A DNA stretch of 64,000 nucleotides from sequence record OR493421.1. One strand, given 5' to 3'. The notes under the pieces are model-generated. The model did not search any database and was not told where the DNA came from. It saw nothing but the letters and a program-made list of their open reading frames with translations. Below, piece after piece: positions 1 through 64,000 of this stretch. Each line of letters begins with the position of its first letter. Positions within the stretch are counted from its first letter, which is position 1. The position numbers and the translations under genes are program-made.

Positions 1-41
1 GCCTCTCCTGGTTAAAATCTAAGTGTAGGGGGGGGGGGTTA

Positions 42-365
42 TTATGCAGCTTCTTCTTGGGTTTGATTGTGTTCTGGTAATGCTTTATTTTGTTCGAAGG
101 TATAACTCTTAACGTACCAATCGTTTTCTTTTCTTTCTACAATGTTGGGAATAAAACGCTCAACAGTGTTACTCGCGGTAACACGCACTAAATGTCGATC
201 GACTCTCAAAAGGGAGTTAATACCCGCGGCCTTTAAACACTCAGGATAGTGAGCTGGATTAAGTAACGTCGTCGGCTCTAAATAAACCGCTTCGTTAGCT
301 TTCCAACTACCCTTAGAGATAGCCTCTCCCATTTCCAGATATTTCTCGACTTCATCGTACGTCAT
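42..365 (-). CDS. hypothetical protein (107 aa)
   Basis: ORF in the minus-strand gene run; GGGGTGGG RBS-like sequence upstream; no recognised motif. Confidence 0.6.
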   Translation of the reverse strand: MTYDEVEKYLEMGEAISKGSWKANEAVYLEPTTLLNPAHYPECLKAAGINSLLRVDRHLVRVTASNTVERFIPNIVERKENDWYVKSYTFEQNKALPEHNQTQEEAA

Positions 366-406
366 TTACCCACCCCACGTTTTAAGTTTAAAAATATTGC
401 ATAAGA

Positions 407-835
407 TTAACGTCTTCGTAACGCTTCATTTAAAATCTTTTTATTATAAGCAAGTTCTTCCTGTTCTATTCTGTCTTTATGAGTAGAGTAATATCCGCTC
501 AAGATTCTACCGGTTTCTGGTCTGAGACAGTTTCTGCCGTACTCTCTTTCTAACACATCTAGGATGTTCCTGACGCGTTTTATACGACGAGAAGTTGTTG
601 GTTCAATTTGACTGAATATGATCTGGTAATCGTCAACATAATCAACTACAGTCACATCAAAGTTATCTTGAAAGAGATCTCTCAATCTCTCTCTTGAACT
701 GGGGTTAAGGGAAAAAGGAGGTATTCTGAACCAAAAGGGCCTTTCTCCCGTTAAAGAGAATTCGCCTTCCTTTAACGTTAACCCAGTATGGTTTTTTATA
801 AGCTTAAAAAGTGATACAGTAAGTTTATCAGACAT
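407..835 (-). CDS. hypothetical protein (142 aa)
   Basis: ORF tightly packed with neighbours; AGAGG/AGGGG upstream. Confidence 0.6.
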   Translation of the reverse strand: MSDKLTVSLFKLIKNHTGLTLKEGEFSLTGERPFWFRIPPFSLNPSSRERLRDLFQDNFDVTVVDYVDDYQIIFSQIEPTTSRRIKRVRNILDVLEREYGRNCLRPETGRILSGYYSTHKDRIEQEELAYNKKILNEALRRR

Positions 836-848
836 ACCCCTTTACCTC

Positions 849-1316
849 TTAATCTATCCAGTCGATGCTTTCTCCGGATAAGTAGAACGTTTTACCAATA
901 AGCGACTCACACTGTCGTTTGAGATCTTCCATTTGCTCTTCTGTGACCTTGTAAGCCAGCGAAATATGGGGGATGTAATCCGGATAGGAATGACCATACC
1001 CGCATTGTATTAACCGATCGTGTTCTTCTGTCAGTTCAGGAGAATCCAGTTCGAGTACAACGGCTGAGATAATATCTCCTTTACGCTCTCCGAGTTCCTT
1101 GATTCCAATAACCTTTCCCTCGAAGATCTTTTCAGGGATCATAGGTACGTTGGGAATGACTCCATCTTGATGAATATCAAAAATAAGCGTAGCGTGATAC
1201 GACCCTTCATCTAACGGAAGACATCCAGCGTCCAACACCTTATCTTTAAGAATGTCTTCCTGAGTGGGAATGACTTTAACCGAAATATAACCTAATGACA
1301 ACTCTTCTTCACTCAT
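849..1316 (-). CDS. acb1: Acb1 / T4 gp57B-like 2H phosphodiesterase (probable anti-CBASS nuclease)
   Basis: Two 2H motifs (YHATL, PHISL); 155 aa; GYGHSYPDYIPHISLAY closely resembles the Acb1 family signature; single-domain architecture. Confidence 0.8.
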   Translation of the reverse strand: MSEEELSLGYISVKVIPTQEDILKDKVLDAGCLPLDEGSYHATLIFDIHQDGVIPNVPMIPEKIFEGKVIGIKELGERKGDIISAVVLELDSPELTEEHDRLIQCGYGHSYPDYIPHISLAYKVTEEQMEDLKRQCESLIGKTFYLSGESIDWID

Positions 1317-1429
1317 TTTTTATACGCCATTTTAACGGAGAGTTTAACAATGAGATAAACCAGTAATCCAAAACTCACCCCCAGGATAAGTAATCCTCCG
1401 AGTAGCTTTAATGGCATTATGATATTCAT
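1313..1429 (-). CDS. 38-aa single-pass membrane peptide (not in ORF track)
   Basis: Manual translation MNIIMPLKLLGGLLILGVSFGLLVYLIVKLSVKMAYKK; AGGAG RBS 6 nt upstream; its TGA overlaps the acb1 ATG (ATGA). Confidence 0.6.
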   Translation of the reverse strand: MNIIMPLKLLGGLLILGVSFGLLVYLIVKLSVKMAYKK

Positions 1430-1492
1430 GGTTATCTCCTAGATTACAGTATTTGAACTAATAAGTTTAGATTATCGTATTTCTTTACTGAT

Positions 1493-1499
1493 CATAAAA
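1493..1499 (-). promoter_or_regulatory. TTTTATG motif, candidate late (TATG-type) promoter
   Basis: Same 7-mer at 27588, 50870 and 53593, each 55-65 nt upstream of a start codon; TATG is the known phiKZ late-promoter core. Confidence 0.35.
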
Positions 1500-1502
1500 C
1501 AT

Positions 1503-1706
1503 CCTATGTCTTTAGCCGACGAACTGTTTATTCCCCTGAGAAGGAATAAGCAACTTTGTTCAGTCGGGGTTTCTCTCCAGGTTGCATGGGTGAGTGTAAG
1601 CATAAGAAAGTATGAGCGTAGCGAATACCTTGATTGATGCTGAAACGAACGAATTGACTTAGCCTAGCCCTTTAGGCCGAAGGCCTAATATATTGCGCTA
1701 GAGCTA
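1503..1706. ncRNA. candidate structured non-coding element
   Basis: Nested stems 1516-1567 (19 bp, two bulges), 1503-1509/1584-1590 and 1660-1706 (inner TTAGGCC-GAA-GGCCTAA) in a ~370 bp intergenic region. Confidence 0.3.
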
Positions 1707-1763
1707 TTTATACTATACTATCCTAGGTTTAACATTAATTAACTAAAAATAAATTCATAAGAG

Positions 1764-1795
1764 TACTCCTACTCCCGTAATAGGGAGTAGGAGTA
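1764..1795. terminator. 13-bp hairpin, member of dispersed intergenic family
   Basis: TACTCCTACTCCC-GTAATA-GGGAGTAGGAGTA just downstream of the 1806..2156 gene. Confidence 0.6.
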
Positions 1796-1805
1796 GATCA
1801 ACGTT

Positions 1806-2156
1806 TTATGCGTTAAAGGTTAGCGGGTAAACTCGTTTAAGTGTATAATCCTTTATATAAAACGTTTTATGGCTAGACGACGATAAATGATCGTACTCTA
1901 TTTTAACGTTTAAGAGCTCTCCGTAGTCCTTAGAGAGCTTTAAGGCGAGTTCGACATAAAGATCGGGAGTATTATAAATTCCCGTCTGTAGGGCGCCGGA
2001 GATGATGTACCGAAGGGTTTCATGCGTAGGAGGGAGTTGGGGGCGTTTATTCTTACGTGTCGTTATGACGAGCAGAACGATCAGTAAGATACAAATAAAG
2101 AATCCCAGGAAGATCTCGAGAAGTTTAATAAGGTCAAACATAGTAATTTTATCCAT
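1806..2156 (-). CDS. membrane protein, N-terminal TM helix (116 aa)
   Basis: Hydrophobic IFLGFFICILLIVLLVIT followed by basic TRKNKR. Confidence 0.65.
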   Translation of the reverse strand: MDKITMFDLIKLLEIFLGFFICILLIVLLVITTRKNKRPQLPPTHETLRYIISGALQTGIYNTPDLYVELALKLSKDYGELLNVKIEYDHLSSSSHKTFYIKDYTLKRVYPLTFNA

Positions 2157-2253
2157 ATTTAATAATAGCGTAAAAGAAAACGATCAAAACTATTGTCACG
2201 CAAAGGAACAGCGCAGCGATATCAAAGAAATCAGAAAGCTTATGCTTGGCCAT
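2149..2253 (-). CDS. 34-aa single-pass membrane peptide (not in ORF track)
   Basis: Manual translation MAKHKLSDFFDIAALFLCVTIVLIVFFYAIIKYG; fills the gap between two genes, 8-nt overlap with the next start, AGGT upstream. Confidence 0.5.
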   Translation of the reverse strand: MAKHKLSDFFDIAALFLCVTIVLIVFFYAIIKYG

Positions 2254-2256
2254 AGG

Positions 2257-3135
2257 TTATACCTGAACGAGATCGAAACAAATAAGAGTTCTATTATATT
2301 TATAGAAATCTGACGATACTGAGACACGAGGAGCGAAGACGAATTGTGTCCGACGAATAAAACATGGGACTTTCCCGACAGGGAAATTAAAATCGATTTT
2401 CGCTTTAATAACGAACGCATCGTCGCTATAATCTTCGATGTGAAACTCCTTAATGGACCCTAGTGATAGAGCTAAATCAATTTTTCTCCATCTTTCTTTC
2501 GATCTTCCAGTAGGTGGCCGGCCAAACTCACCGACGGATTTTTTATCGCAAAGGTAGCGCATCGCATTAATAAGCTCATCCCGACTCCATCGTTTTTTAC
2601 AGAAATACCCCAAGATAAATATATCTGAATAATCTGACTTCACCTCGGTCCGACCAAAAGCATATCCGGCGGAATTATTTTTGCACTCCGAAATAATTGA
2701 TGGATCGATTTTAGATCCCCCTGGTTTAAGATCAAACGCAACGATTTTTGGTCTTCCAGTCGTGTCACAAACCACCCTGGGGATAAACTCCAGTTCAGAG
2801 TGCGATTCATATTCCTTTAAGAATCTTATTTTGGCGCTAATGTGATAAAACCCTTCCTTGCGTTCGTACTGCCATCCCCCAGTGAAGAAAGCAAAGAGTG
2901 TTTCGAAACTGATAGTGGGTTTATTTAAACATTCTTCGTTATCGAAATAAACGGGGTCTGTAATAATTTCCCCCACCTCTCCTTTCTCAATTAAAGCCTC
3001 TAAAGAAGCCTCTAAAGACTGTTCACTAAAAAGTTGATCGGATACTCCGCCTAAGTCAACCAAATAAGTATCTTCGTTGCGCTCTAATTTTTCTTTACTC
3101 TGAGAAGCTGAGATGACCGCCCTAAATTTTTTCAT
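2257..3135 (-). CDS. two-domain protein with internal duplication; possible degenerate prohead-protease-like fold
   Basis: Both halves carry VGE...P, I.AKI.F, F.PRV and [IL][VI].FDL; GGAG RBS. Confidence 0.6.
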   Translation of the reverse strand: MKKFRAVISASQSKEKLERNEDTYLVDLGGVSDQLFSEQSLEASLEALIEKGEVGEIITDPVYFDNEECLNKPTISFETLFAFFTGGWQYERKEGFYHISAKIRFLKEYESHSELEFIPRVVCDTTGRPKIVAFDLKPGGSKIDPSIISECKNNSAGYAFGRTEVKSDYSDIFILGYFCKKRWSRDELINAMRYLCDKKSVGEFGRPPTGRSKERWRKIDLALSLGSIKEFHIEDYSDDAFVIKAKIDFNFPVGKVPCFIRRTQFVFAPRVSVSSDFYKYNRTLICFDLVQV

Positions 3136-3224
3136 TATACTTACTCCGTAACTAAATCAAAACAAATAAATGACGCGCGGCGCGAAAATCAAATTAGGAT
3201 TGACACTGTTATAGTAAACTTTAC

Positions 3225-3461
3225 TCATGATTGGTTTTCCTTCAAATAACCATCTATAACGCCCTGTATAGCTTTCATACACTCAGGACATGGTTGTGTA
3301 TAGCTTTGATTAGAAATCGCCAGTATGGCATGTCCAGCTCCCTGGAACATCCAAGGTTCAGGTTTAGCACCACAGTAAGTCTTTTGTTTGAAATAGGGGA
3401 GTTCTTTTCCATCTTCGTGTTGGACGATGGAAACGTGATGTTGATAATCTTTGAGTTTCAT
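3225..3461 (-). CDS. small putative zinc-binding protein (78 aa)
   Basis: TYCG...HA...PCPEC Cys/His pattern. Confidence 0.55.
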   Translation of the reverse strand: MKLKDYQHHVSIVQHEDGKELPYFKQKTYCGAKPEPWMFQGAGHAILAISNQSYTQPCPECMKAIQGVIDGYLKENQS

Positions 3462-3497
3462 AGTTTACCTAATGAGTGTATGTTTTAGAAATCGAAC

Positions 3498-3884
3498 TTA
3501 GATAAGTTCGCCTAAAATGCGCGAGGAGATCCGGTCAACCCGCTTTAAATAAATCGGAATATGTTCAAAGCATTCTTTGGTGTTACTCCAATACGGAGAA
3601 ATAATGAAAAGGGCGTCGGACCTTACTATTACCGAACATTTAAGAAAACTGTACAGTTCAGCGAAGTCCGGATGGTTAAGTAACTCATCAAGACTACGAA
3701 CCTCTTTTCTTAATTTAGACACCAGTGAATCCAACTCCTTAGATTTTTCATCTATTTCCTCTTTAAGTTTTCTTTCGGCTTCTTTCTTCTCCAACACTCC
3801 CTTTAAGAATTTAATCCAAAAAAGAGTCAGCAGTACACCTAACCCAATTCCAAAAATGATAGAGACTAACGATAATTCAACCAT
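3498..3884 (-). CDS. membrane protein, N-terminal TM plus coiled coil (128 aa)
   Basis: LSLVSIIFGIGLGVLLTLFWI then a charged helical segment; GGAG RBS. Confidence 0.65.
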   Translation of the reverse strand: MVELSLVSIIFGIGLGVLLTLFWIKFLKGVLEKKEAERKLKEEIDEKSKELDSLVSKLRKEVRSLDELLNHPDFAELYSFLKCSVIVRSDALFIISPYWSNTKECFEHIPIYLKRVDRISSRILGELI

Positions 3885-4371
3885 TTTTATTTTTCTCCAG
3901 TAATAGACCTAAGAAGATTAATAACTTTGAGGAATCAGTTGATACGGCGTATGCACCGGTTCTAAAGATAGACTTAAATCTTATCTTGATCCTATCCTCC
4001 GATAATTTAACATCTAATTGTTTGAATCTCAGTTTCTTACGCAGTATCGCGTCCTTCCTTAAAAAGTAGTCTAGTGCGATAAGGAGTTCTTTCTCATTCT
4101 TTATTAGGAACTTGGGGATGGAATACTTATCCGGCGTAATACCTTCAAAGACAAGGAATGACTCAATTAATTCCGCTAACTTATAATCATTCTCTTCTCT
4201 TCGTTTGTTTTTCTTACGTGTCTTCACTAACGATATCGACCACCCTACTAATCCAGCCCACAACAAACCGTTAATGATATCTCCAAACAAGTAAATGTAA
4301 CCCTCTACATCCCTTCCTTTCAAATCCGAGGATAACGAGTTAAAAACACCGACCCATTCGTCTAAAAGCAT
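3877..4371 (-). CDS. membrane protein (164 aa)
   Basis: TM segment IINGLLWAGLVGWSISLV followed by KTRKKNKRR; overlaps the next gene by 8 nt. Confidence 0.6.
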   Translation of the reverse strand: MLLDEWVGVFNSLSSDLKGRDVEGYIYLFGDIINGLLWAGLVGWSISLVKTRKKNKRREENDYKLAELIESFLVFEGITPDKYSIPKFLIKNEKELLIALDYFLRKDAILRKKLRFKQLDVKLSEDRIKIRFKSIFRTGAYAVSTDSSKLLIFLGLLLEKNKNG

Positions 4372-4400
4372 GATTCGTTTCCAAAAGTTAAATTGACGAA

Positions 4401-4432
4401 TTATATCCTGGGCGGAACCGCCCAGGATATAA
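4401..4432 (-). terminator. 14-bp hairpin after the HslU-like gene
   Basis: TTATATCCTGGGCG-GAAC-CGCCCAGGATATAA. Confidence 0.6.
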
Positions 4433-4434
4433 GT

Positions 4435-5775
4435 TTAAACCGATTCTAATAAACCGTCTCTAATCGTTTTAAGTGCTTTATCCGCTACGAACTCTGATAA
4501 AGTTATCTCTTTATCTATCTCGTCCATGAGATAATAAATTTTAGCGATTTCGCTAATCACCGCTGTTAACCGACGAACACCAATAGGTTTGATCTTTTCA
4601 TCATTGATCACTGACTCTGCGATGTGTTTTGAAACTTCATTTGGAATAATGAAGTTTTCACACCCCTTATTGCGAAGAATGAGTTTGACCATACCCCACG
4701 GGTCTACTACCTGGGAAGTCAACATCCGGTAAAGACTATCTTCAGTAGGGTCCTTAACAGTTAAACGTGTAGGGAGGCGACCTAAGAGTTCGGTGGGGAT
4801 ATCTTTAAAGTCAACCATGTCAAAAGCGCCAGCACAGATAAAGATGATGTTTGACGTATCAAACATATCCCCTCCGCACATAATGTTCGATCCGGACAGA
4901 TACGCTAAAATCTCCCTAATGATCCCATGAGTACCAACGTTGTATTGTCCGTTCTTACCCATAAGGATTTTATCAATCTCATCGATCATGACGATACCCT
5001 TATTTTGGGCGTACTCTTTGACTCCAGGATTAGAATCTTTTATTCCACCTAACCTGAACTTATCAATGAGACTTGTATCGAATTTAAACGAGTAGGGTTT
5101 ATATGGGGTGGATAGCTTGTTTAACAGACTATTAATCTTAGTCCTCTCTTTATCGGTAAATTCCTTCCCTTCGGTTAGTTCGGCATAAAGTTTCTTAGGT
5201 GTTTTGCTACGGAAACAAAGTTTGATTCTGTACGGTATCCCCTTTTCATACAAACGTATAGAGTGGGCGAAGGCAGGTCGCTTAGGACCCATTTTATCCA
5301 TACGAACACCCAAGTCGATTAATTCTTTTTCTATCGCTTTAAAACGATTGTCGGCTTCCTCAATATCTTTATCGTCCTGTGTAGGAGGGGGAACGTCGAA
5401 CCCACCCTTAATTTGATCTTTCTCTTTAAGAATCCTTTCTGCTTCATCGATCAGCATCTTAGGAATGTCTGATAAGGAAGCTCCGACGTAACCAGAGGAC
5501 GTAAAATCTGTGGCGTTGACACTGACAAAAGGAAGTCCCAAAGATCGGCAGATAAAGTTAATTGAATGACTTTTACCGTTACCGGATTTCCCCCTAACCA
5601 GCATATTTAAAGGGGGGATATAAATCCCAGTTTCTTTAGCAAAGGCTAAATTGTTATGGTAGATTTCTCGTAGTTTGATATTGGTTACAATACCCTCTAC
5701 TAATTCAGGTTGTCCGATTAAACGGTCGTCAAAATAAGCAGTGAGTTTTTTCTGCACATCATCAATTGAAACCAT
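4435..5775 (-). CDS. hslU: HslU/ClpX-family AAA+ unfoldase
   Basis: N-terminal IGQ, Walker A GKSGNGKS, pore loop SGYVG, Walker B VMIDEIDKI, ELLGRLP, sensor GVRRL; large insertion where the HslU I-domain sits. Confidence 0.85.
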   Translation of the reverse strand: MVSIDDVQKKLTAYFDDRLIGQPELVEGIVTNIKLREIYHNNLAFAKETGIYIPPLNMLVRGKSGNGKSHSINFICRSLGLPFVSVNATDFTSSGYVGASLSDIPKMLIDEAERILKEKDQIKGGFDVPPPTQDDKDIEEADNRFKAIEKELIDLGVRMDKMGPKRPAFAHSIRLYEKGIPYRIKLCFRSKTPKKLYAELTEGKEFTDKERTKINSLLNKLSTPYKPYSFKFDTSLIDKFRLGGIKDSNPGVKEYAQNKGIVMIDEIDKILMGKNGQYNVGTHGIIREILAYLSGSNIMCGGDMFDTSNIIFICAGAFDMVDFKDIPTELLGRLPTRLTVKDPTEDSLYRMLTSQVVDPWGMVKLILRNKGCENFIIPNEVSKHIAESVINDEKIKPIGVRRLTAVISEIAKIYYLMDEIDKEITLSEFVADKALKTIRDGLLESV

Positions 5776-5777
5776 GA

Positions 5778-6299
5778 TTATCTTTTCCTAAAGTAATAAG
5801 GATATTTAATTTTGGGTGGGTTGTGTACGGGGACGAAACCTACGTCGTCGAGTTCTGGATTTCTCGCCGCTTCTTTAGCGAGAACATCGCAACGTTCATT
5901 ATACTTATCACCGTTGTGTGCTTTAACTTTCACGTAGGTGACCTTATGAAATTTGCTTGCGTCAATCAACGCCTGCCAAAGGTCTTTATTTTTAACTGCT
6001 TCTCCGTAACCCGTCACCCAATTCCGTTTTCTCCAACCGTAGATCCATTTAGTCATCCCATCGATGAGATATTGACTGTCGGTATGAACGATAATTCTTT
6101 TCGGGTAATCGAACTCCAATAGCGCTTCTAAACACGCCATCATTTCCATTCGGTTATTTGTGGTTTTAAAATAACCTTTGTTTTGTTCTATTGTATATTT
6201 TTCATCCTTACCGACGATAATGTACGCCCACCCACCTGGCCCTCCGGCAGAACTATTCTCAAGGCAGCTGCCGTCGGTGTAGATAATAATTTGATCCAA
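5778..6299 (-). CDS. rnhA: ribonuclease HI
   Basis: IYTDGSC, TTNNRMEM, TDSQY, WRKRNW...VKNKDLW, VKAHNG..YNERCD; TTG start. Confidence 0.95.
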   Translation of the reverse strand: MDQIIIYTDGSCLENSSAGGPGGWAYIIVGKDEKYTIEQNKGYFKTTNNRMEMMACLEALLEFDYPKRIIVHTDSQYLIDGMTKWIYGWRKRNWVTGYGEAVKNKDLWQALIDASKFHKVTYVKVKAHNGDKYNERCDVLAKEAARNPELDDVGFVPVHNPPKIKYPYYFRKR

Positions 6300-6322
6300 G
6301 ATCTTACCCTCGTTGGTTAAAT

Positions 6323-6344
6323 AGGGGAGAACTTAATCTCCCCT
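6323..6344. terminator. 8-bp intergenic hairpin
   Basis: AGGGGAGA-ACTTAA-TCTCCCCT. Confidence 0.45.
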
Positions 6345-6351
6345 CTCAACG

Positions 6352-6957
6352 TTACTTAATCGATTGGACCAATTCGTGTTTAAATCCGAATTCCCCAAAC
6401 GGTACGGTGAAAACGTAAACCTGACGGAGTTCTTGCCTAACGATATTTTTACGATTAGGCGAGCCGACATCAGTCGTAGAAACAACCTTCAAAAAACGTT
6501 GGTTTTTCGAATTAACGTTGGTCGACACGTAAAACTCGTTATTCACAAAAATACCGGGTTGGATTTCCTTCTCCGTTGACCAGGATCCGTCATCCAAACA
6601 GACGCGGAGGTATTTGTGATTCTTAGGATCGTCGCAGAACTGCTCTCCCATCGTTTGTCGATGAATTACCTGAGAAAAGATCTCTTCGGATAAACCCTGG
6701 AGTTTATCAAAGACCCCTTCTTTCTGTTGACTGATAATCGCCCCACCCATGGCCATTAAAGTAACAAACGGGAACAACCCCATAGGTTTAATAGGAACGC
6801 CTGAGGACGATTTTGTTGTCGGTATGGTAGCAATGAGCGTCTTACCTTCGTAAAGCTCAGCAGGAAGGTTCTCGTGGCCTTTATCGACCTTAATAGTAAA
6901 GTCGTTAACAATGAGTTTGTTAAACGACTTTAATTCTTCGAAACGAATTTTTAACAT
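6352..6957 (-). CDS. hypothetical protein (201 aa)
   Basis: Long ORF in operon context; no recognised motif. Confidence 0.65.
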   Translation of the reverse strand: MLKIRFEELKSFNKLIVNDFTIKVDKGHENLPAELYEGKTLIATIPTTKSSSGVPIKPMGLFPFVTLMAMGGAIISQQKEGVFDKLQGLSEEIFSQVIHRQTMGEQFCDDPKNHKYLRVCLDDGSWSTEKEIQPGIFVNNEFYVSTNVNSKNQRFLKVVSTTDVGSPNRKNIVRQELRQVYVFTVPFGEFGFKHELVQSIK

Positions 6958-6960
6958 GGT

Positions 6961-8223
6961 TTAAATCCCCACACTTAAAGCTGTATCAATCATCCCCAAC
7001 AGACGAAGACGGGACATAATGGCGTCAGAGAAAGATTCAACGATAGTCGACTCCACAGTGTTACTCTGGAACGGACCCTGATAAATAGTCTGTTCAGTAT
7101 CCCTATTGAAAATGAGCTTAGCCACTTTAGCCGTGATTTCACTGCGGGAATCTTTCTCTCTAACAACAATTTCATCCCTAATATCGACGTAACGATAAGG
7201 TGTCGAGATAATCATTTCAACACCCTTGTCGGATTCATAGGTGCGAGGATAAAGCCCGCCTTTACGTACCGCTATCAGAGTGACATCACCGATGGAGTAC
7301 TCTAAAAAATCTACTTTACGTTTGATTAGAACGCCGGCGACCGTATTAAGCTGTACGCCTGAGTAAACGTTGAAAGAGCTCCCGTCGAAATCTACGTTAG
7401 AACTTCTGGAGCTGATGTTGGAGTTTTCTAAACTAACTTTACTTGCTGTGATCCCACCTTCGGCATTAATTCTGGTTTGAAGAAACACAGAGTTGACGAC
7501 GGAAACCCTCTTTCCTCTCAGTCCGGAGTCACGAATAACACTTTTTACAATATAAGGTGATTCGGATAACGACCCTTCATCAATCTCTGACCGTACAATG
7601 GTCGGGTTAACGAGCTTATGGTAATCCGAATACCGAGAATTGTAAACATAGGAAGATATCAGCGTTCCTTCTGTGATATCCTGATTGATAACGAGATTAA
7701 TCCCGTAAACATATTTGAGTGAAACAGTGGAGTTAAGAACTACCAGAGTAGTTTTGTTTCCTGTTTCAGGTTTAAGGTTAAAAGATGGGTGGAACGCATC
7801 ACGTAATCGGTAATCGTTCACCGAGGCGTCCTCTCCCATGGGCATGAAGTCCTCATCGAACATCCCACCGCCAGATTTAGTCTGAAGTGTCACGGAGGAG
7901 CCCTTGCTTAAAACGATCCGATATTCTTTATCAGATTGCTTAAACGTAAACTCTTTCAAACCCTCAGCAGACCCGTATTCAAAGAGTCTTTTTAGCTTCT
8001 TGTTTTTATCGCGGATGTACATAAAGAATCCGAACCGAAATTGGAAATCGTCCATGCCCGCTTTATCCACGTCAACTAATTCGGAAGTTTTATCCTCTCC
8101 GTCGATCATCAGATGATAGTCGCGTTTAGGATTAGCAACCTGTATCTGTTTCTCTTTAAGTTTAAAAACGCCTGGTTCTTTTTTCTCTACTTTGGTTTCT
8201 TTGGTCATTTTGTCGATATCCAA
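6961..8223 (-). CDS. hypothetical protein (420 aa)
   Basis: Long ORF; Ser/Val/Ile-rich beta-strand-like middle section; function unknown. Confidence 0.7.
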   Translation of the reverse strand: MDIDKMTKETKVEKKEPGVFKLKEKQIQVANPKRDYHLMIDGEDKTSELVDVDKAGMDDFQFRFGFFMYIRDKNKKLKRLFEYGSAEGLKEFTFKQSDKEYRIVLSKGSSVTLQTKSGGGMFDEDFMPMGEDASVNDYRLRDAFHPSFNLKPETGNKTTLVVLNSTVSLKYVYGINLVINQDITEGTLISSYVYNSRYSDYHKLVNPTIVRSEIDEGSLSESPYIVKSVIRDSGLRGKRVSVVNSVFLQTRINAEGGITASKVSLENSNISSRSSNVDFDGSSFNVYSGVQLNTVAGVLIKRKVDFLEYSIGDVTLIAVRKGGLYPRTYESDKGVEMIISTPYRYVDIRDEIVVREKDSRSEITAKVAKLIFNRDTEQTIYQGPFQSNTVESTIVESFSDAIMSRLRLLGMIDTALSVGI

Positions 8224-8550
8224 TTAGTTAAACATGGCTTTGGCTTGATTACGAGTACCGTTAGAAGCGCGCAGGTCCCCAGTGAGTTTGGTGTAACGCA
8301 ATACGATCAATCCCTTGTCAGTATCCGTTAACGTAGAGCGAGGCATGTATTCCGAATTATCGAAAGCGCCTTGCAAAGAGGTCGCAACCAATCCAGCTTG
8401 GTTTTCGGCAACCAAGAAAACGGCCGAACCTTCTTTGTATTCGAGGATATGATCTTCGTATAAATTACGGTCGACGTGTTGTTTCACGATCGCTTTGATC
8501 TCCTCCATAGTCGCATCTACAAAAACAGTTACGATTTTAATAATTCGCAT
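8224..8550 (-). CDS. hypothetical protein (108 aa)
   Basis: GGAG RBS overlapping the ligase stop; abuts the next gene. Confidence 0.65.
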   Translation of the reverse strand: MRIIKIVTVFVDATMEEIKAIVKQHVDRNLYEDHILEYKEGSAVFLVAENQAGLVATSLQGAFDNSEYMPRSTLTDTDKGLIVLRYTKLTGDLRASNGTRNQAKAMFN

Positions 8551-8560
8551 TGCTTTTCTC

Positions 8561-10465
8561 CTAAATGGCTGTTAATATTTGATCGATAATTTGTTCTACA
8601 GTGTGAACGTCGGTTGCTTCTATAACCACTTTATTCATGGCGATGGCTTTATCCTTCTTACCCTGACTCCCTCCAGGTGCGAAGACGAGAACATCCATCT
8701 TTTTAGTTACGCCGTCCAGTAACTCAATCCCAGAAAGATTGAACTTCTCTTCTGCTGCTTTTCTCGGAATGGATAACCCCCCGGTAACACAAACTTTGAT
8801 ATCGTGTTCTTGTCCTTTTTCAAATGTTAACGTGAGTTTATTCAGTACGTTTTCGACATCCGTAAAAAGAGCCGGGTTACTTAAAAACGATTGGATCTCA
8901 TTTACGGTACTCACTCCAACACCTTCAATCTCCAGCAAACGTTTAACGTCTTTAAGCAGAGCGATTAGATCTTCCACACTGCCGACTTGAGCGGTGATGA
9001 GTTTGGCGGTTCCTTCGGCGACACCAGGAATCCCTAAAGCACCCAGCACTTTATACGCCGGGTAACTTCCTAAGTTATTAAGTTTCTCAATAACCTTCTC
9101 GGTATTCCTATCCAAACCCTCCCCTGAAAGGATTTCTCCTAAGTTAAGAATGTCAGAAAGCGTGCTGACTTTCCCTTCCCCGACATGTTTCTCCATCATC
9201 TTATCGCCGTAACCTTTGATATCCAATCCCTTACGACTGACAAAATTAATGAATCGCTGGATATGCTGCGCTGGACAATCCGCGGTATTTTTACAGGTTA
9301 AGAAGATGTTCTTCTCGTCTTTCCCTTCGTACATCAGGATGGACGAACATGACGGACAGACTTTAGGGGTTTTAAACTCGTCCCCTAATCCGGCTTCCAC
9401 AACCTTAACGAAATAAGGAATGACGTCACCGTTACGGGCAATGATAATCCGACTCCCTTTACGCACACCTGTTTTGATAAAGTGACGATAATTGAACAAA
9501 GAACATTCCGTGTTTGTGTTACCGCCTAACGTAACCGCCTTATAGGTGAGAACTGGGGTGACCCGACCTGTTCTACCCGTTTCCCATGAAACGTTTTCAG
9601 CAATGGTTTCCGCTTGCTCTGGAGGGAACTTATAAGCGACGCCCCAGCGAGGATATTCGTTAGTCGAACCCAATTCGTCTTGATCAGAAAAACTATCGAT
9701 AACGGAAACGATTCCGTCAGTAGGAAGAAGTGGGGGACGGTTATTATTGACAATGTCTTCATACTGACATTCCGGGGCAGTACTGAAACCGAAGTCACGG
9801 AGTTTATCCATAACGGCGGAGTAAGTCTCTAAACCGAAACGCTCACTACACCAATAAACGTTGTAGGAGATCTTACCTGCCAGATCCACGTTGTCTTTTG
9901 GATTCCTGCGAATAAGACCCGATGCCGCACTACGACAATTGGGATAACTCTTGGCGTTGATCTCATTGATAACAACCAGATCATCCAGTCTGACGTACCC
10001 TTCCCCTCGTAACCAAACTCGGTGGAAATCCTTTAAAGCCGGATTTTCTAAAGGGAGCTGATCTGGTGAGAAAACCCCGGCGTTATCTAAAATATCTTCC
10101 CCGGTCAATCCATCCCCGCGCGTACGGAGTTTAGTTAACAAACCAAACTCGTAACAGGCTTCGATCGCCAGACCGTCCAGTTTGTAAGAATGATATTTAT
10201 CCTTATCTTCGTAATCGGATTCCCAGGCTTCGTATTCCGATAAGTTCAATTTCTTAGATAAAGATAACATGGGGATGTCTAACCCTACCTTGTGCAGAGC
10301 ACTCCCCTCCATATCTAACAAGATGGGAGAGGAACTTTTATTACCGCCCAACGCGTCGTATTGCCGTTTTAATTCGTCGTATTGATCGTCGGATATTTCC
10401 GGATCGTTATCTAAAAAATAACGTTTATTATGATACCTGATTTGTTCAGCTAGTTGCTCTCTCAT
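8561..10465 (-). CDS. ligA: NAD-dependent DNA ligase
   Basis: Domain Ia (YHNKRY...ISDDQYD), adenylation motif YKLDG, TRGDG..GED, RGE, AYKFP, Zn finger CPSC..C..C, HhH region and C-terminal BRCT. Confidence 0.95.
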   Translation of the reverse strand: MREQLAEQIRYHNKRYFLDNDPEISDDQYDELKRQYDALGGNKSSSPILLDMEGSALHKVGLDIPMLSLSKKLNLSEYEAWESDYEDKDKYHSYKLDGLAIEACYEFGLLTKLRTRGDGLTGEDILDNAGVFSPDQLPLENPALKDFHRVWLRGEGYVRLDDLVVINEINAKSYPNCRSAASGLIRRNPKDNVDLAGKISYNVYWCSERFGLETYSAVMDKLRDFGFSTAPECQYEDIVNNNRPPLLPTDGIVSVIDSFSDQDELGSTNEYPRWGVAYKFPPEQAETIAENVSWETGRTGRVTPVLTYKAVTLGGNTNTECSLFNYRHFIKTGVRKGSRIIIARNGDVIPYFVKVVEAGLGDEFKTPKVCPSCSSILMYEGKDEKNIFLTCKNTADCPAQHIQRFINFVSRKGLDIKGYGDKMMEKHVGEGKVSTLSDILNLGEILSGEGLDRNTEKVIEKLNNLGSYPAYKVLGALGIPGVAEGTAKLITAQVGSVEDLIALLKDVKRLLEIEGVGVSTVNEIQSFLSNPALFTDVENVLNKLTLTFEKGQEHDIKVCVTGGLSIPRKAAEEKFNLSGIELLDGVTKKMDVLVFAPGGSQGKKDKAIAMNKVVIEATDVHTVEQIIDQILTAI

Positions 10466-10499
10466 GGTAAAAATTTCCTAAATGCAAAAATAGTGGTTT

Positions 10500-10529
10500 T
10501 ACTATCTCTTGGTTTCCCAAGAGATAGTA
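10500..10529. terminator. 13-bp hairpin between the HAD and ligase genes
   Basis: TACTATCTCTTGG-TTTC-CCAAGAGATAGTA. Confidence 0.55.
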
Positions 10530-10543
10530 GGTATCGTTTAAAT

Positions 10544-11170
10544 TTAAAGCAATTGCATGATATCAGAAACGGATTTAACCTTGCGCTGAAGGCGATAACC
10601 GGAGTAATCGGAAATGCCGTTATAATGCAGAATTCGACTATCTCTAGCATGAACCTTATTCAGATCATGTAGCGGGTTATCGTCAACCAACTTAAAGGAT
10701 TCTGACTGGGTCTCGAGGTACTTCAACTTATCAGGATGAACCTTGGGGTCGAGGACGTGGACTTCGTCAAAATGCTTCATTCCGATATTAGTATCTAGCC
10801 AATATTCGGAGTAAGATTTAGCTTTGGGATGAAACCCGCGATGGGTACAAACACCTACCTTTCCACCTTTAGCTTTTATTGTTTTGAGCAAGCAAATAAA
10901 AGCGTCCAGATTCCCTTCTAATAACGGAGAACGATTAACTGATAACATAAAGTTACCGTCTTCCAGGAAGTGGGTAAAAATGTAATCACCTATTGGTTTA
11001 GGTAGTTGTAGGGTCGTTAATCCATTCTTTTCTGATTGAACGAGAACGTCGTGAACGTCATGTTCTCCATTCAGCTTAGTAAACGTTTTAGCGCGGCGAT
11101 ATAAATAAGGGTTGGTGCCGGTCAGGGTGTCGTCTAAATCAAAATAAAAATCCGGGGATTTGGTGTCCAT
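10544..11170 (-). CDS. HAD-superfamily phosphatase, 5'(3')-deoxyribonucleotidase-like
   Basis: Motif I FDLDDTL, motif II THRG, motif III Lys (PDK), motif IV LVDDNP. Confidence 0.75.
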   Translation of the reverse strand: MDTKSPDFYFDLDDTLTGTNPYLYRRAKTFTKLNGEHDVHDVLVQSEKNGLTTLQLPKPIGDYIFTHFLEDGNFMLSVNRSPLLEGNLDAFICLLKTIKAKGGKVGVCTHRGFHPKAKSYSEYWLDTNIGMKHFDEVHVLDPKVHPDKLKYLETQSESFKLVDDNPLHDLNKVHARDSRILHYNGISDYSGYRLQRKVKSVSDIMQLL

Positions 11171-11178
11171 AAAAACCT

Positions 11179-11649
11179 TTAGTGGATGGTGGGTTCTGGA
11201 TTAAAGAGTTTAACCATAACGGTTACACCGTAAATGAATTCTCTGAAATCTTTTAGGTCGTAGATTTCAGTCATGCAGGCTATCTGTTCAATCGTCGCAA
11301 TCATCGCCGGGTGAGTATCCCCGCCATATCTTTCTAGATGCTCTGCTAAATGGATAAAGAAGCGTTCGAAATCGTCTTCCAGATACCCGGTCATGTAATT
11401 ATTCACGAATGTCTGGTCAAGATCCCGATATAGTCCCTCTATACCGTCAATAGGCATAGCGGTATCCAATTTAACCAGAGCCATTCTTAATACGGGAGTA
11501 AAGCTATCAGGTAAGGGTGAGAACAACGCTAGCTCTAACCCTATTCCGTCTTCGTCGGTTTCAAAAATATACGCATCCGTGCACTCTACATCGTCTGCGT
11601 ACTGAGGGGTCTGATCTAATGGTATCTCTGAAGCAACCGTCGTATCCAT
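11179..11649 (-). CDS. hypothetical acidic protein (156 aa)
   Basis: GGAG RBS; operon context. Confidence 0.65.
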   Translation of the reverse strand: MDTTVASEIPLDQTPQYADDVECTDAYIFETDEDGIGLELALFSPLPDSFTPVLRMALVKLDTAMPIDGIEGLYRDLDQTFVNNYMTGYLEDDFERFFIHLAEHLERYGGDTHPAMIATIEQIACMTEIYDLKDFREFIYGVTVMVKLFNPEPTIH

Positions 11650-11668
11650 AGCACACTCCCATCTAAAG

Positions 11669-12079
11669 TCAGTGATAATGTTGTCTCAAAGGACTATTAG
11701 TTAACAAGGACGACTGCACTTTACTTAACATCCGTTCCCAATTAACTGGGTCTTCTTTGATAGCGCGTTCCAAAACATTAAAGGCTTCGAACTGCTCACC
11801 GCCGTATTCAACAATACTCTTGCTTTGCTCACAAGCGTCGAGCACAAATTCCATAATATTTGAATCTCCGCCATGCAAAAGAATAAGATCGCTTTCTTCA
11901 ATAATTGTCAAAGCATGAGCGATCAGCCTAAAACGACAGGCGGTGTTTTTAATTTTAAATTCGATTTTAACAACCCTACCGAATTGCTTAGTCATCCCGG
12001 CGGTAAAGGCTACGAAATACCCATTGACTTTGAATTCGCTGCGACCAAAACGGAGGTCAATAATTTCATTTTTATTCAT
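11669..12079 (-). CDS. hypothetical protein (136 aa)
   Basis: ORF in minus-strand run. Confidence 0.6.
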   Translation of the reverse strand: MNKNEIIDLRFGRSEFKVNGYFVAFTAGMTKQFGRVVKIEFKIKNTACRFRLIAHALTIIEESDLILLHGGDSNIMEFVLDACEQSKSIVEYGGEQFEAFNVLERAIKEDPVNWERMLSKVQSSLLTNSPLRQHYH

Positions 12080-12109
12080 TCTTAGAATTCCGAAAATGCG
12101 GTATAAGGG

Positions 12110-12134
12110 ATAGGGGAGGAAGAACCTCCCCTAT
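12110..12134. terminator. 10-bp intergenic hairpin
   Basis: ATAGGGGAGG-AAGAA-CCTCCCCTAT. Confidence 0.55.
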
Positions 12135-12138
12135 TAAA

Positions 12139-12396
12139 TCAGATGGCTTTACAAATATTGTACAGCGATTCATCGAGATTTGGATCTTGAAACGGTTTGG
12201 AGGGGATTACGCTTATCGGTTTATTCTGATTAGAATCGAAACAAGCGAAACCTTGGGTTTCTCCACCGAATACGATAGCGGCTGTTTTACGCCCGTCCTC
12301 AGTCTGATTTTCAATAATTTGAACGGGAATGTTACCGTTGTCGTCTTGTACTAAAACCCCTTTGTCGTTAAGGGAAAATTGCATTGTCTTGTTCAC
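12139..12396 (-). CDS. hypothetical protein (85 aa, GTG start)
   Basis: AGAGG RBS 7 nt upstream. Confidence 0.6.
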   Translation of the reverse strand: MNKTMQFSLNDKGVLVQDDNGNIPVQIIENQTEDGRKTAAIVFGGETQGFACFDSNQNKPISVIPSKPFQDPNLDESLYNICKAI

Positions 12397-12410
12397 AATA
12401 CTGCCTCTTT

Positions 12411-12445
12411 AAAAAGAGTGGGTTAAGTTACCACGCTCAACCCAC
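12411..12445 (-). terminator. hairpin plus U-tract upstream of the 85-aa gene
   Basis: Minus strand GTGGGTT-(14 nt)-AACCCAC then TCTTTTT. Confidence 0.4.
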
Positions 12446-12486
12446 AGTAAACATCCTCCTATATAAAGGATTCGATCGGTGGAAAT

Positions 12487-13155
12487 TTATTGATTATACG
12501 CGACAGCTGTTATCAAACGATCCAACTTGTTCTGATTGATAACCACGGCATACTTCGCGCTTTCTCTCTTTACCAACCGATCCATACTCCTCCTAAACTG
12601 CGCCACGGTCAATACCCGTCCTTTGTCAGTATAGAGTCGCATGTTACCTTTATGAAGTGTGATATAACGGCTTATAGGGGCGTTGGGTTTACCTTTGATT
12701 ATTTTAGCTGCGCCACCTAAACCTACCAGATGAGAAATGAACACATCCCCATCTGTGATTTTTTTATTCGTGACTTTCTCTAAGTAACGTTTGTTATCTG
12801 CTAATGCTGCGGTAGCAACTAGGATATTTGCTCTATCGTTTTTGATAGAAGCGTTAGGAGATAACCCAAGTCTTTCGTGGTGTTTCTTGAGGTTAGAGTT
12901 ATAAGTCCGCTTGGTGGTTTGCATCACACCTTTGACTTTAGAATACCGATTAACTTTATTGCGCCCCAGGCCACTTTCAATGGAACCTATTGCGGTAACT
13001 AATTCAGGGGAGATCCCCGTAAGTTTGGACGCTTCGAAAATGTAAGTTTTCTGTTTATTAAAATAGTGGTAATCCGACTGAGATGTACTCACTGATGCGA
13101 ATGCGCTACTTATCCCCATGATAAGAATGAACATTAAACCAAATGCGGTCTTCAT
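12487..13155 (-). CDS. secreted SLT-family lytic transglycosylase
   Basis: Signal peptide MKTAFGLMFILIMGISSAFA; SLT motifs AIGSIES (catalytic Glu), GVMQ, NILVATAAL, SHLVGLGG; GAGG RBS. Confidence 0.8.
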   Translation of the reverse strand: MKTAFGLMFILIMGISSAFASVSTSQSDYHYFNKQKTYIFEASKLTGISPELVTAIGSIESGLGRNKVNRYSKVKGVMQTTKRTYNSNLKKHHERLGLSPNASIKNDRANILVATAALADNKRYLEKVTNKKITDGDVFISHLVGLGGAAKIIKGKPNAPISRYITLHKGNMRLYTDKGRVLTVAQFRRSMDRLVKRESAKYAVVINQNKLDRLITAVAYNQ

Positions 13156-13173
13156 TTTTTATTTCCTCGTAGT

Positions 13174-13213
13174 AAAAAGTGAAGGGTGTAAGAGAAAATG
13201 AGACACCCTTCAC
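13174..13213 (-). terminator. 11-bp hairpin plus U-tract upstream of the SLT gene
   Basis: Minus strand GTGAAGGGTGT-(13 nt)-ACACCCTTCAC-TTTTT. Confidence 0.5.
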
Positions 13214-13222
13214 GGTTCTCTA

Positions 13223-13233
13223 AGATAATATAG
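13223..13233 (-). promoter_or_regulatory. CTATATTATCT motif, candidate phage-RNAP promoter
   Basis: Identical 11-mer at 48535-48545, both intergenic; resembles the phiKZ early TATTAC motif. Confidence 0.45.
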
Positions 13234-13245
13234 ATCTGTCTTATT

Positions 13246-13530
13246 TTACCGGCGACCGGTATTGAAATCCATACCGATTTCTTCAAGAGAGATGGCTTTG
13301 TTACCCTCAAAGAAAACATGCCCCGTCGCTATCCATTTGCGAATAGTTTCGGCTCTGGTATTGAATTCAACTAATTTTAATCCATTGACGTTTGCGTAGT
13401 TAATGACATTGGCGTAACGCAATAACCAAGTCGCTTTACGGGTGTTTATCGATGAGTTACTGATAACCTTATCGAGTTCCGCTGCGAGCTTGTCGGCTTT
13501 ATTACGCACCGTGGTAGTAAAGGTCAACAT
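13246..13530 (-). CDS. hypothetical protein (94 aa)
   Basis: AAGG RBS; follows the SbcC-like gene by 4 nt. Confidence 0.6.
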   Translation of the reverse strand: MLTFTTTVRNKADKLAAELDKVISNSSINTRKATWLLRYANVINYANVNGLKLVEFNTRAETIRKWIATGHVFFEGNKAISLEEIGMDFNTGRR

Positions 13531-13534
13531 GGTA

Positions 13535-16009
13535 TTACCTTATCGTTGTACTGAGATTGACGTTAGGGGGAACCGTTAAACCTTCTGTATTTAAAGCAAT
13601 AATGTTAGCGTTGTCCATAAGTCCGTATTGTGAAGAGTAATGACTGATCATAAAACATTGATCGATCTTACCCGTCGCCATCAGTCGTTTGACATAATCA
13701 AAGAAGCGACCACGGTGGTATTCGTCCATGTTAACACCAACCTCGTCCAAGAAAAGAGGACTGTCGTATTTCACGTACCGAGAGACAACTAACCGAAATG
13801 CGAAGTTAATAATCTCCTTTTCTCCCCCGCTACATTTAGCTACGTCAGAAGCTGTTCTGCTAGAGTCGCCATTAATAACTGGGAAGTTATAATCCATTTC
13901 ACCTTTCTTATTAACACACGGTTTAACAAAGAGAGGTGTGCTCCATATGTCCCGTATTACCGCATTCATGTTCGCGCAAATCGCGGTAATAAAGTCCTTC
14001 ATCAATTCCCCGATGTATCCTTTCTTAGGGCAGAGTCCGTCCATCAAGATCTTAAGATCAGATTGTCTTTTCTTAAGGTTCGCGATGTTATCTTCGATAG
14101 ACTCGACCAGAGTCTTTAACGACTCCTGTCTGATCATCAGAGACATGACTTCATCTTTCTGAGGGAGAAGACTTGACATTACTTCGTTGAGTCTTCTGTG
14201 TAAACTGACTTTACCCTCATCCCGTAACAAATCAAGGATTCTTGCCTGACCTTCTCTGACCGCATCAATCGTTATTTCGTAAGCGTCATAATCCTTTAAG
14301 GTCTTCTGGTGTTCCCTCAACAATGCCATACAACGACGAATTGCACGATTACTATCACCCAGCCTTTCTTCGCTGAGTGAGTACGCGGCCAGAGCCTCTT
14401 CCATATTATTCGTTTTAAACACGTTTATACGGGTTTTTAAGACGTTTATTTCTTCGGTCAAGGCATCCTGTTGTTTCTTATAATCCAGCGTCGTAGCGAG
14501 CGTTTTAATGACGTTTATGAGCCTATCGGCTGGTTCATAACCTACCTTATACTCGCTTAACAGATGAAGCAAGAATTTCGCTTCATGACTGCTTTCTACG
14601 TACTGTTCCAAAGCCCTCATTTGACTGAACCATTCTTGATCCAAAGCGAGGGTTTGTTTGTATTGCTTATACTTACTCGTTAGATGAGCGATGGTCGATT
14701 TTAATCCATCTTCCTGTTTAATCAATTTAGATTCGTAGGTCTTATCGAACCCAGGTTTAAACTGAGAAGAGCATTCAGGACACTGGACTTCCGAAGCATC
14801 ACGATAATGTTTGAGTTGATGTTGGACGTGTTCCAACTCAACCCTGGATTGTTTACCTTCGTTAAAAATCTGTTCAGACTTATCTAACCAGTTTTGGTAC
14901 TGACTCGTGGTTAACTCTGGATTAGAACAAAGGGGGATTAAGTTTATCCGATCTATCAAGGTTCTAAAACCAGGAGCGAGGTTAATCAGCCGTTCCCGGT
15001 GTTCAGATATAAACGGTTCTCGTTTGATGAGTTCTTCCGAGTCGTTCAATACCGTTTCTAGTACGGCATGACGATACTCGAGATCCAACAGTTGCGTTTC
15101 AAATTGTTTAGGGTCGTGGTCTTTCAACTCCAGTCCGCTCATCGCAGAGGAAATATCATTCAGTTGCGTCTGATACATCTTCTGCTGGGTTTCGTGATAA
15201 ACCAACGAGGCTTTTAAACTCTCGATGCTCGCCATTAATTGTTGACGTGACAGTGTCCCTGTGGTCATTCCCATCACGAGCAGAGATTTTACTTTGCTAT
15301 TGAAATCCTCAATTTCTAAACGAAGATCCCCGCTAACGTTAGCAGTTCCGTTGAGTTCTCCTTGCAGGTAAACAATTTCGTTAATGCGTTTATCGAGCTG
15401 AGAAATATCGTGGAGGAGTTCTTCTTTGGTTTTTCCTCCTAAAGCACTTACTCGTTGCTGTTCCTCAATCAATCTCTGACTTTGGTTCTTTAACGCCCCT
15501 ACGGTATCGCTATACGCTGATTTGATTTTGTTATAGACAATCAGCGCGTATTTGGTATCGTTAGGGTAGAGGTCCATTAAGAGGAACTTTCTTTCAGCCA
15601 CCCCTAATGCTGTGAAACGATAGTTTTCATTGATTGCGGTAAGAACTTTAAAGTACAACGGAGTAAGGTCAAAATACTGTTTAACCAGTTCTTTTTGTAC
15701 CGCTTGGGTGCCGCCTGAGTTAAGTTCGTTACCTTCTGAATCTTTAAACGAGTGTTTGCTTTTTGATCCCGTGAAAGATTCCAAATAATACCGTTTTCCC
15801 TTATTAATTATTTCGACGTATTTATAGCCGTCTTCTACATAGTCGGCGTTTTCAGGAGGCATCGGTGAAGCTTCGTTGAGTATGGAACTCTTCCCATGCC
15901 CATTGCGTCCAATCAGGATATTCATTAAGCCCAATTGATCCGTTTCAAAATATTCTACTCCTTTGGTGTTCAAAGGAATGTAACCTTTTAATATCAGCTT
16001 AACGATCAT
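13535..16009 (-). CDS. SbcC/Rad50-like SMC-family ATPase
   Basis: Walker A GRNGHGKS, long coiled coils, zinc hook CPEC, signature CSGGE, Walker B LFLDE, H-loop ISH; start moved from 16099 to the ATG at 16009 (MIVKLILKG). Confidence 0.85.
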   Translation of the reverse strand: MIVKLILKGYIPLNTKGVEYFETDQLGLMNILIGRNGHGKSSILNEASPMPPENADYVEDGYKYVEIINKGKRYYLESFTGSKSKHSFKDSEGNELNSGGTQAVQKELVKQYFDLTPLYFKVLTAINENYRFTALGVAERKFLLMDLYPNDTKYALIVYNKIKSAYSDTVGALKNQSQRLIEEQQRVSALGGKTKEELLHDISQLDKRINEIVYLQGELNGTANVSGDLRLEIEDFNSKVKSLLVMGMTTGTLSRQQLMASIESLKASLVYHETQQKMYQTQLNDISSAMSGLELKDHDPKQFETQLLDLEYRHAVLETVLNDSEELIKREPFISEHRERLINLAPGFRTLIDRINLIPLCSNPELTTSQYQNWLDKSEQIFNEGKQSRVELEHVQHQLKHYRDASEVQCPECSSQFKPGFDKTYESKLIKQEDGLKSTIAHLTSKYKQYKQTLALDQEWFSQMRALEQYVESSHEAKFLLHLLSEYKVGYEPADRLINVIKTLATTLDYKKQQDALTEEINVLKTRINVFKTNNMEEALAAYSLSEERLGDSNRAIRRCMALLREHQKTLKDYDAYEITIDAVREGQARILDLLRDEGKVSLHRRLNEVMSSLLPQKDEVMSLMIRQESLKTLVESIEDNIANLKKRQSDLKILMDGLCPKKGYIGELMKDFITAICANMNAVIRDIWSTPLFVKPCVNKKGEMDYNFPVINGDSSRTASDVAKCSGGEKEIINFAFRLVVSRYVKYDSPLFLDEVGVNMDEYHRGRFFDYVKRLMATGKIDQCFMISHYSSQYGLMDNANIIALNTEGLTVPPNVNLSTTIR

Positions 16010-16059
16010 ATAGTAACCATTTTTTAAATGACAAAGTCTTATAAATAAAGGGACAGGGT

Positions 16060-17046
16060 ATGAATTTACTGAATTGTTTAGGTGTCGGAACGGTAACATC
16101 GACTAAACAAACTGACTCAAAAGAAATTACCGTTTCCCTTCCATCGTATAACATGATGGCTGATGGTAGGGAAGTAGCCACAGCCCAAACCTCTGTTCAA
16201 ACTTCACAAACAGCCGACGGAACTAACAAAACTTCTCAGGTTTTGGGATCTAACTCAGTGACGGCTAAGTGGATGGGTGACGGCGGTAACCGAATGACGG
16301 CTCCGGATGTCAGAGAAGGGACACCAGTTGCCATATATCGGTATGGGGATTCAGATCAATTACTCTGGACACTCCATGGGGTCGATACGAAGACTAAGCG
16401 ACTGGAGACAGTGGTTTGGGGATTTTCCGCCAATCCTAATTTAGACGAGAATGCTGAATTCTCTCTGGATAACTATTACACGTTTGAGATCTCCACTCAT
16501 ACGGGTAAGGTTGGGTTTATGACATCCCAAGCTAATGGAGAGAAGACCAAATATCAATTCCAAGTAGATGCTCAAGCAGGGACCGTTCTCCTTGGGGATG
16601 GTGAAGGTAACATTATCGCTACTGATTCGATGTCGCACACCACGAGCGTACGAAATCAGGATGGGTCAGAAATTACACTGGCTAAGATGAACATCTTAAT
16701 TAAGTGCGCGGACACATTTGGAATTAGTGCCGATAAACTATTAAGCATAATCTGCAAACAAATGCTGGTTAGTGCGCAAGACGTCAACGTCGTCGCCCCA
16801 GAAGGCGTAAACATAAAGGCTAACACGTCGGTCATCGGTAACTTGGGCGTGGCGGGTAACATCACCACAATTGCGGGTGAAGGTGGCGATGGAACCATGC
16901 AGTGTTCAGGAACCATTAACGCAGAAGAATCTATAAATGCCAAAGGTGATGTTACAGCAGGGGGTGGCGCAGTATCCCTATTGAAACATCGTCATAGCAA
17001 TTCAGGTGGCAGCGGTACGGGCGGCATGCCGGTTGGCGGCGGTTAA
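16060..17046 (+). CDS. baseplate central spike (gpV/gp5-like)
   Basis: OB-like N-terminus (APDVREG..V), beta-repeat body, Gly-rich tip with HxH metal motif (LLKHRH) as in P2 gpV. Confidence 0.7.
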   Translation: MNLLNCLGVGTVTSTKQTDSKEITVSLPSYNMMADGREVATAQTSVQTSQTADGTNKTSQVLGSNSVTAKWMGDGGNRMTAPDVREGTPVAIYRYGDSDQLLWTLHGVDTKTKRLETVVWGFSANPNLDENAEFSLDNYYTFEISTHTGKVGFMTSQANGEKTKYQFQVDAQAGTVLLGDGEGNIIATDSMSHTTSVRNQDGSEITLAKMNILIKCADTFGISADKLLSIICKQMLVSAQDVNVVAPEGVNIKANTSVIGNLGVAGNITTIAGEGGDGTMQCSGTINAEESINAKGDVTAGGGAVSLLKHRHSNSGGSGTGGMPVGGG

Positions 17047-17053
17047 CAATAAA

Positions 17054-17089
17054 TATAGCGGAGAGGGGCTCACGCCCCTCTCCGCTATA
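17054..17089. terminator. 16-bp hairpin between convergent genes (bidirectional terminator)
   Basis: TATAGCGGAGAGGGGC-TCAC-GCCCCTCTCCGCTATA. Confidence 0.7.
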
Positions 17090-17093
17090 AACG

Positions 17094-17426
17094 TTATTCC
17101 GAATCAGGTAAGATCTGGTTAACGATATAATCCGTCAATACAAATCGAGACATACCGATTTCCGGCATCAATTGGTTAACAATGATGTCGTTGGAATCTC
17201 TGTAGTCTTCGACGTACTCAGGTTGAATTTCGTTGATGCACTCATCGATATTTTCCTCCAATGTTCCAATATCCTCTGGGAGAATCTGGTTCATCATGAG
17301 GTCCATGGCTTGATCTTCGAGATTATCCCAAGAAGGAATGATGTCGTTGATCTCCTCATCAAGATCAGGCATGTACTCCATCCCGCCAAACTCTGGCATG
17401 GTAGAGTTCATGATTACATCAAGATC
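17094..17426 (-). repeat. six tandem 19-aa acidic repeats, consensus D-x-x-h-N-x-h-x-P-[ED]
   Basis: In the last 110 aa, Asn at 7/27/46/65/84/103, Pro at 11/31/50/69/88/107, Asp at 3/23/42/61/80/99. Confidence 0.85.
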
Positions 17427-20309
17427 AGGATCCCCAAAGGTTGTTTTAAAGAAGAGTGTTTCGCCAAGATCCATAGGGTAACCCGTAGTATACGGGATAG
17501 AACTACCCTGACGAGTGTAGGATACCGCGAACCCATCAATGACAGTGTACGTGTCGTTGATAACGAGATTCCCTGCTTCATCCATTACTGCGTAAATGAT
17601 TTCATCAACGGCAGGTTCTGATTTTACGGTTCTGGCCTCAGCCATTACGTTATCGGCCGCCGCTGTGAGATAAATATACGACGTCACTCCTACCTGAGCG
17701 TAGACGACTAAACCGGAGATCATTTGGAATTCTCGACCATCCAAGAACACTTTGGTCCCGGCAGGGATTCTGATTAGGTGATAATCCGAACCACCCATAG
17801 TGACTACGTCATCCGTTAAATCACCGTACTGGTTAAGATAACGATTGAGGTTGGCGTTGAAAAACTCCTCCTCGTTATCCGTCATCCTGAAAATACCGTA
17901 GTAAGGAACGCTGATAGGGCAACAGCCGCGTTTCCCGACGATGGGGAAATTCCCTACACTGACTCTTGGATTTTCTATTTTATCCAGTGTCAGCGTTGTT
18001 CCGGAATATAAGAATGACGCCATCCCGTACTTCGTTTTAAACGCGTTATTAAATGCGATCTCTAACGAATTATCGGAACGAGTTAATACCATTATGTCGT
18101 TGTACGCTGGCGGGGTCAGATATTCGGCCGCACTAAAATCAGGAACAGCAGCCATCCCAAAAGTCATGGATGTCAGCGTACCCAATGACGCTCTGTTGAT
18201 GGTAAACGTTCTTGTTCCGCTATTAGGCGTCGTAGGAACGATTTGACACCCCACATAACCGCAACCATCTGATAATAACACAACACATCTTGTTACTGCG
18301 GTAATGTCGTCAGAGGTCGTCAAAATCCCAACAGACCAGCTCATTGACTGTTTAGTTGCGTCGTACGCCACGCCGGCAGAAGTGTACGCTGTGTGACTTC
18401 TGGTGGAGAACGTCGACAAGATAGATTCCATTGTGGTAATGGAGTCGGCGTCCAACGCCCAAGTTTCCGACGCTTTAACCTCATTCTCCGTAATGACCAG
18501 TTTACCCGTACCGGCAGTATAATCGCTGCGTAAGAAACTCAGCCCCCTCACAGTAACACTGCCATCAGCACCGGAGTTAACAATCAGCCTGGTCGGTATG
18601 GTAGAGCTTAATGTAAAGTTGGTTAAAGAGCTCGCCTGCTTGAACCGATAATACAGCGGCTTGTTCTTAGACGACTGGAGAATCTGAGGGCTATCCCAAC
18701 TTAATACCCCGTAGTAGTCTTCTGAGGTATTGGCCATCGGATAGGTTAAAACCTTTAACCCCGAAGCAGTACTATTAAACGGTATGAAGCGTTTAATGTT
18801 CACCCCTATCGGAGCCGCAAAACTACCCGGATATTCCTTTGTATACTCCCCAGAAAGAGAAAGGGTTTCGTGATAGTTTTTAGCCAGGTCAACGAGGTTA
18901 GTTAGATTGTGGGTAAACGCCCTTAAGAAGAAGCTTTGGTTGGAAGCCATTGACGTACCGTGCCCACCCTCGCTTAAGAACGGACCTTTTCCGTAAACTG
19001 GGTGTAACGCGTTATCGATTTCTTCTTCGAAAAGGATGTTCCCTGATACAGCAATAGCGCCAGCGGTTATCGTCGCCATACTCACCTGGGATAAAGGAGC
19101 GATCGTGTAGGTCGACCCACTTATCGTCAACCTTAACGCTATTCTGGCGACGATCTTCTTAACAACCCCCTGGAATGTCGTCCTCAGGACGGCATCGGTG
19201 TAAAGAATCGCAGATTTCCCCTTAACTTCCCATTCCATATTCCCATAACCGTGGGTTTGGTCAATGGCCGTGTAGGTCGGGTCAATTGTAACCGCCGTAG
19301 CATCCGTTACAGTAATGAAGTCAGCTAAAGGAATGAGGTTGTTAATGGTTCCTGTTCTGACTGTTCCCTTTGGTCCTGTAGCGTTAAAACTGAACCCAGT
19401 GGCGTTATCCACCAGTAGCGTTGCGACCGACTCATCTGGCTGGGTAATGGTCGTCAGAGTGACATTTAATCCAGCCTGAGTTAAGCGTAGCCCGCCTATT
19501 AAAGAAGACGTGTCGAGTAAAGGATCGAATAAGGTCGACAGATAGTCACCTGTTACAGACCCCGAAAAATTAAGAGCGAACTCCCCACCGGTGCCGTTGT
19601 GAGTGTAATCGAAAAAGGTAAGCTGTTTCGAACCATCACTCAGGGTTTGGTATCCCGTCTTAGCGTTCCAGCCGTATGCCAGTTTAGGTACAATCGTACC
19701 GCCACTAGGTGTGAAGTACATCAAATCCCTTGATGTTAAAAGATCACTCAGGTAATTAACCCCGCCGCCGTTCTTACTTAACAAGCTGACGTAATAAGCG
19801 CCGTCAGTGATGTACAAGTTACCTTTCTTATTACTCTGAGTCCATGGGCTGAAAGAGATTGAGTTAATACTCAGATCTCCAGTCAGTCTTTTGAAATAGG
19901 CAATAGGAAGAACCGTCTGTGGAATAAACCCGGTGTAATCAGGTTCAACCAAAAACTGAGCCGCGTATTTTACTCCAGCAGGAGTACAGAACAGGTCGTC
20001 GGTACCGTCAACATGTTCTTCTAACGTAGCTGTCCGTAAATTGTCAACAAGACCCAGACCTATCGTTTCCTTGGTCTCACCATGGATAGGGCCTTTTGTC
20101 GCAATGTGGGCGTCAAGAGCATCGTTTACCGCTGAGCTGACCGATGTCATCTTAGCATTCGCTTCGGCAACTTTATCGGTCAACACCGCCACACTGGCGA
20201 CGTGTTGTAACTCCCTTTTAATCCCGTAGTCGGTTAACGCGTAAAGTAAAAGACCGAAGCGCTCATCCTCTTGACCATTAGGAGGAATGGTTTCATCTAA
20301 AATGATCAT
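17094..20309 (-). CDS. tail fibre-like virion protein, paralog 1 (1071 aa)
   Basis: HIATKGPIHGETKETIGLGLVDN fibre motif; C-terminal ...GSSIP...G domain shared with the two neighbours; extra acidic repeat tail. Confidence 0.7.
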   Translation of the reverse strand: MIILDETIPPNGQEDERFGLLLYALTDYGIKRELQHVASVAVLTDKVAEANAKMTSVSSAVNDALDAHIATKGPIHGETKETIGLGLVDNLRTATLEEHVDGTDDLFCTPAGVKYAAQFLVEPDYTGFIPQTVLPIAYFKRLTGDLSINSISFSPWTQSNKKGNLYITDGAYYVSLLSKNGGGVNYLSDLLTSRDLMYFTPSGGTIVPKLAYGWNAKTGYQTLSDGSKQLTFFDYTHNGTGGEFALNFSGSVTGDYLSTLFDPLLDTSSLIGGLRLTQAGLNVTLTTITQPDESVATLLVDNATGFSFNATGPKGTVRTGTINNLIPLADFITVTDATAVTIDPTYTAIDQTHGYGNMEWEVKGKSAILYTDAVLRTTFQGVVKKIVARIALRLTISGSTYTIAPLSQVSMATITAGAIAVSGNILFEEEIDNALHPVYGKGPFLSEGGHGTSMASNQSFFLRAFTHNLTNLVDLAKNYHETLSLSGEYTKEYPGSFAAPIGVNIKRFIPFNSTASGLKVLTYPMANTSEDYYGVLSWDSPQILQSSKNKPLYYRFKQASSLTNFTLSSTIPTRLIVNSGADGSVTVRGLSFLRSDYTAGTGKLVITENEVKASETWALDADSITTMESILSTFSTRSHTAYTSAGVAYDATKQSMSWSVGILTTSDDITAVTRCVVLLSDGCGYVGCQIVPTTPNSGTRTFTINRASLGTLTSMTFGMAAVPDFSAAEYLTPPAYNDIMVLTRSDNSLEIAFNNAFKTKYGMASFLYSGTTLTLDKIENPRVSVGNFPIVGKRGCCPISVPYYGIFRMTDNEEEFFNANLNRYLNQYGDLTDDVVTMGGSDYHLIRIPAGTKVFLDGREFQMISGLVVYAQVGVTSYIYLTAAADNVMAEARTVKSEPAVDEIIYAVMDEAGNLVINDTYTVIDGFAVSYTRQGSSIPYTTGYPMDLGETLFFKTTFGDPDLDVIMNSTMPEFGGMEYMPDLDEEINDIIPSWDNLEDQAMDLMMNQILPEDIGTLEENIDECINEIQPEYVEDYRDSNDIIVNQLMPEIGMSRFVLTDYIVNQILPDSE

Positions 20310-20323
20310 TATCTGACCTCTTA

Positions 20324-20342
20324 GGGGGAGGGTTACTCCCCC
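20324..20342. terminator. 7-bp intergenic hairpin
   Basis: GGGGGAG-GGTTA-CTCCCCC. Confidence 0.4.
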
Positions 20343-20354
20343 GTGTGAAAACGA

Positions 20355-23300
20355 TTAATTATCTTGGCTGCGTTTCCATACTACAGTTGCTTCTTGACCC
20401 AGCGACCCGTCCACAACAGGAATTGCTTGACCGCGACGAACGTTAGAGAGTACCAAATCCCCCACCATCATAGGTTGGAGAAGATCGATGCTGCTGATCC
20501 CTTTATCGTTAGTCGTTATCGTTGCAACAAACAACATTTTGCTAGAAACGTAAAGCTTTTTGGTAGTAACGAAATATTCCGCTTTGGTTCCGTTCAACCT
20601 GATATAAACGTAGAACGTCTTATCAACGGGATTACTTGCAATGTCGTAAAGCGATATACTGCCCGTCGGCATGAGATAACTCCCGCCTTCTATCGTTACG
20701 TTAATCGCATTGGTAAAATACACATACCAGTTATCCGCCGGATAAGTGTGAGCGGTCACATATCGCGTTCCATTTACTGTTGCGATCGATCCAGTATTCG
20801 CCATCTCAGTTAGCACATCAATGCCGTAAACAGTGACCCTCCCTACCTTAGGAATCATGGTAACGTAATATTCGTCGTTATACCACGTAGGTCTTGTTGT
20901 GTTTTCGGTAACGGTAATCGCGTTATTGGATGTCGCCCGCTGTAGCTGTATACGAGACTGTACGATATAAGAAACCGCGTACGCCCCAGTACTTCCTGCC
21001 GGATAGAAACAAACGCCCGGATAAATGTTGTAATAATGGATCCCGGTGGTTCGATTGACATAGACTTCCACTATGGGATAAGTGTCGAATCCTCTAGAAT
21101 AGCTCATGTCAATGTTCGCGAAGAACCTCGGACCATCGTTAACCACTTCACCGGAGTTGTACAGAACGGAATAAGCGGTCACAGTTTTTACGGTACCTGA
21201 CGTTGTTACCGTAGGTTTAAACAAAATAAACCTTGTCCACAGTCCAGCAGATCCCGGCTTCGTATAGAAAAGGGTGGCTACCGAATAGACGTCCGCAAAC
21301 GGGGAATAGGTGAAATCGTAAAGTGTAAACGACGAATATTTCGTCGCCCCGATACCATTAGTCAGCACCGCTTTAATCTGGTTGATAATGGTGGTTGGGT
21401 AATTTACTGTAGAATTCACCTGGGCTGTCGCGACCCCAGGAACACTTGTATCCCAGGTGATGTTCCCGGGTAAAGCAACCTGATTACTTGGCTGAGTGGG
21501 CCAGTTGGTGAATTTATCGAAAACACCCCTATCCTCATAAACGCTGAATCCAGTCCACCCTATCGTTGTCCCTGCTGCGGTTAATGCTGAGGCATCGCCA
21601 GTGACGCTACATCTCGCATAGTTTCCACCACCCGCTATCTTAAAGTCCTGGTTGCTGGGCAGACGTATCATGAGATTAGTGTTGTCCCATCTCATCTCAG
21701 GGTGATTGGCGTAGTCCCCCAATCCGGTTCTGAGGTATAAACCCATTTTGGTCGCGATGTTGGTGGAGCTGGATGGAAGGGGACCATAAACCCCATATAT
21801 TTCAGCGCCATCGAAATAGCTTGATTGAACCGCGCCAGGGGGCTCTACCATCGGATAAGACTTTTTAACTACCGTCAGAGCATTAGTCCCACCCGTCGCC
21901 CCAGAATAAGGGTCTTTGAACCAACTGAGTAAATCAGTTTTTAATTTAAAGGTGGTGTAAGTCTGATTTATTTGTGACTTAAGAATATAGCCATTCATCG
22001 CGTAGATACTAGGTCTTTGGTTCCTACCTATGTTGACCCAGTCATCCCCATTGCCCATTCTCCCCTCTACTCTCTGGGGATTATTGGAGGTATTCCCCAA
22101 ATCAATTAGGTAGTTTCTTCCGCTATCAGGATGGAGTAAAAACGTGTTATTATCAGGATCAAAGATATAAATGAACTGCAGAGCCGGAGAATAGAAGCTA
22201 TAAACAGAACCATTATAATAATAGTCATGCATTCTAGTTTCTAAATAGATCAGTTTCTTGTTAGACGTTGTGTCGTAATCTGTCGGGATAATGACTGATT
22301 TTATCCACTGGAATGAAGACGTCAGATCCAATGAAGTTCTACACCAACTATTATTATAATACCCGGTGGACTTCTTAACGGGATCGGCCATTCTAAGCGG
22401 TTTAACGTTAGAGAATAATGTCCCGAAAACGTTATGTGCGCTTGTCAGAGTTACCGCCTGAAATACCAACGGACCGTCAGTATCAAAGGCTGATAAAGGG
22501 ATGCGATAAAAATAAAGATCCTTAGCCATCCTCAACTCATTGCTAAAATACTGATGGTTGAGATACATCAGCCAAACATAGTTCCCTGCAACAAAAACCT
22601 TGCTGATATCAAACCAAGGGAATCTTTCGTTAACGACATAATTGTCCCACATCCCAGGAGGGGTGGTATCGAAAGAGATTTTGTGAAGATTGTGTTTCGC
22701 TGGGTCAAAGGTCCCTTTGGTCAGAGTAATGTACCAATCCTGAGAAACACGGTTCCCTACGATCATCACGTCTTTACCAGAGCCTTCAACAATGGCGTTC
22801 AGTTTACGGTAATCCAAATTCCCCCATTGGTAGGGATAACCGGTATACCTGACTTTTGGATTAGTACTATCCCAATTTTCAATAGTGGTGTAAAACAGAC
22901 CGTTGTGCTTTCCGTCAGACGCATTGGCGAGCATCATTAACGTTCCGTTATCTTCCAAACAGAATCCGGCCGTTTCACAGTTAGTCCACATCCCTTTAAA
23001 GTCTCCCTCTATCGGAGGGGGGATATAAAAATCAGTTCCGTAATAAGAAAGGGGAAGACGACCAATGTGATGATAACCGTCCGTACTTTGTAATGAATTA
23101 TTAAGTATAGACTGCGCTCCTAGGGGGGTAGAGAACTTATCAGCCGAGCCCAGGAGTTCGTCATTGGCGGTTGCTGTAGCAAAGTTGTCTACGTTACCGA
23201 GTAAAACGTCGGCCGCATCAACATCATGAGGGTTATCAAGATCACGATCGTGATTCATCACGTTATCGCGGAGCTGCTTGGCAGTGAGATCAGTAGCGGT

Positions 23301-23867
23301 CCAAACTGCATCGCTCAGACCTTTTAACTCTTGGTATTTGCTGAGGATGTGATTTTTTCTGTACTGATAAATTTCTTCTATTTCATTGGCCAGATCAGTC
23401 CACGCCGCTATTTCAGTTTCGACGTTATGAATATGAGGCTTAAAAGGGTAAGAATCAGGTTTACCTAAAACTTGTGTATTCCAATCGATAGGGAGGCTGT
23501 TGCCTTCTGACCCAGTTGGGGTGTTCTTAACCATATCTCTCGGAAAGTGGTTAATCCCGCAAGAGTGATACTGAATGCTTAGTGGAGACTTAGCATAGAG
23601 TTCTGTATTGACGATTCTGATGTAAGCCTTTACATCCTTACCGGAAGTTTTTACCAGTGGGATCACCAACCCTTCCAGAACATAATCCGTCCCTTCATTC
23701 CTCACTTGACCGTCTTTATCAGTGATAATCACAGTGCTAGAATAAAATGGAGTATAATCCGGTTTAATGTAATCGAGGGTGGCGTCATCCAATACCACCT
23801 GCTCGGTTAACAGATTATCTGCGTTATCCCCTCTGGGATCGAAAGATAGGATTTTAAAGTCAGACAT
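20355..23867 (-). CDS. tail fibre-like virion protein, paralog 2 (1170 aa)
   Basis: phiKZ-type N-domain (FDPRGDN...P..TPFY...GTDY), H..D.DNPHDV..ADVLLGNVDN, YIPP.I.G.F.G; Thr/Ser/Tyr-rich body; shared C-domain. Confidence 0.75.
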   Translation of the reverse strand: MSDFKILSFDPRGDNADNLLTEQVVLDDATLDYIKPDYTPFYSSTVIITDKDGQVRNEGTDYVLEGLVIPLVKTSGKDVKAYIRIVNTELYAKSPLSIQYHSCGINHFPRDMVKNTPTGSEGNSLPIDWNTQVLGKPDSYPFKPHIHNVETEIAAWTDLANEIEEIYQYRKNHILSKYQELKGLSDAVWTATDLTAKQLRDNVMNHDRDLDNPHDVDAADVLLGNVDNFATATANDELLGSADKFSTPLGAQSILNNSLQSTDGYHHIGRLPLSYYGTDFYIPPPIEGDFKGMWTNCETAGFCLEDNGTLMMLANASDGKHNGLFYTTIENWDSTNPKVRYTGYPYQWGNLDYRKLNAIVEGSGKDVMIVGNRVSQDWYITLTKGTFDPAKHNLHKISFDTTPPGMWDNYVVNERFPWFDISKVFVAGNYVWLMYLNHQYFSNELRMAKDLYFYRIPLSAFDTDGPLVFQAVTLTSAHNVFGTLFSNVKPLRMADPVKKSTGYYNNSWCRTSLDLTSSFQWIKSVIIPTDYDTTSNKKLIYLETRMHDYYYNGSVYSFYSPALQFIYIFDPDNNTFLLHPDSGRNYLIDLGNTSNNPQRVEGRMGNGDDWVNIGRNQRPSIYAMNGYILKSQINQTYTTFKLKTDLLSWFKDPYSGATGGTNALTVVKKSYPMVEPPGAVQSSYFDGAEIYGVYGPLPSSSTNIATKMGLYLRTGLGDYANHPEMRWDNTNLMIRLPSNQDFKIAGGGNYARCSVTGDASALTAAGTTIGWTGFSVYEDRGVFDKFTNWPTQPSNQVALPGNITWDTSVPGVATAQVNSTVNYPTTIINQIKAVLTNGIGATKYSSFTLYDFTYSPFADVYSVATLFYTKPGSAGLWTRFILFKPTVTTSGTVKTVTAYSVLYNSGEVVNDGPRFFANIDMSYSRGFDTYPIVEVYVNRTTGIHYYNIYPGVCFYPAGSTGAYAVSYIVQSRIQLQRATSNNAITVTENTTRPTWYNDEYYVTMIPKVGRVTVYGIDVLTEMANTGSIATVNGTRYVTAHTYPADNWYVYFTNAINVTIEGGSYLMPTGSISLYDIASNPVDKTFYVYIRLNGTKAEYFVTTKKLYVSSKMLFVATITTNDKGISSIDLLQPMMVGDLVLSNVRRGQAIPVVDGSLGQEATVVWKRSQDN

Positions 23868-23884
23868 ATTACACCTATGAAAAT

Positions 23885-23908
23885 AAAAGGAGGGAATTCC
23901 CTCCTTTT
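23885..23908. terminator. 24-bp perfect palindrome between fibre genes
   Basis: AAAAGGAGGGAATTCCCTCCTTTT. Confidence 0.55.
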
Positions 23909-23914
23909 AAAGGG

Positions 23915-26900
23915 TTAATCAACCAAGGTAGACGACAGCCACGGTGTCTCGCCCAATTCGTTGATCCCCCCGGCCGACCCAGGTATGATCGAACCGATAG
24001 CTTGAGACGATACTCGATAGCCGGTCATTGAAAAGACCTTTTGTGTATCTACAGAAACAATGCTGAAGGCATCAGTAGTGACGGTCGCTATCAACATACA
24101 CGTCGAGGTTTCCGACAACATAGTTGATGACAACTCATATACCGGGTTACCTTCAGTGAGTTTTAAAAACAAATAGAACGTTTTATTTTGAACACTCGTG
24201 AAATAATCGGTAAGTGTTAACGTCCCCACCGGAAGTTCAAAATAAGTGCCTTTCAAGATAATTTTAGACGCCGAGAAGAATAACGTCCATTGGTTAACAG
24301 GTATAATGTCAGCGACGACATACAACGACCCCAAGAGGTTGGGGTTAGCGTACCCGTTAAGAACAGACTGATACGTCGTCCCGGCTAAACGACCCGGGGT
24401 TATCCCGCCGCCTAAGAACGTATCCAGCGACTCACCAGGTGGAATGAGTAACAATCCCACGCCCTTCAATGCATGAACTACAGGTGCGTCTATCCCACGG
24501 CCACCGGGGTAATTATTAATAGCGCCAATTACTTTAGGCGCCGTTAGGCGTAAAGACAGGTATGCGGTTTTGGCCACCCCATAACTTGTTGGGTTATCGG
24601 CATTTTTACTATTAGCCGATCCCCAGTAAAGAGATACCTCACCCGCACTATTACGATAAACCGTACAGTACCCGGTGTTAACGTAATGGTTACCGGTAGT
24701 ATCAAACCAAGAACGATCTCCAGTATATTGGCCGTTGGTTACCGTGTACTTGTTAGCGGTGGTCAGATCGCCCACGTTCATCACACAAGTTTTAACACCA
24801 TTAACGGTGGTTGTTTGGTTAGATGCTAGCGTGGGGTCTTTTACCACGTTAAGTGTAACCACGCCAATGTATGCGTTGGTGTCAGATCCCGATCCCATCC
24901 ACTCTATGATAAACATAGGTGCAATGATCGATTCTTTACCAGGGAACCACAACAACGTCCAAGCGTGCTGATAGTAGTCCGCTGCAATAGAAGGGAAGTT
25001 TGTTGTGATTAAACTTTTCACTAGCGCGTCAGATATCTTCACGTAAAGGCTGGGGTTGAAATTCAGAGTTCTCGAGGCAGTATTCCTAACTGTATTGTAA
25101 CTGTGTGTCAGCAAATTATCTTGAAGACCAGTTCCCAGTGTATAGATTGTACCGCCAGCAACAGAAAAGAACGTTTCCCCTTTATTTGTGGTAACTCCTT
25201 CATCGACGAAAGATATTCTTACTCCGCGGGGCGGAATATTGGTATTAAAAATATCGCTCGTGTAAGGCATATGGTAATAGGTGTTATCGTCGTATACCGT
25301 GGCCGACGTCCTATCCCCAGTCCTCAACTTAGCCGTATGGATAAAGACCTCATCGTAAACCGTGGATTTAATAAGTTCATAATGGGTCGTGGTCCCTCCA
25401 GCTTCTAGGTAGGGGACCGTACTATGACAGCTCGATTCTGGCGCTGATCCATAGACCGTTGTATCAGCAATGGAGTTCCCCAGGGTGTTCAGGTTATATT
25501 GAGCCGCTCGAGGAACATCATAGCTTGTTACCGCAGGGTGACCAGTGCAGAACAGAGTCGGGTCCGATAACGTAAAGAAATCGGACATCCCCATCCCTAC
25601 CGATAACGGGAAGAAAGTCCAGTGAGTCGATCCACAAGCAAACCGTCCATTGTTAGAAAGGACAGAACATCCACTCTTGAACCCACCTGCCATTGCCCAC
25701 TGTAAATGCCAAGAAACAACGTCGTTAACGAACGCAGTATTCGCGGCATTTTGATTACCTAACCAAGGCGCATAATTGGTGTCCCAAGTATTGATATCAA
25801 AACTCCGTGTACTGTTTCCTCGCATCCAAGTGGCGGTGACGATCCCACCGCTCTCCTGAAATCTCCAAACCGGGGAATACGTTAGCGCGACCTGCTTAAC
25901 TCCCAATTTGTGGAATACTGGGAACCACCAACGCATATAAGAGACCGTCGGGTTGGATGGGTCAGGGATCATCTCGATTTGGATGTCTCGCTCCATAACC
26001 ACACTGTCTAATGGGGTGGAAAACCCTCCCAGCATTCGGGTAACCTTATTGCTGGCATTCAGAGTAACAGCGAGTGGATCGAACTGACCGGTAGTAGATG
26101 TTTTGCTGGCGTTTGACGAGTCGGTATAAATAAGAGAGACGTCCGTTATTGAAACAGAGGTCGTGTTAATATCGAAATTGGTAACGTCGATTCTCTTTAT
26201 CGCTACTGAGCGCTGGCCGGTGGACTGTAACTCGCTTACTTTAAACAGATAAATGTAGTTCCCACAAACACACATTCTAACATGATCAATTCCAGTTAAG
26301 AAGGTTTGCGTCGCTATTGGAACGAGAGTGTGGTTTGTTGGATTGTAAGTTCCGTTGCACTTAACGACGTACCAGTTATTAGTCTTGTCGTTCCCCACAA
26401 TCATCCAGCGATAATCTCCGCCTTTGATGACCGAAGTCAGTGAGACGCCAGCTTCTTTCGCTACAGAGGGAGCGTACTCGTAACGACTGTGGATCCAATC
26501 GTCGGGCGAAGGAGTGGTATTATAGGGAGTTTTGTTGTACATGTACATTAACAAATCGGTGTTAATGTCTTTATAGTTACCTATCGCCACCAGATAACCG
26601 TTACGCTCTAAACAGGCGACTCGCCAAGGCTGTCGTGTCCCTATCCCTTTAAACGACCCACCTATAACCGGAGGGATGTAAAAGTTTTCACCGTAGCGTG
26701 CAATTGGGAGAACGCCGGGTTGGACCAAGTTACTGAGATCCACAGTGGTGTTTTCAGCTAACTTTTTCAGATACCCTGGGGTTATACGATGTTTATCATC
26801 GATAGGATCTCCCCAATTATCGGAAGTATAAGTCCCGATGTTATCAACGTTACCCAATCCCACTTTAACATTATCGATCCCGTGCACGTTGATCTTGTTA

Positions 26901-27532
26901 CTGGCGTGTTCGTTAATGAGTGCGATGCAACGACTCTGTACTTGTGAAAGGTAACTAATGGCGTTGTTGATACGCTGAACAAAGAATTCTTCGTACGGGG
27001 CGTGATAACCTTCCCCGCCTACGGTGTTAGCGACCATCTGCTCGAAAGCATCTGCGAGGTCTTTAAATGCGTATACTCCGTACCTGACGTCATGACCATG
27101 CTGCTCTGGATCAAACAATATAGGCTTGTTGGCGATATCGTCGAACCAAACAGCTCGCTCATCGTCTATGACGGTATTATAAAGATCCAGGAAACTCTTA
27201 TCAAAGAGAGATACCGAACCTACTGTTTGATAGCGGGCGTTAAACCGAGTTATGGTTTTATCCAAAATGCGAATAAAACAACCGACCGCTTTACCGGTTC
27301 TTCTGGAAAGCTCACCCATGATGTTGAAGAATTCATAATGTGTTCCGTAAACCATTGGGGTGCCGTCAGGGAAGCTCAAAATCACGCTGTCGATAAAGAA
27401 GGGGGCGTGACGTGGGACGACGATCATTTTTCGATCATTATCTTCCCTTTGAAGATGCTCGAAAGGAATCAAGTTTTCTGGGTTCTTCCCCGTGATATCC
27501 AAACGGTATTCGGGAATATTAGGATAGTTCAT
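23915..27532 (-). CDS. tail fibre-like virion protein, paralog 3 (~1205 aa)
   Basis: YRLDITGKNPEN...VPRHAPFF N-domain, NVHG...VGLGNVDN, YIPPVIGGSFKG; shared C-domain; ATG at 27532 preferred over GTG at 27541. Confidence 0.75.
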   Translation of the reverse strand: MNYPNIPEYRLDITGKNPENLIPFEHLQREDNDRKMIVVPRHAPFFIDSVILSFPDGTPMVYGTHYEFFNIMGELSRRTGKAVGCFIRILDKTITRFNARYQTVGSVSLFDKSFLDLYNTVIDDERAVWFDDIANKPILFDPEQHGHDVRYGVYAFKDLADAFEQMVANTVGGEGYHAPYEEFFVQRINNAISYLSQVQSRCIALINEHASNKINVHGIDNVKVGLGNVDNIGTYTSDNWGDPIDDKHRITPGYLKKLAENTTVDLSNLVQPGVLPIARYGENFYIPPVIGGSFKGIGTRQPWRVACLERNGYLVAIGNYKDINTDLLMYMYNKTPYNTTPSPDDWIHSRYEYAPSVAKEAGVSLTSVIKGGDYRWMIVGNDKTNNWYVVKCNGTYNPTNHTLVPIATQTFLTGIDHVRMCVCGNYIYLFKVSELQSTGQRSVAIKRIDVTNFDINTTSVSITDVSLIYTDSSNASKTSTTGQFDPLAVTLNASNKVTRMLGGFSTPLDSVVMERDIQIEMIPDPSNPTVSYMRWWFPVFHKLGVKQVALTYSPVWRFQESGGIVTATWMRGNSTRSFDINTWDTNYAPWLGNQNAANTAFVNDVVSWHLQWAMAGGFKSGCSVLSNNGRFACGSTHWTFFPLSVGMGMSDFFTLSDPTLFCTGHPAVTSYDVPRAAQYNLNTLGNSIADTTVYGSAPESSCHSTVPYLEAGGTTTHYELIKSTVYDEVFIHTAKLRTGDRTSATVYDDNTYYHMPYTSDIFNTNIPPRGVRISFVDEGVTTNKGETFFSVAGGTIYTLGTGLQDNLLTHSYNTVRNTASRTLNFNPSLYVKISDALVKSLITTNFPSIAADYYQHAWTLLWFPGKESIIAPMFIIEWMGSGSDTNAYIGVVTLNVVKDPTLASNQTTTVNGVKTCVMNVGDLTTANKYTVTNGQYTGDRSWFDTTGNHYVNTGYCTVYRNSAGEVSLYWGSANSKNADNPTSYGVAKTAYLSLRLTAPKVIGAINNYPGGRGIDAPVVHALKGVGLLLIPPGESLDTFLGGGITPGRLAGTTYQSVLNGYANPNLLGSLYVVADIIPVNQWTLFFSASKIILKGTYFELPVGTLTLTDYFTSVQNKTFYLFLKLTEGNPVYELSSTMLSETSTCMLIATVTTDAFSIVSVDTQKVFSMTGYRVSSQAIGSIIPGSAGGINELGETPWLSSTLVD

Positions 27533-27587
27533 TGATCTCACCTCGTGATGGAGTGAGTATCACACTCCACGAATATTAAGCCTGAAT

Positions 27588-27594
27588 CATAAAA
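27588..27594 (-). promoter_or_regulatory. TTTTATG candidate late promoter
   Basis: Intergenic, ~55 nt upstream of fibre gene 3; the motif recurs upstream of the capsid gene. Confidence 0.35.
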
Positions 27595-27600
27595 TCGACT

Positions 27601-27632
27601 AGGTAGGGGAGGGCGTTAGCCCTCCCCTACCT
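27601..27632. terminator. 14-bp intergenic hairpin
   Basis: AGGTAGGGGAGGGC-GTTA-GCCCTCCCCTACCT. Confidence 0.6.
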
Positions 27633-27643
27633 TATTAGGTTAC

Positions 27644-27898
27644 TTAGTTGGCATTACTGATTACATCCGTGACGATCCCGTTAAAAACAAAACTGAAATC
27701 GTCAGAAACCGTCAGAGCATCGCCACTAACGAAGGTGTAACTGTTAACAACTTCATTATCTTTAGAAAGAGTTAATTCGATGTCAGGTTTCTCGTACGCC
27801 ATTCTTTCTTTAATGGCTTGGAGAACCTCATCTTCTAAGCTCTTATCTTTGAGCGCGGCGAGATTGACGGTGGCTGAAAGTACTGCTGTAACAGGCAT
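27644..27898 (-). CDS. small hypothetical protein within the fibre cluster (84 aa)
   Basis: AAGG RBS; lies between the tailspike and fibre 3 genes. Confidence 0.6.
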   Translation of the reverse strand: MPVTAVLSATVNLAALKDKSLEDEVLQAIKERMAYEKPDIELTLSKDNEVVNSYTFVSGDALTVSDDFSFVFNGIVTDVISNAN

Positions 27899-27907
27899 AT
27901 TTTTTCC

Positions 27908-30679
27908 TTAGGTGTTCCAGGCGACCAGACTGACGTGATCTGCGTAAGTCGTTGTTCCCGCTGCGTCCTGAGTTAAGAAACTAAATCCACCGACAGTCAC
28001 CGCTGAGGACAATTGAACCGTCCTACGTGCGCCGTTGTGATAGGCTTCTAGCACCCATTGGAACCCAGTTGAGTTCATGTTACTTGAAAAAGCAACAGTG
28101 TAGTTGCCTGCGGCGTTTCTGGTTAACGTACATCCGATATTGGAATACGTGCTCAATGTTCCCGCAGAATCTTCCTTAAACTTAAGGCTGACCGCCGGGG
28201 TTTTAAGGTAATACGCAGTAGGGAGGCGAGTAGATGGAACCAGACCGTAGAACATCAGATCCAGACCAAACGTACATCCGGTGTTGCCAGTGGAGTAGTT
28301 CAAACCATAATAAGATACTGTGGTTGTACCGTAGAGATTACCTTCCGGCATGTTCACGTTGGTACAGTTCACCATCCTACATCCGCCACCTGCCGAGGTA
28401 GAGAACAATCCGGCGCCGCAGTTATAAGAATACGGTTTGATAACGGAATAGCTCACAGTATCGAGATAGATACCGTACCCGGCCGATTGATCGGAATCCA
28501 GTCTCAGATCACAGTTGTTGGAGTTGTACACGATAACGCCGTGGTAAGTGGAAACGTTGGCTTTCGCTTTTACATTACCTCTCACTCTTGAGCAGTTCTC
28601 AATATACGCACCATGAACCTGAGTTGATTCGACGTTAATATCGTTGAGGTAAACGTTATTAACACCACCCACCCATACACCGTAGCTGTTATTGGCTTTC
28701 CCACTCACTCCCGTTATTGAGACATCGTTAATGACAGAAGTAGAACCGTATTTCTTAACTCGAACGATGTTGCGACAGTTAGCTCCATCTTTTACATGGA
28801 TCTCGGAGAATTTTAAACGAGAACAAGGTTGCGAATAATAATTCAGTGAAGCGTCCTGTTCTTCGTTATAAATGAGGAGGCTAGCGATAACCGAGCTTCC
28901 TTTAAGTCCTCTCACTGTGATGTTGGCGCAGCCGGACAGTTTAGATGTGATCCCAATGCAATCGTCACCAGACTCGATATCCAGATTCGTTAATGTTGCG
29001 TCGACACAGTCCATCAGGTGACCGCCGTCTCGACCGCCAGCTAACGATGTAGTCGTCGCACTGTTGGCATAGACGAAAGAACGTTGATAGTAATTGTCAA
29101 TGATGATCTGTTTACACGATTCTAGTGAAAAACTCCAATCCGGATTGTTTACGATCCTGACGTTCCTAAACCGAATATTGGTGCACCCGGTCATCTGAAC
29201 AGGCCGAGTGTAGTTTTTAGACGTCAGTGTTTCGTTAACCCCACCATCGATAGTTATCCCACTTAGCTCGATGTCGGAAACACTTGTCGCCGAAATAACC
29301 TTTATCAGCGCTGTACCCGTGGCGTCAGCTGCAGGAGGAGAGCTTATAGTTGCACCGTTTGAGTATATCCCACCCCCAGCGGACAGAGCTAACGTTGAAG
29401 TAACGATATACACAGAATCGGATCTCGGGAACCAAACTTTAGGGTTGACTGCTTTAGCCCGGTTATAAGCCAAGGCCCAGTTACCATTATCACTACTTTG
29501 ATAATAGTCTCTTACACTAATCGTATCCCGGAGTCGGTCATTCACAGTACGGGCTATTGCCCCAGCTACTGCCGTGTAACCTACGATATCCCCGCCCTGG
29601 CCGATGGTTTTCGAAGAGAGTCTGGTTTCAAGCTCAACTGCGCCAGCCACTTTCCAACCGGCTATCAGATTACCTGAAGCATCGTAAGGGGAAGCCCCTC
29701 CGCTGACAACGTAACCGCCGGTAGGATAAGTCCCACCCCAATAGTACCAACTGTTAGTTGCGGTATGGAATAACATATCCTTGGTTGACTTCAGTGTCGC
29801 ACCATTATCGAAGGTTTCCAAGCCGTTGATGGTGTTCGACAGCTTATTATCAACTTGCCCAGCGAGCGTAGCCGTTTGCTGCAAGTAAGAGTTCATTTGA
29901 TCGTAGATTTCTTGAACCGTTTCTTCGAAGTCAGCGGGTAACGATCCGTTCAAGAACTCGGCTAACATTTTATCGATGAGTTTCTTCGTAATACCAAGAA
30001 CCATATATAACTGGTTGGAATTACCGTCGAAATCACTTTCTTGAGCCACCGGGTAATCGTGAAGATTGCTTAATCCCACATCCTCTGGCTCGCCGTTGGG
30101 ATGTGCGATTCTTAAGTTATCGGCACTGTGCTGTGTCAGCTGTGTCTGGACGGTTGGGTTATTCGTTTCATTGTTCATCGCCTCAATCATCAGAGTGAGG
30201 TTAGCCATGAACTCGTTGTAGTTATAAGTCTGACTTTCTGGATGGTCGTGGGGATCGGCTGGGAAACCAGAAGGGAGATTAACGACCTGACTCCAATCTG
30301 CCAATCTCCCGGATGAGATGATATTGGCCACAGCTTCAGCGTACGCAACGTCATCTAAAACGAACGGCCCGCCGATGGTGTCATAACTTATTGAAATGTT
30401 CAAAGCAGTGGTTGCTTTGAGAAGAATTATCCCGCCATAAACGTTTTTGGAATAATTCTTGATAAAATCCATAAACGGATAACTGAAGACGTAGTCTTCA
30501 CCTAATACCAACGGGGCATTAGTATCCGAATTGACAATAGTTAAGTTTTCGGAAAAGAAAGGAGCGGCTCTAGGAACGACCAGCACACGGGTTCCCCCGG
30601 GTACACTCGCGAGCTCTCCAGTGATACGGGCGTCATCATCATCTTGGAAGGGATTCCAAGGATATAAATATTCTGACAT
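27908..30679 (-). CDS. tailspike / polysaccharide depolymerase with phiKZ-type fibre N-domain and GH28-like beta-helix
   Basis: VVPRAAPFF N-domain; tailspike linker (FDNGATL...WYYWGG...P...W; RTVNDRLRDTISVRDY); beta-helix with RDG, GDDC, RVK; ATG at 30679 has an AGGA RBS (ORF track starts at GTG 30715). Confidence 0.75.
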   Translation of the reverse strand: MSEYLYPWNPFQDDDDARITGELASVPGGTRVLVVPRAAPFFSENLTIVNSDTNAPLVLGEDYVFSYPFMDFIKNYSKNVYGGIILLKATTALNISISYDTIGGPFVLDDVAYAEAVANIISSGRLADWSQVVNLPSGFPADPHDHPESQTYNYNEFMANLTLMIEAMNNETNNPTVQTQLTQHSADNLRIAHPNGEPEDVGLSNLHDYPVAQESDFDGNSNQLYMVLGITKKLIDKMLAEFLNGSLPADFEETVQEIYDQMNSYLQQTATLAGQVDNKLSNTINGLETFDNGATLKSTKDMLFHTATNSWYYWGGTYPTGGYVVSGGASPYDASGNLIAGWKVAGAVELETRLSSKTIGQGGDIVGYTAVAGAIARTVNDRLRDTISVRDYYQSSDNGNWALAYNRAKAVNPKVWFPRSDSVYIVTSTLALSAGGGIYSNGATISSPPAADATGTALIKVISATSVSDIELSGITIDGGVNETLTSKNYTRPVQMTGCTNIRFRNVRIVNNPDWSFSLESCKQIIIDNYYQRSFVYANSATTTSLAGGRDGGHLMDCVDATLTNLDIESGDDCIGITSKLSGCANITVRGLKGSSVIASLLIYNEEQDASLNYYSQPCSRLKFSEIHVKDGANCRNIVRVKKYGSTSVINDVSITGVSGKANNSYGVWVGGVNNVYLNDINVESTQVHGAYIENCSRVRGNVKAKANVSTYHGVIVYNSNNCDLRLDSDQSAGYGIYLDTVSYSVIKPYSYNCGAGLFSTSAGGGCRMVNCTNVNMPEGNLYGTTTVSYYGLNYSTGNTGCTFGLDLMFYGLVPSTRLPTAYYLKTPAVSLKFKEDSAGTLSTYSNIGCTLTRNAAGNYTVAFSSNMNSTGFQWVLEAYHNGARRTVQLSSAVTVGGFSFLTQDAAGTTTYADHVSLVAWNT

Positions 30680-30780
30680 ATCGAATCCTGTTTGGCGGTT
30701 AGAAGACCTCGCCACGCTAAGCGGCCCGATCCTATGAATGAATTTAAATAATGAACCATAGAATTCCGGAAGAGGGCGCT

Positions 30781-32013
30781 ATGTCTTATCAGTATGTACG
30801 AGCCGTAGGCGTTGCTCTCACAGGGCACGCTGGAGAAGCCGTTGTAGATTTAAGCACTTTAAAGACCAACCAGTACTTTAAAACCTACAGTAAATTACGA
30901 ATAGTTATTCTCGACGAACTAGTGGGTAAACAGCTTTGTTTAAACGCCTTCGATTATCAATATGAGTTTCAAACTTTCGATGGGACCATTGAAGCCTGGC
31001 TGTTGACAAAAGAGAATGATCCGCTTACTCTCTCTTCGGAACTCCCGGGGGAGAAGTTGGTTTATGTTCAACGTGGTGACGCCCAATTAAGCGGCTATCG
31101 TATCGCTCCGGCTAATCATCTGTTGTCTGCTGACCGTCAGGCTCTGGTTAGTGTTAGTGAAGCTCCGGATCTGTTACTAACCACTATTGTAACAACGCGC
31201 AAATATGACGACCTTATCACGAAATGCCTTTTTAATCTCAACGGGCATTTCATTAGAGGAATAAGTAGAGACGACGGGATCTATCTTTTAAACGGTGGGA
31301 AGAACTACCGCATTAACGATAGTAGTCACGTTGATATCTATGACTTCTCCAAAGTGTCTGCTTTAGAGACACGTCCATTTACCGAAGACATGATAAAGTT
31401 CATTGACGAAGATGGATTCACTGGTTTAGAAGTCGAACTAGACGTTCCTATCAAAGATAAGAAGGTTTGGTTAGTTATCGCTGGAAGATTAGTCACAGGC
31501 TCTCCCCTGGTTACAAGAACGGGTGAGAAAAGACTACGTATCGACTACCGTCATTATAAATGGCCCGAGCGAATTTTCGAATCTCTTAATTATGTTGACT
31601 TAAGTAACCTTTATCCTAAGGAACGTAAAGTCATTGCTAAAGATAAGCTTTATACTGCGGAAACGTTTAAAGCACTTCTTTTAAATCAAAACAGTTTCTT
31701 TGTGGTGTTTGATAATCCAGACTTCGGGATTACGATAACCCCACTGATCACCTATCGCTACCCTACAGTCTTCTTGGTTAACGACACCTACGCTCATCCT
31801 CTTATGTTGAGCAACGGCCTGTTCCCCTCTTATATTTCTAAAAGAGGTGGTAATCAAATGCTGTGGAGTACCGATATCCGGTTAACCCCGGATTACGTTA
31901 ATGGTCTCACGGGCGTCGATAACGGGGGGGATCTCTATCATGCTTTCCGTAACCGTTACTTTAGCGACGACCTTGTGACTGGCTTTGTGTTCAAAATCCA
32001 TGCTCTAGTTTAG
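30781..32013 (+). CDS. probable virion structural protein (~410 aa)
   Basis: Long ORF divergent from the fibre cluster; ATG at 30781 with GAGGG RBS; role inferred from position. Confidence 0.55.
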   Translation: MSYQYVRAVGVALTGHAGEAVVDLSTLKTNQYFKTYSKLRIVILDELVGKQLCLNAFDYQYEFQTFDGTIEAWLLTKENDPLTLSSELPGEKLVYVQRGDAQLSGYRIAPANHLLSADRQALVSVSEAPDLLLTTIVTTRKYDDLITKCLFNLNGHFIRGISRDDGIYLLNGGKNYRINDSSHVDIYDFSKVSALETRPFTEDMIKFIDEDGFTGLEVELDVPIKDKKVWLVIAGRLVTGSPLVTRTGEKRLRIDYRHYKWPERIFESLNYVDLSNLYPKERKVIAKDKLYTAETFKALLLNQNSFFVVFDNPDFGITITPLITYRYPTVFLVNDTYAHPLMLSNGLFPSYISKRGGNQMLWSTDIRLTPDYVNGLTGVDNGGDLYHAFRNRYFSDDLVTGFVFKIHALV

Positions 32014-32024
32014 AGGTATTCGTC

Positions 32025-32417
32025 ATGTCGGTTATTACTAAAGATAATGTCGGAAGTGTAGTTAAAGATGGGATCGTTATTTTATTATTATTGGTCATCA
32101 TGATTATTCTTGGGGTTAATCGGTTTTTCCCTAAGGATACAGTCGATCAAGAAACCGTGGGTCAGATGGCGAAAATCACTGACCAAATGAAGAGTTTACG
32201 GGAGGCTATCGAGATCTCCACAGCCAGCCAAACTAAACTTAACGCTCAACTTGCTCTTATGTTAGATCGTCGAGGTCAAGATCGTGAAAAAACGTATAAT
32301 GAAATGCTTAGCCGTTACGGCGCTGATGATCTTAGTGACGGGGTGCAGCCACAAGACCACAGTCAGCGAAGCCAACACCAAACTTCAGGTGGAGGCACAA
32401 GCCGCTCAAGTCAGTAG
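32025..32417 (+). CDS. i-spanin (Rz-like) candidate
   Basis: N-terminal TM GIVILLLLVIMIILGV, then coiled coil; GAGG RBS; overlaps a lipoprotein gene. Confidence 0.65.
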   Translation: MSVITKDNVGSVVKDGIVILLLLVIMIILGVNRFFPKDTVDQETVGQMAKITDQMKSLREAIEISTASQTKLNAQLALMLDRRGQDREKTYNEMLSRYGADDLSDGVQPQDHSQRSQHQTSGGGTSRSSQ

Positions 32418-32817
32418 CATGGGAATCAATCTTCAGCAATTGAAAGAAGCCGCCCATACCGTCCCAAAGGAACTCGTTTCTGATAATCCGGTAGAGCCTA
32501 TTAGTCAACTCATCGTGCTCGATGAATGGCTTAAGGCAAATGATTGCTTGGATCAGAATACTGACTATGTTAGATGCTACAAGCTCACTCGTTTAAAACT
32601 TATTACGACTACGAGGGATTTAGATAACGCCAACGATTTGGTTTATGCTTCGCAAGTTGCCATCAAGGGCCTACTCGGTAACATTGATCAAATTGTCGAT
32701 CAGGCTTCAGGAACGGTCAATGTCTTTGATCCTAAATTCCTAATGACCAAAGCCAAAGCAGCAACTAAATCTGTTGTAACAAAAGTCACTTCCTCGACGA
32801 CTACCGAGCAAAAATAA
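32299..32817 (+). CDS. o-spanin (Rz1-like) lipoprotein candidate
   Basis: MKCLAVTALMILVTG-C lipobox; starts inside the upstream gene in the +1 frame; ORF track begins at GTG 32284. Confidence 0.65.
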   Translation: MKCLAVTALMILVTGCSHKTTVSEANTKLQVEAQAAQVSSMGINLQQLKEAAHTVPKELVSDNPVEPISQLIVLDEWLKANDCLDQNTDYVRCYKLTRLKLITTTRDLDNANDLVYASQVAIKGLLGNIDQIVDQASGTVNVFDPKFLMTKAKAATKSVVTKVTSSTTTEQK

Positions 32818-32829
32818 TAATAAAATAAA

Positions 32830-32863
32830 TATACTCCTCCTACCCTAGGGTAGGAGGAGTATA
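32830..32863. terminator. 34-bp perfect palindrome between convergent genes
   Basis: TATACTCCTCCTACCCT|AGGGTAGGAGGAGTATA, no spacer. Confidence 0.7.
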
Positions 32864-32869
32864 ACTTTC

Positions 32870-33274
32870 TTAGTTTTGTGGAGGTGGTGGAGGCGGCGGA
32901 TTATCTCCAGGACGAGTCAGGATCCCGATCGTCCCTTTTCGTAGTTTTTCGGCTACGCTAGGGATCTTCATGATGACCTGCAAAATTTTGCTGGCGTTCA
33001 TGAAAACGAGAGCGATGACGATCGGCCCGATAAAAACGATCCCCAAGCTGGTCCTGTCAGGATAACCATATCCTGCTAGAACCGCTTTCTTTATGGTATC
33101 GGTATAATTAATGGCGTTATAACAAACCGAAAGGCAAGCGACAACACCACAGATATTGCGCAGCCTTACGGTCCATTTACCGAATACCTTTCCCTCTAAT
33201 CCCTGAGGATGCTCAACTTCGAGCAGCGGATCTTCTTCTGTAGCCTCTTCCCCCTGTGCTTTTTGTTCAGTCAT
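32870..33274 (-). CDS. two-TM membrane protein with poly-Pro C-terminus (134 aa); holin candidate
   Basis: ATG at 33274 overlaps the resolvase stop; hydrophobic NICGVVACLSVCYNAI and SLGIVFIGPIVIALVFM; ends NPPPPPPPQN. Confidence 0.5.
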   Translation of the reverse strand: MTEQKAQGEEATEEDPLLEVEHPQGLEGKVFGKWTVRLRNICGVVACLSVCYNAINYTDTIKKAVLAGYGYPDRTSLGIVFIGPIVIALVFMNASKILQVIMKIPSVAEKLRKGTIGILTRPGDNPPPPPPPQN

Positions 33275-33866
33275 GAGGAAATACCTTATAGTCTTTTGCG
33301 ACCATTTCACAAAGATATAATGCGATAACGATACTGTCAACGCTGTGGTCATCGAGGGTGTCAAGATCGATACCGTTAAGATCTAAGTGCGGATAGTTCT
33401 TTAAACCCTTCAGCACGTCTTCTTTTTGAGTACCTTTAAAATTAGCACCAACGATAGCCTTAGCAAGATTAGGGAGAACGCTCATAAAGAACAGTGATTT
33501 ACTGTGCTCTTTAACAGTATCGCGCAACATAGAAACGGTTTCAACTAATCGTTTATACGTATCCGCAGAAGCCCCTAAGAAGTTATCCTCGCAAATGGCG
33601 ATGTCAGGCTCAAAGATCTCTAAGAGATCCTTATACGATCTTGACATCCCCAATGTGCGTTTGGTAACAGGTCTCTCAGCGTAGTTCAGCTTCTCGTAAA
33701 AATCGACCTTGTCGCCGATAACCGTATTGACGTAACGTAATTGGAATTTTTGTGTTTCCGTAATGTTGACGTCAATAACGGCATTACCCATGTGCGTTGT
33801 ACTGGGGTCGGTCCCGATAATCCGAATAATCGTTTTTTCTCTTATTCGATCTTTTTGTCCGAGCAC
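33267..33866 (-). CDS. ruvC: RuvC-like Holliday junction resolvase
   Basis: IIGTDPS..HMG, IAICED, DDHSVDSI acidic catalytic pattern. Confidence 0.75.
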   Translation of the reverse strand: MLGQKDRIREKTIIRIIGTDPSTTHMGNAVIDVNITETQKFQLRYVNTVIGDKVDFYEKLNYAERPVTKRTLGMSRSYKDLLEIFEPDIAICEDNFLGASADTYKRLVETVSMLRDTVKEHSKSLFFMSVLPNLAKAIVGANFKGTQKEDVLKGLKNYPHLDLNGIDLDTLDDHSVDSIVIALYLCEMVAKDYKVFPHD

Positions 33867-34489
33867 AGCATTACCATTCCTTTGTTATTGCCTGAATTAA
33901 GCGAAACAATAGCGATTGTTTTAGCAGCAGGCGGATAAGCGTAAGACGATGGTGCGTTACTCACATCACCGTAATACAGTAAAGAGAATCCCGCAGTGGA
34001 ATACTCGTTCAAAGACCCCACACCCCACTTCACGTGATTCCTTCCCCCGCTCAACAAATTAGCGAGTTTACGAGGATATTGATCGGTCACGGTAAAGATG
34101 TCACGTGGTGTATTGAGTTCGAGATTAGAAAGGAAACTCAGCTCTTCTATAGCAGGAACCCAAACAGGGGACTGATCCAAAAACGCATCAGCGATGGTCT
34201 GCATGGGGTTAGCGATAGTGGTAATGACATCCTGTGAAGTTAATCCCGTTACCCCTTTACCAGTGAAATAAAGTATGTCGTTAAACACATTGATTTCATT
34301 GGGAACGAGTTCGAGTTTAGGCTTGCCGTCACTGCCGAGATAAACCTGGGAAACTTTGTAAACACTTTGATCCAGAACGACTTCATAAAAATCGGTAATG
34401 GTCTCAAAGTAATCCGTGGATAACTTACCAACGACTAGCTTAGGGAGTTGAAGAACACCCCCAGTAGGAGATAACTCTTTAAAGAGCAT
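33842..34489 (-). CDS. probable virion structural protein (215 aa)
   Basis: Operon context with baseplate-type genes. Confidence 0.5.
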   Translation of the reverse strand: MLFKELSPTGGVLQLPKLVVGKLSTDYFETITDFYEVVLDQSVYKVSQVYLGSDGKPKLELVPNEINVFNDILYFTGKGVTGLTSQDVITTIANPMQTIADAFLDQSPVWVPAIEELSFLSNLELNTPRDIFTVTDQYPRKLANLLSGGRNHVKWGVGSLNEYSTAGFSLLYYGDVSNAPSSYAYPPAAKTIAIVSLNSGNNKGMVMLCSDKKIE

Positions 34490-34500
34490 GATGTTTCTCC

Positions 34501-35406
34501 TTAGCTAGAAGCCAGCAACAACGGGGCACTTGCTCCGATATCAAAGAACATTTCAATTGCGCCGTTCGCATTAGCATCGCGAGGATGAGTTTCCGTAATG
34601 AAGTAAGCGATGATTGCGCTGACAGCTTCTGTATAGGAAACATTAATGGAACCGGACGTCTGACCAGAGCTCGGGGTATCGATACCGGTGCAAACGTAAT
34701 ATTCGTTTGGGGCGGCGTAAGACTCATCGCCGAACATAATTGAACAGGCGTTGCGAAGTTCAGCCAGACCTGAAGCATCGATACTGAGATCCAGTTTACC
34801 CGTTGCCGAAACATACTGATTGGAAAGCGGAACGGTACCGTCGCTATTAGGCGTGATCGGAGTCGGGTGCTGATAGTCGGAGGTCGGAACGTAAACATCC
34901 GGATCTTCGTTACCCGTCGTAGGATCCTTCGTGATTTTTACAATCGACGGACTGAACGCCGCAAAACTGATAACCCGCAGATAGTAAGCGACGTAAGTCA
35001 CACTATCTTTAGTAAAAACAACACGCATGCGGTAGTTGGCGCGCTCATCCGCGGTGAGGTCGTCGGAGAGCTCTCTTACGACCAGTGGAATGGGATAGAA
35101 CGCATTACAGTCGATCGGTTGATGTTGGTTAACCAACATACGGGCGATGCCGTTGGCGTCGTTACCAATGAATTGAGAGCCCTTAACACCTAACCCATAA
35201 TACTTCAGGGTAAAGTCAGAACCGGCTTTTACACCCAAACTTTCATCGGCCAGGACAGAATGTATTTCGTTGAGCGTGGTGTATTGTTCGACTTCCACGT
35301 TTTGTTTGGTAATAGCGGCGATCGCGATCTTCACACCAAATGCTGTTGCGGTAACAATCTGACTGGGCAGTCTGGAGTTGGAAGATTGTTGAGTGTCAGT
35401 TGCCAT
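34501..35406 (-). CDS. probable baseplate/virion structural protein (301 aa)
   Basis: NQHQPID..AFYPIPLVVRE...RANYRM resembles a conserved phiKZ-family structural gene as I recall it; position next to the portal block. Confidence 0.55.
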   Translation of the reverse strand: MATDTQQSSNSRLPSQIVTATAFGVKIAIAAITKQNVEVEQYTTLNEIHSVLADESLGVKAGSDFTLKYYGLGVKGSQFIGNDANGIARMLVNQHQPIDCNAFYPIPLVVRELSDDLTADERANYRMRVVFTKDSVTYVAYYLRVISFAAFSPSIVKITKDPTTGNEDPDVYVPTSDYQHPTPITPNSDGTVPLSNQYVSATGKLDLSIDASGLAELRNACSIMFGDESYAAPNEYYVCTGIDTPSSGQTSGSINVSYTEAVSAIIAYFITETHPRDANANGAIEMFFDIGASAPLLLASS

Positions 35407-35417
35407 TGAATAAATCC

Positions 35418-35825
35418 TTATTTCTTCATGATTGAGAAAGAGCCGGTGAATCTCAACGAGTCTTTCGCTACGTCGATAATCCAGTATGTTTTATGAAAGG
35501 TCACGCCACCGATGTCACCCGGTAATAAGTGATAACCCGTCGCCTTACTAATAAAAGGGATTAGCATGTTCAAATGATTTACGGTTTCGCTATCACTTAT
35601 CAGATGTTTTCTTGAGATAAAAGAAAGATCGTATCGTTCTAATTCCCACTGTTCAGTATTCGGACAGCTTCCTGATTTGGTGACCTCATAAAGATAATTG
35701 CCTTCTTCGGTCCTGCCTAACGGAATAAAGGAGATGAGTTGCTGCAATCTTTCTCCACGTATTCCGTTGTCTTTGAAGTATTCGTTTTTAACGAGATTGA
35801 TAGGCCATTGCTGTGTATTAGTCAT
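35418..35825 (-). CDS. small virion-type domain protein (135 aa)
   Basis: ERYDL...DSLRFTGSF motifs shared with 58507..59295 and 60629..61039. Confidence 0.55.
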   Translation of the reverse strand: MTNTQQWPINLVKNEYFKDNGIRGERLQQLISFIPLGRTEEGNYLYEVTKSGSCPNTEQWELERYDLSFISRKHLISDSETVNHLNMLIPFISKATGYHLLPGDIGGVTFHKTYWIIDVAKDSLRFTGSFSIMKK

Positions 35826-35831
35826 TTTTTA

Positions 35832-37919
35832 TCATTCCGAGTTAGTGAGTGTAAAGAACATGGGGAGTAATCCGTAGGAAGAGGATTTCCTTGTTGTATT
35901 CTCTACTAACTCGGGATCGAGAGGCAACGTGGCTTCGCCAACAGACCCTGTATCAACACCACCGTAAGTATTAAAATCAACGATAGATGTTGTTTTGCCC
36001 TTCATGTCGATATTAGGTACGACGTGCAACATGGCCGGAAGCAGAACCGCCCTACTATCCATAGTAGAGGTGAAGGAATCCTTACGGATCCCCAAATCTA
36101 TGCGGGACCCTGCTTCAATAGTATTATTACCGTCGTCAATAGTCGTGTAAACGTGGATGGTGTAGCTAGAAAGCTCCAGCATCAGTTTAATAAGACTAGA
36201 TTGCAGCGTGCGTAACGTTACGTTTGAACTATCCCAGCCAGTTGCTAACGAGAACGTATCCCAAGCCAACCCTAATAACTCATCGTCAGTATAATTAGAG
36301 AAATCCAATTCCTTGTTAGCCAGCCAGGTATCAAAAGAGGTTACTTCACTTTTGATATCCCATTTGCCCCGCTCAAAGAAAGAGTCCGTTACGTTTTTAA
36401 CTACCGCCTGACGGAACTGATCGTGGTACTGAGCGTAGAACTTTTGGTATTTCCAAGCCAGCAAATAATTCTCTTTTGCTTTTTGATAAAAAGCATCAGT
36501 AGAAATTATCTTTTCGTACGGGACGTGAAGTTCGATGGCATCTTTTATCTGGTAATCGTATAAAAAGGAATTTGAACCCTTTTCCCTTAACTCGGAATAA
36601 GTGGGCGGGGTGATCTTTAATACGTTCTGATAAAAAACACCTTCCATTAAAGAGAGATCTTCGCCACGTATCCTTCTGGTCAGATACGTCCAGAGTATCA
36701 AGCCTTCTTTAACGGTCAATCTGAAGGTAGTCGCCTCTTTAGGGTTAGGGACGTCAATCACGGCGTTGTAATAACCGTTCTTAACAAGATAAACCCAATG
36801 GTGGTATGCGGAGTTCATCAGCGTAATAGCATGACGAGTGGTGTAATCCTCCATTTCCGATTCCAGTAACTTGGACGGGATGCTGGAGAATAACGCGAAC
36901 TTACCTTTGGCTTTGATATCATCTAGATATATTTCTTGTTGAGCCGGATTATCTTTAGCCAAAAGAGATTCTTTATCGATGATTTCTTCCGCAGTATAAA
37001 TCTTGTGCTTATCGGTATATCGATCGAGTAAGTTCAAGTTGTTTTTAATGAAGGCGACTGTTGGGGATAGATCTTCAATTTGATTTTCAGTATTGTAGGT
37101 TACCTCGAACTCAGCAATCGGTATCCCTCTTACCGTCAACAGATTTTGAATGAGCAAACCGAGCGTGTAGTTCTTCCCGGCATTATCCGCCAACCATTCA
37201 ATATTGCGATAAAGCCAAAGAGTCTGGACTCCGTTTAGCACATTTTTATACTGAGTGAAATCACCGTAGGAATTTAACCGCCCCCAGATATGGAAGTCGT
37301 GGACGTATCTCGTCCCTATGGCCTCTTCACGGATCGTCATTAACGCCCCTGGCATTAATCCGTACAGCGTAGCCAATACTACTGGGAGCATTAAGTTATC
37401 TGTGTAAAAGTATTCTGTCCCGAAATGCTGATGGCAGAACGCGTCAATCCAATCCTGGAGTCTCGGAATAACCTGATCTTCATTCCACAAAACTAAGTCT
37501 TCGTTATACCGAAGGATTTTATAGTTCTTGGCTCCAATGGCGTCATCTAACGCGATAGGATCCAATATCCCATTTATTAGCTCTCGTTGCGCGGGATAAT
37601 CAGTTACCAATCGGTTATACCAATAACCGGAAGAAAGATACGCCTTTTTAGTAATAAGGTGTTCTTCTAACGATTCTTTACTAAAAAGAATCTCTTCACC
37701 CGTATCCAGTGAGGACACGTACATCTTTACATCAGCAGCGTGATATTGGCCGTTTAAGTTAAGGTAGTACCGCCAAGTGCGTTTATCGTCACTGACGGGG
37801 TAACCAGCGGAGGTCAGCAACGAGTTATCTATAGTCGCTATGGCTTCACATTTGACGACCATGGTTCTGACCAAACTTATCGTATCCGCCACATACGCAT
37901 TAAAATCAATATTTTCCAT
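35832..37919 (-). CDS. probable baseplate/virion structural protein (695 aa)
   Basis: TWRYYLNLNGQYH..D..M.V.SLDT resembles a conserved phiKZ-family structural gene as I recall it; divergent from the portal. Confidence 0.6.
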   Translation of the reverse strand: MENIDFNAYVADTISLVRTMVVKCEAIATIDNSLLTSAGYPVSDDKRTWRYYLNLNGQYHAADVKMYVSSLDTGEEILFSKESLEEHLITKKAYLSSGYWYNRLVTDYPAQRELINGILDPIALDDAIGAKNYKILRYNEDLVLWNEDQVIPRLQDWIDAFCHQHFGTEYFYTDNLMLPVVLATLYGLMPGALMTIREEAIGTRYVHDFHIWGRLNSYGDFTQYKNVLNGVQTLWLYRNIEWLADNAGKNYTLGLLIQNLLTVRGIPIAEFEVTYNTENQIEDLSPTVAFIKNNLNLLDRYTDKHKIYTAEEIIDKESLLAKDNPAQQEIYLDDIKAKGKFALFSSIPSKLLESEMEDYTTRHAITLMNSAYHHWVYLVKNGYYNAVIDVPNPKEATTFRLTVKEGLILWTYLTRRIRGEDLSLMEGVFYQNVLKITPPTYSELREKGSNSFLYDYQIKDAIELHVPYEKIISTDAFYQKAKENYLLAWKYQKFYAQYHDQFRQAVVKNVTDSFFERGKWDIKSEVTSFDTWLANKELDFSNYTDDELLGLAWDTFSLATGWDSSNVTLRTLQSSLIKLMLELSSYTIHVYTTIDDGNNTIEAGSRIDLGIRKDSFTSTMDSRAVLLPAMLHVVPNIDMKGKTTSIVDFNTYGGVDTGSVGEATLPLDPELVENTTRKSSSYGLLPMFFTLTNSE

Positions 37920-37944
37920 GAGTCTTCTCTAAGAGTCTACATTT

Positions 37945-40920
37945 ATGAATAGAACGCGTTCAACCCGAGGATATGATTACCTCGATCAAACCAAACTCAG
38001 GGGTAATTTAAACAATATCAGCCCCTCGTTAAAAAGCGTCGTTCGGAACCTCGTTCGGGACGAGAGAGATCATACCAGAAATACGGATGAGAAAGAACGT
38101 AAAGTCCAACCTTCCAAATTAAAAAAGATCAGCGATATCATTGCCAACAATATCAATGCGGCAACTGACTTAAGGGAAATCACACCTTATGTTTCGCGGG
38201 CGGAATTAATCTGGAAGACGCTTCTCCTCTACCCGAACGGATTACAGGAAAGGATCCTTACTCACGATACTTTGCGGTCTCAATTTAAAAATACTAAGCT
38301 GCATGAAGAGTTGCTCCGTAAGACGGAAACCTACTATACCAGCGACTATAAAATCGAGAAGTTGTTACCGGAGTTCATCAAAGACGGGTTATTCGGCACA
38401 GGGTCCTACGTGCTTTTGAACATCTCTAGACCTGCGCTGGATCACCTTATCAACGGTCAACAGTTTGGGGAAGACGGAGTGACAGGTAACGAAAGTTACA
38501 TTAACACTCAGATAAAACCAGAGATTGAGAAGCAATTTAAAAATGTGGACGGTAAGTTTCTCGCCATCAACAAAGGATTGGTGAGGGGCCCTAAGCAGCT
38601 CAATAACGTCGTTCACGGGCTAGAGGCTTTGTTTAGTCACTCCGCCCCAGATGCCTCAACTGAATTCGAATTGATCGAGAATGATGAAGGCGAAGGGTTC
38701 GGGATTACCTTGACAGACAACCCGGCGGTTCTGGCTCTTCGTTCCGTGAATCAGGTTTTAACGAAGAAGATCGTTAACGACATCGGCGGGACAGAAGATC
38801 TCGCTTCCCTTATTAAATCTCGTCTAGAGAAAAAAGGTGAGGAAAGCGAAGAAGAGACTACGGCGACCAAGGATAAGAAAAAGGAAGATCCTAAGAAGTC
38901 GAATAAAGAACCTGACGACTCTAAGGCTAAACGTAAGAACGGGACGCCTAACGCTGATACTAAAACTCAGATCTTGTCGGAAAGCCAACTGGAAGTTCTT
39001 CAGAATGAGTTTTATCCGCACCGCAGTTACCCACATCGTCAAACCATCAGTGTTCGCAGTCCAGGGGTTTACGACACCTCAGTTTATGGCATTCCCTTAC
39101 GGTACCATATTCCGAGTGAAGCCTTTATTCCTGTTCATATGGAAGGTGATAGAACTAAGCTCATTGGTGGGTTCGCCTTGCTTGACCCGTCCAACGGTGA
39201 GTTCTTAAAAAGCACAAGAGACTTTAACTTCTATCAGTCCACTAAGGGTCAGAAAGATAAGATCGACACACCTAATAAAACGGGTGGAACCAACGCACTT
39301 ATCGCTAACCTGAAGAAAGTTCAGCAAGGTGCCGATTGTGACTTCGATATGTCAGAATTCACCCTGTTATCGAAGGATCAAATAGAAAAATCCCTTATCC
39401 AGGCTATTGCTTCCGGGGTGAGTGGGAAAAATATTTCTGTTGAATTGGTTGAAGCTAACCTGAAGATCTTCCTGGCTCGTTCTTTCAAGCAACAGGGTGT
39501 TCGGGTTCTTTACATTCCGGCAGAGTACTTCACCTACGTCGCGTTTGACTACAATAGCTTTGGTATTGGTTCTTCTTTAACCAACCAGGCTAAACTCCAT
39601 ATCGGTCGTTTGGCAGCATTGGATACTGCTGACATTCTGGCTAACTTGGATCAGGCTCAAACCCGTCAGCGTTTAGTGGTTGATCTGGAAGAAGACGACG
39701 TTGATCCGGATGGGACTATTGCTACGGCCAGGGCGCAGTTCTTCAGGGTGAACCCGACGCTTCACAACGTGGTAAACTCTGGTACTGTTTCAGTGCCCGA
39801 CATTGTTGAAGCAATGAAGACCCAATCCCTGATCGTTGAGGTTAATAGTAACGGTAACCCGTGGATGGTCGGACCCAAGATAACTCTGGAACCGGTTGAA
39901 CGCGGTAACTTCAAAGCTATTGACGAAACCTCCAGACAGAACCTCCTCAACAACATCGCCTCCACCTTTAAGCTCCAACGTACTTGGTTGGACGATAAAG
40001 AAGAAGGAACCAACTTCCAGGTCGAAGCATTGGCCGAGCAGGAAATGCTCCGCAACCAAACATTGATCTGGCAGAAGGTATTGGGTGACTTTGTTGCTGA
40101 GATCGAACGTAAGGATATGTTAGTTAACCAGGTTATGTTGAATCGTTTAGTCGACACCATTAACGAGAACAAATCGTTGTGGAAACCTGATAACGGCGAA
40201 GAGATAGAGGGGACTAACGAGCACATCGTTGAAGTTATCCTGGCTGACTTTATCAACAACCTCACCGTGACCTTACCGACTCCGGCTACTCAGGAATCAG
40301 TAACCAAACTGAAAGATAAAATTGATACCGTCAATCAGTTTGTAAACTCGTGGGTTGAAATGTCAGGTACGTCGGGCCTGATTGAAATGATCATGAACAA
40401 GGTTGACGCTAACGGCGGTCTGGATATTGAGAAAGCTAAATCCATTATTCGCAGCACTTATCTGATCGAGCTCTATGATCGATTCAACCTCCCTATGCCG
40501 TTCGATCTTATCGGTAACAAGGGTAAAGAAGGTGGGATCTATTCGTTAATCCACAACATATCTCAGTATGTAGACAACAGTGGAATGTTCTTAGAACAGT
40601 TCATGAAGGTCTGGAATAAAGAGACTGATCGACTGACTAAACGTTTGGAAAAGATCATGCCTGCGGAACAGCCTCCGGCGGATGAGTTCGGCACCCCACC
40701 TGCTGATGAGGGTACCCCTGAAGAGGGAACTCAGACAGACGACGATTTCTCTATAGAGGAAGATTTGCCTGGGGAAGGGGGAACGACTGAGGAAGAAGAG
40801 ACGGGAACAGGCACTTCCGAAGAAGAAGAAGAAGAAAACCAAACCGAGGAAGAAACAAAGACAGAAGAAGACGGCGATAAGAAAGACGACTTCCAAGTTG
40901 ATGATTCCATCCCGGAATAA
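37945..40920 (+). CDS. probable portal protein (phiKZ gp129 / SPN3US gp81-like)
   Basis: 991 aa; position relative to capsid, helicase and RNAP genes matches recalled phiKZ-family synteny; GxE maturation motif (VTGNES); acidic C-terminal tail. Confidence 0.55.
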   Translation: MNRTRSTRGYDYLDQTKLRGNLNNISPSLKSVVRNLVRDERDHTRNTDEKERKVQPSKLKKISDIIANNINAATDLREITPYVSRAELIWKTLLLYPNGLQERILTHDTLRSQFKNTKLHEELLRKTETYYTSDYKIEKLLPEFIKDGLFGTGSYVLLNISRPALDHLINGQQFGEDGVTGNESYINTQIKPEIEKQFKNVDGKFLAINKGLVRGPKQLNNVVHGLEALFSHSAPDASTEFELIENDEGEGFGITLTDNPAVLALRSVNQVLTKKIVNDIGGTEDLASLIKSRLEKKGEESEEETTATKDKKKEDPKKSNKEPDDSKAKRKNGTPNADTKTQILSESQLEVLQNEFYPHRSYPHRQTISVRSPGVYDTSVYGIPLRYHIPSEAFIPVHMEGDRTKLIGGFALLDPSNGEFLKSTRDFNFYQSTKGQKDKIDTPNKTGGTNALIANLKKVQQGADCDFDMSEFTLLSKDQIEKSLIQAIASGVSGKNISVELVEANLKIFLARSFKQQGVRVLYIPAEYFTYVAFDYNSFGIGSSLTNQAKLHIGRLAALDTADILANLDQAQTRQRLVVDLEEDDVDPDGTIATARAQFFRVNPTLHNVVNSGTVSVPDIVEAMKTQSLIVEVNSNGNPWMVGPKITLEPVERGNFKAIDETSRQNLLNNIASTFKLQRTWLDDKEEGTNFQVEALAEQEMLRNQTLIWQKVLGDFVAEIERKDMLVNQVMLNRLVDTINENKSLWKPDNGEEIEGTNEHIVEVILADFINNLTVTLPTPATQESVTKLKDKIDTVNQFVNSWVEMSGTSGLIEMIMNKVDANGGLDIEKAKSIIRSTYLIELYDRFNLPMPFDLIGNKGKEGGIYSLIHNISQYVDNSGMFLEQFMKVWNKETDRLTKRLEKIMPAEQPPADEFGTPPADEGTPEEGTQTDDDFSIEEDLPGEGGTTEEEETGTGTSEEEEEENQTEEETKTEEDGDKKDDFQVDDSIPE

Positions 40921-40937
40921 AAAAATAAGTAATTAAG

Positions 40938-40969
40938 TAACTCCTCTACCCTTACGGGTAGAGGAGTTA
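40938..40969. terminator. 14-bp hairpin between convergent genes
   Basis: TAACTCCTCTACCC-TTAC-GGGTAGAGGAGTTA. Confidence 0.7.
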
Positions 40970-40975
40970 ACTTTC

Positions 40976-41371
40976 TTATTCTTCGGTTTCTTCTTCTGAT
41001 TCGTACAGCGGAGTGATGTACTGATCGAAGGTGGCCGCCAGGGCGCTCATGCCCAGAGTCACGCCGTAACCTGCTGTGAATGCACCGACATCCGCGACCG
41101 GGGAATGCGTTCCCGTCAGGCCACTGAAGCCATCCGCGAGTTTACCAGTTTTGTACCCAACTAATCCGCCGACGACTGTGCCGACAACAGTTGATGGTTT
41201 GATACCTTGAGTGACGGTGCGATGCGCGCCGCCAACTACCGCGCCCAGTACACCGGCGATTCGACCGACCCGATAGTTGACATCGGTGGATTTGTGACCG
41301 GCCAGCATTTTCAGAATTTCTTCTTCCGACAGGGGAGCTTTGTTAACCGCAGGTTTGTTTGCCATATCCAT
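40976..41371 (-). CDS. glycine-zipper membrane protein, paralog A (131 aa)
   Basis: GRIAGVLGAVVGG, GTVVGGLVG; GAGG RBS; acidic C-terminus. Confidence 0.75.
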   Translation of the reverse strand: MDMANKPAVNKAPLSEEEILKMLAGHKSTDVNYRVGRIAGVLGAVVGGAHRTVTQGIKPSTVVGTVVGGLVGYKTGKLADGFSGLTGTHSPVADVGAFTAGYGVTLGMSALAATFDQYITPLYESEEETEE

Positions 41372-41439
41372 GATAATACCTCTTACGTTTTGATGTTGAG
41401 TTGCCTAAAATTTAACTACACTTAAACGAACTGGATGAT

Positions 41440-41832
41440 TTAGTTCGCTTCGACTTTGCTCGGGGTTAATGCCCCGCCGATGGACGCCCCGATAGTGCCG
41501 CACAGGAAGCCAATGTCAGCGGTGAGCAGTTTGTCAATGAACTGATTGCTCAGATCATCAGCGATACGACTACCCACATAAGCGCCGCCTGCGGTACCAA
41601 CCACGCCACCGATCAGCGTGCCGACAGATGGTTTGCTCGCCATGCTCAGAGCGGTGCCGATAACACCACCGATCACTGCGGCTTTCACGTGGCTTTTCTG
41701 TTTGTCGGTAGCTACGTAGCCACCGAGTTTTTCACAGATGTCGTCGAACAGGGAAGTTTCTGCATCAACAGCCAGCATTGCTTTAGCTTCGTCGAGTTCA
41801 GCGCCAGTCAGTTCAGTGTTTTCTTTTTTCAT
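41440..41832 (-). CDS. glycine-zipper membrane protein, paralog B (130 aa)
   Basis: AVIGGVIG, GTLIGGVVGTAGGAYVG, GTIGASIGG; AAGG RBS. Confidence 0.75.
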   Translation of the reverse strand: MKKENTELTGAELDEAKAMLAVDAETSLFDDICEKLGGYVATDKQKSHVKAAVIGGVIGTALSMASKPSVGTLIGGVVGTAGGAYVGSRIADDLSNQFIDKLLTADIGFLCGTIGASIGGALTPSKVEAN

Positions 41833-41895
41833 GATCGTATTTCCTTACTATTGATAGTTTAATTTAAGATGCATCGGATATTTCAGATGCGTTTA

Positions 41896-42468
41896 TTACT
41901 CTGCAACAACTTCAACTTCTTCATTGCTGAAGAAACGTTTGGCGACAAAGCCCGCGCCAAATACAGCGCCGCCACCGATAACGCCACCGGCAACAATACC
42001 TGCCGCGACATCAGCGTACTGATTACCCATACCGATCTGTTTCTTGTCAGCCAGATAACCCACGCCGTAAGAAACAGCAGCGCCGACCACACCAGCGCCG
42101 GCATTAATTGCGTTCGCACCTTCTTTTAAGATGGCCGCGCCAGCACCGAGTACTGCACCGACCGCCATCGCATTTCGCAGATTCAGATATTTGTGTTCGA
42201 CATGCCCGTTAACACTGGCAGCGACTTTGGCGACATCTTCTTCAGAAATGTTTTTCTGCGGTTCGACGTAGACCAGATCGGAAATACCGAACTCTTTGCT
42301 TACGATCGCGATCAGTTCCGCTTGCTCAGTTTCATTGAGCTCGAACTGCCAGATCTCACCATTAACCAAATTACGCAGCAGCTTTTCGCGGACACTGGCT
42401 TCCACGTCGTTGCAACCAGAGATGATACGAGCAGCGATTTCATTGATCATATCTTTACGAATTTCCAT
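41896..42468 (-). CDS. glycine-zipper membrane protein, paralog C (190 aa)
   Basis: AVGAVLGAG, AGAGVVGAAVSYGVG, AGIVAGGVIGGG; extra N-terminal helical segment; GAGG RBS. Confidence 0.75.
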   Translation of the reverse strand: MEIRKDMINEIAARIISGCNDVEASVREKLLRNLVNGEIWQFELNETEQAELIAIVSKEFGISDLVYVEPQKNISEEDVAKVAASVNGHVEHKYLNLRNAMAVGAVLGAGAAILKEGANAINAGAGVVGAAVSYGVGYLADKKQIGMGNQYADVAAGIVAGGVIGGGAVFGAGFVAKRFFSNEEVEVVAE

Positions 42469-42574
42469 TTTGGACCTCTTTAGTGAATAAGAATTAAAAT
42501 ACTTGTTGTTTATACACCTGAATGATATCGACTTATAAAAATCTTCATGTTAAAAAATTAAAGCTTTCTTACTC

Positions 42575-42602
42575 CCTACCACCCCCGTTAAGGAGTGGTA
42601 GG
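42575..42602 (-). terminator. hairpin of the dispersed family
   Basis: CCTACCAC-C-CC-CGTTAA-GG-A-GTGGTAGG; the C/A mismatch becomes a G-U pair on the minus strand. Confidence 0.55.
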
Positions 42603-42610
42603 AAAGACGA

Positions 42611-43246
42611 TTACTTTAATTTTTCTATCTGCTCGATCATCTTTTCTCTATCGATTCCAGTGATGGTGATGACGTTACCGTATTTGTCAGTAAAGCTCAT
42701 CACGATCTGTTCCCGCACCTCTATTTTAGGAACAACCTGGTAATCGGGGGTCGCCGAGAATGACCCAGCGGGCACACCGTAGGTCAGTTTAACCAAATCG
42801 TCTAATTTAGCATATTCCTTTGTTTGCATCCTGTAACCTTTTGGTTCCAGGTAGGGCAAAACACCTATGAGTTGATCGTACAACGCCCTTAAATTCAAAA
42901 AGGAATCAAGCTCAACCGTAGTTCCCAACATCAGTACAAATTTTTTATCTGTTGATATCCATAAGTCGTAATAAATCTTAAACGATTTAAGGTAATGCTC
43001 GTTAGTGATGGGATGATAATCAATCGTACACTCCGACTTATTCTTGGAAATGATTTCGGCGTACTGACCCATTAGGTAAAGACTCTCCGCCATGGAATCC
43101 TTCTGGCGTTCAGAGAATACCCCGGTCATGGAAGGATGGAGGCCGTAGACAAGTGACGAGCATTCCGCTTCATTTTCTGTAACATCGATGAGGGCCGGAA
43201 TTGACAACTGCGCGTGTTGACTAATTTTAAAAATTGGACGATTCAT
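42611..43246 (-). CDS. hypothetical protein (211 aa)
   Basis: AAGGA RBS; flanked by hairpins. Confidence 0.7.
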   Translation of the reverse strand: MNRPIFKISQHAQLSIPALIDVTENEAECSSLVYGLHPSMTGVFSERQKDSMAESLYLMGQYAEIISKNKSECTIDYHPITNEHYLKSFKIYYDLWISTDKKFVLMLGTTVELDSFLNLRALYDQLIGVLPYLEPKGYRMQTKEYAKLDDLVKLTYGVPAGSFSATPDYQVVPKIEVREQIVMSFTDKYGNVITITGIDREKMIEQIEKLK

Positions 43247-43281
43247 TTCGTATTCCTTTTTTGTGGGAAATGGTTATTAAG

Positions 43282-43310
43282 GGATACCCTCCCGTTAAGG
43301 AAGGATATCC
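43282..43310 (-). terminator. hairpin of the dispersed family
   Basis: GGATACCCTCCC-GTTAA-GGAAGGATATCC; both C/A mismatches are G-U on the minus strand. Confidence 0.55.
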
Positions 43311-43354
43311 GATAGTAACTACTTAATCGATTAAATGGTTCTAGGATGGTGGGG

Positions 43355-45748
43355 TTATTCAATTAATTTAAAATTAAGCATGCCTTGGGTTCTGACCACC
43401 TTACGCATAACAGCGACATTAGAATCAAATCCTGATGTGTTGAAAGTCCAAAGACTATCGTCACTAACAAAAGACAATACCTGTTCAACACCTTCTGGTA
43501 ACAAATCAGAAGCCTTCCCAAACGAACGTTCGATTAAAGAGAACATCTCTGGGAATGCTGAACGTTTTACGTTGATAACAGTCTTTTGTGTATTAGGGGC
43601 GAGGATATTACCGATACGGGTCACTACGACGTCTGTAAGGACGACCATAGCTTTCTTATCATTTTCCTTAGCTATCGCAGCCTGAGTTGGAGAACTCGGC
43701 AGAGCGCCATTCAAGAGCGCTGAACGCGTCTCACGCGGTGCAAACAATTTACACTTAGTGAAGAGTCGCTTAAACCGTTTAGGATCCACCAAAACGCTGA
43801 ACGTGTCGGGATCGTTTTTCTCTAAGTGATTAATCAGATTCTTGAGATTGCTGAAGATCCCATTAATTCTGAAGCGATATTGATCGTCACGATTGCCGCC
43901 GTAACCTCTCGTATCAACCAACCAACGGTTAACCGTGTCAGTGATATGAGTTTCAACAAATCCACGAAGTTCATCACAGCCGATATAATGATCCATCGTC
44001 TTTTGTATCTCTGAAACGAAATCAAAGAACGTAGGTGGAGTACCGCCGCCGTTACCTTTAACCAGCCAAGGTAAACGAAGGTAGATTTCTTCTACGATTG
44101 TGCTGTCTTCTACGAAGAAACGTTTCCAGTTCTCTACCGGGATCGCGACACCGAATAATCCTGATGTTGACGGTTTAACGGTTTCAAACATGGTATCGAC
44201 TACGGTCTCGATATTCCCAAAGCTATCACCTGTGACAACCTCGGGAACAACAACCGCTGTCGGGGCGTGTTCCATTACTTTAACTTTCTGTAACGGAACC
44301 ATTTCAATGCCAGTTTCTTCGTCCTTCTCTTTTGGTAGGACCACTTCATCGACGATGACCACGTTGCCTTGCTGGTCAGTCTCGAGATGCGGAAGTAGCA
44401 TCGCTGGGTTGGCTAAAGCCATGGCTGGAGTCACTCCTTCTATAAACAGAACATTGTCCACCCAACCGTCGTTGAGCTCGAAATTGATCTTGACGACTCG
44501 TATTCCGTATGTTCCGGCAAAAAGTTCACCATAGGGACGATAGGCTCGTTTGAACGCCTTGGAGAAATAACTCCAAGTGGTTTCATCAACAACGTATTTA
44601 TCGGTCCCTGGGATGCGTTTGAAGTTCTCTAAAGAGAAATCCGCCACGTTATCGGGATTGACGTTTTCGAAATCAACACGTTTAGTATGAAGCTCACCAA
44701 AGCTATACTGTTGTTGTGGCTGCTGTCCAGACCAATACGCTGCGTCGGGAGTTTGTTGTTGAGCCTGTTGATATTGGAACTCTTGGCGGTGACGAAGATT
44801 ATTCGCTACCCATTCATTGATCTCTCGGATCTCCTTCTGCTGTTGAGATTCTGTAGAATGCTGGAAACCTAACCACTCCATCCCACTCCCTGACGTCGAT
44901 CTGACCACATATTGACTCATGTTCTGATCTGGGTTTGGAGAAGTTTTAGGGACTGGACTCAGATCATTATACGGACTATCCATATTAAAGAACTGGAAGC
45001 ATTCCCCGGCGTAAGTAATGAACTTAGGTAATTTAGTCAATGTCAACTTAAGTTCGTTAGTCAGTTTGCTATATGCGTCTCTGCCATCAGCCGTTTTAGC
45101 AAACCAATCAACCATTTCTAAAAACATGGCGTTGGCGATACCAGTGCTGAAGAGGTTTTCTACCAGGCGTTGGTCAAGTGGGTTCTGAGCCATGATTTGT
45201 AAAGCAAAATCACGAGCGCCAAATGTCACACCACGACCTGCAATACGCAATTGCGCTGCCTGAGTATTCTTAATAACCTCTATGAACCTCCCTCTGATAG
45301 GACACAGCATAGGACCCGTATCAGGGACCAGTGCAAAGATATTATACGCGTTAAGGAAGAACTTATAATATCCGCTTGTGTTTCTCGTTTTAATGTCGTT
45401 GATAATACGCGCTGCGAATTTAGTTGCGTAAGCCTGCGCTTCCATTTTCAAAGCGTGTTCGAGTTCATCTTCCTGATGGCCTAAAAACTCATCCAAGAAC
45501 GCAGCATTAGGGTTTTGTGGTCTATCTACTTTCGACCAATCCCAACCGCCGGAGGCTGGGTTACTGTTCATGCCTCCCGTTGAAATCATTTTCATCATCG
45601 CAGACGGATCGAACATTTGTTGCTGTTGACCGTACATGCTGTTTTGTTGCATTCCTGTAGCCAAAGAACCGAAACCATTACCCATGCTCGGATCATCGTT
45701 AGGAATACCCACTCCATGACCGCGATTGGTAGGACGAATGCTGCTCAT
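43355..45748 (-). CDS. hypothetical protein with Q/G/M-rich low-complexity segments (797 aa)
   Basis: ATGA overlap with the RNAP subunit stop; QQAQQQ...GQQPQQQ tract. Confidence 0.75.
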   Translation of the reverse strand: MSSIRPTNRGHGVGIPNDDPSMGNGFGSLATGMQQNSMYGQQQQMFDPSAMMKMISTGGMNSNPASGGWDWSKVDRPQNPNAAFLDEFLGHQEDELEHALKMEAQAYATKFAARIINDIKTRNTSGYYKFFLNAYNIFALVPDTGPMLCPIRGRFIEVIKNTQAAQLRIAGRGVTFGARDFALQIMAQNPLDQRLVENLFSTGIANAMFLEMVDWFAKTADGRDAYSKLTNELKLTLTKLPKFITYAGECFQFFNMDSPYNDLSPVPKTSPNPDQNMSQYVVRSTSGSGMEWLGFQHSTESQQQKEIREINEWVANNLRHRQEFQYQQAQQQTPDAAYWSGQQPQQQYSFGELHTKRVDFENVNPDNVADFSLENFKRIPGTDKYVVDETTWSYFSKAFKRAYRPYGELFAGTYGIRVVKINFELNDGWVDNVLFIEGVTPAMALANPAMLLPHLETDQQGNVVIVDEVVLPKEKDEETGIEMVPLQKVKVMEHAPTAVVVPEVVTGDSFGNIETVVDTMFETVKPSTSGLFGVAIPVENWKRFFVEDSTIVEEIYLRLPWLVKGNGGGTPPTFFDFVSEIQKTMDHYIGCDELRGFVETHITDTVNRWLVDTRGYGGNRDDQYRFRINGIFSNLKNLINHLEKNDPDTFSVLVDPKRFKRLFTKCKLFAPRETRSALLNGALPSSPTQAAIAKENDKKAMVVLTDVVVTRIGNILAPNTQKTVINVKRSAFPEMFSLIERSFGKASDLLPEGVEQVLSFVSDDSLWTFNTSGFDSNVAVMRKVVRTQGMLNFKLIE

Positions 45749-47415
45749 TTAATTTTAACCTCAGACTTAGTAAGTCTGCTCACAGTGGCTTCGTACAGTT
45801 CCACATCTTCTGGTCTGAGTCCCAAATATTTGTCGTTGATCAAATGTACGCAGGGGGCTAAGAATCCGCAAGCGTTTGGGTCGGGTTTAGTCACCCGTTG
45901 GAAACTCATCACAAAAGGTACAGAGCCATGTATGCAGTTAGCGGGATCGTTAGGGTTAAAGTCACTGTTTCTCCCATTATTACGAGGACCGAATACTTTA
46001 GCCTGAGACATCACCCCAAAGCCATAATCGGCGATAGGGCAATCTGTCGGCGTAGCTTCTTGGATCATGTTAGATTCCCAAGCAGCCGATTCGATATCGC
46101 GTAATTTGAAATGAGATGACATGAATGACTTAACGCGTTCATAGTTGAGTTCTGTTGTGTTTTTGACGTCGTGTTTAAAGCGGTTAGCCGCAGTAATCAG
46201 TTTGTCTAATGTGAACTCACTAGAACTAATTTCTTTATGTAACATATTGGCTTTATCGGAAGTCTTAACGATTTCAGCCCGATTCGCTATGATGTAATTA
46301 AACAATTCATAACGATCTTTAACCACGATTCGTTGCTCAGCAAATCGTTGGATACTTGTTTGGTCTAAACCTTCGTTCATGGAATCGAAGTGATCCGCCA
46401 TCTGTTTTTCCAAATGGGTGAGATTTCCTCCGGCTTTAATACTGGCGTGTCCGACCATCATACGCCAAAAATATTTATCGTCGAGTTTATCCAAATCAAT
46501 AAATTCCCCGCCAACATCACACAGATAAAGCAATGCCGCAATATACTGTTGTGCAACGTTAGGTATTTCCCCTCTTCGTTTTTCGTTTAATGGTTTAGCC
46601 GCTATAGCTAACCCGCAATTCACATATGGCGTGATACTTTTACCAATCGCCAATCCTTTACTACCAAACAGCTTCCAACCTTTATCTTCACTATATTGCT
46701 GAATGATCGCATCACGATCACCTATCGCATAATCGCATTCCCCGAACTTACGCATGGTTTCGCTAAAACCATACTCCGCAAACACATACCACGCCAATAA
46801 AGGTGTGGGTGTTTTAGTTGGGTTTGGACGACGTGCTTCACTGGCCACGTAGAAGCGGTTAGCCGGAAGGTTGATAGGAAGGTTGGTTTCCCTGACAGGA
46901 TTTATTTCATTGTGGATCTGAGTATACTCATATTGCTCAGTTCCTACTTTGAATTTATATCCCAGGAGTCTTACGAAGATCTGATCGTCTTTGGTGACGC
47001 TCAATCCTCGGTCAGCGAGGACGATCTGTAAGCTGTATTGACTTCCCCTGATCCAAACATCCCCATACCGATCACAGAACGGAAGGAGTACGTAAACAGG
47101 ATCCATCTCCCTGGCGGTGTTTTTATCCATCCCGTACTTAAAGACGAGCTTAACCGGATAAAGACTTTCTTTGTTTGTTTCAAAGGTTTTCTGCTGTGTG
47201 TTCTTCGCGATGACGTTATACATTTCATGAGGTCGTACCGACCTGACGCCAACAAACCATACTCCTTTCTTTTCAATGGGTTCAAACGTCATTCTTAAAA
47301 GATATTCATAACGTTTATGTATTTGCTCAAATTCTCGTTGATGGAAACCTGAAGCTATCGTTTCATTAAACTTAGGCATCGTAGCCGATACCGCTTTCAG
47401 TAACTTAGGATCCAT
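45745..47415 (-). CDS. non-virion RNA polymerase beta subunit, N-terminal part (phiKZ gp123-like)
   Basis: 556 aa; N-terminal MPKFN; C-terminal H.S.......V.KPDPN.CG.L.P aligns by eye with the beta HPTHYGRVCP...EGPNIGL region; two genes from the capsid as in recalled synteny. Confidence 0.7.
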   Translation of the reverse strand: MDPKLLKAVSATMPKFNETIASGFHQREFEQIHKRYEYLLRMTFEPIEKKGVWFVGVRSVRPHEMYNVIAKNTQQKTFETNKESLYPVKLVFKYGMDKNTAREMDPVYVLLPFCDRYGDVWIRGSQYSLQIVLADRGLSVTKDDQIFVRLLGYKFKVGTEQYEYTQIHNEINPVRETNLPINLPANRFYVASEARRPNPTKTPTPLLAWYVFAEYGFSETMRKFGECDYAIGDRDAIIQQYSEDKGWKLFGSKGLAIGKSITPYVNCGLAIAAKPLNEKRRGEIPNVAQQYIAALLYLCDVGGEFIDLDKLDDKYFWRMMVGHASIKAGGNLTHLEKQMADHFDSMNEGLDQTSIQRFAEQRIVVKDRYELFNYIIANRAEIVKTSDKANMLHKEISSSEFTLDKLITAANRFKHDVKNTTELNYERVKSFMSSHFKLRDIESAAWESNMIQEATPTDCPIADYGFGVMSQAKVFGPRNNGRNSDFNPNDPANCIHGSVPFVMSFQRVTKPDPNACGFLAPCVHLINDKYLGLRPEDVELYEATVSRLTKSEVKIK

Positions 47416-47426
47416 GTCGCACCTTG

Positions 47427-48449
47427 TTAAATGGGAAGGAGTTTAAATATCGAGAACAGCGTCGACAAGAACCCCCCTGCAGATTTAAATGCATCCCCCC
47501 ATCCACTACCGGTATTCGCGCTTTTGGATATATCTTCCTTGAACTTAGCCCGTTCTTTATCGAACAGTTGCACCATCTTTGCATGCTCCAACCGATTATT
47601 TAGAGTGGTTGCTTTAACTTCTGCGGTGTTTAGTTCCCGTTGAGCTTTCTCAGTGGATTTCTTCATTTCTGATACTTTAGATGTAAGGTCGTGTAACAAT
47701 TTACTGTTACCGCCAATATCGGCTTCGTGTTTACTGTGATAAACCCCTAGTGCGTTAAGGAATTCCTTACTGCACTTAGCGATATCATGATATTCACTTC
47801 CACGGTTATAAGCGTTATGACCTTTCACAATATACAGGCCCGCTGGTTCGTCTTCATTGGTAGTTTTCGGTATTAAAACTGCTTCACCGCCCGCTGTGGT
47901 CCAGAGATTATTTACAATGGAAAGGGGATCATTAACTCTCATACACACAATGAGGTTTTCTGATTCTTCTTCAGTTAAATCATTTTTTATCTCTTGGGTG
48001 ATTGCGGTTGCGGTCTTACCAACGAATCTGTCTTTATACTTATTGACCTCTTGACTTAAAGTGAAATTGAGCAGGTCACTTTTAATTTCATTTTTTAATC
48101 CACTCGCGTGACGTTGCCCTAGGGTTACGGTGTGTGTCATACAAATGGTGTCGTTAATTTCTAAATAAACAAAGTCGTTCTTCTTACGGGCATTTAACTG
48201 AGTGATGAATTCAGTTGCGATCTCCCTATCCAAAGCGTTGGTCATGCCTTCCAAATCAAATAATACATTGTGAACATTATGTACAGTAAGCGTAACCCGC
48301 AGAACAATAGTGTTATTATATCCGCTTTTAGGACACGCGGATATAATATTGTTCATTCCGCCGTTATTACGTAGCAAGAGCTCCTTGCTCGTGTTATTAA
48401 ATAACTGATAAGATAAGGCATTTTGCGTGCCGTAAGACGAAAGACTCAT
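47427..48449 (-). CDS. hypothetical protein with C-terminal coiled coil and amphipathic tail (340 aa)
   Basis: Heptad region LHDLTSKVSEMKK...LEHAK; ends GWGDAFKSAGGFLSTLFSIFKLLPI. Confidence 0.7.
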   Translation of the reverse strand: MSLSSYGTQNALSYQLFNNTSKELLLRNNGGMNNIISACPKSGYNNTIVLRVTLTVHNVHNVLFDLEGMTNALDREIATEFITQLNARKKNDFVYLEINDTICMTHTVTLGQRHASGLKNEIKSDLLNFTLSQEVNKYKDRFVGKTATAITQEIKNDLTEEESENLIVCMRVNDPLSIVNNLWTTAGGEAVLIPKTTNEDEPAGLYIVKGHNAYNRGSEYHDIAKCSKEFLNALGVYHSKHEADIGGNSKLLHDLTSKVSEMKKSTEKAQRELNTAEVKATTLNNRLEHAKMVQLFDKERAKFKEDISKSANTGSGWGDAFKSAGGFLSTLFSIFKLLPI

Positions 48450-48534
48450 TTGTTAATTTCCTTAAGGTTTATTTTTAGACTAGAGCTTCATCTGGTATGG
48501 GATGCGCGGTCCCTTATACCAACCCTTTACCCAG

Positions 48535-48545
48535 AGATAATATAG
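48535..48545 (-). promoter_or_regulatory. CTATATTATCT motif, candidate promoter of the RNAP-subunit operon
   Basis: Identical to 13223-13233; followed by a leader hairpin at 48493-48521. Confidence 0.45.
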
Positions 48546-48573
48546 TCCTTAAAAAATTTAAGAAGACGAAGTA

Positions 48574-48605
48574 TAACCCCCTACCCCGTTAAGGGTAGGG
48601 GGTTA
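48574..48605 (-). terminator. 13-bp hairpin after the capsid gene
   Basis: TAACCCCCTACCC-CGTTAA-GGGTAGGGGGTTA. Confidence 0.7.
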
Positions 48606-48628
48606 TTATTTCACGGTACTAATGTTGC

Positions 48629-50815
48629 TTACGGCAGCTGACCGTCGTCTACAGCGTCGACTTCAGACTGTACAACGCCGTTAACCACAACGCGCTGTTT
48701 AGCCAGAGCGTCGATCAGGCCTTCGTCGTTCAGAGCCAGTACAGCGTCTTCAACGGTCAGTACGCCGACGATCGGACATACAGAGTGGTGTTGGAAGATC
48801 GGCATGGTCATCAGGATACCGAACTGACGATCGGTACGAGTGACGTCGCCCTGTACAACAACGTGCTCTTTATCAACGCACACGCCCATACCACCCAGCG
48901 GGTCGATGGTGTTGCCGTCGGTTTCGGACTGCGGTACCAGGTAGAATTTACCGATCATGGTTTCGACGTTAGTCAGTTCAACCGCGAAGTCGGTATACGC
49001 ACCCATGGTACGAGCGTCGCCAGAACGCATCAGGTAACGACCCATGTTCTGATGGGCAACAACCTGCCATTTCAGTTTTTCACGGGTGTATTCGGCAATA
49101 GCAGCCAGACCGGAGTTAGTGGCCAGCGCTGCTGCCATTTCGCTCAGGGTGTTGCACAGTGCCGCAGAGATGTTGTCAACTACACCGACGCTGTCCTGAG
49201 TAGACACGATGTCAGACAGTTTCAGAGTACGGTTGATCGCAGCAGCGTTAGCGTAGTGCATACCAGCCAGGACGTTAGACGCCTGTTCGTTACCTACGAT
49301 CGCGGAACCGTTGATGGAGGTCACGTAATCAACGTGCTCTTCAGCTTTGGTAAACGCGTTTGCGGTGGTCTGTGCGTTCAGGATGATCGCCATCTGATCG
49401 ATCGCGTAGCTCAGAGATTCCTCATTGGTATCTTCTTTGCTGACCGGGTAGCGAACAGAGATCGGAGTCTGACGATGAGTGGTCAGAGTTTTACGTGCGT
49501 CAAACACTTCAACACGGTAACCGAAGTTCACGCGGTTGATGTTGGTGTGGTTGTAACGCAGTTCAACACCGGCGATTTCGCCATCAGCGAACAGGCCGAA
49601 CAGAGCTTTGATCGTTGCGCTGGAAGTGGTCGGCAGATGTTTGTTGCCAGCCGCATCTTTGATGTACTCCAGTTCGAAAGAACCGCCCTGGATTTTCAGG
49701 GTATTGGTCTGACGCTGGTAAGTACCGGTGATGCTCAGAGAGAAGAACGGCTGAGCGCCATTCGCTTTCAGTGCATCCAGTGCAGTGGTAACAGTATCGC
49801 TACCGATGTTGAACAGTGCAGACGCCGGCAGACCCTGTACCTGGAAGTCCATCTGACGATCGTCAGAAGAAGCACCCATTGCAGCGATACCGAAATGTGC
49901 CTGAGACATGTTTACGGTCGGCATACGCAGCACAACCGCAGTAGCGGAACCGGAAGCGCCGACGTTAGCGGTCAGGGCGACGTTGGTCATCTGAATGGAG
50001 TTTGGTTCAACTTCATCAGAAGAGTCGAACGGGTTCTGGCCAGGAGCTTCGGACAGACCAACCAGGTTCGGAATGGAAACCGGAACTTTCAGGTATTGGG
50101 TCTGGTGAGCTTGACGGTTCAGCGGATCAGCGCTATCGTAAGGGGCTTCGGTAGCAGGAGCGATAGAGGTCGCCATGAAGTACTTACGGTTAGGATCGGC
50201 AGAGTCGGTCGGATAAACCGGATACATGCGCAGGGTATCGGCCATGAAGGCTTTACCTTTGCGGATCAGGCTCATTACCGGTACCAGCTCAGAAGCACGT
50301 TCGCCAGCAGCAGCACCGTAGATGTAACGACCCAGGCCAGCGGTACGCACGGAGAACTCCAGGTACTCTTCCGCATACGGAATGGTGACGGTGGTGAACA
50401 GAGCTTCAGCAGCGTCGGTCTGGCGGTGAGACAGGGCGTTCAGAGTGATGTTCACGCCTTTAACTTTAGCGGACTCACCGGCAAACTGCGCCATTGAGAA
50501 ACCTTCGGTACCGGCGAAGTCAGCCAGGCGGCGATCAACGGTCGGGAATGCATTTTGCATCGACGCGATGCTGGAGATGGTCGCGAAACGCTGAGAGTTG
50601 GTCAGGTTGCTGAGCAGTTTGGAAGACTCTGGGCTAATACCGTTAGCCAGTGACTCGGTGCCAGCAAACATGGCATTGAACTGGTCGGTCGCAGTATCCA
50701 GGTTTTCAACACCAGTAAAAGATTTAAAGCCGCCCTGACTAAACATGTCGCTCATCGCGAGGTTCAGGGGTTTTACAGCAGTGGAGCCTTTGCGGACGTT
50801 AATTGTACGCTTCAT
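48629..50815 (-). CDS. major capsid protein (phiKZ gp120 / SPN3US gp75-like), with propeptide
   Basis: 728 aa; strongly biased codons; NALSHRQTDAAEALF.TV and GYRV.V...R...T...Q.PIS motifs; N-terminal GxE sites (TGVE, AGTE twice); next to the DnaB gene. Confidence 0.85.
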   Translation of the reverse strand: MKRTINVRKGSTAVKPLNLAMSDMFSQGGFKSFTGVENLDTATDQFNAMFAGTESLANGISPESSKLLSNLTNSQRFATISSIASMQNAFPTVDRRLADFAGTEGFSMAQFAGESAKVKGVNITLNALSHRQTDAAEALFTTVTIPYAEEYLEFSVRTAGLGRYIYGAAAGERASELVPVMSLIRKGKAFMADTLRMYPVYPTDSADPNRKYFMATSIAPATEAPYDSADPLNRQAHQTQYLKVPVSIPNLVGLSEAPGQNPFDSSDEVEPNSIQMTNVALTANVGASGSATAVVLRMPTVNMSQAHFGIAAMGASSDDRQMDFQVQGLPASALFNIGSDTVTTALDALKANGAQPFFSLSITGTYQRQTNTLKIQGGSFELEYIKDAAGNKHLPTTSSATIKALFGLFADGEIAGVELRYNHTNINRVNFGYRVEVFDARKTLTTHRQTPISVRYPVSKEDTNEESLSYAIDQMAIILNAQTTANAFTKAEEHVDYVTSINGSAIVGNEQASNVLAGMHYANAAAINRTLKLSDIVSTQDSVGVVDNISAALCNTLSEMAAALATNSGLAAIAEYTREKLKWQVVAHQNMGRYLMRSGDARTMGAYTDFAVELTNVETMIGKFYLVPQSETDGNTIDPLGGMGVCVDKEHVVVQGDVTRTDRQFGILMTMPIFQHHSVCPIVGVLTVEDAVLALNDEGLIDALAKQRVVVNGVVQSEVDAVDDGQLP

Positions 50816-50869
50816 CGATAATTTCCTTTATTCAAAGCTTTAAACAAATATTTGTTTACGGCACTAGTA

Positions 50870-50876
50870 CATAAAA
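50870..50876 (-). promoter_or_regulatory. TTTTATG candidate late promoter of the capsid gene
   Basis: Intergenic, 55 nt upstream of the capsid ATG; TATG core as in phiKZ late promoters. Confidence 0.45.
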
Positions 50877-50903
50877 TGTACTTAACCCCTTATGCATCAG
50901 GGA

Positions 50904-51461
50904 TTAAGACAATACGCGGAGAACGTCGGCTAACGTAAAGCTATCTCGTTGCGGTCGGTTCAATTCTCGGAAATGCAATTGATGGTAGCCGTATTGGCTA
51001 TAAATCCCTTTTAATAATGCGTGAGTGAAGAGAGATTCGTTTAGCTCAGTCCAGCTAGTGTCTGGTTTAACCAGCTCACCTTGACATAAAATAACGTCAT
51101 TACCCACTTTCTTAATGTAATAACGAGCAGGATTGCTCAACGCCGCTATAACGGTCAGACGAGGGAGTTCTGCTAATACATTGCTAATCTTACTCTTGAG
51201 GACAAGTCCTTCGTCACCCACATAAGCGTCTGGATCAAACACGTCCTGGAGCGGACGACCCAATTTAAGGCTCATGCTGTATTGTAAAACAGCAATAGCA
51301 ATAATATCGGATTCCGCAAAACGATCTCGATATTCTGGGATTCGATTTAACTGATCGAATCTTATACGAGATCTCTCAACCGCTTTCACCATATCATTAG
51401 TTAATAACCATACCTGGTGGCGGTCAGGAGACTCTTGAAAAATTAAATTCATTATCATCAC
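50904..51461 (-). CDS. hypothetical protein (185 aa)
   Basis: Sits between capsid and helicase genes, matching recalled phiKZ-family order. Confidence 0.65.
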   Translation of the reverse strand: MMIMNLIFQESPDRHQVWLLTNDMVKAVERSRIRFDQLNRIPEYRDRFAESDIIAIAVLQYSMSLKLGRPLQDVFDPDAYVGDEGLVLKSKISNVLAELPRLTVIAALSNPARYYIKKVGNDVILCQGELVKPDTSWTELNESLFTHALLKGIYSQYGYHQLHFRELNRPQRDSFTLADVLRVLS

Positions 51462-51475
51462 CTTGGAGTTTTTAA

Positions 51476-53017
51476 ATGAGCACGTTACTGATCCTGGTTA
51501 AGATTCTCAGTGCGATGTACCAAATTAAAAAAATAAAAGACGTCACTCTGTTAGGGGAAGCGAAAGATCTTTTGAGTGGGATACCGATTTCTAAAGGCGA
51601 CTTGTTCACGCAGGATAAAAAAATAGAAACCGCTATTCGTGATACCATCGACTGGATTTTAGCTCAACCCGAAGATGAGCCGATCATAAAATCATTGCTC
51701 ACTCAACGAGTAATGGACTTTATGAAAGACGCACCTGAGTTAGCCAAAGCTATTGAAGCAGGATTAGAAGACTACCCTAGCGAAGAAAGAACACGGCAGA
51801 TTATTTATCGTCATATTCAAGAAGTCAAAAAAGCAGTTGGTGACGATAAGTTCAATAAAGATTTTAAGAACGAAATTAAAGAACTTTATTTTGGTGACCC
51901 GAGTAAAACGGATAAAACCACTTGGGCTAAAATAGCCGACATGATTGAAACCAAATTGACGGAAGCTGTATTGGCTGATAAGAACGTCGCTTTGGTGGAA
52001 GAAGTCAATACAGACGATTTGAGTGGCATCGTTAATATCATTGAACGCGCTAAAATCGAATCGTCGGAAGAAGGTGTGTTAAAGACTGGTCTTCAGGGAC
52101 TAAACAAAGCGCTATATCCAGATAATGGGTTGCGTCGCTCCAAGTTCTATATGTGGGAGGCGTTAACAAACAGGGGTAAGAGCTTGACCATGGGACACAT
52201 CGTATCATCGATAGGTCTCTATAACAAACCCCTGCTGCGTGATAAGTCTAAAATACCTACCATCGTACTGGATTCAGCCGAGGATGCGTTAGACATAATT
52301 ATCGAACGCATGTATAAGCTCATCATGGTCAACCAGCTCGGCCACCAAGGTGACTTCAAGAACGAGTCGCCTGAAACGATCGCTCAAGTTATCGCAGACG
52401 GTTTTAGGAAGAATGGCTGGTTCTTAATCATGAACCGAGTCGATCCCGTCAATGATAACTATTATGAGATGACTGACCGTATTCGTAAGTTACAGATGAA
52501 GGGTCACGAAATCATTTTCTGGGCTTACGATTACTTAGGGATGGCTAACCTCAAGGGGACTTCTGGGGAATCTCGCTCTGATCGCTTACAAGACCTGTAC
52601 AAGCGTGTCCGTGGGTTCATCGTCAATCACGGTATTTGTTTCTGTACACCTCACCAGTTATCTCCAGAGGCTAAAAAGTTCTTACGTGAATCAGACGACG
52701 ACGCAGAACTGACTTTCGCCAAAGAAGTCGGCGGGAAGTCCATGACTGAAGGCTCGACTAAATTAACGAACGAATGTGATGGCGTTATCACAGTGCATGT
52801 TGCAAAAACAGTGGACGACAAAGCTTACTGGACCGTCAACTTATCCAAAATGAGAGGGGAGGGTTCTCCTCTATCGGAAAGATTCTGGGTCTATCCGCTC
52901 GATCCGGTATTAGGGTTGGTTCACGATATCAACACCAAGTGCGCTGGCAAGAAATCCTTTAAACACATGTTAGACGAAAACGGCGAATCAGTTCCTGATT
53001 TCGATTTTGCAGGATAA
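51476..53017 (+). CDS. dnaB: DnaB-like replicative helicase
   Basis: TGLQGLN, Walker A ALTNRGKS, SAED, YDYL, TPHQLS, K.RG arginine-finger region; no intein. Confidence 0.85.
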   Translation: MSTLLILVKILSAMYQIKKIKDVTLLGEAKDLLSGIPISKGDLFTQDKKIETAIRDTIDWILAQPEDEPIIKSLLTQRVMDFMKDAPELAKAIEAGLEDYPSEERTRQIIYRHIQEVKKAVGDDKFNKDFKNEIKELYFGDPSKTDKTTWAKIADMIETKLTEAVLADKNVALVEEVNTDDLSGIVNIIERAKIESSEEGVLKTGLQGLNKALYPDNGLRRSKFYMWEALTNRGKSLTMGHIVSSIGLYNKPLLRDKSKIPTIVLDSAEDALDIIIERMYKLIMVNQLGHQGDFKNESPETIAQVIADGFRKNGWFLIMNRVDPVNDNYYEMTDRIRKLQMKGHEIIFWAYDYLGMANLKGTSGESRSDRLQDLYKRVRGFIVNHGICFCTPHQLSPEAKKFLRESDDDAELTFAKEVGGKSMTEGSTKLTNECDGVITVHVAKTVDDKAYWTVNLSKMRGEGSPLSERFWVYPLDPVLGLVHDINTKCAGKKSFKHMLDENGESVPDFDFAG

Positions 53018-53035
53018 AAAAATAAATTAGGTTGC

Positions 53036-53065
53036 CCTACCTCCACCCATAAGGGTGGAGGTAGG
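53036..53065. terminator. 13-bp hairpin between convergent genes
   Basis: CCTACCTCCACCC-ATAA-GGGTGGAGGTAGG. Confidence 0.7.
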
Positions 53066-53069
53066 AGGT

Positions 53070-53528
53070 TTATTCATCCTTTACCTTTTCATGGTAAGGA
53101 AAGATTTTGATCATGTTTTCGCTGTCGAGAACACCGGCATCGATAATGTCTTCGCACTCAATGGTCGAAATAACTTTATCGTTCTTGAGCACATAAAGAC
53201 GCCCGATCTTGTTAAACTGTTCAGCGATATAACTGAACTGTCCGTTATTAAAAGTCAGCTGGTAATACGTGGTTTGCAGGATACCGTTGGCGTAAGCCTC
53301 TTTCTCAGTATACTTAACGTCAGAAGGTTTCTTGACAACGGAGAGCTCTGGATTGCTCCCGGCCTTACCGAACGTGTAGACCGCCTGAACGCCACCCGCT
53401 CCTTCTACCAAGTCGACTCTAGCGACTTTGCCTGTATTTGTGACGCAGCCCCAGATGTTGGTATTTTCAGTTGCGGTAGCGCTCATAGCAATAACGGAAA
53501 GAATAGCCGCAGAGATAAAACGTTTCAT
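53070..53528 (-). CDS. secreted/periplasmic protein with signal peptide (152 aa)
   Basis: MKRFISAAILSVIAMSATA signal; GAGGA RBS; one Cys near each end; beta-rich (YTFGKAG..PEL, LTFNNGQFSY); start moved from 53576. Confidence 0.7.
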   Translation of the reverse strand: MKRFISAAILSVIAMSATATENTNIWGCVTNTGKVARVDLVEGAGGVQAVYTFGKAGSNPELSVVKKPSDVKYTEKEAYANGILQTTYYQLTFNNGQFSYIAEQFNKIGRLYVLKNDKVISTIECEDIIDAGVLDSENMIKIFPYHEKVKDE

Positions 53529-53579
53529 GATGATTTCCTCTATTAAATTAAAAATAACATTTTGTTTTTCATACACTGC

Positions 53580-53599
53580 GGTTATATAGTGCCATAAAA
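53580..53599 (-). promoter_or_regulatory. adjacent TTTTATG and CTATATAACC motifs
   Basis: Both recurring intergenic motifs occur side by side upstream of the secreted-protein gene. Confidence 0.35.
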
Positions 53600-53615
53600 A
53601 ACTCCATGTTGAATT

Positions 53616-54962
53616 TTAATTGTTCGGGGTTATCGTGGTATTTTGAATAGGGAGCAGGAGTATGGTCAGAACAGAGTTCTTTCTAAACGGTGTGAGGGGT
53701 CTGGTAGAATCAGAGTAATAGGTGGTCTGCTCCGATATTACCGTACCTTCCTGGATGGTGAGGGTCCCTTGTTCATTAAGGAAATAATACTTAACCGGAG
53801 CCCCTGGGGTAATGAGAAAAGGATTGGAGTTACTCCAATTCAATTCTAGTACTTTACAGTCCCTCATGGCGTTTTTAGTTATCTCTTTAAAAACGTTATT
53901 GGTAGGAGTGGGGTTGATGTCGATAAGTTCCTGCCCTGAGGCACGCTGCGTGGTTCTGTATTCAGTCACTTTCTCTGCTCGTAGAGTGACACTCGCTCCG
54001 TTGTTATAGTGTGACCCAGCTTCTCCTGAAATCGCATCCGAAGAAATGATCTGTTGACCGGCACCAAAATTCTGTCTCAGGTTATCAGTGCCGTCAAGCA
54101 ATTTAGATGGGCCTGTAGAAAGTATTAACGTGGAGTTCGCCGTCGTCCCATACGTTTGTTCCGTTACTGGTAGAACGTCCTCAGGGAACTTATAAATATC
54201 TAAGGACTTCTTCACCGTACCGTATCTTTCGGGTTTACAAATAGGAAAGACGTACCAAATTCCATCTCGATAGAAAGACCCACACCCACGGGTATAAATT
54301 CCCAATCCTTCTTCATTCTGAAGATAGTCCGCGAAACGAGTCAGACGCGTGCCGTGCTTGACCATAATCTGCCGATAAACTCTAGGGTTATCGGTGGGTT
54401 CTTCAATGTCAACTCCTTTAAACTTGTTAACCCCGTTAGACTGAATGGCGTGACCTTGCTGACTCCAGACATTATGCAAAACGTCTTTGGTTGTAGCCAT
54501 TAAGTAATTATCAAGTAGCGGTTGGTTACGTAACTGTTCGTATACTGTATCGATCAAAATAAGCGTGACGGGAACGACCATGTTTTGATCTAATACACCT
54601 GGATCAATATAGACGCTGTTATCCGAACTGGTTTGAGGATTAACGTCCATTGGAATTGTCGCGCGAAGGCGACGAAGTGTTCTATTGAGTCCCGTGCTCT
54701 CAACTAAGTCAACGAGCAGGTTATCTTTGTACGGAAGAATCTGTTTTAAGAAAACGCCAGGCTGCATCAAGAAGTTAATCGCCCAAACATCTGTCCCGTC
54801 CTCCAAGAAATTAGAGCTCTTAGAGAGTCTCTGAACGTTAGGAACGGGATAATGTAATTCCGGGGTTATAAGAGTTAGCTCGAGCGTAGAGATGGTAGCG
54901 CGTTTGGTTGCGGCAACCTGCTTCGCCTGTTCTAAGACGTTACTAATATTAACGGGTATCAT
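53616..54962 (-). CDS. probable baseplate hub-like virion protein (448 aa)
   Basis: YLQ....GIY..G.GSFY....WYVFP and W..SNP.LI.PG.PV..Y motifs recalled from phiKZ gp101-like proteins; synteny. Confidence 0.5.
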   Translation of the reverse strand: MIPVNISNVLEQAKQVAATKRATISTLELTLITPELHYPVPNVQRLSKSSNFLEDGTDVWAINFLMQPGVFLKQILPYKDNLLVDLVESTGLNRTLRRLRATIPMDVNPQTSSDNSVYIDPGVLDQNMVVPVTLILIDTVYEQLRNQPLLDNYLMATTKDVLHNVWSQQGHAIQSNGVNKFKGVDIEEPTDNPRVYRQIMVKHGTRLTRFADYLQNEEGLGIYTRGCGSFYRDGIWYVFPICKPERYGTVKKSLDIYKFPEDVLPVTEQTYGTTANSTLILSTGPSKLLDGTDNLRQNFGAGQQIISSDAISGEAGSHYNNGASVTLRAEKVTEYRTTQRASGQELIDINPTPTNNVFKEITKNAMRDCKVLELNWSNSNPFLITPGAPVKYYFLNEQGTLTIQEGTVISEQTTYYSDSTRPLTPFRKNSVLTILLLPIQNTTITPNN

Positions 54963-55621
54963 AACCCACCCTTAATTCCAAATAAAGAGTTGTCAAAAGA
55001 AAGAACTTCTTTTAAGTCTTCCGTAAAGAGTTCTTCGTTGCGATAAGCTTTGAGATGTTGCGGAAGACGGTTATCCAAAAATGAGATAAATGACGGAACA
55101 TCGTCATCGGTCTTCAACACACCAATCAGGCTTAGCAAAGGATGGGCGAACTGTTGCTTATTGAAATCCCTATTTTCCCTGAACGATATCATTCGTTTTT
55201 CATGTTGATAAACCGGGAATGCCCACTTGGCCACACTTTCCAAATCATAAAGCTCTTGGATCGTAGGGTAGGAGAATTCAGGGGCTTCTAAAATGATCTC
55301 TATCCAATTGTTGAGATACCCCTGAATAGTTTCGTAAATCTCCAGTGCGTCCCTGCTGTGTTTAAATGCGAGTATCCTACTATCAGGAAGCCGTTTGAGA
55401 ATATCGATAACTCGCTCTAACGTCACAGTCATGGGGGAAGGCCGAGTGTGTGAATCTGGATCGATCACGCTCGTCATACGGACGATTTCTCGGTTCTCCA
55501 ATTGATCCAAGGACATTAAGTATTGCCGAGGAAAAGACACACGATAATTGCGATTAACAATAATGTCGTGTTGGGCAATAAGTGACTTCCTAATCTCTTT
55601 ATAACGAAAGAGCTCGATCAT
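54959..55621 (-). CDS. probable virion protein (220 aa)
   Basis: ATGA coupling within the structural operon. Confidence 0.55.
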   Translation of the reverse strand: MIELFRYKEIRKSLIAQHDIIVNRNYRVSFPRQYLMSLDQLENREIVRMTSVIDPDSHTRPSPMTVTLERVIDILKRLPDSRILAFKHSRDALEIYETIQGYLNNWIEIILEAPEFSYPTIQELYDLESVAKWAFPVYQHEKRMISFRENRDFNKQQFAHPLLSLIGVLKTDDDVPSFISFLDNRLPQHLKAYRNEELFTEDLKEVLSFDNSLFGIKGGL

Positions 55622-55623
55622 GA

Positions 55624-56919
55624 TTATTCTCCAGTTAAAACTCTGCGGGATAGTTCTATCATAGCCACCACAACCCCGCCTTGGTAAGCCAGATCTTTAT
55701 CAGGTAACGTCAATACCGTTTTGGCATAAGCCAGCAACGCATCCCGATCTCTGACTTTGTTAAAGAAAAAGTCCAGCGTTAAACGTTCAAATTCATTAGC
55801 CGGAACCCCGTCAAAGAAACCAGCGCTGAAATAGAAATCCTCTTCACTACCCGGTTCAGGGTCAGGATAAAGGATATAACCGTTAACGGGTAAATTCAGT
55901 CGCTGAATACCGTCGAACTCGAGTTTCTCCACCTGATAGAAACGGTCTATTTTTGTCATCAACGGAGAGCCGTATGTCCGGGTTCCGAAGAACTGACGAC
56001 GGGAATAAACGTACATCTTACGCGGTACAACAGCGAGCAGATCCTTATTCATTTGGAGGAGCGCGTCGTAAACCGTAAGTTGGTCGTTATAGTTGTGTTT
56101 AACGCCCACCTGAGTATTGATGAGATTAATAGGTTTGACCCCGAGGAATTCTCGGTAAGGTAAAACATACGTAAGGAATCTCGTCAAGTAAGGATCGTAA
56201 TAAACAAAACCGTCTTCTTCGTTCTTAAACGTGATAGTTTCTTCAGGGTTAAAATAGTTCTTACGTAGCAGCTGCTGCGTAATGGCGAAGGACAGCCGCA
56301 TCAGTTCCTTGATGCCATCTAAACGATCTTTAGATAACAACGCGTTCCCGCCGTTTAGAGCGGAATCTTTGGAATAGTAATATTCCCTGACGACTTTACT
56401 ATTAAAATTGTCTTCTATAGCTTGGGTCATCAAACCGATGAGTTTGAACTGGATAAAATAGACTTTATCTGCTGCGTAGCTACGAAGTTCAGGTTGGCCT
56501 TCTACGACGTAAATACCCGCACGACCGTCACCAATATCCCGGATAAAAACATCACCCTGAATTGGGTTCAGATCAAAAATGACGTAAGCCCCACCCGTCT
56601 CTGTTGATTCGGCGGTATCGGAGTCAAATGAATACGCCGGCTTGCCCTCGAATTTCATGATGAGGTCGTTGATTCGAGTGTAGGACTGGTAGGTGTTTAT
56701 ATCATCTAACTGTGGTCCGACAGGAACTTCGTCAGCGCCAAGATATTGGCGGTAGTATTGTGTCCTTACTGGAGTGCCGGTAACAAAAGTCAGTAAGCTC
56801 GTCCCGTGCACATAAACGGAATCGACGATACTGGACTTATAGTCATCAGCATAAATCTTAGGTCCTTCAGCGGTCGTTACGGTGGGATTATCACCGGTAC
56901 CTGGAGTGAACACACCCAT
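55624..56919 (-). CDS. probable neck/head-tail virion protein (431 aa)
   Basis: LLTFVTG....T.YY.QYLG, PIQGDVF..DIGDGR.G motifs; recalled phiKZ gp99-like synteny. Confidence 0.5.
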   Translation of the reverse strand: MGVFTPGTGDNPTVTTAEGPKIYADDYKSSIVDSVYVHGTSLLTFVTGTPVRTQYYRQYLGADEVPVGPQLDDINTYQSYTRINDLIMKFEGKPAYSFDSDTAESTETGGAYVIFDLNPIQGDVFIRDIGDGRAGIYVVEGQPELRSYAADKVYFIQFKLIGLMTQAIEDNFNSKVVREYYYSKDSALNGGNALLSKDRLDGIKELMRLSFAITQQLLRKNYFNPEETITFKNEEDGFVYYDPYLTRFLTYVLPYREFLGVKPINLINTQVGVKHNYNDQLTVYDALLQMNKDLLAVVPRKMYVYSRRQFFGTRTYGSPLMTKIDRFYQVEKLEFDGIQRLNLPVNGYILYPDPEPGSEEDFYFSAGFFDGVPANEFERLTLDFFFNKVRDRDALLAYAKTVLTLPDKDLAYQGGVVVAMIELSRRVLTGE

Positions 56920-56922
56920 TTC

Positions 56923-58437
56923 TTAATTCTCCCTATAGGCCGCTAGGCTGTTATTCATCATATACATTGGCACTGGCTCTCTTAACGCACCCATGTCCCC
57001 TAAGCCCGAATCATCTATCAATCTAGCGAGATCGTTAGGCGTATTCACCGGGAACTTATCCCATTTATACCAAGGGAATAATTTAGGGATAACGACGTAG
57101 AGATAATTTTCGTCGTCCAATATGTTTTGGTTATTTTGATCGCTGAATTCTTTTAAATTACAGTCAACAAAAATAACGACCCGATATACGTTACTCATCG
57201 TTGGTTTACGATTAAGAAGTATATTACCTTCTTCATCCATACTGAGCTGTTCTGGGAGGACTAAGATATCGTCAGAATAAACCTGAATATGGAAAATGTC
57301 TTCATGGCGGGTGAAGAGGTTTTCACGGTACTTTAACATGTGTTCCAGGAAGTCGTCATCCCAGGTCCAATTAGGAATATCATTAACAATATTCATAAGA
57401 GGAACGTTCGCTTCGTCTTTAACCGTAATCGCGATCGTCAACTGAGTGTCCAACCAACGTTGTCCTGGAGGGACCCACATGTCATATTCCGGAATTCGCT
57501 GATAGTAAGGCGAGTGTTTTGTCCTGCTTTTCAGCAACAAGTTAATCATACCTAACTCTACGAACGCGTGAGGGTTAAACCCATTGCGATAACCCAACTG
57601 GGGCTTAGGCATGTACATTTGATCTAACGGCTGTTGGTAGATCATTAGAGGGTAACGCAAGTCCCAATCGGTCTGTTCGTTCCAGTAGAACTTATAACGG
57701 AAAGAAACTTCGTACCGGCCCAGATATTCGTTGGATTTACGGGTCAACGCAATAGTGGGTTCTTCAAAGAATATCCCAATCTCATCACGTCTTTGCTGTA
57801 AAACGACCTGGGTGTTATTACCCGCCGGGTTCGTTATCGTGGTGAAGGGCATGCACGCGTTTTTAAAGAACCATGGGGCGAACTCATCGGTAACCTGGCC
57901 TGCGTCCACTAACCGTTTGTGAATGGTGGTAAGGAAGTAAACGATTTCCAGGTTCAGCGGGTAATGAACGTGGGCGTTGAAATTAAGGTCGTTAGCCTGA
58001 CGATTTCTAGCCTGTTCTAAACTGTTACGAAAATTACGGGCTTCTTGCCTTGTCCTGAAGTGGGCGTTAACATCAACCGTGATCTCCCTTCCATCGTAGG
58101 TAGGGATGATCATAACTTTATCGTCGTCCGTTTTCCACACCGGTCTGTTGGTGATCGTTCTCTGAGCATTACCGTAACCATTGTTAAAGACGGAAGGTTG
58201 CTCTTCGGTGACGATATAAAGTTTATTGATTAATTTGAAATCAGTTTGCCTGTCCGCCCTTACTCCACTATCGATGTCAGAAAAAAGTTGCTTAGAGACT
58301 TCTGCATCGCCGTTGAAATACACTTTGTCAATACCCGTCAGTGAGTAGAATTCTAAAACCCGACGAAGGGATTCGATGATTGCAGGATAAAGAGCGTTAC
58401 GGTACGTTTCCCCTGCCTTTACAAACGTTCTGAGCAC
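56923..58437 (-). CDS. probable neck/tail-completion virion protein (504 aa)
   Basis: GTG start with GAGGA RBS; YPLMIYQQ motif; recalled phiKZ gp98-like synteny. Confidence 0.5.
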   Translation of the reverse strand: MLRTFVKAGETYRNALYPAIIESLRRVLEFYSLTGIDKVYFNGDAEVSKQLFSDIDSGVRADRQTDFKLINKLYIVTEEQPSVFNNGYGNAQRTITNRPVWKTDDDKVMIIPTYDGREITVDVNAHFRTRQEARNFRNSLEQARNRQANDLNFNAHVHYPLNLEIVYFLTTIHKRLVDAGQVTDEFAPWFFKNACMPFTTITNPAGNNTQVVLQQRRDEIGIFFEEPTIALTRKSNEYLGRYEVSFRYKFYWNEQTDWDLRYPLMIYQQPLDQMYMPKPQLGYRNGFNPHAFVELGMINLLLKSRTKHSPYYQRIPEYDMWVPPGQRWLDTQLTIAITVKDEANVPLMNIVNDIPNWTWDDDFLEHMLKYRENLFTRHEDIFHIQVYSDDILVLPEQLSMDEEGNILLNRKPTMSNVYRVVIFVDCNLKEFSDQNNQNILDDENYLYVVIPKLFPWYKWDKFPVNTPNDLARLIDDSGLGDMGALREPVPMYMMNNSLAAYREN

Positions 58438-58472
58438 AATAACGTCCTCTTCTATTAAAAATATAAGGTCAT

Positions 58473-58501
58473 AGAATCTGGCCTTTCTGGGGCCAGATTC
58501 T
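58473..58501. terminator. 11-bp intergenic hairpin
   Basis: AGAATCTGGCC-TTTCTGG-GGCCAGATTCT. Confidence 0.5.
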
Positions 58502-58506
58502 CGTTG

Positions 58507-59295
58507 TTAAGGGAGTAACGCGTCAGTGATAGCTGGGTCGCCGGGGAGTTCGAAATCGGTAATGTAGGTTACGGTCTGGGTCTTATCAAAGGTGTAGCGA
58601 AGAGTGAGTTCTCCGCCCTCTAACTTGATCACCAACAGGTTGGAAATTTCATCCGTGTATTTCTCCAACACCTCGGAACCCGTAATCGCGTCCAACACAT
58701 CGTCGATATTGAAAGCCTGATCCATGGCGTAGAGTAATGGCCACAGCGGGGTTTTCCAAGACTCAGGAATGACATCGCCGATTTCAATATCATACTCGAC
58801 ATTAAAAATCCGAGTACTGAGATACACCATCCAGTCCAGTGAAGAGTAATCAGGAATCGTTGATGTCAGATCACGTTCAATGGGTTGGGTGAGCGGTGAC
58901 AGGTCAGCGCGATAAACGGTTAGTCCGAAGCTCCCTTTGTACATCAAAGATGAAGAGAGTATCTTAACATTAAGGTAAACGCTTGTGCCTTCCTGGAAAT
59001 CTAATTGCTCTTCCCCTAAATCGAAATCCACGCCGCTAACTAATCCAGCTTCATGATAGTTCATGGCTCTGGCGATCACGTCGTTAATGAGCTCACCGGG
59101 AGTACCAAAGCTGATAAGAGGTGCGCCAACGAACATATCCCCAATATCCATTTTTGGGAATCTGAAGGTTTTTGGAGTTTCCCCTAAAGTTGCTTTGAGT
59201 TCACTCGTGGTGTCGTCTACAGATTGGATGTCAGTAAGGGCGTATTGCGAACCCAACACTGCTAAAAATCCGGGAGTGAAGGCAGAATTAATCAT
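58507..59295 (-). CDS. virion-type domain protein (262 aa)
   Basis: PKMDI...SSLMYKGSF N-domain shared with the 135- and 136-aa proteins. Confidence 0.6.
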   Translation of the reverse strand: MINSAFTPGFLAVLGSQYALTDIQSVDDTTSELKATLGETPKTFRFPKMDIGDMFVGAPLISFGTPGELINDVIARAMNYHEAGLVSGVDFDLGEEQLDFQEGTSVYLNVKILSSSLMYKGSFGLTVYRADLSPLTQPIERDLTSTIPDYSSLDWMVYLSTRIFNVEYDIEIGDVIPESWKTPLWPLLYAMDQAFNIDDVLDAITGSEVLEKYTDEISNLLVIKLEGGELTLRYTFDKTQTVTYITDFELPGDPAITDALLP

Positions 59296-59301
59296 TTCTC
59301 T

Positions 59302-60642
59302 TTACTCCATCCAGGCTTCGTTACCAGAGACTTTTTCTTCCTTCTCTGATTTCTTTTTGATGACCTTACCCAGAGTACTATTGAGACGCTCCATGGCGGA
59401 CAGAGGTTTGATAAAATTCTTCACACTCTCTTTGGCTTCTGCGAACTTCTCTTGTAGAGCTTTGGTGCGCTCACCAACGACCTCTTTCAGGGTTGACTTC
59501 TCTTCTGCTGGCGCGTCGTTGTTCACGTTGACCTGAGTCCCGGAAAGTTCATTGAGTTTAGTTTGAGTATCGCCCAATTGTTTATCGGCGTCATCCGGCT
59601 TGCAGAGTTTTTCCAGATCGGACAACGCGGCTGTGTATGCCGAGATAGCGCCCGCTGAATCGTTCACTCCTTTGAAATGATTGGCGACTTCGCTAAGATC
59701 AGCCTTCTCCAGCATATCGATGGTTTTCTTGAGATTCTCTTGATCGATCTCAAGCTTATCGTTACCAGCTGCTTTTAGATCTTCGATTTGCTTATTGAAC
59801 TTCTCTTTGATATCTGCGATCTGAGCCGCAGCATCTTTCTTACGTCCAGCAAAGAAATCGAGAAGGGTCTTCAGCGCAGTCTTGATAGTATCAACGACTT
59901 TGGCAATTCCGGCTTTAACAGTGTCAACAAACCCGGCTTCCATTCCCGATACTGGAGAATCGTTAATGAGGGTTTTGAATTCTTCCGCACCACTAATGAC
60001 CGCAGTTTCAATTTCATCAAGTTTGGCTTTAACCTGACTATATTTCATCTCTTCCTCCGAGACATTGTCGTAATTAGACAATTCGAAATACTGTAAAATA
60101 AATTCGATCAAATTAAGATCGCGTACCCCATCCTCTATTATCGGAAGAATCGAAGGGTCAATGGTGTCTTCTAATTCGTCGAGGAGATTAGTAACGGTTT
60201 CGTTATAAATACTTTTGAGTGTCTCGTAATGTTCGGAATTGACGAGTTCATCTTCAGGGATAGGCGTAAACAAACTGCGAATGGATTGTTCTTTTAACAA
60301 CCCTTCATCGAAATATTCAACGAGGTCGTCGCTGTTTGTTTTCTTAATTCCCTCTATAAGCTCGCCTAACACGCTATGAAGCGATTTTGGCACTAATCCG
60401 TGTAATTGACTCAGTTCATAGAAAGACGCTTCCAGATCCTCTATATAACGTTTAATCACTAGCTGTAAGGCCAGTAATGCGTTTTCTTGATAAACTGCAG
60501 GAGAAACGTCAAGTTCCCTGAATCCGTTAACGAGAATATCTGACTCTTCTTGAGTAGGTTTCCTCGTTTGAATCTGAAACACAATACCCAATAGGGTCAA
60601 AGCGGTACGTATGTTTTGAAATAAATAATTACCGATCCGCAT
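59302..60642 (-). CDS. internal head protein with propeptide (446 aa)
   Basis: VSGMEAGF followed by amphipathic helix VDTVKAGIAKVVDTIKTALKTLLDFF, typical of phiKZ inner-head proteins. Confidence 0.6.
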   Translation of the reverse strand: MRIGNYLFQNIRTALTLLGIVFQIQTRKPTQEESDILVNGFRELDVSPAVYQENALLALQLVIKRYIEDLEASFYELSQLHGLVPKSLHSVLGELIEGIKKTNSDDLVEYFDEGLLKEQSIRSLFTPIPEDELVNSEHYETLKSIYNETVTNLLDELEDTIDPSILPIIEDGVRDLNLIEFILQYFELSNYDNVSEEEMKYSQVKAKLDEIETAVISGAEEFKTLINDSPVSGMEAGFVDTVKAGIAKVVDTIKTALKTLLDFFAGRKKDAAAQIADIKEKFNKQIEDLKAAGNDKLEIDQENLKKTIDMLEKADLSEVANHFKGVNDSAGAISAYTAALSDLEKLCKPDDADKQLGDTQTKLNELSGTQVNVNNDAPAEEKSTLKEVVGERTKALQEKFAEAKESVKNFIKPLSAMERLNSTLGKVIKKKSEKEEKVSGNEAWME

Positions 60643-61039
60643 ACGTCACCTCAACGCTTCCTTTGAAACAGATAGATGAAGATTTGAAATAGATATAAAG
60701 GATTGACTCGTCTTTAACCAAATCAACCTCGCCGCGATCAAGGTCATCTAGTCGCACCAATTTCTTCCAATAATCAAAAATCTCATCAGCTGTTTTGTTT
60801 TCAGAATCCTGAAGAATGTGCCGAACGTCGAACTTTCTCCCGTAGGTGAGTTCGCCGAAATCAAACTTATTCATCACGACAGGTGAGTCAGGGCTTCTGA
60901 CGTCATTAACTCTAACTAACTCGTCGGAGCTACTCGGCGAAAAAACAAACGTCTGAGATTCCAATACACTTGGATCGGCGTTGAGGGCTTTAGAGAGTAG
61001 ACTCACCCACATGTTCTTGCTAATAACACCCGCTGACAT
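60629..61039 (-). CDS. small virion-type domain protein (136 aa)
   Basis: NKFDF...SSICFKGSV motifs; GAGG RBS. Confidence 0.6.
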   Translation of the reverse strand: MSAGVISKNMWVSLLSKALNADPSVLESQTFVFSPSSSDELVRVNDVRSPDSPVVMNKFDFGELTYGRKFDVRHILQDSENKTADEIFDYWKKLVRLDDLDRGEVDLVKDESILYIYFKSSSICFKGSVEVTYADR

Positions 61040-61047
61040 AACTACCT

Positions 61048-62121
61048 CTACTTAACATTGGCCGAAATGAATTCAGCGTAACCGAACAAAGTTCCGAAAA
61101 CATATTGAAGCCCGGTACTGAGAACCGAGCGCTGGAAATCGATCAACCAAGTGAAGTAAGCCGCCGCATGGCGTTTTGCCTCAGGATCGATATAATAACG
61201 TTCCAGGTCTCTTATCGCCGCTTCCATTTTTCTGGAAGTGCTGGTTTGACTGCGATGATCGTTACCGATCTTATCAGCGAATCCCTGCAGGGCTGTCATG
61301 AGGTCGTCAGCAATCGCTCTATCCGGCTTAAAGGATTTATCCTTAAGTTGAACGGAGAGTTTCTGGCTAAGGGAAACACCAGGACGATTTTTTCCACTGC
61401 CTTTGGAATAATTCACCCTGTAGATTTTCCCGCCTGGGAGAACTTGGGTTTCAGAATAATCACTGTGATGATTCTGACAAATTTCATTAGCGAAGGTAGC
61501 GGCAGTTTCAAAAATGAAATTAGGGTTGTTTCTCCAATTACCCGATTTAGCCGCATCCAATAAATTACCGTGCGCTTTCATCAACCTGGTATAAAACAGT
61601 TGAACCTGCTGAATACTCTTAAGCGTCCAATTAGCGTTGGTCTGTAAAGCCGGCCCTATGAATATCTTACGGGTCCCTTTGGGGTAAGGTACGAGAGTAG
61701 GTATCAGGCTCTGCGTTCTTAATTGATACTCTGCTTTACGGGCGATGTGTTTGATGCGACTAACCTTGTTAAAGACGAGCTCGTAGATGAAGATAGCTGC
61801 ATTCTTGATCATTCGCATTAATCGAACTATTGCCTTCTTGGCAAACTCTACGAAGTCTTCCATCCCAGCAACATTCTCATCTTCTGGGAAATTAAGAACG
61901 GCTTCGTCGATATCAAATTCTTCTGTGCCGGCGGTATTGTCTATTGCATCTTTATCGTCAGTAACATGACCGGGTTCTTTACCGATAACTGACGCTACTT
62001 TTTTATACCGCCCTACGTTATCAGGAGTACCTTCAATGTAACGATCTAATTTATTTTTATCTCCCTCGTATTCTTCTGCGAGAGACATGGACATGCCTTT
62101 TTGAGTGTAAGGGGTAGACAT
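61048..62121 (-). CDS. internal head protein with propeptide (~357 aa)
   Basis: VAGMEDF then amphipathic FVEFAKKAIVRLMRMIKNAAIFIYELVF; ATG at 62121 with GAGAGG RBS (ORF track starts at TTG 62139). Confidence 0.6.
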   Translation of the reverse strand: MSTPYTQKGMSMSLAEEYEGDKNKLDRYIEGTPDNVGRYKKVASVIGKEPGHVTDDKDAIDNTAGTEEFDIDEAVLNFPEDENVAGMEDFVEFAKKAIVRLMRMIKNAAIFIYELVFNKVSRIKHIARKAEYQLRTQSLIPTLVPYPKGTRKIFIGPALQTNANWTLKSIQQVQLFYTRLMKAHGNLLDAAKSGNWRNNPNFIFETAATFANEICQNHHSDYSETQVLPGGKIYRVNYSKGSGKNRPGVSLSQKLSVQLKDKSFKPDRAIADDLMTALQGFADKIGNDHRSQTSTSRKMEAAIRDLERYYIDPEAKRHAAAYFTWLIDFQRSVLSTGLQYVFGTLFGYAEFISANVK

Positions 62122-62142
62122 AAATCCTCTCAAATGCAAAAT

Positions 62143-62174
62143 AGGGAGGGGAGCCCCTAAGGACTCCCCTCTCT
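62143..62174. terminator. intergenic hairpin
   Basis: AGGGAGGGGAGCCC-CTAA-GGACTCCCCTCTCT (imperfect). Confidence 0.5.
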
Positions 62175-62199
62175 TGATTTAAACAACCATCCCGAGGGA

Positions 62200-63465
62200 T
62201 TACAGGCAAGCACGTACGTAGTCGAGTTCGCCGTTGGCGATAGCCAGGCCCAGACGGGTCGCAGAGGTCGTTACAGAGGACAGAGCGGTCTGAGCAGCTT
62301 TCACTGCGTTAACTGCTTTACCCACGTCTTCGCCGTCTTTGGTATCAGCTGCTTTCAGCAGGCCGATGATACGATCGCGTTTAGCCGCGCCATACTGCGC
62401 TTCAACTTTAGAAGAAGCGATGGAGTCAACCAGAGCGTTGGCGTCGCTGATGTATTTTTTCAGGGCGTCTTTGCCATCGGTGACTTTGTGTTCGCCAGAG
62501 GTTTTACCGCCGGAAACTTTCCAGGAGATGCGGATAGCTTTAGCAGCTTTCGCAACATCTTCGAAGGTTTCGACTTTACCAGCGTAATAACCGACCGCGA
62601 TGGTCAGGCCACGCCACTGGTGAGCAGCAACGGCTTTGTCGCCGCCAGCTTTCTTAGCCGGCCCGAAAACAGAGTCCAGGCCAGCTGCTGCAGAGCTCAG
62701 TTCTTTAACCGGACCTGCCAGCGCGGCGGCGTTACCCGGAGAAGACAGCAGAGCTTCAGAACCCGCTACCACTTTACCGGCAGCGCCGATCAGAGTGGAC
62801 AGGCCGGTTGCAGATTTAGGCTGACCTTCGCCAACGCCGACAAACGCGTTCCATTTGCCCAGCTTGATGGTTTCTTTCAGTTTTTCGGTTTTTTCCAGGC
62901 GTGCTGCAACAGCTTTCGCTTTGTTCTTAACCGCAGTGGCTTTGGAGAACAGGCCTTTGATGAAAGCGATCAGGCTATCCCAGATTTTCTTGATGAAAGC
63001 GATCGCCTGAGAGCCCCATTTTTTCACGGTGGCGCCCATGGCTTCCAGGCCTTCGCGAGCAGACAGTTCAGCGGTAGTCGCATCGAGAAGAGATTCCGCA
63101 CCCATAACCGGGACAGCGGTATCGCTCATTTTGGCGTTCAGTTTTTCACCGCGGGCGTACAGCAGGGCGAACGCAGCAGGGTTCCACTGGGTACCCGGTT
63201 GCAGGAGGGCTTCGGCGCCTTCAACGACTTCTTGCAGTTCTTCAACCTGCTCTTCCAGTTCTTCAACTTTGTCGCACAGGTCTTCAACGTCATCGGCGTG
63301 TTCTTCCAGTTCTCCGGAAGTTTCAGCGAGGACGTTTTCAGCAGCCATTTCAGCGATTTCTTCGGCCGACTCAGGAACGATTACAGCGGTATCGCCATTA
63401 CCCAGTTCGATTTCCAGGTTTTCGTTGCCCTGACGAGCCAGCAGATCCAGTAACAATTTACTCAT
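62200..63465 (-). CDS. abundant internal head protein, phiKZ gp93-family-like (421 aa)
   Basis: Acidic coiled-coil propeptide, several GxE sites (QGNE, EGAE, MGAE, EGLE), amphipathic KKWGSQAIAFIKKIWDSLIAFIKGLF; strongly biased codons; GAGGA RBS. Confidence 0.75.
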   Translation of the reverse strand: MSKLLLDLLARQGNENLEIELGNGDTAVIVPESAEEIAEMAAENVLAETSGELEEHADDVEDLCDKVEELEEQVEELQEVVEGAEALLQPGTQWNPAAFALLYARGEKLNAKMSDTAVPVMGAESLLDATTAELSAREGLEAMGATVKKWGSQAIAFIKKIWDSLIAFIKGLFSKATAVKNKAKAVAARLEKTEKLKETIKLGKWNAFVGVGEGQPKSATGLSTLIGAAGKVVAGSEALLSSPGNAAALAGPVKELSSAAAGLDSVFGPAKKAGGDKAVAAHQWRGLTIAVGYYAGKVETFEDVAKAAKAIRISWKVSGGKTSGEHKVTDGKDALKKYISDANALVDSIASSKVEAQYGAAKRDRIIGLLKAADTKDGEDVGKAVNAVKAAQTALSSVTTSATRLGLAIANGELDYVRACL

Positions 63466-63502
63466 TCTTTAAATCCTCTAGAGAGATTTGATGTAAAACT
63501 TA

Positions 63503-64000
63503 TTAATTAAGAAGTTTGTTGACGGACCCTAACACATCCTGGATATACTTATCCGTGTATCCAATAAGACGAGGGAGTAATCCGCTATACAATTGCATAA
63601 TGTTGACGTTACCATCAAGCATTCTTTCGAGCTGCTTAGAGACGGACTCACTCAGGTTATCTTCTCTTTCGAGATGAGGGTACGCTGATTTCACCGCACT
63701 AGCCCAGTTCTTAACAAAAGTATTGTACTCGTACATATACTTGATTAAGCGCTGTAAATGATCGTTGACACCATTAACCGCTCGTAACCATCCAACCGTA
63801 TCTAATTGAGCAGGATAAGGTTGGGCTTCGCCGTGGGGCTTTTTACCAGACATAGAATAAACATGACGTTTATCATCGTAGGTTAAAATCTTCCCTCCGG
63901 GCAAGGGGTGTGAAGAGGCTATAAAATTAGCATGAATAGGTAGCTGTAAGGGAGGATAAGATAACTTATCGTATTTCTGAATCAAAGCCACGCCCTGATC
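63503..64000 (-). CDS. hypothetical protein, probably truncated at the window edge
   Basis: The frame stays open past GTG 63991 to position 64000. Confidence 0.55.
   Translation of the reverse strand, partial: DQGVALIQKYDKLSYPPLQLPIHANFIASSHPLPGGKILTYDDKRHVYSMSGKKPHGEAQPYPAQLDTVGWLRAVNGVNDHLQRLIKYMYEYNTFVKNWASAVKSAYPHLEREDNLSESVSKQLERMLDGNVNIMQLYSGLLPRLIGYTDKYIQDVLGSVNKLLN

Follow-up and report, generated by a model that had tools for sequence, protein, structure and literature searches.

An acidic six-unit tail on an anchor-less receptor-binding protein of Klebsiella phage YC1 and its relatives

Nucleus-forming jumbo phages carry clusters of large receptor-binding proteins (RBPs), and the outer architecture of these clusters is still missing from the virion structures of phiKZ and Goslar. 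In phiKZ, the gp131 family, with PhiPA3 gp150 and 201phi2-1 gp216 as gp131 homologs, forms the hetero-hexameric base of the fibres (PMC13250141). The DUF7941 proteins of the Goslar 'fibre cloud' are peripheral host-recognition proteins, predicted to link up by docking of a flexible segment in one chain to a domain in the following chain (PMC13742148). More generally, fibre and baseplate proteins of chimalliviruses assemble via flexible segments and helix bundles (PMC13250141, PMC13742148). Here, we describe a compact, sequence-defined, and clade-specific module on one of these large RBPs: an acidic tail at its C-terminus.

The window (i.e. the whole stretch of DNA that was analysed, 64,000 nucleotides) corresponds to bases 1-64000 of OR493421.1, Klebsiella phage YC1 (100% identity). 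The window region is 93-97% identical at the DNA level in phages Miami, phiKp_32, KPN8, BUCTxx100, and VB_ZK_P1. Miami is a Miamivirus of the family Chimalliviridae, the nucleus-forming jumbo phages (PMC13709898), and YC1 is likewise a Miamivirus-like, nucleus-forming jumbo phage. BUCTxx100 (OR529409.1) was deposited as a Stenotrophomonas maltophilia phage; this region of its genome is 94% identical to the DNA of the Klebsiella phages and its RBPs are near-identical to theirs, and its host label may be questionable. The RBP cassette of YC1 and its immediate surroundings contain the following features:

17094..20309, minus strand: gene of the fourth RBP paralog, 1071 aa, anchor-less (YC1 WNY40910, the counterpart of Miami gp058); stop codon at 17094-17096
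19890..20309, minus strand: N-terminal module of this protein, aa 1-140, with a predicted long helix and a conserved motif region
17439..17822, minus strand: beta-rich C-terminal domain, about aa 830-957, with predicted strands; carries the appended tail
17097..17429, minus strand: acidic C-terminal tail, aa 961-1071, six units of 19-20 aa, net charge -27
17394..17420, minus strand: motif core 1, aa 964-972
17334..17360, minus strand: motif core 2, aa 984-992
17277..17303, minus strand: motif core 3, aa 1003-1011
17220..17246, minus strand: motif core 4, aa 1022-1030
17163..17189, minus strand: motif core 5, aa 1041-1049
17106..17132, minus strand: motif core 6, aa 1060-1068 (missing or degenerate in P0003, a relative described below)
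17054..17089, unstranded: GC-rich hairpin between convergent genes, directly after the stop codon, -33.9 kcal/mol, z = -8.7
20355..23867, minus strand: sister paralog, 1170 aa, N-terminal anchor domain, no tail
23915..27532, minus strand: sister paralog, 1205 aa as annotated (1205/1208), N-terminal anchor domain, no tail
27908..30679, minus strand: tailspike, 923 aa, with the same N-terminal anchor domain followed by Tail_spike_N and a GH28-like body
16060..17046, plus strand: convergent neighbour, homolog of the phiKZ gp164 central spike (PDB 6orj, E = 8e-22)

The cassette starts with a gene that carries the anchor domain, followed by a small ORF, two anchored fibres of ~1200 aa, the anchor-less protein, the convergent gp164 homolog, and an SbcC-like gene. 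We found the N-terminal anchor domain in the 923-, 1170-, and 1205-aa proteins, and the 1071-aa protein begins where this domain ends; an earlier, sequence-only reading of this DNA was thus correct in stating that the protein lacks the N-terminal anchor domain of its paralogs. The anchor domain is widespread in chimalliviruses and matches the PhiPA3 gp150 locus and the 201phi2-1 'tail protein' locus. The body of the 1071-aa protein is covered by PHROG 14667, with a match that ends at aa 921 and leaves the acidic tail outside. The motif region of its N-terminal module (aa 1-140), with no gp131-like anchor domain before the module, is common to many chimallivirus fibre proteins. The beta-rich C-terminal domain is common to all sister paralogs and to the orthologs in Erwinia phage Joad and Pseudomonas phage EL, and a profile of this domain gave only chance-level matches in PDB and Pfam (E of at least 0.13). 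Given the strong hairpin that follows the stop codon, both the gene and its transcription unit truly end here; the hairpin is probably a bidirectional terminator.

With regard to annotation, the product of 16060-17046 (+) is listed as 'hypothetical'; it also matches a 36za chain labelled 'tail terminator gp51' (E = 2e-23), a label that looks like a naming inconsistency. The SbcC/Rad50-like ORF 13535-16099 (-) has a possible start 90 nt upstream of its annotated start at 16009, and 34501-35406 (-), annotated as 'hypothetical', has a strong Pfam DUF7208 match (E = 3e-103). A protein identical to the 1071-aa protein, WP_275276369.1, is filed under Klebsiella quasipneumoniae on a contig of 251,651 bp, which clearly represents an entire phage genome within a bacterial assembly.

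The 1071-aa protein continues for 111 aa beyond the point where its sister paralogs end. Both the 1170-aa and the 1205/1208-aa paralogs stop about 10-15 aa after a shared C-terminal motif, as do (within ~15 aa of the motif) the paralog counterparts in the metagenomic relative, Joad, and EL, and the EL ortholog. Among these paralogs compared, only the 1071-aa protein runs on into an acidic repeat. This repeat consists of six D-x3-N-x3-P motifs that start at aa 964, 984, 1003, 1022, 1041, and 1060 (spacings of 20, 19, 19, 19, and 19 aa) and together span window positions 17106-17420. The extension beyond the paralog end, the six motifs, and their spacings are the same on translation as in the sequence-only reading, which had placed the tail at 17094-17426, corresponding to the stop codon plus aa 962-1071. 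Of the long ORFs in the window, this one is the most acidic, and the tail is its most acidic part: aa 961-1071 contain 29 acidic residues, 0 Lys, and 2 Arg, with 26% Asp+Glu and 33% Ile/Leu/Met/Val.

The repeat is not a product of chance. Translated in six frames, the 64-kb window contains the stricter pattern D-x2-[IVLM]-N-x3-P six times, always in the tail, where ~2.3 occurrences would be expected from composition. When the tail alone was shuffled 20,000 times with its composition kept, two motifs were obtained in 5 shuffles and three or more in 0. The repeat is not a recent DNA duplication either: Tandem Repeats Finder detected no repeat in the tail DNA, and the mean column identity of the six DNA units is 56%. 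Self-BLAST of the protein body also revealed no internal repeats.

The sequence-only reading did not recognise the repeat, and database searches agree with it. The tail alone had no match in PHROGs and NCBIfam, its best match in Pfam-A (Casc1_N, 16 bits) was below the cutoff of 28, and a tail profile gave only chance-level matches in PDB (E of at least 4). No Pfam or NCBIfam match to Peptidase_S74 or another chaperone family was found for the whole protein or the tail, and no known cation-binding motif or family matched the tail. LRR profiles did not match; the tail has a period of 19 aa (LRRs 20-30 aa), and helices, not strands, are predicted on its motifs. A Tail_spike_N (PF18668) or gp10-like domain is absent from the 1071-aa protein, and within the cassette only the 923-aa spike has Tail_spike_N. 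For DUF7941, the 1071-aa protein had no match in a Pfam copy that may not include this model. A known repeat or chaperone domain, whose detection would have spoken against the sequence-only reading, did not emerge from these searches.

When 1.84 billion representative proteins were screened with an HMMER profile of the tail, we recovered only its own cluster and P0003, besides one match that we rejected as spurious (P0004, a eukaryotic cadherin-like protein with a perfect 19-aa tandem repeat, E = 1.8e-4). In addition, tblastn of the tail against 50,697 phage genomes yielded just 7 Miami-like genomes, a pattern scan of IMG/VR for the motif yielded none, and a metagenome scan yielded one identical copy and nothing outside the clade. 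The word-based protein searches returned only three clusters each, which makes a deep alignment impossible and leaves the alignments shallow. Judging from these searches, the tail is restricted to one phage genus and one metagenomic relative. The search for copy-number variation with a repeat profile, as proposed in the sequence-only reading, recovered only this one clade, and all full-length members of the 90% cluster (32/32) are exactly 1071 aa, meaning that copy number does not vary among them.

We also compared the tail with that of P0003, the single diverged relative (1064 aa), which lies on a 30.7-kb Logan contig with the same gene order. The P0003 and YC1 proteins are 46% identical overall and 52-55% in the tail, a value that matches those of the best-conserved modules (the N-terminal module and the C-terminal domain). 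The P0003 tail holds five full motifs at the same spacing and a shortened, degenerate sixth, and Asp, Asn, and Pro are invariant in 11/11 full units across the two lineages. Among the 7 closely related phage genomes, tail protein identity is 98-100% with DNA that is 93-97% identical. Selection at the protein level, as claimed in the sequence-only reading, is therefore supported by both the close relatives and the five motifs kept in P0003, and these comparisons show that the tail is under purifying selection. Since the sixth unit is missing in P0003, 'six' is no fixed requirement, and the DE.IN.I.P subtype noted for copies 2 and 4 is not general, as copy 4 of P0003 differs.

The units differ in how they relate to each other. 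Orthologous units of YC1 and P0003 are 37-79% identical and units within the array 21-37%, and identical positions are equally frequent in linkers (27/49) and motif cores (25/45), in statistics that rest on two diverged lineages and hence on few independent comparisons. Because orthologous units are more alike than units of the same array, the array is old and was never homogenised, with each unit and linker separately constrained. The lack of indels in the tail is not remarkable, since the rest of the YC1-P0003 alignment is nearly gapless (just 4 gap columns outside the tail). Close relatives differ, at synonymous and non-synonymous sites alike, mostly in the central part of the gene, and both ends, including the tail, are most conserved; the neighbouring fibre gene shows the same pattern of a variable middle and conserved ends. 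Low synonymous divergence in the tail is thus a general trait of gene ends. An antisense ORF at 17172-17621 (+), considered as its cause, is not conserved in the relative. This ORF and a second one at 20364-20813 (+), each of 149 aa with a TTG start, lie opposite the C-terminal ends of fibre genes and are probably by-products of codon composition.

Orthologs of the 1071-aa protein occur in other phages, and the comparison separates the tail from the missing anchor. Joad gp101 (also in RisingSun) and EL ORF116 are, like the YC1 protein, encoded by the last fibre gene, convergent with a gp164-like spike and followed by an SbcC-like gene, and they have the same C-terminal beta domain and an anchor-less N-terminus. 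The body of the YC1 protein is homologous to that of the orthologs (23% identity over 88% of its length, E = 6e-28); synteny, a collinear body, and the shared C-terminal domain place it in one orthologous group with EL ORF116, Joad gp101, and PHROG 14667. Joad gp101 and EL ORF116 begin at the same anchor-less point as the YC1 protein, indicating that the missing anchor is ancestral. Unlike the YC1 protein, they have no acidic repeat: EL ORF116 stops right after the shared C-terminal domain without any extension, and Joad gp101 carries an unrelated 155-aa module. The link between the missing anchor and the repeat that was implied in the sequence-only reading therefore fails, and the tail is no substitute for the anchor, as both orthologs are anchor-less yet repeat-free. 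The Joad/RisingSun module (L006 11791-12252), located where YC1 has the acidic repeat, is non-repetitive and had no counterpart in Pfam or PDB. Yet other C-terminal ends occur in the last fibre genes of Vibrio phage phiKT1019 and Shewanella phage FishSpeaker. Together, these differing ends show that the C-terminus of this ortholog group is a site for appended modules.

The first cassette gene differs between these phages as well. It is anchor-only in Joad and EL, where Joad gp98 (245 aa, L006 1072-1809) is 42% identical to aa 1-244 of the YC1 spike, and it has a spike body in YC1 (GH28-like) and on the P0003 contig (L002 90-2456), with first ~400 aa that are 57% identical and distal parts that differ. 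The gain of the spike body and that of the acidic tail co-occur, in that YC1 and the P0003 contig have both and Joad and EL have neither, a co-occurrence that counts as a single evolutionary event. Taken together with the anchor-less last gene, the Joad/EL arrangement looks as though one fibre had been divided into two proteins, one with just the anchor and one without it. The product of the small ORF that separates the spike from the first fibre gene is acidic and 84 aa long in YC1 (27644-27898, -) and coiled-coil-looking and 64 aa long on the P0003 contig (L002 2469-2663); the two are not homologous.

We modelled the protein with AlphaFold2 on shallow alignments and obtained a mean pLDDT of 38 for aa 760-1071 and 33 for the full length, with about 30-45 in the tail; these models are informative for secondary structure only and hold no tertiary information. 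Both independent runs predicted one short helix per motif, starting a few residues before the Asp and ending before the Pro (low-confidence helices at 963-970, 983-990, 997-1009, 1015-1028, 1039-1047, and 1060-1065). A long helix, a candidate counterpart of the helix that enters the phiKZ six-helix bundle, was predicted at aa 14-72 (pLDDT ~40-50). Hydrophobic residues occupy motif positions 3, 4, 7, and 8, with Asp, Asn, and Pro at 1, 5, and 9, and the helical hydrophobic moment reaches 0.5-0.58 in units 2 and 4. Such a pattern is that of a short amphipathic helix, the helices themselves being tentative.

The last 111 residues thus form a polyanionic module that is confined to one lineage, kept by selection, and built of six 19-residue units that are not equivalent. 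In the reading we propose, each of them would form a short amphipathic helix that starts a few residues before the invariant Asp, has the Asn on its polar face, and ends at the Pro. The module would hang on the shared C-terminal beta domain, at the opposite end of the fibre from the N-terminal helix; by analogy with phiKZ, this helix probably attaches the fibre to the baseplate cluster. The hydrophobic faces of the helices and the individually conserved linkers would then pack onto a putative protein partner as one composite contact surface. Candidate partners are the remaining chains of the fibre itself or a different component of the virion, and binding would cap or tether the far end of the fibre. 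A composite protein-protein contact element at the far end of the fibre is the reading we rank first, although it remains tentative: the tail is helical if the low-confidence models are right and distal if the phiKZ analogy extends to this fibre, and its binding role is a proposal.

Several observations bear on this reading. Units and linkers conserved position by position would be expected of one defined structure or interface and not of beads on a string, and a C-terminus that accepts varied add-ons fits an exposed fibre end. The regular repeat, the purifying selection on the tail, the helices on all six motifs in two AlphaFold2 runs, the constant length of 1071 aa, and the way in which other chimallivirus fibre and baseplate proteins assemble likewise favour a contact element. 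Counting against it, the very low pLDDT makes even the helices tentative, and the adjacent fibre proteins have an acidic or neutral character throughout, so that the cassette offers no obvious electrostatic partner. When we looked for a basic partner in the window, the sole strongly basic protein was an SLT-domain transglycosylase with a signal peptide, a lysis-related protein also present in Joad, which we rejected. Its ORF (12487-13155, -) has an N-terminal signal-like hydrophobic segment and a charge of +23, the most basic in the window, and its product probably belongs to lysis and not to the virion.

Second in our ranking, and unlikely in our judgement, is a tail that acts on the host surface and not on phage proteins. 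The tail would be an autonomously folded acidic helical-repeat knob at the distal tip (e.g. a three-chain bundle). It might be bridged by divalent cations to anionic polymers of the envelope, or be steered or repelled electrostatically within the anionic capsule. Exact periodicity and position-specific conservation would fit a folded repeat; other points in favour are a composition rich in Asp, Glu, and aliphatic residues and free of Lys, the globular module of Joad at the same position, and, judging from phiKZ gp131, a C-terminus that probably lies at the distal end (PMC13250141). However, AlphaFold2 shows no compact fold (on a very shallow alignment), the tail matched no known cation-binding motif or family, and among close relatives the middle of the protein varies and the tail does not, whereas an element of host specificity would be expected to vary.

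Six regularly spaced motifs with the same invariant Asp, Asn, and Pro speak for the multivalent hub of the sequence-only reading, in which six independent and equivalent docking sites would bind six copies of a partner, such as the subunits of a hexameric baseplate ring, or gather the tailspike or the other fibres into a branched complex. The phage is indeed listed with a 'branched multi-fiber arrangement' and 6 predicted receptor-binding proteins (PMC13709898), and the tail co-occurs with a spike body gained on an anchor-only first gene, albeit in what amounts to one evolutionary event. Six equivalent sites would predict interchangeable units and free linkers, and we observed the opposite: units resemble their orthologs (37-79%) more than each other (21-37%), linkers are as conserved as cores (27/49 versus 25/45), and P0003 has five units and does without the sixth. 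Moreover, the EL and Joad orthologs are anchor-less but repeat-free, and the candidate cargo proteins have acidic or neutral N-terminal regions. The idea of a new multivalent docking hub, with each acidic helix capturing a partner copy through chemistry unrelated to gp10-like or Tail_spike_N domains, is weakened by these observations and seems to us rather improbable.

On a par with the hub stands an assembly aid, for which we would give similarly poor chances. Here, the tail would be a C-terminal element for folding, trimerisation, or solubility, or a handle for a chaperone, and would be removed from or irrelevant in the finished virion. C-terminal chaperone modules that are cleaved after assembly are common in phage fibres and spikes, and the tail was added to a domain that serves as the complete C-terminus in all sister paralogs. 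The sister paralogs with this same domain and the EL ortholog nevertheless manage without a tail, no Peptidase_S74 or chaperone family was matched, and no conserved partner gene lies nearby, the small ORFs of 84 and 64 aa being non-homologous. Finally, a functionless low-complexity expansion tolerated by chance, which the very narrow distribution (one genus and one metagenomic relative) might suggest, is highly improbable, given that the tail is conserved above the protein average, keeps Asp, Asn, and Pro in 11/11 full units of two lineages, lacks a repeat at the DNA level, and has the same length in all 32 sequences.

Should the tail prove to be a contact element, it would reveal how a fibre without an anchor is arranged in the RBP cluster and would represent a new helical-peptide docking principle for combining phage RBPs. 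If it is a cleaved assembly aid or an inert cap, it would amount to a minor annotation note. Either way, the tail is a clean sequence marker of the Miamivirus lineage.

Several known systems are close to the YC1 cassette or its tail. In the two sister paralogs and the tailspike, an N-terminal domain matches the locus of PhiPA3 gp150, a gp131 homolog, and the 201phi2-1 'tail protein' locus, and the helix behind this domain is a putative counterpart of those in the phiKZ six-helix bundle; a sequence search of the PDB matched no chain. The 1071-aa protein, in contrast, is devoid of the gp131-like N-terminal domain, and no acidic C-terminal repeat has been described for the phiKZ fibres. Goslar provides a precedent for docking by flexible segments in the host-recognition proteins of a chimallivirus (PMC13742148), but the mechanism differs: docking there is beta-strand addition by a single linker, unlike an array of acidic helices, and there is no sequence similarity.

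The branched RBP systems of Klebsiella and Ackermannviridae phages (Tail_spike_N/T4 gp10-like) also join several RBPs, and the YC1 spike has Tail_spike_N. These systems use folded domains and N-terminal peptides, whereas the YC1 repeat is C-terminal, on a protein without those domains. Peptidase_S74 chaperone domains are, like the YC1 tail, C-terminal add-ons of fibres; the tail differs from them in being repetitive and acidic and in having no recognisable protease motif. Outside phages, the exchangeable apolipoproteins, which are punctuated by prolines, and tandem acidic helical docking motifs of disordered regions, such as the LD motifs of paxillin, use short amphipathic helices with Pro or linkers as binding surfaces. 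The analogy with the YC1 tail is limited by a period of 19 aa, and not 11 or 22, by the near-absence of basic residues from the tail (0 Lys, 2 Arg), and by the lack of a detectable sequence relationship. Overall, the tail is an orphan variant of the modular appendages of phage fibres, attached to a known kind of protein at a position that accepts add-ons.

Follow-up and report, generated by a model that had tools for sequence, protein, structure and literature searches.

Klebsiella phage YC1 (OR493421.1), a giant, nucleus-forming and chimallin-encoding relative of phage Miami, carries three small adjacent genes for Gly/Ala-rich proteins beside its portal gene. What these proteins are, when they would be made during infection and where they would act are the questions raised by this locus. 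The original prediction, made from the letters of a 64,000-nucleotide stretch of the genome (hereafter the window), took them for tandem glycine-zipper membrane paralogues produced in large amounts. It proposed a channel or coat for the early-infection vesicle, a DNA-entry or exclusion pore, or a membrane-active effector, and could not assign them to a described system.

Genomic setting and gene structure

The locus is well conserved among close relatives, positions 40900-42620 being 94-97% identical to phages KPN8, Miami, BUCTxx100, phiKp_32 and VB_ZK_P1. The neighbouring 991-aa gene (37945-40920) encodes a portal of the phiKZ gp129 type, matching phrog_3004 (E 1e-211) and aligning to phiKZ gp129. 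The chimallin gene was missed by a single-sequence search of YC1 and was then located with a PHROG profile at 103761-105773 (phrog_4795, E 4e-102). As YC1 encodes both proteins, we placed it with the phiKZ-related jumbo phages that have chimallin. Its portal is 42-45% identical to those of Vibrio phage pTD1, Erwinia phage RisingSun and Pseudomonas phage EL, whose genera are the nearest on this measure. Elsewhere in the window, the gene at 62200-63465 matches the internal head family PF12699/phrog_5750 (E 6.6e-49).

The three predicted ORFs, which we call A, B and C (131, 130 and 190 aa), lie exactly where they had been placed, and all are annotated as CDS in OR493421.1. They are encoded on the minus strand, a point absent from the original prediction, so that the order of transcription is C, B, A and the unit reads toward the end of the convergent portal gene. 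Gene C (41896-42468, minus strand; orthologues P0007 and L010:4975-5589) is predicted to consist of a helical N-terminal extension of ~95 aa, a three-helix Gly/Ala-rich core and an acidic tail. Gene B (41440-41832, minus strand) would be reduced to a three-helix glycine-zipper core without such a tail, and gene A (40976-41371, minus strand) combines a three-segment glycine-zipper core, including a conserved S-H-S-P loop, with the acidic tail EEETEE. Each gene has its own Shine-Dalgarno sequence (GAGG, AAGGA and GAGG) 6-8 nt upstream.

Both bracketing hairpins proved to be strong folds. The upstream one (42572-42605, minus strand; 15-bp stem, -25.1 kcal/mol with ViennaRNA) stands after a gene of 211 aa and is followed by a T-run (42551-42571); judging from its sequence, it probably insulates C-B-A from upstream transcription. 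The other (40938-40969; 14-bp stem, -27.5 kcal/mol) is a bidirectional hairpin terminator common to the convergent portal gene and gene A, and a terminator is annotated there in phage Miami. C-B-A would thus form an insulated transcription unit. A, B and C are real genes under purifying selection: measured against phage Miami, A has a dN/dS of 0.06 and B one of 0.28, and one synonymous substitution is the sole difference in C.

Three old paralogues in a conserved order

Pairwise BLASTP among the three proteins is weak (E 5e-4, 0.014 and 4). Profile-profile comparison of their orthologue sets supported the proposed paralogy with probabilities of 97.5% for A/B (E 5.6e-12), 95% for B/C and 93% for A/C, values that composition may inflate, and the alignments are in register over 90-113 columns. 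The order C-B-A recurs in three independent diverged metagenomic phages with ~20-48% protein identity to YC1, within a shared succession of a vRNAP subunit gene, a gene of 790-800 aa (797 aa), a small gene of ~209 aa, C, B, A and the convergent portal gene. Since the subtypes recur at such low identity and their profiles are in register, the triplication appears to be old, with every subtype retained. Retention of three subtypes is the pattern that would be expected of non-redundant subunits, rather than proof that they assemble.

The copy number differs in the named relatives. RisingSun has one copy (gp87) and pTD1 has two, in the same slot. EL has one homologue, gp082, which follows the homologues of the RNA-polymerase and 797-aa genes, the EL portal gene being elsewhere. 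The predicted position beside the portal therefore stands for YC1, but the adjacency is partly incidental, as the EL gene keeps to the vRNAP/797-aa block. The module was also found at the C-terminus of larger proteins, EL gp127 and a 363-aa ORF of RisingSun.

A rare and undescribed family

To define the family, a profile of A, B and C was compared with 1.84 billion representative proteins. Only eight clusters were found, and they sort into A-like, B-like and C-like groups. With the same profile, nothing was found at E <= 1 in phiKZ, 201phi2-1, Goslar, RAY or OBP; given the absence from the first four of these, the family cannot be a universal component of the early vesicle in recognisable form. 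A tblastn search of 50,697 phage records returned A, B and C in seven Miami-like genomes only, word-indexed protein searches returned only near-identical copies, and a scan of IMG/VR for the three proteins returned nothing.

In agreement with the original prediction, no described family fits, and every Pfam glycine-zipper cut-off is missed. The best Pfam match is that of B to Gly-zipper_YMGG (PF13441; 23.3 bits, gathering cut-off 28.9), followed by Gly-zipper_Omp (19.2 vs 25) and Rick_17kDa_Anti (15.3 vs 24.2). A reaches 12.4 against a cut-off of 24.2, C has no match to the Pfam glycine-zipper families, and only one or two of 16 family members match them at E <= 0.01. Profile comparison with PDB sequences gave nothing significant (best E 0.028, an unrelated Gly-rich stretch), nor did a PHROG scan of A, B and C, and a match of the three to PF12699/phrog_5750 was sought and not found. 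A Foldseek search of the PDB with the C model gave nothing at E <= 0.001. For the N-terminal domain of C, neither Pfam nor PHROG offered a family, and the Atlas gave no structural match with TM > 0.5. As no significant Pfam, PHROG, PDB-sequence or PDB-fold match was obtained, we consider the family undescribed: it shares the glycine-zipper type of motif yet falls outside the curated families.

Predicted fold and relation to the membrane

The composition is as had been described, with 25-27% Gly+Ala and, in each protein, three hydrophobic segments rich in small residues and carrying [GAS]xxx[GAS] ladders. We counted 9-13 overlapping [GAS]xxx[GAS]xxx[GAS] matches per protein, within three predicted helices, so that A, B and C all show the repeated small-xxx-small ladders by which a glycine zipper is generally recognised. 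AlphaFold2 models of B (pLDDT 65 overall, 72-79 in the core; helices 43-66, 70-95 and 102-122) and C (pLDDT 63; helices 97-116, 120-142 and 150-183), both of low confidence, show alike two helices in a hairpin and then a third one. The N-terminal regions are hydrophilic and very acidic. Acidic ends, which had been attributed to all three proteins, hold for the tails of A and C, which are very acidic, but not for B, whose tail is not basic either (1 K/R, 1 D/E). Similarly, the [LI]SEE lead-in noted in A and C is present in YC1 but is not conserved in their orthologues.

Small-residue ladders at i, i+4 within apolar helices are the classic pattern of membrane glycine zippers, and on this basis membrane association of A, B and C is plausible. 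The helices are weakly hydrophobic, however, which makes insertion into the bilayer uncertain. Kyte-Doolittle hydropathy over 19 residues peaks at 1.29 (A), 1.37 (B) and 1.88 (C), and it is only in the third segment of C that the classic threshold of 1.6 is passed. On a Hessa-type scale, the insertion free energy is positive for every 19-residue window (+2.5 to +9 kcal/mol), and the charge-free stretches of segments 1 and 2 span 12-16 residues. No signal peptide, hydrophobic leader or lipobox Cys was found in the three proteins. They might enter the bilayer as oligomers only, rest at its interface or remain in solution.

A promoter motif shared with chimallin

A conserved regulatory block (42502-42562, minus strand), made of a T-run/AACATGAAG block and a promoter-like motif, precedes the unit. 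The motif AAGTCGATATCATTCAGGTGTATAAACAACAAG (26-33 nt) begins at 42534, which is 66 nt ahead of the gene C start codon (ATG). The block is also found upstream of the orthologues in L009, L010, RisingSun, EL and pTD1, and upstream of YC1 chimallin. Near-identical copies of the motif occur in YC1 ~100 nt upstream of chimallin and at 100654, where it precedes a block including an SbcD-like nuclease, and clusters of small genes are preceded, at a distance of 46-63 nt, by weaker copies. The consensus is A-R-N-Y-C-K-ATAT-W-A-Y-Y-N3-GTG-W-ATAA, and it resembles the 'putative phage promoter' annotated in EL. RisingSun, EL and pTD1 have the motif upstream of both the glycine-zipper gene and chimallin, which makes it common to chimallin in four phage genera (those of YC1, RisingSun, EL and pTD1).

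A position weight matrix was built from the five non-YC1 glycine-zipper sites, leaving out YC1 and all chimallin sites. Its top three hits in the 252.5-kb YC1 genome were 100654, the site before gene C and the chimallin site. In RisingSun, EL and pTD1, it picked a site 149-165 nt upstream of chimallin, scoring above all 300 shuffles. No such motif precedes the capsid and sheath genes, which have TTATG-type sequences in its place.

In jumbo phages encoding RNA polymerases, a conserved AT-rich motif upstream of presumed early operons marks the promoters of the virion polymerase (PMC7598289), and chimallin is an early-expressed protein (bioRxiv 10.64898/2026.04.21.720040). C-B-A has such an AT-rich motif in common with a known early gene. 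Because this motif is shared with chimallin and absent from the capsid and sheath genes, we read C-B-A as an early-class unit, probably very strongly expressed, set among late structural genes, its timing being inferred from promoter similarity and the analogy with phiKZ. Its promoter would belong to the class of the chimallin promoter, presumably the early class read by the virion RNA polymerase. The shared motif is a new finding that had escaped the original prediction, and it lends support to the link with early infection proposed there.

Codon usage of major structural genes

The codon usage of A, B and C had been likened to that of the capsid and inner-head genes, and the major capsid and PF12699 genes are indeed the sole ones of the window to match them. 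We calculated the frequency of optimal codons (Fop) with an E. coli-type optimal set. It is 0.80 for the capsid and PF12699 genes, 0.62 for A, 0.75 for B and 0.63 for C, and 0.36-0.56 for all other genes of the window; in gene A, CTG makes up 0.80 of the Leu codons. Among the 288 genes of the genome, B ranks 4, C 10 and A 13, the first three places being held by the capsid, the PF12699 inner-head protein and chimallin, and ranks 6-7 by the tail tube and sheath.

The bias relative to neighbouring genes is kept by the orthologues in L009, L010, L011, RisingSun (gp87, Fop 0.84) and EL. This conservation points to selection on expression or translation and not to recent acquisition; transfer from a host as the source of the bias was rejected, since the orthologues of diverged phages keep it with respect to their own neighbours. 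High abundance, as originally proposed, is thus a reasonable inference from a codon bias that is both extreme and conserved, and the codons would be tuned for very high translation. Four metatranscriptome runs gave short contigs at a depth of 1-10 over C-B-A and its neighbours alike.

Function of the C-B-A unit

Our preferred reading, to which we give a probability of about 0.5, is that the three paralogous glycine-zipper proteins of C-B-A form an assembly that is made early and in abundance and is probably associated with a membrane. A, B and C, as anciently diverged versions of one small three-helix protein, would be produced at high levels in the first minutes of infection, together with the nuclear-shell protein. 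The retention of three subtypes in a fixed order suggests that the three combine into one assembly, associated with a lipid membrane in the infected cell that could be the inner membrane or that of the early-infection vesicle.

Other explanations were weighed against this one. Early inner-membrane proteins might seal the envelope against a second phage or perturb the host membrane, as exemplified by Imm and Sp of T4, early small membrane proteins of superinfection exclusion. The early-class motif, the small multi-helical proteins and a copy number that varies from 1 to 3 between related phages, as for accessory genes, would suit exclusion or host takeover. Yet a codon bias equal to that of major structural proteins would be unexpected, the conservation of position, order and three subtypes in diverged phages is more core-like, and the Pfam and PHROG scans revealed no similarity to described exclusion proteins, so we regard this explanation as unlikely. 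A soluble nature is a question that the hydropathy results keep in view: the Gly/Ala faces could pack the helices tightly into a bundle soluble in water, or into a larger assembly such as an accessory to the chimallin shell or to cytoplasmic assembly sites. The positive insertion energy predicted for every 19-residue window, the short charge-free stretches, the very acidic N-terminal regions and tails of A and C, the lack of a signal peptide or lipobox and the apparent co-regulation with chimallin all agree with it. Against it stand the i, i+4 ladders in apolar helices, typical of membrane glycine zippers, and the fact that the sole family matches, although sub-threshold, are to membrane glycine-zipper families; we hold a soluble role to be quite unlikely.

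The position of the genes among head genes, together with a codon bias like that of the capsid and PF12699 inner-head genes, would be consistent with proteins packaged near the portal, possibly once the prohead protease has cut off an N-terminal propeptide, and entering the host membrane during DNA delivery. The acidic tails of A and C and weak PHROG matches to hydrophobic parts of tape measures (E 0.06-0.09) point the same way. In addition, the [LI]-S-E-E motif of A and C fits what we take to be the prohead protease sites of the T4 and phiKZ types, and a cut at this motif would reduce both proteins to 114 aa. The motif is not conserved in the orthologues, however, which demoted the propeptide idea to a minor rival, and the promoter is of the chimallin type, unlike those of the capsid and sheath genes. 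In the EL record, virion-protein status is given to the portal and not to gp082 or gp127. The published lysate proteome of RisingSun lacks gp87, a weak argument given that it lacks the portal too (PMC6034870). Packaging in the head consequently strikes us as doubtful. Least probable by far is a lysis function, as holins and antiholins: small size and several hydrophobic helices would fit it, and one weak PHROG holin match was obtained (phrog_2359, E 0.061, the sole one). Early-type promoter motif and extreme codon bias speak against it, as do termini that are acidic and not basic and the lack of an adjacent endolysin, the annotated endolysin domain lying at ~149-156 kb, ~110 kb from C-B-A. Judged from sequence, A, B and C show none of the traits of holins, namely expression late in infection, a C-terminal tail that is basic and an endolysin gene close by.

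Within the preferred reading of an early membrane-associated assembly, a more specific proposal can be made, which we consider a long shot. In nucleus-forming phages, the genome is first held in a lipid vesicle and is then moved into the protein shell. A, B and C could be an abundant hetero-oligomeric, membrane-active assembly, made with chimallin and acting on the lipid vesicle that encloses the injected genome; it might open or dissolve the vesicle for DNA passage into the nascent nucleus, or offer an exit route to early mRNA. We know of no phage membrane protein tied to the vesicle steps, and if the proposal is true, C-B-A would supply, in the branch of EL, RisingSun, pTD1 and Miami, the first membrane component encoded by a phage for that step. 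How early mRNA leaves the vesicle and how its bilayer is shaped are listed as open questions in a preprint on Goslar (bioRxiv 10.64898/2026.04.21.720040). C-B-A is a concrete candidate here, testable in culturable phages of Klebsiella, Erwinia, Pseudomonas and Vibrio. Should the vesicle idea fail, the shared motif still defines, in this branch, a small regulon of genes that would be very strongly expressed, and the proteins still form an undescribed family of eight clusters.

Comparison with known systems

Two proteins of other phages, OBP_131 and N1M2 gp104, are found at the equivalent position, with the portal on one side and the vRNAP/800-aa block on the other. They are small, Ala-rich and hydrophobic, and share with A, B and C the acidic N-terminus and the three hydrophobic segments rich in small residues, and with A and C the acidic tail. 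Homology to them was rejected on an hhalign probability of 0.15%. A language-model feature search placed the MamC cluster of the magnetosome (PF26373) among the nearest neighbours of B, with a score of 0.77 that is a lead only, being below 0.9 in the calibration of the tool. MamC resembles these proteins in being small, Gly-rich and helical, and it is abundant, as they presumably are, but alignment-based support for a link with B is absent.

T4 Imm and Sp are likewise small phage proteins with helical hydrophobic segments, and early expression, presumed for C-B-A, would be a further likeness. Unlike them, A, B and C form a trio of paralogues with the codon bias of structural genes, and PHROG detected no sequence relationship between the two sets.

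Further parallels are the three Pfam families that gave the best, sub-threshold matches for B, the last of which (PF05433) is the 'glycine zipper 2TM' family of the SlyB/PCP type, Gly-zipper_Omp being PF13488. The phage proteins have in common with them a predicted helical hairpin, in which a short polar loop joins two short helices rich in Gly/Ala and bearing GxxxG ladders. Members of these Pfam families are typically exported lipoproteins or outer-membrane proteins that begin with a signal peptide or lipobox. The phage proteins differ in lacking a lipoprotein signal peptide and in being phage-encoded and, presumably, made in the cytoplasm, with acidic tails in A and C and a third zipper helix added to the hairpin.

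Promoter-like motifs outside the chimallin and glycine-zipper genes

A third full-strength copy of the promoter-like motif found upstream of chimallin and of gene C, the first gene of the glycine-zipper trio, lies outside the window at position 100654 of the Klebsiella phage YC1 genome (OR493421.1), on the minus strand. Downstream of it are a 41-aa ORF, phrog_3294 and phrog_14597 proteins and an SbcD-like nuclease; farther along on the same strand is a 247-aa gene (96526-97269) that ranks 5th in codon adaptation among the 288 YC1 genes.

The heptamer TTTTATG was enriched in intergenic upstream regions across OR493421.1 (12 occurrences seen versus 1.6 expected), one such region being window 50816-50903, and it precedes the major capsid gene. 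TTTTATG may mark the late, TATG-type promoter class.

Genes around the trio and the terminase annotation

Directly upstream of the C-B-A unit on the minus strand is a 211-aa gene (window 42611-43246) that had no matches in Pfam or PHROG. Compared with Miami, a close relative of YC1, this gene showed a dN/dS of 0.28 and a dS of 0.33, evolving faster than its neighbours. The equivalent position in one metagenomic relative is held by a 209-aa gene. Unlike the small gene preceding the trio in the metagenomic relative L010, to which an early-type motif belongs (TCTATATTAC...GTGCAT, L010:4140-4300), the YC1 211-aa gene lacks its own copy of this motif.

The portal protein (window 40560-40920, plus strand) ends in a low-complexity tail of ~120 residues that is extremely acidic and consists largely of Glu, Asp and Thr. 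Outside the window, 'terminase large subunit, intein-containing' is annotated on three separate ORFs (85426-88972 and 124202-127600 of OR493421.1), so that this terminase may be encoded by a split or interrupted gene.

Related positions and modules in other phages

In the OBP branch, the portal-adjoining slot that the trio fills in YC1 holds OBP_131 in phage OBP (L016:8933-9568) and gp104 in N1M2 (L017:8947-9609). Both proteins are small and acidic, carry three hydrophobic segments rich in Ala, Ser and Thr, and have no detectable sequence relationship to the glycine-zipper trio family. The three-segment glycine-zipper module itself forms the C-terminal part of larger proteins, namely EL gp127 (L014:786-2000) and a 363-aa ORF of RisingSun (MF459646.1, around 125.8-126.1 kb), and therefore behaves as a portable domain.
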